Origin: Candidatus Dadabacteria bacterium | GTDB lineage: Bacteria; Desulfobacterota_D; UBA1144; Nemesobacterales; CSP1-2 | Assembly: GCA_040289575.1 (NCBI GenBank) | Contig: PSLL01000040.1 | Location: 728 to 20,741 of the forward strand | Length of the DNA: 20,014 bases | Direction of reading: 5' to 3' | Shown: piece by piece, positions 1-20,014 of the stretch | How positions within the stretch are numbered: position 1 is the stretch's first letter | How the letters are laid out: every line of letters begins with the position of its first letter | Program-made: the position numbers and the translations under genes | Notes under the pieces: generated by a model | Seen by the model: only the letters and a program-made list of their open reading frames with translations | Told to the model about the DNA's origin: nothing | Databases searched by the model: none

Positions 1-1021
1 GCCTTCCAAGCATCTGATAGCCGCCACAGATTCCAATTATCGGTACCTCTTTGGCCTTTTGAAGTATTCTCTCTTCTATGTCAGACTTCCTTATATGGAG
101 AAGATCAGAAATCGTGCTTTTTGTTCCAGGAATAATTATGGAGTCAGCATCATCTAGGTCTTCTTTTCTCTCCACATAATCAACCACGACACCTTCTTCA
201 TCTTCAAGCGGCCTAAAATCGGTAAAATTTGAGATTCTAGGCAGTTTAATCACTGCAATCCTAATCTTCGAGGACTTGCCTATATGCTTTTTATCCTCCA
301 GTGAAACTGAATCCTCATCATCTATTCTTATTCCTCTAAAGTATGGGACAACACCAAAAATCCTCTTTCCCGTTCTTCTCTCCAAAAAACGAAGGCCGGG
401 TTTTAAAAGATCTACATCGCCCCTAAACTTGTTTATGATAAGTCCCTTTATTCTCTCCCTATCCTCCTTAGAAAGCAGCTCTAGTGTTCCAACAATTGAA
501 GCAAATACCCCCCCTCTATCTATGTCTCCTACTAAAAGAACCGGGGATTTTGCCATATGAGCAACCCTCATATTGACTAGATCATGTTTTTTTAGATTCA
601 CTTCGGCTGGACTTCCAGCACCTTCAATAACTACAATGTCATAAGAATCCATGAGTTTCTCTAAAGAATTCTTTACAACCTTAATTAACCCTTTTTTAAA
701 CTCATAATACTCCTCGGCAACCATGTTCCCAACTGGCTTTCCAAGCACTATAACCTGAGATCCGAAATCGGAACTAGGTTTTAAAAGTATAGGATTCATC
801 TCCACCGTCGGTTCCACTCCTGCAGCTTCAGCTTGAGCTGCCTGGGCTCTTGCTATTTCCTTTCCGTCCAAAGTAACATAAGAATTCAAACTCATGTTTT
901 GAGCCTTAAAAGGGGCAACGCAGAATCCCTCTTGTCTAAATATCCTGCATAGCCCAGCAACAATAACGCTTTTCCCAACATTAGAAGCTGTCCCTTGAAT
1001 CATAAGAGTCTTTGCCGACAT
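1..1021 (-). CDS. cbiP: Cobyric acid synthase CbiP/CobQ (3' end runs off the window start)
   Basis: Not in the ORF track; translated by hand from ATG at 1021: MSAKTLMIQGTASNVGKS...VAPFKAQNMSLNS...ARAQAAQAEAAG...MNPILLKP. The same frame gives the glutaminase motif PIIGICGGYQMLG near position 1-45. Start overlaps the cobD stop (TAATG). Confidence 0.96.
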   Translation of the reverse strand, partial: MSAKTLMIQGTASNVGKSVIVAGLCRIFRQEGFCVAPFKAQNMSLNSYVTLDGKEIARAQAAQAEAAGVEPTVEMNPILLKPSSDFGSQVIVLGKPVGNMVAEEYYEFKKGLIKVVKNSLEKLMDSYDIVVIEGAGSPAEVNLKKHDLVNMRVAHMAKSPVLLVGDIDRGGVFASIVGTLELLSKEDRERIKGLIINKFRGDVDLLKPGLRFLERRTGKRIFGVVPYFRGIRIDDEDSVSLEDKKHIGKSSKIRIAVIKLPRISNFTDFRPLEDEEGVVVDYVERKEDLDDADSIIIPGTKSTISDLLHIRKSDIEERILQKAKEVPIIGICGGYQMLGR

Positions 1022-2121
1022 TATTTACTTCCTTCCGTGGAGTCTAGTTCTTTCAATTCTTTAATTAATTTCTCACATTCATCAATTGGTCTTACACTTA
1101 GCCTAATGAAATTTGGAAGACCAAATGATGCGCAATCACGAACCAATATCCCCCGCCTGAGTAAAGATAGCCTAAGCCTCGTTGCATTATCTACCTTAAC
1201 CATAAAAAAACCCGTTTCAGACGGAACACATTTCTTTCCCATTCTTTCTATTTCTCTTACTAAGTAATCCTTAGACCTTAAAATCTCATGCCTCGATTTT
1301 CCTAGGTACTCCTCATTATTTAGAAGGACTGATATAGCAACCTCCTGAGCAATTGAATTTACATTCCATGGAGGTTTTACCTTCTCAAGATTAGATATTA
1401 TCTCACTGTTTGACAGAGCATAACCAATGCGAAGCCCAGCAAGTCCATGGAATTTTGTAAGCGACCTTAGAATTAAAAGATTTTTGTATTTAAGAAACCT
1501 GATTGAATCCCAGGGGTCTTTCACAGAATCCAGATATGCTTCATCCAGGACAAACAGGATATTCTTATTTTCCTCTAAAATTCCTTTTAATTCTTCTTTC
1601 CTTAAGTATCTACCGGTAGGATTATTGGGATTGCAGAGAAAAGCTATTTTATGGTTACTGGTTCTTAAAAATTCTATGAGCTTATTTGCATCAATTCTAA
1701 AACCGTCTTCTTCTTTCAGTACATAAGATACGAGTTCCGCTCCCATTATTTTACTTGCCCTCTCATACTCTGAAAAAGTCGGATTCGGAATAATGACCCT
1801 ATCTTTCTTATTCAGATAGGCCTGGCAGATAAAGTAAATTATCTCTGTAGACCCATTTCCAACGATTATGTTTTCAGGATTTAGATCATAAATCTCTGAG
1901 ATGACCTTTTTTAATCTATAGCAGCTTGTATCGGGATAGGTATCTATTTTTGTTTGAGCTTTCTTTAAGACCTCATCGGATTCTACAAATGGGTTTATGT
2001 TACTTGAAAAGTCAATTATATTCTCCAGATTGAGATTAAATTCACTTAGCTCTTTGGGGTCAATCCCCCCATGAATCGGAACACTTATGTTTTTGATCTC
2101 AGCTCTTGGATTAATCAACAA
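1021..2121 (-). CDS. cobD: L-threonine-O-3-phosphate decarboxylase (PLP-dependent, HisC-like fold)
   Basis: HGG N-terminal motif, DFSSNINP, GNGSTE, CNPNNPTG, DEAY, RSLTKFHGLAGLRIGY (PLP lysine), ILVRDC; lies between cbiB and cbiP. TTG start, possibly the second TTG at 2118. Confidence 0.88.
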   Translation of the reverse strand: MLINPRAEIKNISVPIHGGIDPKELSEFNLNLENIIDFSSNINPFVESDEVLKKAQTKIDTYPDTSCYRLKKVISEIYDLNPENIIVGNGSTEIIYFICQAYLNKKDRVIIPNPTFSEYERASKIMGAELVSYVLKEEDGFRIDANKLIEFLRTSNHKIAFLCNPNNPTGRYLRKEELKGILEENKNILFVLDEAYLDSVKDPWDSIRFLKYKNLLILRSLTKFHGLAGLRIGYALSNSEIISNLEKVKPPWNVNSIAQEVAISVLLNNEEYLGKSRHEILRSKDYLVREIERMGKKCVPSETGFFMVKVDNATRLRLSLLRRGILVRDCASFGLPNFIRLSVRPIDECEKLIKELKELDSTEGSK

Positions 2122-3043
2122 TCCTCTCCTTTACGAGAATTATCCCTATGCATAACGCTAATGCTAGAGAAGATGTAATGATTAATACCTCCGCTGCATC
2201 TTGAATTGTATTGGTGTGAAGAGGGTTTTTGGATCTTCCGATTCTATAATGACCGGGTTTTTCAAGTTCTACTCCAAGAGAACCTGCAATTGCGCCTATA
2301 CTAAATCCGGCATTAGGACTTTCTGTCTTTCGCGCCTCTCTTAGCATAGTGGTTAAAGGAGAGTAAAAACCCCTTCCAGTAAGAAAGCCCGCGAAGCAGA
2401 TTAAAAAACCCGCTATCCTTGCAGGTATAAAGTTAACGATGTCATCAAGACGTGAGGCAAACTTTCCAAAATACTCGTATTTCCCATGATACCCGATCAT
2501 AGCATCAAGTGTGTTAATAGCCCTAAAAGCCATAGCCCCTGGCACACCGAAAAAAACAAAAGATAACCAGGGAGAAACAACGCTATCTGTGATATTTTCT
2601 CCTACTGATTCAACAGCGGCAGAAATAATTAGCCTTTCATCTAAATCTCCCGTTTCTCGACTTACGAGACTTCTAAGCTGACTCCTCGCCCTACAGTAAT
2701 CCCTTTTAGATAAAGAATCTTTAACCGCTGCCGCTGAAATTTTAAGTGCTCTAATGGCAAATGTAGTTTTTAGGAGAAAAACACTGATTAAAAAATAAAT
2801 GGGATAGATTCTTTCTTTGAGGAACTGGAGGAAGAAATAAGGAGGGATGGTAAAAGTAGTAATCACTAAAAGTGAAAGACATGTACCCAAAAGAAACTGA
2901 AAAAAGGTGTTTCCTTTAAAAAAATATTTCTCAAAGAATCCAATGAGCTTTCCTATATAGACAACGGGATGTAAAACAGCAGGGGGCTCTCCACAAATTA
3001 AGTCAAGAAAAAAAGCAGAAATTAGAATTAAGTAGGTTTCCAT
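2111..3043 (-). CDS. cbiB: Adenosylcobinamide-phosphate synthase CbiB
   Basis: D..GEP...HPVVYIG, LVSRET, AAVESVGEN, RAINTLDAMIGY, FASRLDDIVNFIPARI, SPNAG motifs; hydrophobic membrane segments. Confidence 0.96.
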   Translation of the reverse strand: METYLILISAFFLDLICGEPPAVLHPVVYIGKLIGFFEKYFFKGNTFFQFLLGTCLSLLVITTFTIPPYFFLQFLKERIYPIYFLISVFLLKTTFAIRALKISAAAVKDSLSKRDYCRARSQLRSLVSRETGDLDERLIISAAVESVGENITDSVVSPWLSFVFFGVPGAMAFRAINTLDAMIGYHGKYEYFGKFASRLDDIVNFIPARIAGFLICFAGFLTGRGFYSPLTTMLREARKTESPNAGFSIGAIAGSLGVELEKPGHYRIGRSKNPLHTNTIQDAAEVLIITSSLALALCIGIILVKERIVD

Positions 3044-3049
3044 CTGATC

Positions 3050-3724
3050 TTACTTAGAGAGCTGAGGTTCTCTTTGGCCCCATTTCCCGATGAAAACCAC
3101 TTCTTCTAAAGAGAGCCTTTTAAGCCAGCCAGCCTTCTCTAAATCGGGTTTTTCGGAGAAATGGGTTACATATCCAAGACAAAGATAAGCAACAGGGAGA
3201 ATATGTGAAGGAATTTCGAGGATATCTCTTAAATCATCGTTACTGAGGATGCTTACCCATCCTACGCCGATTCCTTCCGCTCGTGCAGCAAGCCAAAGAT
3301 TTTGAATTGCACAGCAAACACTATATATATCAGTTTCAAGAATACTCGTTCTTCCAATTACAAAAGGTCCGAATCTGTTACGATCGCATGTAACGCATAT
3401 ATTTATAGGCGCCTCCATTATTCCCTCTAGTTTAAACGAGAGGTACTTAGTTCTTCTGGGTTCATCAACTAGGTAAGAACTGGTTTCATTTTCTTTCTCA
3501 AAACTCTCTTTTACTCTCTTTTTTGTTTCTTCATCCCTAATGATAATAAAATTCCAGGGTTGCATAAAACCCACAGAGGGAGCATGATGAGCAGCATTCA
3601 AAATTTTTCTAAGGACATCTTCGTGAATGGGGTCAGATTTAAACCCTGTTCTTACATCTCTTCTCTTATAAATTGCATTATAAACCCCTTCTTTCTGAGT
3701 AGACGTGAAAGTATGACTTTCCAA
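3050..3724 (-). CDS. bluB: 5,6-dimethylbenzimidazole synthase BluB (nitroreductase fold)
   Basis: RRDVR, AAHHAPSVGFMQPWNF, KLEGIMEAP, YSVCCAIQNLWLAARAEGIGVGWVS, AYLCLGY, P.LE..GW; TTG start after an AAGGGGA RBS. Confidence 0.93.
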   Translation of the reverse strand: MESHTFTSTQKEGVYNAIYKRRDVRTGFKSDPIHEDVLRKILNAAHHAPSVGFMQPWNFIIIRDEETKKRVKESFEKENETSSYLVDEPRRTKYLSFKLEGIMEAPINICVTCDRNRFGPFVIGRTSILETDIYSVCCAIQNLWLAARAEGIGVGWVSILSNDDLRDILEIPSHILPVAYLCLGYVTHFSEKPDLEKAGWLKRLSLEEVVFIGKWGQREPQLSK

Positions 3725-3745
3725 TTGTGTTCCCCTTTGAAGAGT

Positions 3746-4519
3746 TTATTTTGATGCACTTCTAAAGCCATGACTAAAGCTTCTATCGTAGAGTTTTGAC
3801 CTTTTTCCACAAGCCTCTAAAAAATCTCCAACAAGAATAAGGGCGGTCTTTGTAATACTTGCACTTCTTACCTTAGGAACAATATCCCTGAGCTTTCCGT
3901 AAATGATTTTTTCATCCTTCCAAGAGGCTCTGTAGATCACAGCACAAGGTGTGTCTTCTTCATATCCATCTTTTAACTCTTTAACTACCTTTTCTATCAT
4001 ATGCACGCTTAAAAATATAGCCAAACTTGCCTTATGCCTTGCAAGGTCTCTTAGTTTTTGAGTTTCAGGTACAAGGGTTCTTCCCTCGCATCTAGTTAAA
4101 ATCACTGTTTGCGATATATCGGGAACAGTGAGTTCCCTTTTGAGAGCCGCCGCGGCAGCAAGGAATGAGCTTACACCAGGGATAATCTCGTAAGGAATTT
4201 TCGCCTTCTCTAGAAACTCTATCTGCTCGTGAAGGGTACCAAATATACTCGGGTCTCCATCATGAAGCCTTATAACTGTTTTTCCCTCTTCTAACGATCT
4301 TTTTATCAAATTTAGAATCTCTTCTAATGTTAAAGGGGCGCTGTCATAAAGCTCGGCACTTGGCTTTGCCCAACCTAGAATCTCCCTATTTAGAAGCGAC
4401 CCAGTGTAAATTATCACGTCCCCTGTTTTAACTAATCTTTTTCCCTTAACTGTTATTAATTCGGGGTCTCCTGGACCCGATCCCACGAAATATATCTTGG
4501 GGTTAGCAACCCTTTCCAT
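3746..4519 (-). CDS. cbiF: Cobalt-precorrin-4 C11-methyltransferase
   Basis: FVGSGPGDPELITVKG, YTGSL, RLHDGDPSIFG, IPGVSS, ELTVPDISQTVILTR, RSKLYD..FSHGFR (CbiF/CobM signature). Confidence 0.95.
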   Translation of the reverse strand: MERVANPKIYFVGSGPGDPELITVKGKRLVKTGDVIIYTGSLLNREILGWAKPSAELYDSAPLTLEEILNLIKRSLEEGKTVIRLHDGDPSIFGTLHEQIEFLEKAKIPYEIIPGVSSFLAAAAALKRELTVPDISQTVILTRCEGRTLVPETQKLRDLARHKASLAIFLSVHMIEKVVKELKDGYEEDTPCAVIYRASWKDEKIIYGKLRDIVPKVRSASITKTALILVGDFLEACGKRSKLYDRSFSHGFRSASK

Positions 4520-4550
4520 TTAACTCTCCGGGTTTGATTGTAAATAAAAT

Positions 4551-5372
4551 TTACTCGGGTACTGCAAGTGGAACTTCTAAAGCCATCTTTTTCATACTGA
4601 GTTCATATTTATTGTGATACCCTCGCGGTGTAATCATAAGTTCCTCGTATGTAAAAGTAGAAGAGTTTCCTATTATTATCGTTGTAAGCATACCGATTGG
4701 GAAATCCAGCATGTGATCAAGATCAGTAATGATAATGTTCTGTCCGTCACGATATGCGCTCTTTACGATCCCGACAGGGGTAGAGCCCTCTCTATATTTT
4801 CGAATCATCTTCTGAGTTTCTACTATCTGCCATGTGCGCCTTCCGCTTTTTGGGTTATAAAGAGCTATTACAAAATCTGCCTGAGCAGCAGCCTCAACCC
4901 TCTTTAGAATGACCTCCCAGGGAGTAAGGAGGTCACTGAGGCTTATTGAAGCAAAGTCATGCATTAGAGGCGCACCGAGAAGTGAACCAACAGCACTTAA
5001 GGCTGTAACCCCTGGAACAACCTCAACCTCAAGCCCATAACTGGGTCTCCATCCGTCTTCTTTTAAAACCTGAAAAATAAGCCCAGCCATTCCGTAGATC
5101 CCAGCATCACCGCTTGAAATCACGACAACTGTATTTCCTTTTTTTGCTATATCTATAGCTTTTTTTGCTCTATCTACCTCCTCAGTCATTCCCGTATAGA
5201 TAATTTTTTTCCCACGAATCAGATCCCTTACAAGCTCAATATAAGTTGTATATCCGACAATCACATTACTTTCCTCTATTACCTTTTTAGCGCGAGAAGT
5301 AATATGATCCTCACTTCCGGGACCAAAACCCACTATAAACATCTTTCCTACTTTTTGTCCTTTTTCACTCAT
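4551..5372 (-). CDS. cbiH: Cobalt-precorrin-3B C17-methyltransferase
   Basis: VGFGPG, IVGYTTY, SSGDAGIYGMAG, GAPLMHDF..ISLSDLLTPW, ALYNPKS, MITPRGY (CbiH/CobJ signature). Confidence 0.95.
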   Translation of the reverse strand: MSEKGQKVGKMFIVGFGPGSEDHITSRAKKVIEESNVIVGYTTYIELVRDLIRGKKIIYTGMTEEVDRAKKAIDIAKKGNTVVVISSGDAGIYGMAGLIFQVLKEDGWRPSYGLEVEVVPGVTALSAVGSLLGAPLMHDFASISLSDLLTPWEVILKRVEAAAQADFVIALYNPKSGRRTWQIVETQKMIRKYREGSTPVGIVKSAYRDGQNIIITDLDHMLDFPIGMLTTIIIGNSSTFTYEELMITPRGYHNKYELSMKKMALEVPLAVPE

Positions 5373-5383
5373 ATAAATTCCTC

Positions 5384-6475
5384 CTATTTAAACCTTATTC
5401 TCGCTATTGCCAGTGTTGCCATTTTAGATTTAACCTTTGGAACAATAAGCTCTCCCCAACTGCTACCAAGAATTGCAGAGGGCTCTGCAACTCCAATAAC
5501 ACCTACGTACTTCATCGCCATTGCCGACGGATTTGGAACATCCGTTATCTGATTAAGCTTATCTTTTGTGAAGTATTGAACTGAAAAGCTATATTTCTCC
5601 GCAAACCTGTTAATTCCCTCTTCTTTTTTTCTATTATCAATTGTTGCGATGCTTTTTACACTCTTTAGAGACAGGCAGTTTTTCTCGAGAGTTGAAACAA
5701 CAAGTTCTTCAACCTCATCTGCCGATACCCCCCTGTCGCACCCGATTCCAAGCACAAGGCTCTTAGGTCTATAGAGAACCGCTTTCTGAAGAATAGAAGA
5801 ATAGCTTTCATTAAGAACTCTATCAGTGATTATCAAATACGCTGCACATCCTTCACTAACCATTGTATCTAATGAGCTGTAGATTTTTATATTTTCGGGA
5901 ATAGGTGTTTTTCTTCTCCACCAGTTCTTTTCTCCTGTACTCTGAAAAAGACCGATTTTTTCTCCATTCACAACGGCAGCACTTACTTTTGTAATGTTTT
6001 CTTTCCCCTCAAGTATCCAGCCAAACTCCCGTCCAAGAATATCAACAGGTATTGTCTTTCCAACATCAGAAGCCGTAGTTATCACAGGCGTTGACTCTAG
6101 AAGCCCTGCTATATCTTCTGTGAGTTCATTTGCTCCGCCTATGTGGCCTGAAAGGACGCTGATTACAAAGTTTGCGTTATCATCAATTGTAATCACAGCA
6201 GGATCAATATGCTTATCCTTTATGTGTGGAGCGATAATTCTTATGACTGCACCGAGTGAAACGAAAAAGACCAAAGCGTCGTAACAAGGCCATATATCGA
6301 CTATAAGTTCTCTCAGTGATAATTCAAAGAAATTGACCCCTCCTCCCACCTCGTCTCTAAATTTGGATGAGACAAAAAGATCGCCCCTTCCGAGGAGGTC
6401 TCTAAGTCTGTTCCCGAGTTTTGCTCCATGCTTTGTTATTGCAACTATAGCGATTTTTTCTACAAAATCACTCAT
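5384..6475 (-). CDS. cbiG: Cobalt-precorrin-5A hydrolase CbiG
   Basis: GAVIRIIAP...DK..DPAV, SVLSGHIGGAN, PVITTASD, LGIGCDRG, GVAEPSA. Confidence 0.95.
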   Translation of the reverse strand: MSDFVEKIAIVAITKHGAKLGNRLRDLLGRGDLFVSSKFRDEVGGGVNFFELSLRELIVDIWPCYDALVFFVSLGAVIRIIAPHIKDKHIDPAVITIDDNANFVISVLSGHIGGANELTEDIAGLLESTPVITTASDVGKTIPVDILGREFGWILEGKENITKVSAAVVNGEKIGLFQSTGEKNWWRRKTPIPENIKIYSSLDTMVSEGCAAYLIITDRVLNESYSSILQKAVLYRPKSLVLGIGCDRGVSADEVEELVVSTLEKNCLSLKSVKSIATIDNRKKEEGINRFAEKYSFSVQYFTKDKLNQITDVPNPSAMAMKYVGVIGVAEPSAILGSSWGELIVPKVKSKMATLAIARIRFK

Positions 6476-7707
6476 TTCTTCTCCCCACTTATTACAAAGA
6501 CCGGATTTAGTGCATCAAACCTTGTAAGCCCTATAAGTTCTTTGCTCCTTGCCACACTTATAAGCGTCGCATCAAAAGTCAAGTTGCACCCCTTAAGCCC
6601 TGAGGTAGCCTCGTGTAGATTTTCAATTGTTACAGCGTTTATAACTATCTTCCCACCGGATTTTAGTACCTCAGCACACTTTGCAATTATCTCCCTCATA
6701 TTTCCCGAACTCCCCCCTATGAACACCGAATCAGGACGATCTTCAATCTCATCAAGACAATCAGGAGCAATGCCACAGATCACCTTTAGGTTTTGCACTC
6801 CGAATTTTTCTATGTTCTTCTTTATGTTCTCAATATCTTCAGGGTTCTTTTCAATTGCATAGACCATGCCTGATTTGGCAATAAGCGCAGCCTCAATTGA
6901 GACGGAGCCCGAGCCGGCTCCGATGTCCCATATAACACTTCGGCTTCTTATATTCATCTTTGAAAGGCTTATAACTCTTATCTCTTGTTTCGTAATAAGC
7001 CCCTTTTGGGGTGTACGCTGAAAGAACTCTTCATCCGCAATACCTATAGTCCAACTCCTCGTTGGCTCTACTTTAAACTCCTCCTCTTTCTTTACAAGAA
7101 TAAGAACGTTTAAAGGAGAAAACTCCATATGGATTAAATCTCCGAGTTCAGCTTCTGTGACCCTCTCATCTTCTCCACCTAAATTCTCACATATATAGAC
7201 TTTAAACCCACTTAGACCATTTTTGAGAAGGAAATCCGCGATTCTAGAAGGTGTGTTTTTATCATCTGTAAATACTCCTATTTTCTTCGCTTTATCTACA
7301 ATATCTAAAAGGCTCTCTATAGGTTTTGCGTGAATACTTGCAAGGACAGCGTCATCCCAGCTTTCTTTTACCCTTGCAAAAGCAATCTGCATTGAGCTTA
7401 CATTGGGGATTACCTCAAAATGCTCTTTTGGAATTTTACTCATAAGATACTTAGCTATTCCATAAAAGAGCGGGTCGCCTGAGGCAAGAACAACCATCCT
7501 TTTTTTATCCAGATTATTGGATATTATCTTTACCACATCACTCAGGTTTGACTTTACAGTAATTTTTTGAGAAGAAACGCCAGGAAAAAAAGAAAGGTGT
7601 CTTTCCCCACCAAAGAGAATTTCAGCTCTTTCAACTATCTCAAGAACCGAAGCACTCAGACTCCTTCTGCCATCATCTCCAATACCAATTATATAAACCT
7701 TATTCAT
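6472..7707 (-). CDS. cbiET: Bifunctional cobalt-precorrin-7 C5-methyltransferase / cobalt-precorrin-6B C15-methyltransferase (CbiE-CbiT fusion, CobL-like)
   Basis: N-terminal IIGIG, GGERHL, LASGDPLFYGI, ENLG..DER; C-terminal ITKQEIR, WDIGAGSGSVSIE, PD.VFIGGS.G, NPV. Confidence 0.95.
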   Translation of the reverse strand: MNKVYIIGIGDDGRRSLSASVLEIVERAEILFGGERHLSFFPGVSSQKITVKSNLSDVVKIISNNLDKKRMVVLASGDPLFYGIAKYLMSKIPKEHFEVIPNVSSMQIAFARVKESWDDAVLASIHAKPIESLLDIVDKAKKIGVFTDDKNTPSRIADFLLKNGLSGFKVYICENLGGEDERVTEAELGDLIHMEFSPLNVLILVKKEEEFKVEPTRSWTIGIADEEFFQRTPQKGLITKQEIRVISLSKMNIRSRSVIWDIGAGSGSVSIEAALIAKSGMVYAIEKNPEDIENIKKNIEKFGVQNLKVICGIAPDCLDEIEDRPDSVFIGGSSGNMREIIAKCAEVLKSGGKIVINAVTIENLHEATSGLKGCNLTFDATLISVARSKELIGLTRFDALNPVFVISGEKK

Positions 7708-7708
7708 T

Positions 7709-8803
7709 CTATCCCTCTGCTCTTCCTATTACGTTTCCATCAAAATCAGTAAGAATCGCCTCAACACTCATTTGTTCTCCTACTCGTTCTTTTGATACAT
7801 GGACGATTTTTTTACACAAGAGATCAAAAAACTCTCTTTTTCCCTGAGCCTCTACAATCTCATATACATGGCGTGCAGAATTTGCTTGTTCAATCTGTTT
7901 AACAACTTCATTATCAATTCCTACTTCATCAGCAAGGCCAGCCAAAAAACCCATATCTACCTGAGACCCGGCAGCGTGGGTTTGTTTTACTCCCATTGCA
8001 GTTTTTGAAAACTTTCCTATCATTCCGCAAAAGGTGATCTTCCTGATTCCCACCTGCTTTGCACATCTTTCGGCAAAGGCAACAAAATCGCCCATTTCAA
8101 CAAATGCCTCTTCTTTGAGATCGGGATAAATTGCCATGGCGAATTTCTCGCTTTTCCCACCTGTTGTAAGTACAATGTGATCACAATCATTTGCATATGC
8201 CACATCTATTGCCTGCTTTATACTCGCTTTAAAAGAAGCTGTAGAATAAGGCCTCACAATACCAGTTGTTCCGAGTATAGATATTCCTCCAATAATTCCT
8301 AAGCGTGCATTAAGCGTCTTCTTTGCAAGCTCCTCGCCCTTGGGAACACTCACTACTACCCTTAAGCCTCTTTTTTTAAGTTCATCCCCCAGCGCTTCTT
8401 CAACCGAATATCGGATCATTTTTCTTGGTACTGGATTTATAGCAGGTTCTCCTATTTCTAATCCAATTCCGGGCTTTGTTACGACTCCCACTCCCTTTCC
8501 ACCCTCTATTTTTATTTCGCCTGAAGTACCTATCCATGAAACACTTGAGCAGATTTCGGCTCCATGCGTCACATCCGGATCATCTCCTGCATCTTTTATT
8601 ACGGAACAGAGAACCTCATTTCCATCGATCTCACACCTTTCAATCTTAAATTTCACTATCCTCTTAATAGGGAGAGTAATCTCCACATCCGATTGGGGTA
8701 CACCTGTAAAAAGAGCAACGGCCGCCGCCTTTGCTGCTGCGGCTGCACAAGCACCGGTCGTAAAGCCTGTGCGTGTCCCCCGTGTCCTTGACCTGTCCTC
8801 CAT
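7709..8803 (-). CDS. cbiD: Cobalt-precorrin-5B C1-methyltransferase CbiD
   Basis: RTGFTTGACAAAAAKAA, KDAGDDPDVTHG, GVGVVTKPG, AINPVPR, TLNARLGIIGGISILGTTGIV.P.S. Confidence 0.97.
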   Translation of the reverse strand: MEDRSRTRGTRTGFTTGACAAAAAKAAAVALFTGVPQSDVEITLPIKRIVKFKIERCEIDGNEVLCSVIKDAGDDPDVTHGAEICSSVSWIGTSGEIKIEGGKGVGVVTKPGIGLEIGEPAINPVPRKMIRYSVEEALGDELKKRGLRVVVSVPKGEELAKKTLNARLGIIGGISILGTTGIVRPYSTASFKASIKQAIDVAYANDCDHIVLTTGGKSEKFAMAIYPDLKEEAFVEMGDFVAFAERCAKQVGIRKITFCGMIGKFSKTAMGVKQTHAAGSQVDMGFLAGLADEVGIDNEVVKQIEQANSARHVYEIVEAQGKREFFDLLCKKIVHVSKERVGEQMSVEAILTDFDGNVIGRAEG

Positions 8804-8818
8804 TTGTTCTCTCCATTC

Positions 8819-9478
8819 TTATCCCTTCTCAGTTGAGAGTCTTATAAGTGCATTCATTGCTGCAACAGCCACTGGGGTTCCGCCTTTTCTTCCCCTAGTA
8901 ACAATATATGGAATATCATAATTACCTAGTTTTAAGGCCTCTTCTTTTGCCTCAATTGCAGAGACAAAACCCACAGGCACCCCAATAACAAGCGATGGGA
9001 AGAGCTTCTTATTTCTTACAAGCCTTATAAGTTCAAAAAGAGCTGTAGGAGCATTGCCGATAGCAAAGACGCTCCGCGGACAAACATTGGCTGCCTTTCT
9101 CATTGAACAGATTGCACGCGTAATGCCGAGCTCTTTTGCCTTTTGTGCTACATCTTCATCACTCATAAAGGAGAGCACCTCGCATCCAAACTTAGAAAGT
9201 CCGGATTTATTTATTCCAGCCCTTATCATCTCAACATCAACAACTATATTTTCTCCTCTTTTTATTGCATTAACTCCGCTTTTTACTGCTTCTGGATGAA
9301 AGACGGTATTTTTTGCAAAATCAAAGTCGGCTGTTGCATGGATTATTCTTACAAGAACCGTAAACTCCTCAGGTGAGAGCTGTGGTTTAGCTTTCATCTC
9401 CTCTAGTTCGGTCTCTATGATCCTAAAGCTTTCGCCCTCTATCGCTTCGGGGTTTATGATTTTAGGTTCCATACTCAT
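8819..9478 (-). CDS. cbiC: Cobalt-precorrin-8 methylmutase
   Basis: IE..SF.II, RIIHATADF, IGNAPTAL, GVPVGFV, GRKGGT.VA.A..NAL. Confidence 0.96.
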   Translation of the reverse strand: MSMEPKIINPEAIEGESFRIIETELEEMKAKPQLSPEEFTVLVRIIHATADFDFAKNTVFHPEAVKSGVNAIKRGENIVVDVEMIRAGINKSGLSKFGCEVLSFMSDEDVAQKAKELGITRAICSMRKAANVCPRSVFAIGNAPTALFELIRLVRNKKLFPSLVIGVPVGFVSAIEAKEEALKLGNYDIPYIVTRGRKGGTPVAVAAMNALIRLSTEKG

Positions 9479-9490
9479 TATTTCTCTTCT

Positions 9491-10342
9491 CTATTCTTTG
9501 CCATGATAATGTTCCTTGTGGCCTTCATAGTGCTCCAGAGGAAGCTTTACTCTATATTTACACACCTCGCAGTTCATAAATGTTGCTCCTCTTATAGCTT
9601 CATCAGCCCTCTCTACCATAAGCTTCACGAGATTGGGATGTACACCTAGGTAATCGCACAGTAGAAATTCAATCTTTGAATAGGTTGATTTCACCTCCAA
9701 TACTCTCTGCTGAATCCGCTTTACAAGAACGCCGGTAAAGAGAAAATATGGAAGGATTATCACACGCTTTGCCCCTAGAGAAACACACCTGCGAACCCCC
9801 TCAAAGAAATTCGGAAAAGTCACACCTATAAAGCACACCTCAACGTATTTGAATCTTCTCACTTCCCAAAATAGTCTTGCTATTTTATAAAGATCGCCAT
9901 TGGCATCAGGATCGCTTGATCCACGGCCCACGATTAGAACGGCTGTATCACTTCTGTCAGAAGGTGGTGAACTTGATTCAGCTTTTTCTATAATTTCACC
10001 CAGGATTTCTAAAATTAGAGGATTTACTCCAAAGGGTCTCCCATAGTAGAATTTTACGTAAGGATATCTTTCTCTTGCGACATCAAGCTCATGCGGAAGG
10101 TCAATCTTTACATGGCTTGCGGCAAAGAGAATCACAGGAAGCATTATAATTTGTCTTGCCCCTTGAGTAACACATTTGGCAATCCCTTCCTGAACAAGTG
10201 GCTCAGCAAGCTCTATAAAACAGGACTCAATCATCACCTTATCGTTAGAAGCCACTCGTACAGCTTCAGCAAACTTTAAAAACTCAGCATTTCCCTCAGG
10301 GTCACGGCTCCCATGCCCTACTAATAAAATCGCTTCCCTCAA
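9491..10342 (-). CDS. cbiX: Sirohydrochlorin cobaltochelatase, long-form CbiX
   Basis: LVGHGSR, FIELAEP, ASHVK.D.P, GRGSSDPDAN, PYFLFTGVL; C-terminal MNCEVC plus His-containing tail. TTG start overlapping the cobO stop. Confidence 0.93.
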   Translation of the reverse strand: MREAILLVGHGSRDPEGNAEFLKFAEAVRVASNDKVMIESCFIELAEPLVQEGIAKCVTQGARQIIMLPVILFAASHVKIDLPHELDVARERYPYVKFYYGRPFGVNPLILEILGEIIEKAESSSPPSDRSDTAVLIVGRGSSDPDANGDLYKIARLFWEVRRFKYVEVCFIGVTFPNFFEGVRRCVSLGAKRVIILPYFLFTGVLVKRIQQRVLEVKSTYSKIEFLLCDYLGVHPNLVKLMVERADEAIRGATFMNCEVCKYRVKLPLEHYEGHKEHYHGKE

Positions 10343-10875
10343 TATTCAATTCCTCTCCTTGCTTCCAAACCGTCTTTATATGGATGTTTAATCTCAACCA
10401 TCTCCGTAACAAGATCAGCTATATCAATTATCTCCTTTGGCGCACGCCTTCCAGTTAGAATTAATTCCAAATTCTCAGGCTTACTTTTGATTAGATCTAT
10501 AACTTCCTCAATCCCGATAAACCCATAATCCAGCGCAAGATTTATCTCATCAAGAATTAGCAAATCAAAATCGCCTTTTTCTATAACGTCTTTTGCAAAG
10601 TATAAAGCCCGGTGTACCGCTTCTTTTGATTCTTCTGATTTTCTTTTTACAGGTACATAAATTTTCCCCTCTGGAATGGGTGGCGTACCGAATTGATGGA
10701 TTTCAAATATCTTTGTATTTTCAGCAAAGAGATGCTCTCCGCATTTAGAATTCCTTTTTAAAAACTGAATCACGCATACTTTAAGTCCATGTCCTATTGC
10801 CCTTAGGGCAAGTCCAAGCGATGCGGTCGTTTTTCCTTTTCCATTCCCAGTGTAGACCTGAGTAATTCCTTTCAT
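10339..10875 (-). CDS. cobO: Cob(I)yrinic acid a,c-diamide adenosyltransferase (CobO/BtuR/CobA type)
   Basis: VYTGNGKGKTTASLGLALRA.GHG, QFLK, ILDEI, ELILTGR, ADLVTEM..IKHP, GIEY. Confidence 0.96.
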   Translation of the reverse strand: MKGITQVYTGNGKGKTTASLGLALRAIGHGLKVCVIQFLKRNSKCGEHLFAENTKIFEIHQFGTPPIPEGKIYVPVKRKSEESKEAVHRALYFAKDVIEKGDFDLLILDEINLALDYGFIGIEEVIDLIKSKPENLELILTGRRAPKEIIDIADLVTEMVEIKHPYKDGLEARRGIEY

Positions 10876-11540
10876 TCCTTACCTCGAATTATTAAAAGCG
10901 AGAAATATTCTCCTTCTTCTACTTCCCTTGCTTTAACCACTTTCCCTTCTTTAAAACAAAGAACATCCTTTCCTATACTTTCTGCTATAAGGATGGCCTC
11001 TTTAACAAAGTTGGTCGGTTTCACAATAATCACGGTCTCACAAGCAGAGATAATTTCTCTTAGTCCACCCAATCCGTATGCAAGGGGAAAGATTGCTACC
11101 TTTTCAGAACCAATAGCCAAAGGAACCAGAGCAGAAGCAGATGCTGTGCTAAGTGATGTAATACCTGGAATGACTTCTACCTCTAGCTGTTTGTCTTTAA
11201 GAAACCCTATAAGCCTTCCCCCTGTCCCGTAAAGAAACGGATCGCCTATGCATAGAAAAATCACCTTTTTGCCTTCTCGCGCCTCTTTTAGAATCTCAAT
11301 AGAAGCCAATCTGTCATATTCTTCTATCACGCTTTCATCTTTAACCATTGGGAAATAGAGCTTTCTTATCTCCTGAGCTGAAGACAAAAATCTGAAGACA
11401 ATGCTTAAAGCCCTGCTTTTTCCACCTTTACGTCCTGTAGGGGTAAAAATCACATCTGCTTCCTTAATTCTTTCTAAAGCCTTAAGCGTGATTAAACCCT
11501 CATCTCCAGGCCCCACACCTACGATTGAAATCATGCTCAT
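10872..11540 (-). CDS. cbiL: Cobalt-sirohydrochlorin (factor II) C20-methyltransferase
   Basis: VGVGPGD..LITLKA, L.FPM, GDPFLYGT, VIPGITS, terminal YFSL; CbiL/CobI pattern, and the only tetrapyrrole methylase role otherwise unfilled in the operon. Confidence 0.88.
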   Translation of the reverse strand: MSMISIVGVGPGDEGLITLKALERIKEADVIFTPTGRKGGKSRALSIVFRFLSSAQEIRKLYFPMVKDESVIEEYDRLASIEILKEAREGKKVIFLCIGDPFLYGTGGRLIGFLKDKQLEVEVIPGITSLSTASASALVPLAIGSEKVAIFPLAYGLGGLREIISACETVIIVKPTNFVKEAILIAESIGKDVLCFKEGKVVKAREVEEGEYFSLLIIRGKE

Positions 11541-11544
11541 TGTC

Positions 11545-12942
11545 TTATCCCTGCCCTTTTATCTTTATACAACACTCCACTGCATTTTTAATTCTTTCTG
11601 GAATCCTTTTTGCCACCTCAGGATTTGAAGCAAGATGGATATGGGTATATGAAGCCAATGTGTTTTTAAAATACAGACCGTCTTTCCCAATTCCTCCCGC
11701 TGAGCTTAATACTCTATAAGAAAAATTCAGATCCGATCTAGGTATAAGCTCCGAATAATGAAACTCATGGCCCTTCATCCTATCCCTCCTATCAAATAAA
11801 CTCACCCTTTTTTCTACAAAAACCTCTCTGTAGCCAAGCACCCTGAGTTCCGGTCTCATAACCGTCTTTATAGGCAAAACGCCAACCATATTAAACCCCT
11901 TTTCATCAACTGTCTCTATCTGCTCACCCAGATACATAAGCCCCCCGCACTCGGCATAAACGGACTTGCCCGAAATTACAAAATTCCTTATCTCTTCCTT
12001 TAGGTTTGAGTTTTTCTCAAGAACATCAGCGTAGACCTCAGGGAAACCCCCACCGATGTAAATCCCATCAAGATTTGAGGGAAGCCTCTCATCCCTCATG
12101 GGAGAAAAAGGGATGATTTCACAACCGTAAAATATCAAAAGATCGAGATTATCCTCGTAGTAAAAAGAAAATGCCTCGTCTCTGGCAAGTCCAACCCTCA
12201 CTATATTTTCCTTGGGTCCACCTATAAAAACTGTTTTCCCATAAGGGGGTATCTGTGGAGAGCTTTTTGCAATCTTAACAAAGGACTCTAAATCAATATG
12301 ATTTTCTAAAAGCGCTGCGATCTTTTCAGCCTTATTAATTAGATCAGATTTCTCTACAGCCGGAATAAGCCCCAGATGGCGCTCCTCAATGGATACCTCC
12401 TCTCTTCTTGGAATTCCACCCAAAACTCGGATTCCAGTTCTCTGCTCGATTCTCCCTTTTACATGATTAAAGTGGGCTTCCCCGCCAACTCCGTTCAGTA
12501 TTACTCCCTCGATTCTTACCTCAGGGTCAAATAACTTGAACCCCAAAACGGTTGCCGCAATGGAGGTTGAACTCCCTCCTACATTTACAACAAGAATAAC
12601 AGGGGCTTTTAAGACTCGTGATAAGTGGGCGGTGCTTCCCCTATCATCGGGATAAGCCCCATCGAAAAGACCCATGACCCCCTCTATTATGGATAAATCA
12701 GCCCCGGCCGAATTCCTATCAAAAAGCTCGAGCACCACACCTTCATTCAACATCCACAGATCGAGGTTTCTTCCCTTTCTACCCGTAAAGATCTCATAAT
12801 ATGACGGGTCAATATAATCAGGACCAGTTTTAAACCCCTGAACCTTAAGCCCTCTTTTTGAGAAGGCTTTCATTAGTCCAAGTGTGATTGTCGTTTTGCC
12901 AGAGCCGCTTTCTTCACCAGCAATTATGATTCTGGAAGACAA
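11545..12942 (-). CDS. cbiA: Cobyrinate a,c-diamide synthase
   Basis: SGSGKTT P-loop, FKTGPDYIDP, IEGVMGLFDG, ERHLGL, DEAFSFYY, GGGFPE, YAECGGLMYL, GHEFHYS, ASYTHIH; TTG start after an AAGGGGGA RBS. Confidence 0.96.
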   Translation of the reverse strand: MSSRIIIAGEESGSGKTTITLGLMKAFSKRGLKVQGFKTGPDYIDPSYYEIFTGRKGRNLDLWMLNEGVVLELFDRNSAGADLSIIEGVMGLFDGAYPDDRGSTAHLSRVLKAPVILVVNVGGSSTSIAATVLGFKLFDPEVRIEGVILNGVGGEAHFNHVKGRIEQRTGIRVLGGIPRREEVSIEERHLGLIPAVEKSDLINKAEKIAALLENHIDLESFVKIAKSSPQIPPYGKTVFIGGPKENIVRVGLARDEAFSFYYEDNLDLLIFYGCEIIPFSPMRDERLPSNLDGIYIGGGFPEVYADVLEKNSNLKEEIRNFVISGKSVYAECGGLMYLGEQIETVDEKGFNMVGVLPIKTVMRPELRVLGYREVFVEKRVSLFDRRDRMKGHEFHYSELIPRSDLNFSYRVLSSAGGIGKDGLYFKNTLASYTHIHLASNPEVAKRIPERIKNAVECCIKIKGQG

Positions 12943-13011
12943 GTTTCTATTCCCCCTTGAGAGAAAATACTATAATCCCTCCAAGACAGTTAAAGTCCAG
13001 GAGAGATCGTT

Positions 13012-13785
13012 CTACTGTTTGACACCCTCCAGTAAGTGAATTATTACGCCATTTATCCCGGGTAAAAGGTAGATAACAACTCCCGCAATTATAATGGCAA
13101 ATCCAGCGTAACGGAGAAGCCGTTTTGAGTAGAATCTCTTAAGAACAAAACCAATGACCATTCCACCAGTCAACACAGCAAAGGCAGAAATAAGACAACC
13201 CACTGAAAAAAGTAGAAACGACCAATTGACAACAGTGTAAGAATCCCTATCCATTAAGGCATTACCCTCGATAGCAGCAAACACACCGACAATAATCAAG
13301 CTCAGCAATAGTGGCAAAGGCTGGCGGAGGGCCAAAATTGATCCTAGGATAAGAACCGAGGCTAAAATCCACTGCTCAAGAAATGGCACTGCAATTCCAT
13401 TCACATTTAGCAATCCACCGATTAACATAAGAAAACCAAATGCCCCGGGCACAGCCCACAGTGCTCCTCCTCCGAGTTGTACAGCCATCAGACCAACTCC
13501 CAAGGCCACCAGCAGATGGTCAACACCGTGAATCGGCATGGAGAGCCCTTGAATAAATGGCATACCTGTCATCCACTCTGCATGATGTGCGAATGCATCA
13601 GAGGGCGTTAAAATAAGAAATAGAACGGTAATAAACAAAGTAAACACGATGCCTAAAGTCTGTTTACTAATTGCACCGTTTTGTCCCCCGTTCTCATTTG
13701 CCTTTGGTATAGGATTTAAGACCGCTGAAAAGTAAACCGAAGTTACAACCCACAATAGACAATTAAGTAAATAAAAATCCACCAC
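13012..13785 (-). CDS. HupE/UreJ-family Ni/Co transporter, probably cobalt uptake
   Basis: AFAH followed by GL..P..G.DHLL, W.VP..F...M..GG, P..E..I..SV..LG; multiple TM segments; first gene after a B12 riboswitch; strong AAGGAGGT RBS before GTG. Confidence 0.85.
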   Translation of the reverse strand: MVDFYLLNCLLWVVTSVYFSAVLNPIPKANENGGQNGAISKQTLGIVFTLFITVLFLILTPSDAFAHHAEWMTGMPFIQGLSMPIHGVDHLLVALGVGLMAVQLGGGALWAVPGAFGFLMLIGGLLNVNGIAVPFLEQWILASVLILGSILALRQPLPLLLSLIIVGVFAAIEGNALMDRDSYTVVNWSFLLFSVGCLISAFAVLTGGMVIGFVLKRFYSKRLLRYAGFAIIIAGVVIYLLPGINGVIIHLLEGVKQ

Positions 13786-13933
13786 TATCTACCTCCTTCG
13801 GAATTTTATGAATTATCCTCAGGAGATAGATAGAATTGAGGTATAAACATCTTAGTGAAAGCTTATCAGGACAGTTGGGATGAATGGAGAATAAATTTAA
13901 GAAGTCAAGAACCATCGGCCTATCTCCCGAGGC
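13785..13933 (-). promoter_or_regulatory. Riboswitch expression platform: SD-sequestering hairpin and competing helix
   Basis: Anti-SD CTATCTATCTCCT (13833-13821) pairs over 13 nt (one G-U) with AGGAGGTAGATAG (13797-13785). CCTCGGGAGATAGG (13932-13919) can alternatively pair over 14 nt (two G-U) with TCTATCTCCTGAGG (13830-13817). Confidence 0.85.
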
Positions 13934-13942
13934 AATTCTTAG

Positions 13943-14146
13943 GTTTAGGTAGGTCTTCCGGCTTCTGGGCTGAAATTCTCTTACTGCTTTCCACTTCCCT
14001 AGCCTTCCCAGAGTGGAAGCTTTTCACCCCTCAACTCCAGTGGCCTGAAGCCTTGTTACAGAGGCTTCAATCGAAAAATGGATTTTATACCCAGTTACGG
14101 CTGCGGGAACAGCTCAGGATTTTCACCTGATTCCCTTAACCTAACT
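13943..14146 (-). ncRNA. Cobalamin (AdoCbl-class) riboswitch aptamer
   Basis: Minus strand reads AGGTTAAGGGAATCAGGTGAAAATCCTGAGCTGTTCCCGCAGCCGTAA...GCCACTGG...CTGGGAAGGC...AGAAGCCGGAAGACCTACC. These match the AGGGAA, GGTG.AA.TCC, CCCGC, GCCACTG, GGGAAG and B12-box elements, directly upstream of a cob operon. Ends approximate. Confidence 0.96.
14115..14141 (+). repeat. 27-bp direct repeat, copy 1 (inside the riboswitch 5' core)
   Basis: caggattttcacctgattcccttaacc, identical to 19888-19914. Confidence 0.95.
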
Positions 14147-14157
14147 TTGTAATTAAT

Positions 14158-14186
14158 ATCCTATAACCTTCTCAATGATTTGTCAA
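14158..14186 (-). promoter_or_regulatory. Sigma70-type promoter of the riboswitch/cob operon
   Basis: TTGACA (14186-14181), 17-nt spacer, TAGGAT (14163-14158), about 12 nt upstream of the aptamer's 5' strand. Confidence 0.8.
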
Positions 14187-14327
14187 GAGCAGGATTAGAA
14201 ATTAAGGAGTTTGTCTAGGAGGTTACCAAAATGCTTCTTATAACTGCCCGTGAGTCTTTGTCTCTGTGATTAATCCCGACCCCGCTTCCTTTCCTTTTTT
14301 CTTACAAATAGTTTTCATACAGTTATT

Positions 14328-15110
14328 CTATATATCTAAGAGATTATGGTTCTTATAAATCAAGTATAAACCCAAAATGATGATAAACCAACCAAACATT
14401 TTTGTCAGCTTATGTTCAGGCATTCGGCCGGCCAGTGCCGTGCCGGAGAAAATACCAATCATACCACCAAGAACAAAGAGCTCCATAATCCTAGAATCTA
14501 TAACACCAAAGCTAAGATGTCCCAGGAAACCCGAGACGGATACCATAGTAATGACAAGGAGTGAGGTCCCTATAGCCGAATGAGCCGGGAAATTCCACCT
14601 AAGTACAAGAGCCGGTACAATCAGAAATCCACCACCTATTCCAAAAAAGCCCGTCAAGAGTCCCACCACAAAACCAATAGCTATAAAACCAAGCCAACCC
14701 TTTTGTGTGTAAACTCCGCACGGCGTACTTAGTCCACTAGATTGACTGGTATTACCCTTCCTTAACATACTTAGCCCCATCACTATCATAAGCAAACCAA
14801 AGAAAAAAAGGATAACTTTGTCGTCAATAAGATGATTCAACCAAACACCGGGAATTGCACCAACCATAGATACGAATCCAAAGACGAAACCGCTTTTGAT
14901 TCGTACGTTTCCTCTACGGCTATGCGCCAGTACACCTAATAGAGCACTTGCGCCGACAATAGCAAGTGATGTCCCTATAGCAGAGTGAACATCCTCACCA
15001 ATCACGTAAACAAGAATAGGAACTGTAAGAATCGAGCCACCTCCACCTAAGAGCCCCAATAGAAAGCCGATAAAACTGCCAAAGGCCAGAGAGAGAACGA
15101 CTTGGTCCAT
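14328..15110 (-). CDS. Sulfite exporter TauE/SafE family membrane protein
   Basis: Duplicated motifs GLLGGGGSILTVP..AIGTSL and GFFGIGGGFLIVP..AIGTSL; about 8 hydrophobic segments. Confidence 0.92.
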   Translation of the reverse strand: MDQVVLSLAFGSFIGFLLGLLGGGGSILTVPILVYVIGEDVHSAIGTSLAIVGASALLGVLAHSRRGNVRIKSGFVFGFVSMVGAIPGVWLNHLIDDKVILFFFGLLMIVMGLSMLRKGNTSQSSGLSTPCGVYTQKGWLGFIAIGFVVGLLTGFFGIGGGFLIVPALVLRWNFPAHSAIGTSLLVITMVSVSGFLGHLSFGVIDSRIMELFVLGGMIGIFSGTALAGRMPEHKLTKMFGWFIIILGLYLIYKNHNLLDI

Positions 15111-15144
15111 ATTAAAACCCTCTCTCGTTAATCATCACATATAT

Positions 15145-16443
15145 TTATTCAACTCTGAACTTTTTACCTCTATAAATTAGGGTTTCATGCATAAATTTCG
15201 CTACTTCTACTCCGGAAATAAATGTTAAAGCGCCTATAGTACCAATTGCCCACGAAATACCAAATCTATCTGCAATTATTCCAGAGAGAAGCGCCCCAAA
15301 AGCATATCCCATATCCCTCCAAAACCGATAAACTCCTACTGATGATGCTCTTAACTCGGGGTGAACTACATCGCTTACCGCTGCAAGTAGGGTTGGATAA
15401 ACAAGGGCTGTTCCTAAGCCCAAGAGAACCGAGCCTGTTATCCAAGCTCCAAAGCTTCTGGTCAGTAGTACTACACATATTCCTAGAGCTTGAACCCACA
15501 TTCCCACTGCAATCATCCACTTTCTACCTAATTTATCACTAAGAGCCCCTGTCCAAAGCTGTAGAATCCCCCATGTAGCTGGATAAGCAGCCGAAATTAT
15601 TCCGATCCTACTGACACCCAACCCGGTAGAGACAAAGAACAAAGGAAAAAGTCCCCATGCCATACCGTCGTTGAGATTGTTTACCAAACCAGCTTGGCTT
15701 ATACTGAATAGAACCTTATTCTTCCAACTCGTGATGAAGAAAATCTCTTTAAATGATAACTCCTTTCTTTGTCTATGAACTGAAATTTCATTAGTAGTAC
15801 TATCTTCAACAAACTTTAGCCCAAAGTTTGTTGCCTCGTGCTGGGCATGGCTTTGGGTTTCTTTAATAAAAAAAGCAGAAAGAATAAAACCCAACAGAGT
15901 AAAGGCTATACCGAGGTAAAAAGGTTGGGGGCGTAAAGCATATAAAGCAGCAATATATCCGGTTGCTAAAGCAGAAAGAGACACGGAAATATACCCGGCA
16001 AACTCGTTTAGTCCCATTGCAAGCCCTCTTTGGTGAGGTCCTGCAAGATCAATCTTCATTATGACTGTCATTGACCAGCAAAGCCCTTGATTTATACCGA
16101 GTAAAATATTTGCAAAGATAATCCAATTCCATCCAGGAGCCAATATTATGAGAAAAGGTACGGGAAGTCCTATAATCCAGCCTACTAAAAGAACCTTTTT
16201 TCGCCCTAAGTAATCGGAAAATCGCCCGGCGAAAAGATTGCTCAAGGCTTTAACAATACCAAAGCTTACTATGAACGAGAGGGTAAGGCTTTTAGATACG
16301 AGTCCAAAATCCCTCTCAGCAATTAAAGGAACTATAGTTCGCTCTAGCCCTACCATTCCTCCAACAAAGGCATTAATAAGTACCAAAAGAGAAAATTGAC
16401 CGAGGTTTTCCCTTAGCCCGAGTGTTATTTCACGGTTAGACAT
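15145..16443 (-). CDS. MFS transporter
   Basis: Motif A in both halves (GRFSDYLGRKKVL; GALSDKLGRKWMI); about 12 TM segments. The LGLREN..QF.LLV.INAFVGGMVGLER N-terminus is typical of MFS proteins found near rhodanese clusters. Confidence 0.92.
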   Translation of the reverse strand: MSNREITLGLRENLGQFSLLVLINAFVGGMVGLERTIVPLIAERDFGLVSKSLTLSFIVSFGIVKALSNLFAGRFSDYLGRKKVLLVGWIIGLPVPFLIILAPGWNWIIFANILLGINQGLCWSMTVIMKIDLAGPHQRGLAMGLNEFAGYISVSLSALATGYIAALYALRPQPFYLGIAFTLLGFILSAFFIKETQSHAQHEATNFGLKFVEDSTTNEISVHRQRKELSFKEIFFITSWKNKVLFSISQAGLVNNLNDGMAWGLFPLFFVSTGLGVSRIGIISAAYPATWGILQLWTGALSDKLGRKWMIAVGMWVQALGICVVLLTRSFGAWITGSVLLGLGTALVYPTLLAAVSDVVHPELRASSVGVYRFWRDMGYAFGALLSGIIADRFGISWAIGTIGALTFISGVEVAKFMHETLIYRGKKFRVE

Positions 16444-16459
16444 AAGATTAAATTTTAGG

Positions 16460-17074
16460 TTAGATTTTTAAGCCCTTATTCAAGGCTTCTTTTTTGGTTT
16501 GCTGTGCTTCTATTGGGCTTTCTGACGTGTATACTTCTTCTCGCTGTTCAATTCGTGTTAACCACCAAAGCGCTGTAGTAAGTAGGGCCGCCCAGATTAG
16601 GGCTGTTGATAGCACTGGCGAGCCCAATATCGAGGGAATCGTGATCTTGCCGAAATTCGCTGTCTCGATGAAAATCGACTTAAGTAAAGGATAGGCAAAG
16701 ATAAAAACAAGCGCTCCGACCAAGCCGCCTAATACAGCCAAAACACCCTCGCCAATGCCTGACCCCAAACCTACAACCGCTGTACCCCGACAATACTCTC
16801 CAAGCGCTATACCAATTCCAAAGATTAGACCCCCTACTGTTACACCCCACAAGTATAGGGGTTTGACTTTGAAGTGTGCTACCTCCGGTGCCAATGCCCA
16901 AAGTATATGTGTTCCGATGGTACCCACGATGATTGCTGTGAGCATAACCTTGAGCATCGTAAAATCCCTCAGCCATAGACCGCGATACACAATATTACAC
17001 CTACTAAAGCCGGCTCGATGTAGTGCGAATCCAAATACAATTCCTGTTATCAGACCTAAAATAAGGGTCATCAT
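16460..17074 (-). CDS. YeeE/YedE-family sulfur-compound transporter subunit (possibly degenerate)
   Basis: G..FGF.L.R, DFTMLKVM..AI, GG.IFGIG.AL..YC.GT; the usual G(G/Y)CPG motif reads EYCRG. Confidence 0.82.
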   Translation of the reverse strand: MMTLILGLITGIVFGFALHRAGFSRCNIVYRGLWLRDFTMLKVMLTAIIVGTIGTHILWALAPEVAHFKVKPLYLWGVTVGGLIFGIGIALGEYCRGTAVVGLGSGIGEGVLAVLGGLVGALVFIFAYPLLKSIFIETANFGKITIPSILGSPVLSTALIWAALLTTALWWLTRIEQREEVYTSESPIEAQQTKKEALNKGLKI

Positions 17075-17093
17075 AGGATTTCCCTCCTATTTA

Positions 17094-17672
17094 TTATTTC
17101 TTAGGCTCACGGAAAAAAAGCCAAGCAACTAGAGTTCCTGACCCAAAGGCAGAAGCGCCAAAAACCAGCCCGCTAATGGCCATCTGAGTGAGCCCGCTTA
17201 ACATATGGCCAGTTGTATAACCTCCAACTAATCTAGCTCCAAAGATAAAGAGAAAGCCACCAACGAACGCCCGTGCGTAGCGCCTTAACCGACCCCCTTC
17301 AAAACCCACTACGCAAACCGGCGCTACATCTAGTTTTTGATTAGAGGAGATACTCAGTCGGTTCAGTCCATGCGAAAGCAATGCTCCTATGAAAAGTCCA
17401 AAGACAAGCATTACTTCCTGGCCTATCTTTGTCCCAATCTCGCGAAGGTAAAGCTGATGTTCCGCAAAGCCGGGAAATATCTTGTCTAATACGAAGCCGG
17501 CAAACTGTGGGTAGGCCGTCGAGACCCCTAGTGGTCCAAAAGTGGTAATTGCAAACACTTGCACCAGCCCGATTACAGCACCTCACTTAAGCCATACCGG
17601 TGCCTTTACCCAATATAGGCTTAATCTACTTAACTCAGCAGTTCTACCAAGCTCCAGTTCACGAACACTCAT
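17094..17672 (-). pseudogene. YeeE/YedE-family transporter subunit interrupted by an in-frame TGA
   Basis: AAGGAG RBS then ATG at 17672: MSVRELELGRTAELSRLSLYWVKAPVWLK*GAVIGLVQVFAITTFGPLGVST... The TGA at 17585-17583 is in frame with the tracked 17094..17564 ORF. The C-terminal GARLVGGYTTGH replaces the usual GARLAGGCTSGH. Confidence 0.75.
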
Positions 17673-17685
17673 AGGTATAACTCCT

Positions 17686-18260
17686 TTAAATAAACAGTGT
17701 CACCTTGGACTTTACTGCATCTCCTAGATATGTAGCGGCACCGCCTACTTCAATTCCATCTATGAGCTCCTCTTTTCTGATTCCCATTACATCCATTGAC
17801 ATCTGGCATGCAATCATTCTAACATCCATTTCTCGTGCCATCTCTATAAGCTCTTCAAGTGTTGCTACATCCTTTTGCTTCATCATAAACCTAAGAAGCT
17901 TCGCTCCTACTCCGAAGAAGTTTAGCTGTGAAAGCGGCATCTCCTCTGTACCAGACGGTGTCATTAAAGCCAAAAGTTTTTCGAAAATATTTTTTTCTTT
18001 GAGTTCAGCTCTGCGCTTTAAGGTAGAAAGTCCCCAAAAAGTAAAGAACATAGAAACTTCTATACCCAGTGCAGCGGCTCCTGTGGCTATGACAAAGGCA
18101 GCACTCGGTCAAGTTCTCCTGAAAAAACAACCATAGTTACTCGATTTTTGGGTAACTCCTCTTTTATCTCGGCAACTTCACGCTCCAGAGCTTCGATGCG
18201 TTCTTCGAGGGTGGGTACTTTTTGTTCAGTTTCAATGGCCCTTAAATTCTTCATATCCAT
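17686..18260 (-). pseudogene. DsrE2/YrkE-like (DsrE/DsrF/DrsH family) sulfurtransferase split by a frameshift
   Basis: One frame gives ..VTMVVFSGELDR. Another frame continues AAFVIATGAAALGIEVSMFFTFWGL...MIACQMSMDVMGI...GGAATYL...VTLFI. The junction is at about 18103. Confidence 0.85.
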
Positions 18261-18275
18261 TTCTATCACCACCTT

Positions 18276-18530
18276 TTATGATTTTCTTTTAACATAGTGG
18301 ATGTAGACATCTTTCCCATCTGCATCACTTTCCACTTCCTGACTGACAAGCTCAATGTTTTTTGCAACCTGAGCCCAGCCCTTAAAATCATTGACTGAGC
18401 CAGGGTCAGTTGCTATTACTTTAAGTATCTCTCCTATAGAAAGATTACTAACCTCCTGCTTTGCCTTAATCACGGGAAGTGGGCATTTTGTCCCTTTTAC
18501 ATTAAGCTCCTTGTGGTATTCCACTGCCAC
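18276..18530 (-). CDS. TusA/SirA-family sulfur carrier protein
   Basis: 84 aa; L.VKG.KCPLP motif, GEILKVIATDPGS..DF..W; GTG start after AAGGAGGT. Confidence 0.93.
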   Translation of the reverse strand: MAVEYHKELNVKGTKCPLPVIKAKQEVSNLSIGEILKVIATDPGSVNDFKGWAQVAKNIELVSQEVESDADGKDVYIHYVKRKS

Positions 18531-18556
18531 TTTAGGTCACCTCCTTAAAAATTTCT

Positions 18557-19732
18557 CTAAGACTGATAAGCATGTGCTAGAGCACATACATTCTTTCCCA
18601 ATTCGAACTCATTTTCCTTTTCTTCTTCTACTTCAATTAGTCCTGCATTCACCCTTTTTATATCTAAATACTGGGGTGGAAAAACAGGTAGACTCGAAAG
18701 TATGTAATCAACGAATTCCTTCTCTGAGCGTGGGGAAAGATCAGGGTTTTTCCTTTTGAGTTCACCCAAAGTAGCTATAAATACTCCATCCTCTCTTGCT
18801 TCACTGAATGTACTAAAATGACCCGGCAGAACATTAATGTCATCGGGGAGTTTAAGCAGCTTCTCAAACAGGCTTCTATAGTGAAGAGGAGCCCATGTAT
18901 CTGCCCTTCCACCTAAGTCGGGACGAGAAATCGAGTTTATGAATATGCTGTCTCCGGTAAATAGATACCTTTGCTTTCCCTCAATCAGATAAGCAAGATT
19001 TCCAAGTGTGTGTCCAGGAATATGGATAACATTAAGCGTCGCTTCTCCCAGTTTAAACTTCATTCCATCCCAAAGAGGTTCGTAGGAAATCCTCGTAGGA
19101 AGAACATCAATTGGATGAATCCCGTCGTAGGGATGCAGGTAGTAAGGCGCACCTGTCTTTTTAGATAAAGTAACTCCCCCGCTTATGTGGTCTGCATGGG
19201 CATGTGTGTCGAAAATATGGGTTACCCTTAAATTCATCTTTCTGGTAAGCTCAAGTATTTGCTCAATGTGACGGGGTGGGTCAATAACCACTGCTCTATC
19301 CCCATAGGCTACAATATAGTGAAGACAACCACGTGCTGCGCGCTCGAGTTGATAAATCCTTACTACATCACTAAAACTTTCAGTCAGTTCATGTATATCA
19401 TAAAAACTTCCCCAGCCTAACATTCCGCCCTTAAGGCTTAGAGCCTCATAACCACGTGGGTGGAGGATATCATTTGTAACCCAATTAGAGGACTCTCCCT
19501 TCGCACATACTACAATAATAGGCCTATCCTTTGGCACTTTTTTAGCGCTCTCTTCCTCATTCTCAAGAAACTCAAAATAGGGAACATTTAAAATTTCAGG
19601 CTTGTTTTTACCCTCAATATGCCATCTTGAAAACTCTTCTTGGTTTCTTACATCTAGAATAAAAACAGGCCCGCTATTGAGTCTTTGCTTTAATTCATCT
19701 GGTGTTATTTTAGCATTGTTTTTTTCTACCAT
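18557..19732 (-). CDS. Rhodanese + metallo-beta-lactamase fold fusion (persulfide dioxygenase/sulfurtransferase-like; YrkH-like domain order)
   Basis: N-terminal rhodanese (ILDVR...EF..WHI, VVCAKG, SLKGGM..W); MBL motifs DTHAHADH, PGHT, FTGD, RPDL, PGH; C-terminal ELGKN.CA. Confidence 0.9.
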   Translation of the reverse strand: MVEKNNAKITPDELKQRLNSGPVFILDVRNQEEFSRWHIEGKNKPEILNVPYFEFLENEEESAKKVPKDRPIIVVCAKGESSNWVTNDILHPRGYEALSLKGGMLGWGSFYDIHELTESFSDVVRIYQLERAARGCLHYIVAYGDRAVVIDPPRHIEQILELTRKMNLRVTHIFDTHAHADHISGGVTLSKKTGAPYYLHPYDGIHPIDVLPTRISYEPLWDGMKFKLGEATLNVIHIPGHTLGNLAYLIEGKQRYLFTGDSIFINSISRPDLGGRADTWAPLHYRSLFEKLLKLPDDINVLPGHFSTFSEAREDGVFIATLGELKRKNPDLSPRSEKEFVDYILSSLPVFPPQYLDIKRVNAGLIEVEEEKENEFELGKNVCALAHAYQS

Positions 19733-19887
19733 GTTCTATCCCCCTTTTTATTTGCTTCTACTATCATAAATGCAAAAGGTATTGAATGGGTTACAAAAAA
19801 CAACTTCTTCATCGAGGCGGCTCTCGCCTTAAGAGATTCTTGAGATTCTATCTAATCCTAAAGTGGCCAGAGATGATTAGGAAAGGC

Positions 19888-19914
19888 CAGGATTTTCACC
19901 TGATTCCCTTAACC
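19888..19914 (+). repeat. 27-bp direct repeat, copy 2 (isolated 5' fragment of a cobalamin riboswitch on the minus strand)
   Basis: caggattttcacctgattcccttaacc, identical to 14115-14141. Similarity continues for about 10 nt with two 1-nt indels (taactttg vs ctaacctttg). Confidence 0.93.
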
Positions 19915-20014
19915 CTAACCTTTGATTATTGCTTTGTTGCAGACATCATTTCTTAGGGATTGCTTGCTCAATGTTAATTCATGTATAGGCATCGTTGTAT
20001 TGTAGGGGCTGATG

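Follow-up and report, generated by a model that had tools for sequence, protein, structure and literature searches.

The question raised by this locus was whether a cobalamin (B12) riboswitch had served as an integration site for a foreign gene block. The window, meaning the whole stretch of 20,014 nucleotides that was analyzed, contains a sulfur gene block enclosed by two exact copies of a 27-mer, one of them in the core of the riboswitch that precedes the hupE-cbi operon. An earlier note had read this arrangement as a possible insertion at an attachment site of the tRNA or tmRNA kind. Our best reading is that the repeat is the scar of one recombination event that displaced the front of the riboswitch. 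The comparisons below rely mainly on G001, which was the sole close relative among the genomes searched. The features on the hupE side are as follows.

2–12942, after hupE: cbi/cob genes, with cobB, cbiL, cobA, cbiX and cbiC recognized by NCBIfam and Pfam
13012–13785, minus strand: hupE, a HupE/UreJ metal transporter (Pfam PF04955, E 1.3e-33) and the first riboswitch-controlled gene
13931–14159, minus strand: cobalamin riboswitch aptamer containing copy A (RF00174, 69.6 bits, model positions 1–189)
14115–14141, plus strand: 27-mer copy A, the aptamer core including the first hairpin
14158–14186, minus strand: promoter-like site TTGACA-17-TAGGAT just upstream of the riboswitch, in a region common to G001
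14202–14262, minus strand: 61-nt stretch between TauE and the promoter, absent in G001 by alignment

The 27-mer, CAGGATTTTCACCTGATTCCCTTAACC, was found exactly at 14115–14141 (copy A) and 19888–19914 (copy B), both on the plus strand, as the earlier note had described. It was the longest exact direct repeat within 13900–20014, none of 100 shuffles reached two matches, and these two copies were the only ones in the 3.06-Mb assembly when up to three mismatches were allowed. The worry that the repeat might be an assembly artefact was settled by contigs from two studies that bridge the joint: a 20,630-nt contig of run X1 covers 13500–19959, and a contig from a run of another study (X4) covers 19676–20014 with zero differences. 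The repeat is genuine and is not an assembly artefact. A second worry, that the 27-mer might be common to all B12 riboswitches of the genome, was removed by the other B12 riboswitch of this genome, which lacks it. At the 18 other riboswitch loci of the family, 16 differed from the 27-mer by at least seven substitutions and two had no match within 10; judged from these sequences, the 27-mer is specific, inside the family, to the hupE riboswitch lineage. The further similarity of about 10 nt that had been reported next to the 27-mer exists, but it lies mainly on the 5' side (minus strand) and spans about 15–17 nt with indels. A 6/8 match on the 3' side (minus strand) was rejected as chance, because it belongs to sequence that is present in G001 without any riboswitch.

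Copy A proved to be part of a full riboswitch, as had been claimed. Its aptamer matched RF00174 over the full model length with a score well above the cut-off (69.6 bits versus 31.5), some of its P1 pairs being non-canonical. This score was the lowest among the 20 family matches; the riboswitch of G001 scored 80.7 bits. The P1 duplex formed with the 5' strand now present had a calculated energy of only −8.0 kcal/mol. The suggestion that the DNA beside copy A supplied a new 5' end and promoter is supported by the promoter-like site, read from 14186 to 14158. Homology to G001 continued unbroken through the outer flank of copy A, past the repeat. A contig of run X5 omits 14202–14293 and carries 30 other letters instead.

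The other end of the enclosed region has a different structure, with these features.

19831–19887, plus strand: small-gene remnant (putative antitoxin), frameshifted, and truncated at 19887 in this genome
19887/19888, no strand: illegitimate joint of the antitoxin remnant to riboswitch position ~45, where homology to G001 and to the X5 contig ends exactly
19888–19929, minus strand: copy B, a displaced 5' stub of the hupE riboswitch, made up of the 27-mer (19888–19914) and the 5' P1 strand
19921–19929, plus strand: expected 9-bp target-site duplication, TTTGATTAT, of a MITE in the stub
19930–20014, plus strand: first half of that MITE of ~205 nt, with terminal repeat TGCTYTGTTGCAAA; the contig breaks at the MITE centre

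Copy B is about 42 nt long and ends after the first hairpin, which agrees with the reported divergence of this copy at that point. A permissive cmscan of 19400–20014 gave no Cobalamin match at E<=10, indicating that copy B is a 5' fragment only; a stub of 42 nt is too short for detection by the RF00174 covariance model. The possibility that copy B is a variant riboswitch was rejected, the same scan having returned only noise, with miRNA and snoRNA models as the best matches (E 0.4–8). GCCACT-like and AAGGC-like motifs downstream of copy B belong to the antitoxin remnant and not to a riboswitch.

The 5' strands of the two copies have different affinities. Upstream of the 27-mer, 15 nt of the stub, TAATCAAAGGTTAGG, were identical to the 5' strand of G001's riboswitch. 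When copy A was compared with the same G001 riboswitch, 14 of the 37 columns in the 5' part differed; the 27-mer had no difference in its 27 columns, and the remaining aptamer had 9 in 184. Pairing of the stub 5' strand with the resident 3' P1 strand gave −15.2 kcal/mol, as against −8.0 for the 5' strand now present and −12.9 for G001's own pair. The copy A riboswitch is probably chimeric, with a 5' P1 strand that came in from outside and the rest resident.

In alignments the joint at 19887/19888 connects unrelated sequences, and no microhomology was evident there. The remnant at 19831–19887 has 82% DNA identity to two intact gene copies in another genome, G014, where the homologous small gene stands directly upstream of a ParE-family toxin gene (ParE_toxin PF05016, 28.7 bits, cut-off 23). 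We call it a putative antitoxin because of this position, the 79-aa upstream ORF of the G014 pair having no Pfam match. In G001 the sequence beyond the equivalent of the joint continues to align with the two intact G014 copies, whereas in this genome it switches to riboswitch; the joint in this genome is therefore the derived state. On this comparison, the far boundary of the block is a breakpoint and not the end of an element.

The enclosed genes are listed here.

14328–19732, minus strand: sulfur gene block, ~5.4 kb of genes, 94–96% identical to contig C114 of G001
18557–19732, minus strand: rhodanese-MBL
18276–18530, minus strand: TusA
17686–18272, minus strand: DsrE2, split within the window by a 4-nt difference
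17094–17564 and 16460–17074, minus strand: YeeE/YedE halves
15145–16443, minus strand: MFS transporter
14328–15110, minus strand: TauE

The count of seven genes given earlier is right if orf61 and the 121-aa DsrE2 ORF are taken as one gene, and wrong otherwise; G001 and other assemblies of this organism have them as a single gene. Third-codon differences to G001 amounted to 145/1716 (0.084) in the block versus 1057/4507 (0.235) in hupE and 14 cbi genes (Fisher p 3e-46), so that divergence of the block is about 2.8 times below that of the flanking cbi genes. Further syntenic regions of this genome and G001 were 84–87% identical. The first block gene had a close homologue in two of 15 family genomes and in two of 101 order genomes. 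These results support the view that the enclosed block behaves as horizontally exchanged DNA, as far as can be judged from divergence and distribution.

In G001 two contigs are involved, C114 carrying the block and C37 the riboswitch with hupE and the cbi genes; a G001-like contig of run X5 joins hupE, the riboswitch and TauE. With this bridge, a genome with a single 27-mer is seen to carry the block beside the orthologous riboswitch. On its far side the G001 block is followed by the decayed toxin-antitoxin remnant and then by tRNA-Thr. The genomes searched, with G001 the single close relative available, yielded no allele that lacks the block. The third species of the genus, G002, was uninformative as a comparator, having no riboswitch or hupE beside cobB.

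We give a little better than an even chance to import of the block from a congener, with a homologous crossover in the aptamer at one end and an illegitimate joint at the other. The analysis shows the structures, the breakpoint, the difference in divergence between block and flanks, and the pairing energies; the direction, order and mechanism of the event are our inference. In this genus, as G001 illustrates, a horizontally acquired sulfur block immediately precedes the promoter and B12 riboswitch of the hupE-cbi operon. A related strain would have supplied DNA that entered the ancestor of this genome; it would have begun inside the decayed toxin-antitoxin remnant, taken in the block and promoter, and reached at least as far as the first part of the riboswitch. 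Homologous recombination would have joined the riboswitch end of the donor DNA to its resident counterpart, in the aptamer core or a short way past it on the downstream side; conservation of the riboswitch makes the crossover point unmappable. The other end of the donor would have been joined illegitimately to the resident riboswitch directly after its first hairpin. As a result, about 42 nt from the 5' end of the resident riboswitch (copy B), presumably together with its promoter, would have been displaced 5.8 kb upstream, and the working riboswitch (copy A) would have become a donor 5' strand followed by the resident remainder. Later, a MITE would have inserted into the stub; beyond it, a resident promoter like that of G001 (…TCATTGAGAAGGTT…) is predicted. 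The donor would have to be a third, unsampled lineage, because the 5' flank of copy A is unlike that of G001 despite ~95% identity of the block.

The import reading has a counterpart in homology-facilitated illegitimate recombination (HFIR), in which incoming foreign DNA is anchored by homology at one end and joined illegitimately at the other. Experimental HFIR joints usually show a few bases of microhomology. HFIR is described in naturally transformable bacteria and in E. coli conjugation (PMC3240628); it has also been proposed as the origin of displaced orphan pieces of genes at Vibrio T6SS loci (effector displacement) and at Rhs loci (orphan arrays) (PMC5361080). At the present locus the riboswitch side is homologous to the recipient and the 19887/19888 side was joined without homology. 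As in HFIR, a displaced resident piece persists as an orphan stub beside the newcomer, with no dedicated recombinase or defined element ends. The locus differs in that the anchor is a riboswitch aptamer and not coding sequence, a short stretch of resident DNA is present twice instead of being lost, the joint has no visible microhomology, and the event is deduced from two genomes rather than observed. A linear fragment (HFIR) and a circularized fragment integrated by a single crossover give the identical product. In a Campbell-type single crossover of circular DNA, a direct repeat of the shared segment lies on both sides and each copy is a donor/resident hybrid, which matches the differing 5' flanks of copies A and B. 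However, a Campbell-type event would require a circular intermediate that already held the riboswitch-remnant joint, and none was seen; moreover, the shared 27–45 nt is short for RecA-dependent exchange, unless the crossover was further down the aptamer.

If the import reading is correct, a short, strongly conserved regulatory RNA can provide the landing homology for imported DNA. The resulting chimeric riboswitch is predicted to have a closing helix weaker than before, which would make rewiring of a riboswitch a by-product of gene traffic.

The joint could instead be a breakpoint of a larger rearrangement, an inversion or translocation of the cbi-plus-sulfur region, with the riboswitch piece as a by-product of staggered breaks or template switching. 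The chromosomal surroundings of the region differ between this genome and G001, so a larger rearrangement may be involved: in G001 the region is flanked by tRNA-Thr and tRNA-Met, and in this genome (G000) the tRNA-Thr locus lacks the remnant and block and continues into genes located elsewhere in G001. Both ends of contig C93 are repeats, as might be expected on this reading. A rearrangement alone, however, accounts neither for the lower divergence of the block nor for how the two riboswitch 5' strands differ, and the assemblies are too fragmented for the order to be reconstructed. We regard this explanation as unlikely.

In a tandem duplication in this lineage, the antitoxin remnant and riboswitch position ~45 would have recombined illegitimately, and the block, the promoter and the riboswitch 5' end would have been duplicated, leaving copy B as the end of a first unit that was later lost or disrupted. 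The joint has exactly the form expected, a unit end fused to a unit start, and the contig ends in the MITE with the upstream side of the stub unread. Yet the assembly contains one copy of the block, and short X3 and X4 contigs had similar depth (~3–5) across hupE and the block. The 5' flanks of the two copies differ: the G001-type sequence and the stronger P1 pairing have been retained in the stub, which is non-functional, and the alteration is in the working copy, the opposite of what selection would be expected to produce after a tandem duplication. Additional rearrangements would be required by the state of the G000 tRNA-Thr locus, and the low divergence of the block would be left unexplained. 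For these reasons a tandem duplication seems quite improbable.

A broader proposal is that the aptamer core acts as a portable homology patch, or as an attachment site for a trans-acting recombinase, with blocks repeatedly swapped in before riboswitch-controlled operons and stubs left behind. We consider this a long shot; if it were true, traffic in gene blocks would be traceable across a genome by partial aptamers that lie close to full ones.

Site-specific integration, with the 27-mer as the attachment-site core and an integrase that acts in trans or whose gene lies past the end of the contig, was the headline of the earlier note. An exact 27-nt direct repeat around a horizontally exchanged block, a restored target RNA and an unread stretch past 20014 are all in keeping with it. 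In tRNA, tmRNA and small-RNA islands and prophages, likewise, acquired DNA lies between direct repeats of part of a structured RNA, which is made whole again by the incoming DNA. Against it, scans of the ORFs between the repeats with NCBIfam and Pfam found no integrase or transposase families, none having been visible in the earlier note either, and only sulfur-carrier, transporter and MBL families; no terminal inverted repeats of at least 12 nt were found at the block ends. G001 carries the same block in the same place with a single 27-mer and so lacks attachment repeats at both ends, and the far boundary, rather than marking a defined end, cuts a gene remnant whose sequence goes on in G001. 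The unbroken homology to G001 across the outer flank of copy A also argues against integration at this point. No joint between the repeats, of the kind left by an empty site or a circle, was found in contigs of four runs over 13500–20014, which is weak evidence since contigs drop rare forms. The locus further departs from tRNA and tmRNA islands in that the 5' rather than the 3' end of the RNA is duplicated. Among the papers listed by a full-text literature search, none had a riboswitch as attachment site; they included a phage site in the 4.5S RNA gene ffs, an example of a small-RNA integration site (PMC12540744). We therefore consider site-specific integration very doubtful. The proposed geometry of insertion does hold, in that the upstream copy derives from the 5' part of the hupE riboswitch and has been displaced from it, but without a dedicated integration site; the fallback offered earlier, recombination between riboswitch copies, is favoured by the evidence. 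When foreign genes at a structured RNA are enclosed by a direct repeat, this alone does not signify site-specific integration, and here one sister genome, G001, sufficed to show this.

Artefact or chance, that is, an assembly chimera at a short repeat or core conservation between two independent riboswitches, has already been largely refuted and is scarcely credible: the exact 27-mer does occur in three metagenome contigs (unrelated except for 45–49 nt of aptamer), the core is 86–92% conserved across other families of the order and the contig ends 100 nt past copy B, but the bridged joint, the shuffles and the family loci described above stand against it, as do the 15 further lineage-specific bases common to the stub and G001's hupE riboswitch. 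Unrelated riboswitches with an identical 27-mer had different 5' strands, and a scan of genome contigs for the exact 27-mer found G001's contig alone.

Sulfide/persulfide detoxification and thiosulfate-handling clusters combine cst-type persulfide dioxygenase-rhodanese, TusA, DsrE, YeeE/TsuA and TauE. By family matches, the block similarly co-locates rhodanese-MBL, TusA, DsrE2, the YeeE/YedE halves and TauE; it differs in having an MFS transporter and no regulator gene or sqr, and a function of this kind is a prediction.

The end of the window is also the end of the contig, which stops about 100 nt past copy B, inside the MITE. As candidate continuations past this point, contigs C25, C30 and C21 end in the second half of the MITE, but none of them has the expected 9-bp duplication or a promoter-like flank, and no partner contig was found. 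The element is about 205 nt long, has the ends TGCTYTGTTGCAAA and TTTGCAACAGAGCA, and is present in many copies (23 blastn matches on 19 contigs, seven near full length and several at contig ends). Around the other copies, 9-bp duplications were exact in two and had one mismatch in three of the seven inspected.

The 27-mer occurs exactly, and in the same orientation (+ strand), at 14115-14141 (copy A) and 19888-19914 (copy B), as the earlier note had it; none of 100 shuffles contained two matches. It is the sole long exact direct repeat of the region, and a search of the whole 3.06-Mb assembly allowing up to three mismatches found no other copy. All genes of the region are on the minus strand.

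Features of the region
13931-14159, minus strand: complete cobalamin riboswitch (RF00174, 69.6 bits, model positions 1-189)
14328-19732, minus strand: block of sulfur genes (rhodanese-MBL, TusA, DsrE2, YeeE/YedE halves, MFS transporter, TauE)
19831-19887: remnant of a decayed small gene, a putative antitoxin of a toxin-antitoxin pair
19930-20014: first half of a MITE with a full length of approximately 205 nt

In minus-strand orientation, copy A is close to the 5' end of the complete riboswitch, a long variant of 229 nt, downstream of which are hupE and then the cbi/cob operon. Copy B is riboswitch-like up to ...AAATCCTG and then switches to GCCTTTCCTAATC...; the Cobalamin model gave no match there at E ≤ 10, and we refer to this piece as the stub.

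Among 31 relatives searched, long matches to the DNA of 12900-20014 were found only in G001, a close relative of the same genus. Contig C114 of G001 (5,950 nt) matched window positions 14263-19890 at 95%, and the start of C37 matched 12900-14178 at 86%, with colinearity continuing through window positions 1-12900 at 87%. The end of C114 abuts the start of C37 in the same order as in our genome (G000), and hupE, the riboswitch, and TauE are joined on one G001-like contig from sequencing run X5; therefore, the block is directly upstream of the orthologous riboswitch in G001 too. G001 contains a single 27-mer. It is missing the 61 nt at 14202-14262, between TauE and the riboswitch promoter, which have no second copy in the G000 genome.

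Homology between G000 and G001 stops at 19887|19888, as does that of the X5 contig, whose loose end is G001 sequence. On the block side, positions 19831-19886 match, at 82% identity, a segment of a 79-aa gene that is present in two copies in another genome, G014, where a ParE-family toxin gene directly follows it. Past the breakpoint, G001 still aligns to the G014 genes, and the remnant continues to a tRNA-Thr that overlaps the end of C52 by 55 identical bases, whereas G000 has riboswitch sequence. Because G001 beyond the breakpoint still matches the G014 genes and G000 does not, the older state of this boundary is, judged from these alignments, that of G001, and the G000 joint is derived. The joint is a cut within the gene remnant fused to riboswitch position ~45; no microhomology was seen at 19887|19888.

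The 27-mer is not common to all B12 riboswitches of this genome, a possibility raised previously, as the second RF00174 match (contig C22) lacks it. When 20 RF00174 loci of the family were compared, only two, the hupE riboswitch of G000 and that of G001, had the exact 27-mer; 16 loci had it with 7-10 substitutions, and two had no match within 10. Three metagenome contigs that are unrelated to these also carry the exact 27-mer, so that an identical core does not by itself prove common origin. The next 15 bases of the stub, TAATCAAAGGTTAGG, are identical to the G001 riboswitch; the riboswitches of those unrelated contigs have other sequences at that position. Between copy A and G001, the columns that differed were 14/37 in the flank, 0/27 in the 27-mer, 9/184 elsewhere in the aptamer, and 19/148 in the leader.

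Energies of P1 duplexes
Stub (copy B) 5' strand with resident 3' strand: -15.2 kcal/mol
Present copy A 5' strand with resident 3' strand: -8.0 kcal/mol
G001 5' strand with G001 3' strand: -12.9 kcal/mol

Given these energies, and given that the riboswitch with copy A scored lowest against the model among the 20 family loci (G001 scored 80.7 bits), the stub seems to be what the resident 3' strand originally paired with, and the 5' strand now in place seems to have arrived later. The hupE riboswitch core also stands apart from the 18 other family loci (at least 7 substitutions in 16, no match within 10 in two), and 45-49 nt of this riboswitch are 86-98% identical to riboswitches from elsewhere in the order, outside the family, and from unrelated metagenome contigs (L021, L022, L023, G015, G027, and others); the riboswitch and hupE, as a unit, may have been acquired from a foreign source too.

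The block is much closer to G001 than its neighbors are. Third-codon differences were 145/1716 (0.084) for the eight ORFs of the block and 1057/4507 (0.235) for hupE plus 14 cbi ORFs (Fisher p 3e-46), and other syntenic stretches were 84-87% identical. Close homologues of the rhodanese-MBL protein were restricted to G000 and G001, both among 15 family genomes (E ≤ 1e-40) and among 101 order genomes (E ≤ 1e-60). By its sequence, the block is exchanged DNA. Its YeeE/YedE-type sulfur transporter (16460-17564) consists of two adjacent ORFs of 156 and 204 aa that match the C-terminal and N-terminal profile parts in swapped order, an arrangement kept (95%) in G001. The cbi operon (1-12942) diverges unevenly from G001 (cobA and cbiL, 79-80% identity; ORFs at 3050-4519, 92-93%), which suggests mosaic recombination there as well. 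Within its first ORF, just before window position 1, is a run of 34 Ns (G000 C93:694-727).

On balance, we favor a single import from a congener, by homologous recombination in the aptamer and an illegitimate joint at the other end. The incoming DNA would have extended from within the remnant, across the block and the promoter, into the beginning of a hupE riboswitch of its own. Its riboswitch end would have recombined by homology within the aptamer, where conservation of the RNA makes the crossover point unmappable, and its other end would have joined illegitimately to the resident aptamer just past the first hairpin. A circularized fragment integrating via one crossover could give the same product. 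This reading draws on one informative relative, G001, and the presumed donor would belong to a third lineage. The pattern is that of homology-facilitated illegitimate recombination, which is defined in PMC3240628 and, in a passage of PMC5361080, proposed for displaced orphan pieces at Vibrio T6SS and Rhs loci.

A larger rearrangement is a rather unlikely source of the joint, though the neighbors of the region do differ. In G001 the sulfur block and cbi operon lie between tRNA-Thr(CGT) and tRNA-Met (C52/C114/C37; L031, L006, L036); in G000 (C12 = L030, C50) the same tRNA-Thr is followed ~1.2 kb later by genes found on another G001 contig, and therefore the whole 20-kb region has different neighbors in the two genomes. 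Tandem duplication would create the same joint but seems somewhat less likely still, since it fits poorly with a single block copy and even depth (contig depth ~3-5, similar for hupE and the block in runs X3 and X4) and needs degradation of the working copy, not of the stub. The earlier proposal of site-specific integration at the riboswitch did not hold up and is very improbable: the block contains no recombinase (no integrase or transposase had been seen between the repeats, correctly), G001 lacks the second repeat, the block ends are not defined, and there are no terminal repeats. Among the literature matches listed, none had riboswitches as attachment sites, a statement confined to those matches.

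Artefact or chance can be set aside almost entirely, as run X1 yielded a contig of 20,630 nt that spans 13500-19959, one from run X4, which belongs to another study, spans 19676-20014 with zero differences, and short X3 and X4 contigs bridge the copy A flank into TauE. A joint between the two repeats was absent from the contigs of four runs, contigs being prone to drop rare forms. Because orf61 (18087-18272) and the 121-aa DsrE2 ORF (17686-18051) are a single ORF in G001 (L006 3442-4152), and X1, X3, and X4 contigs have four additional letters after 18099, their separation in the window probably reflects a consensus error or minor assembly variant.

The contig ends with the window, inside the MITE. 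This element is bounded by terminal inverted repeats TGCTYTGTTGCAAA, is palindromic at its center, and is flanked by 9-bp duplications of its target; its insertion point is the 5' edge of the stub, with the expected duplication TTTGATTAT at 19921-19929. No contig of the assembly was found to carry a matching second half beyond the stub. Blastn with the MITE gave 23 matches on 19 contigs (including C99:23823-24022, C29, C126, C19, C119, C65, and C33), and the element is where many contigs of the assembly break off, several of them at its center.
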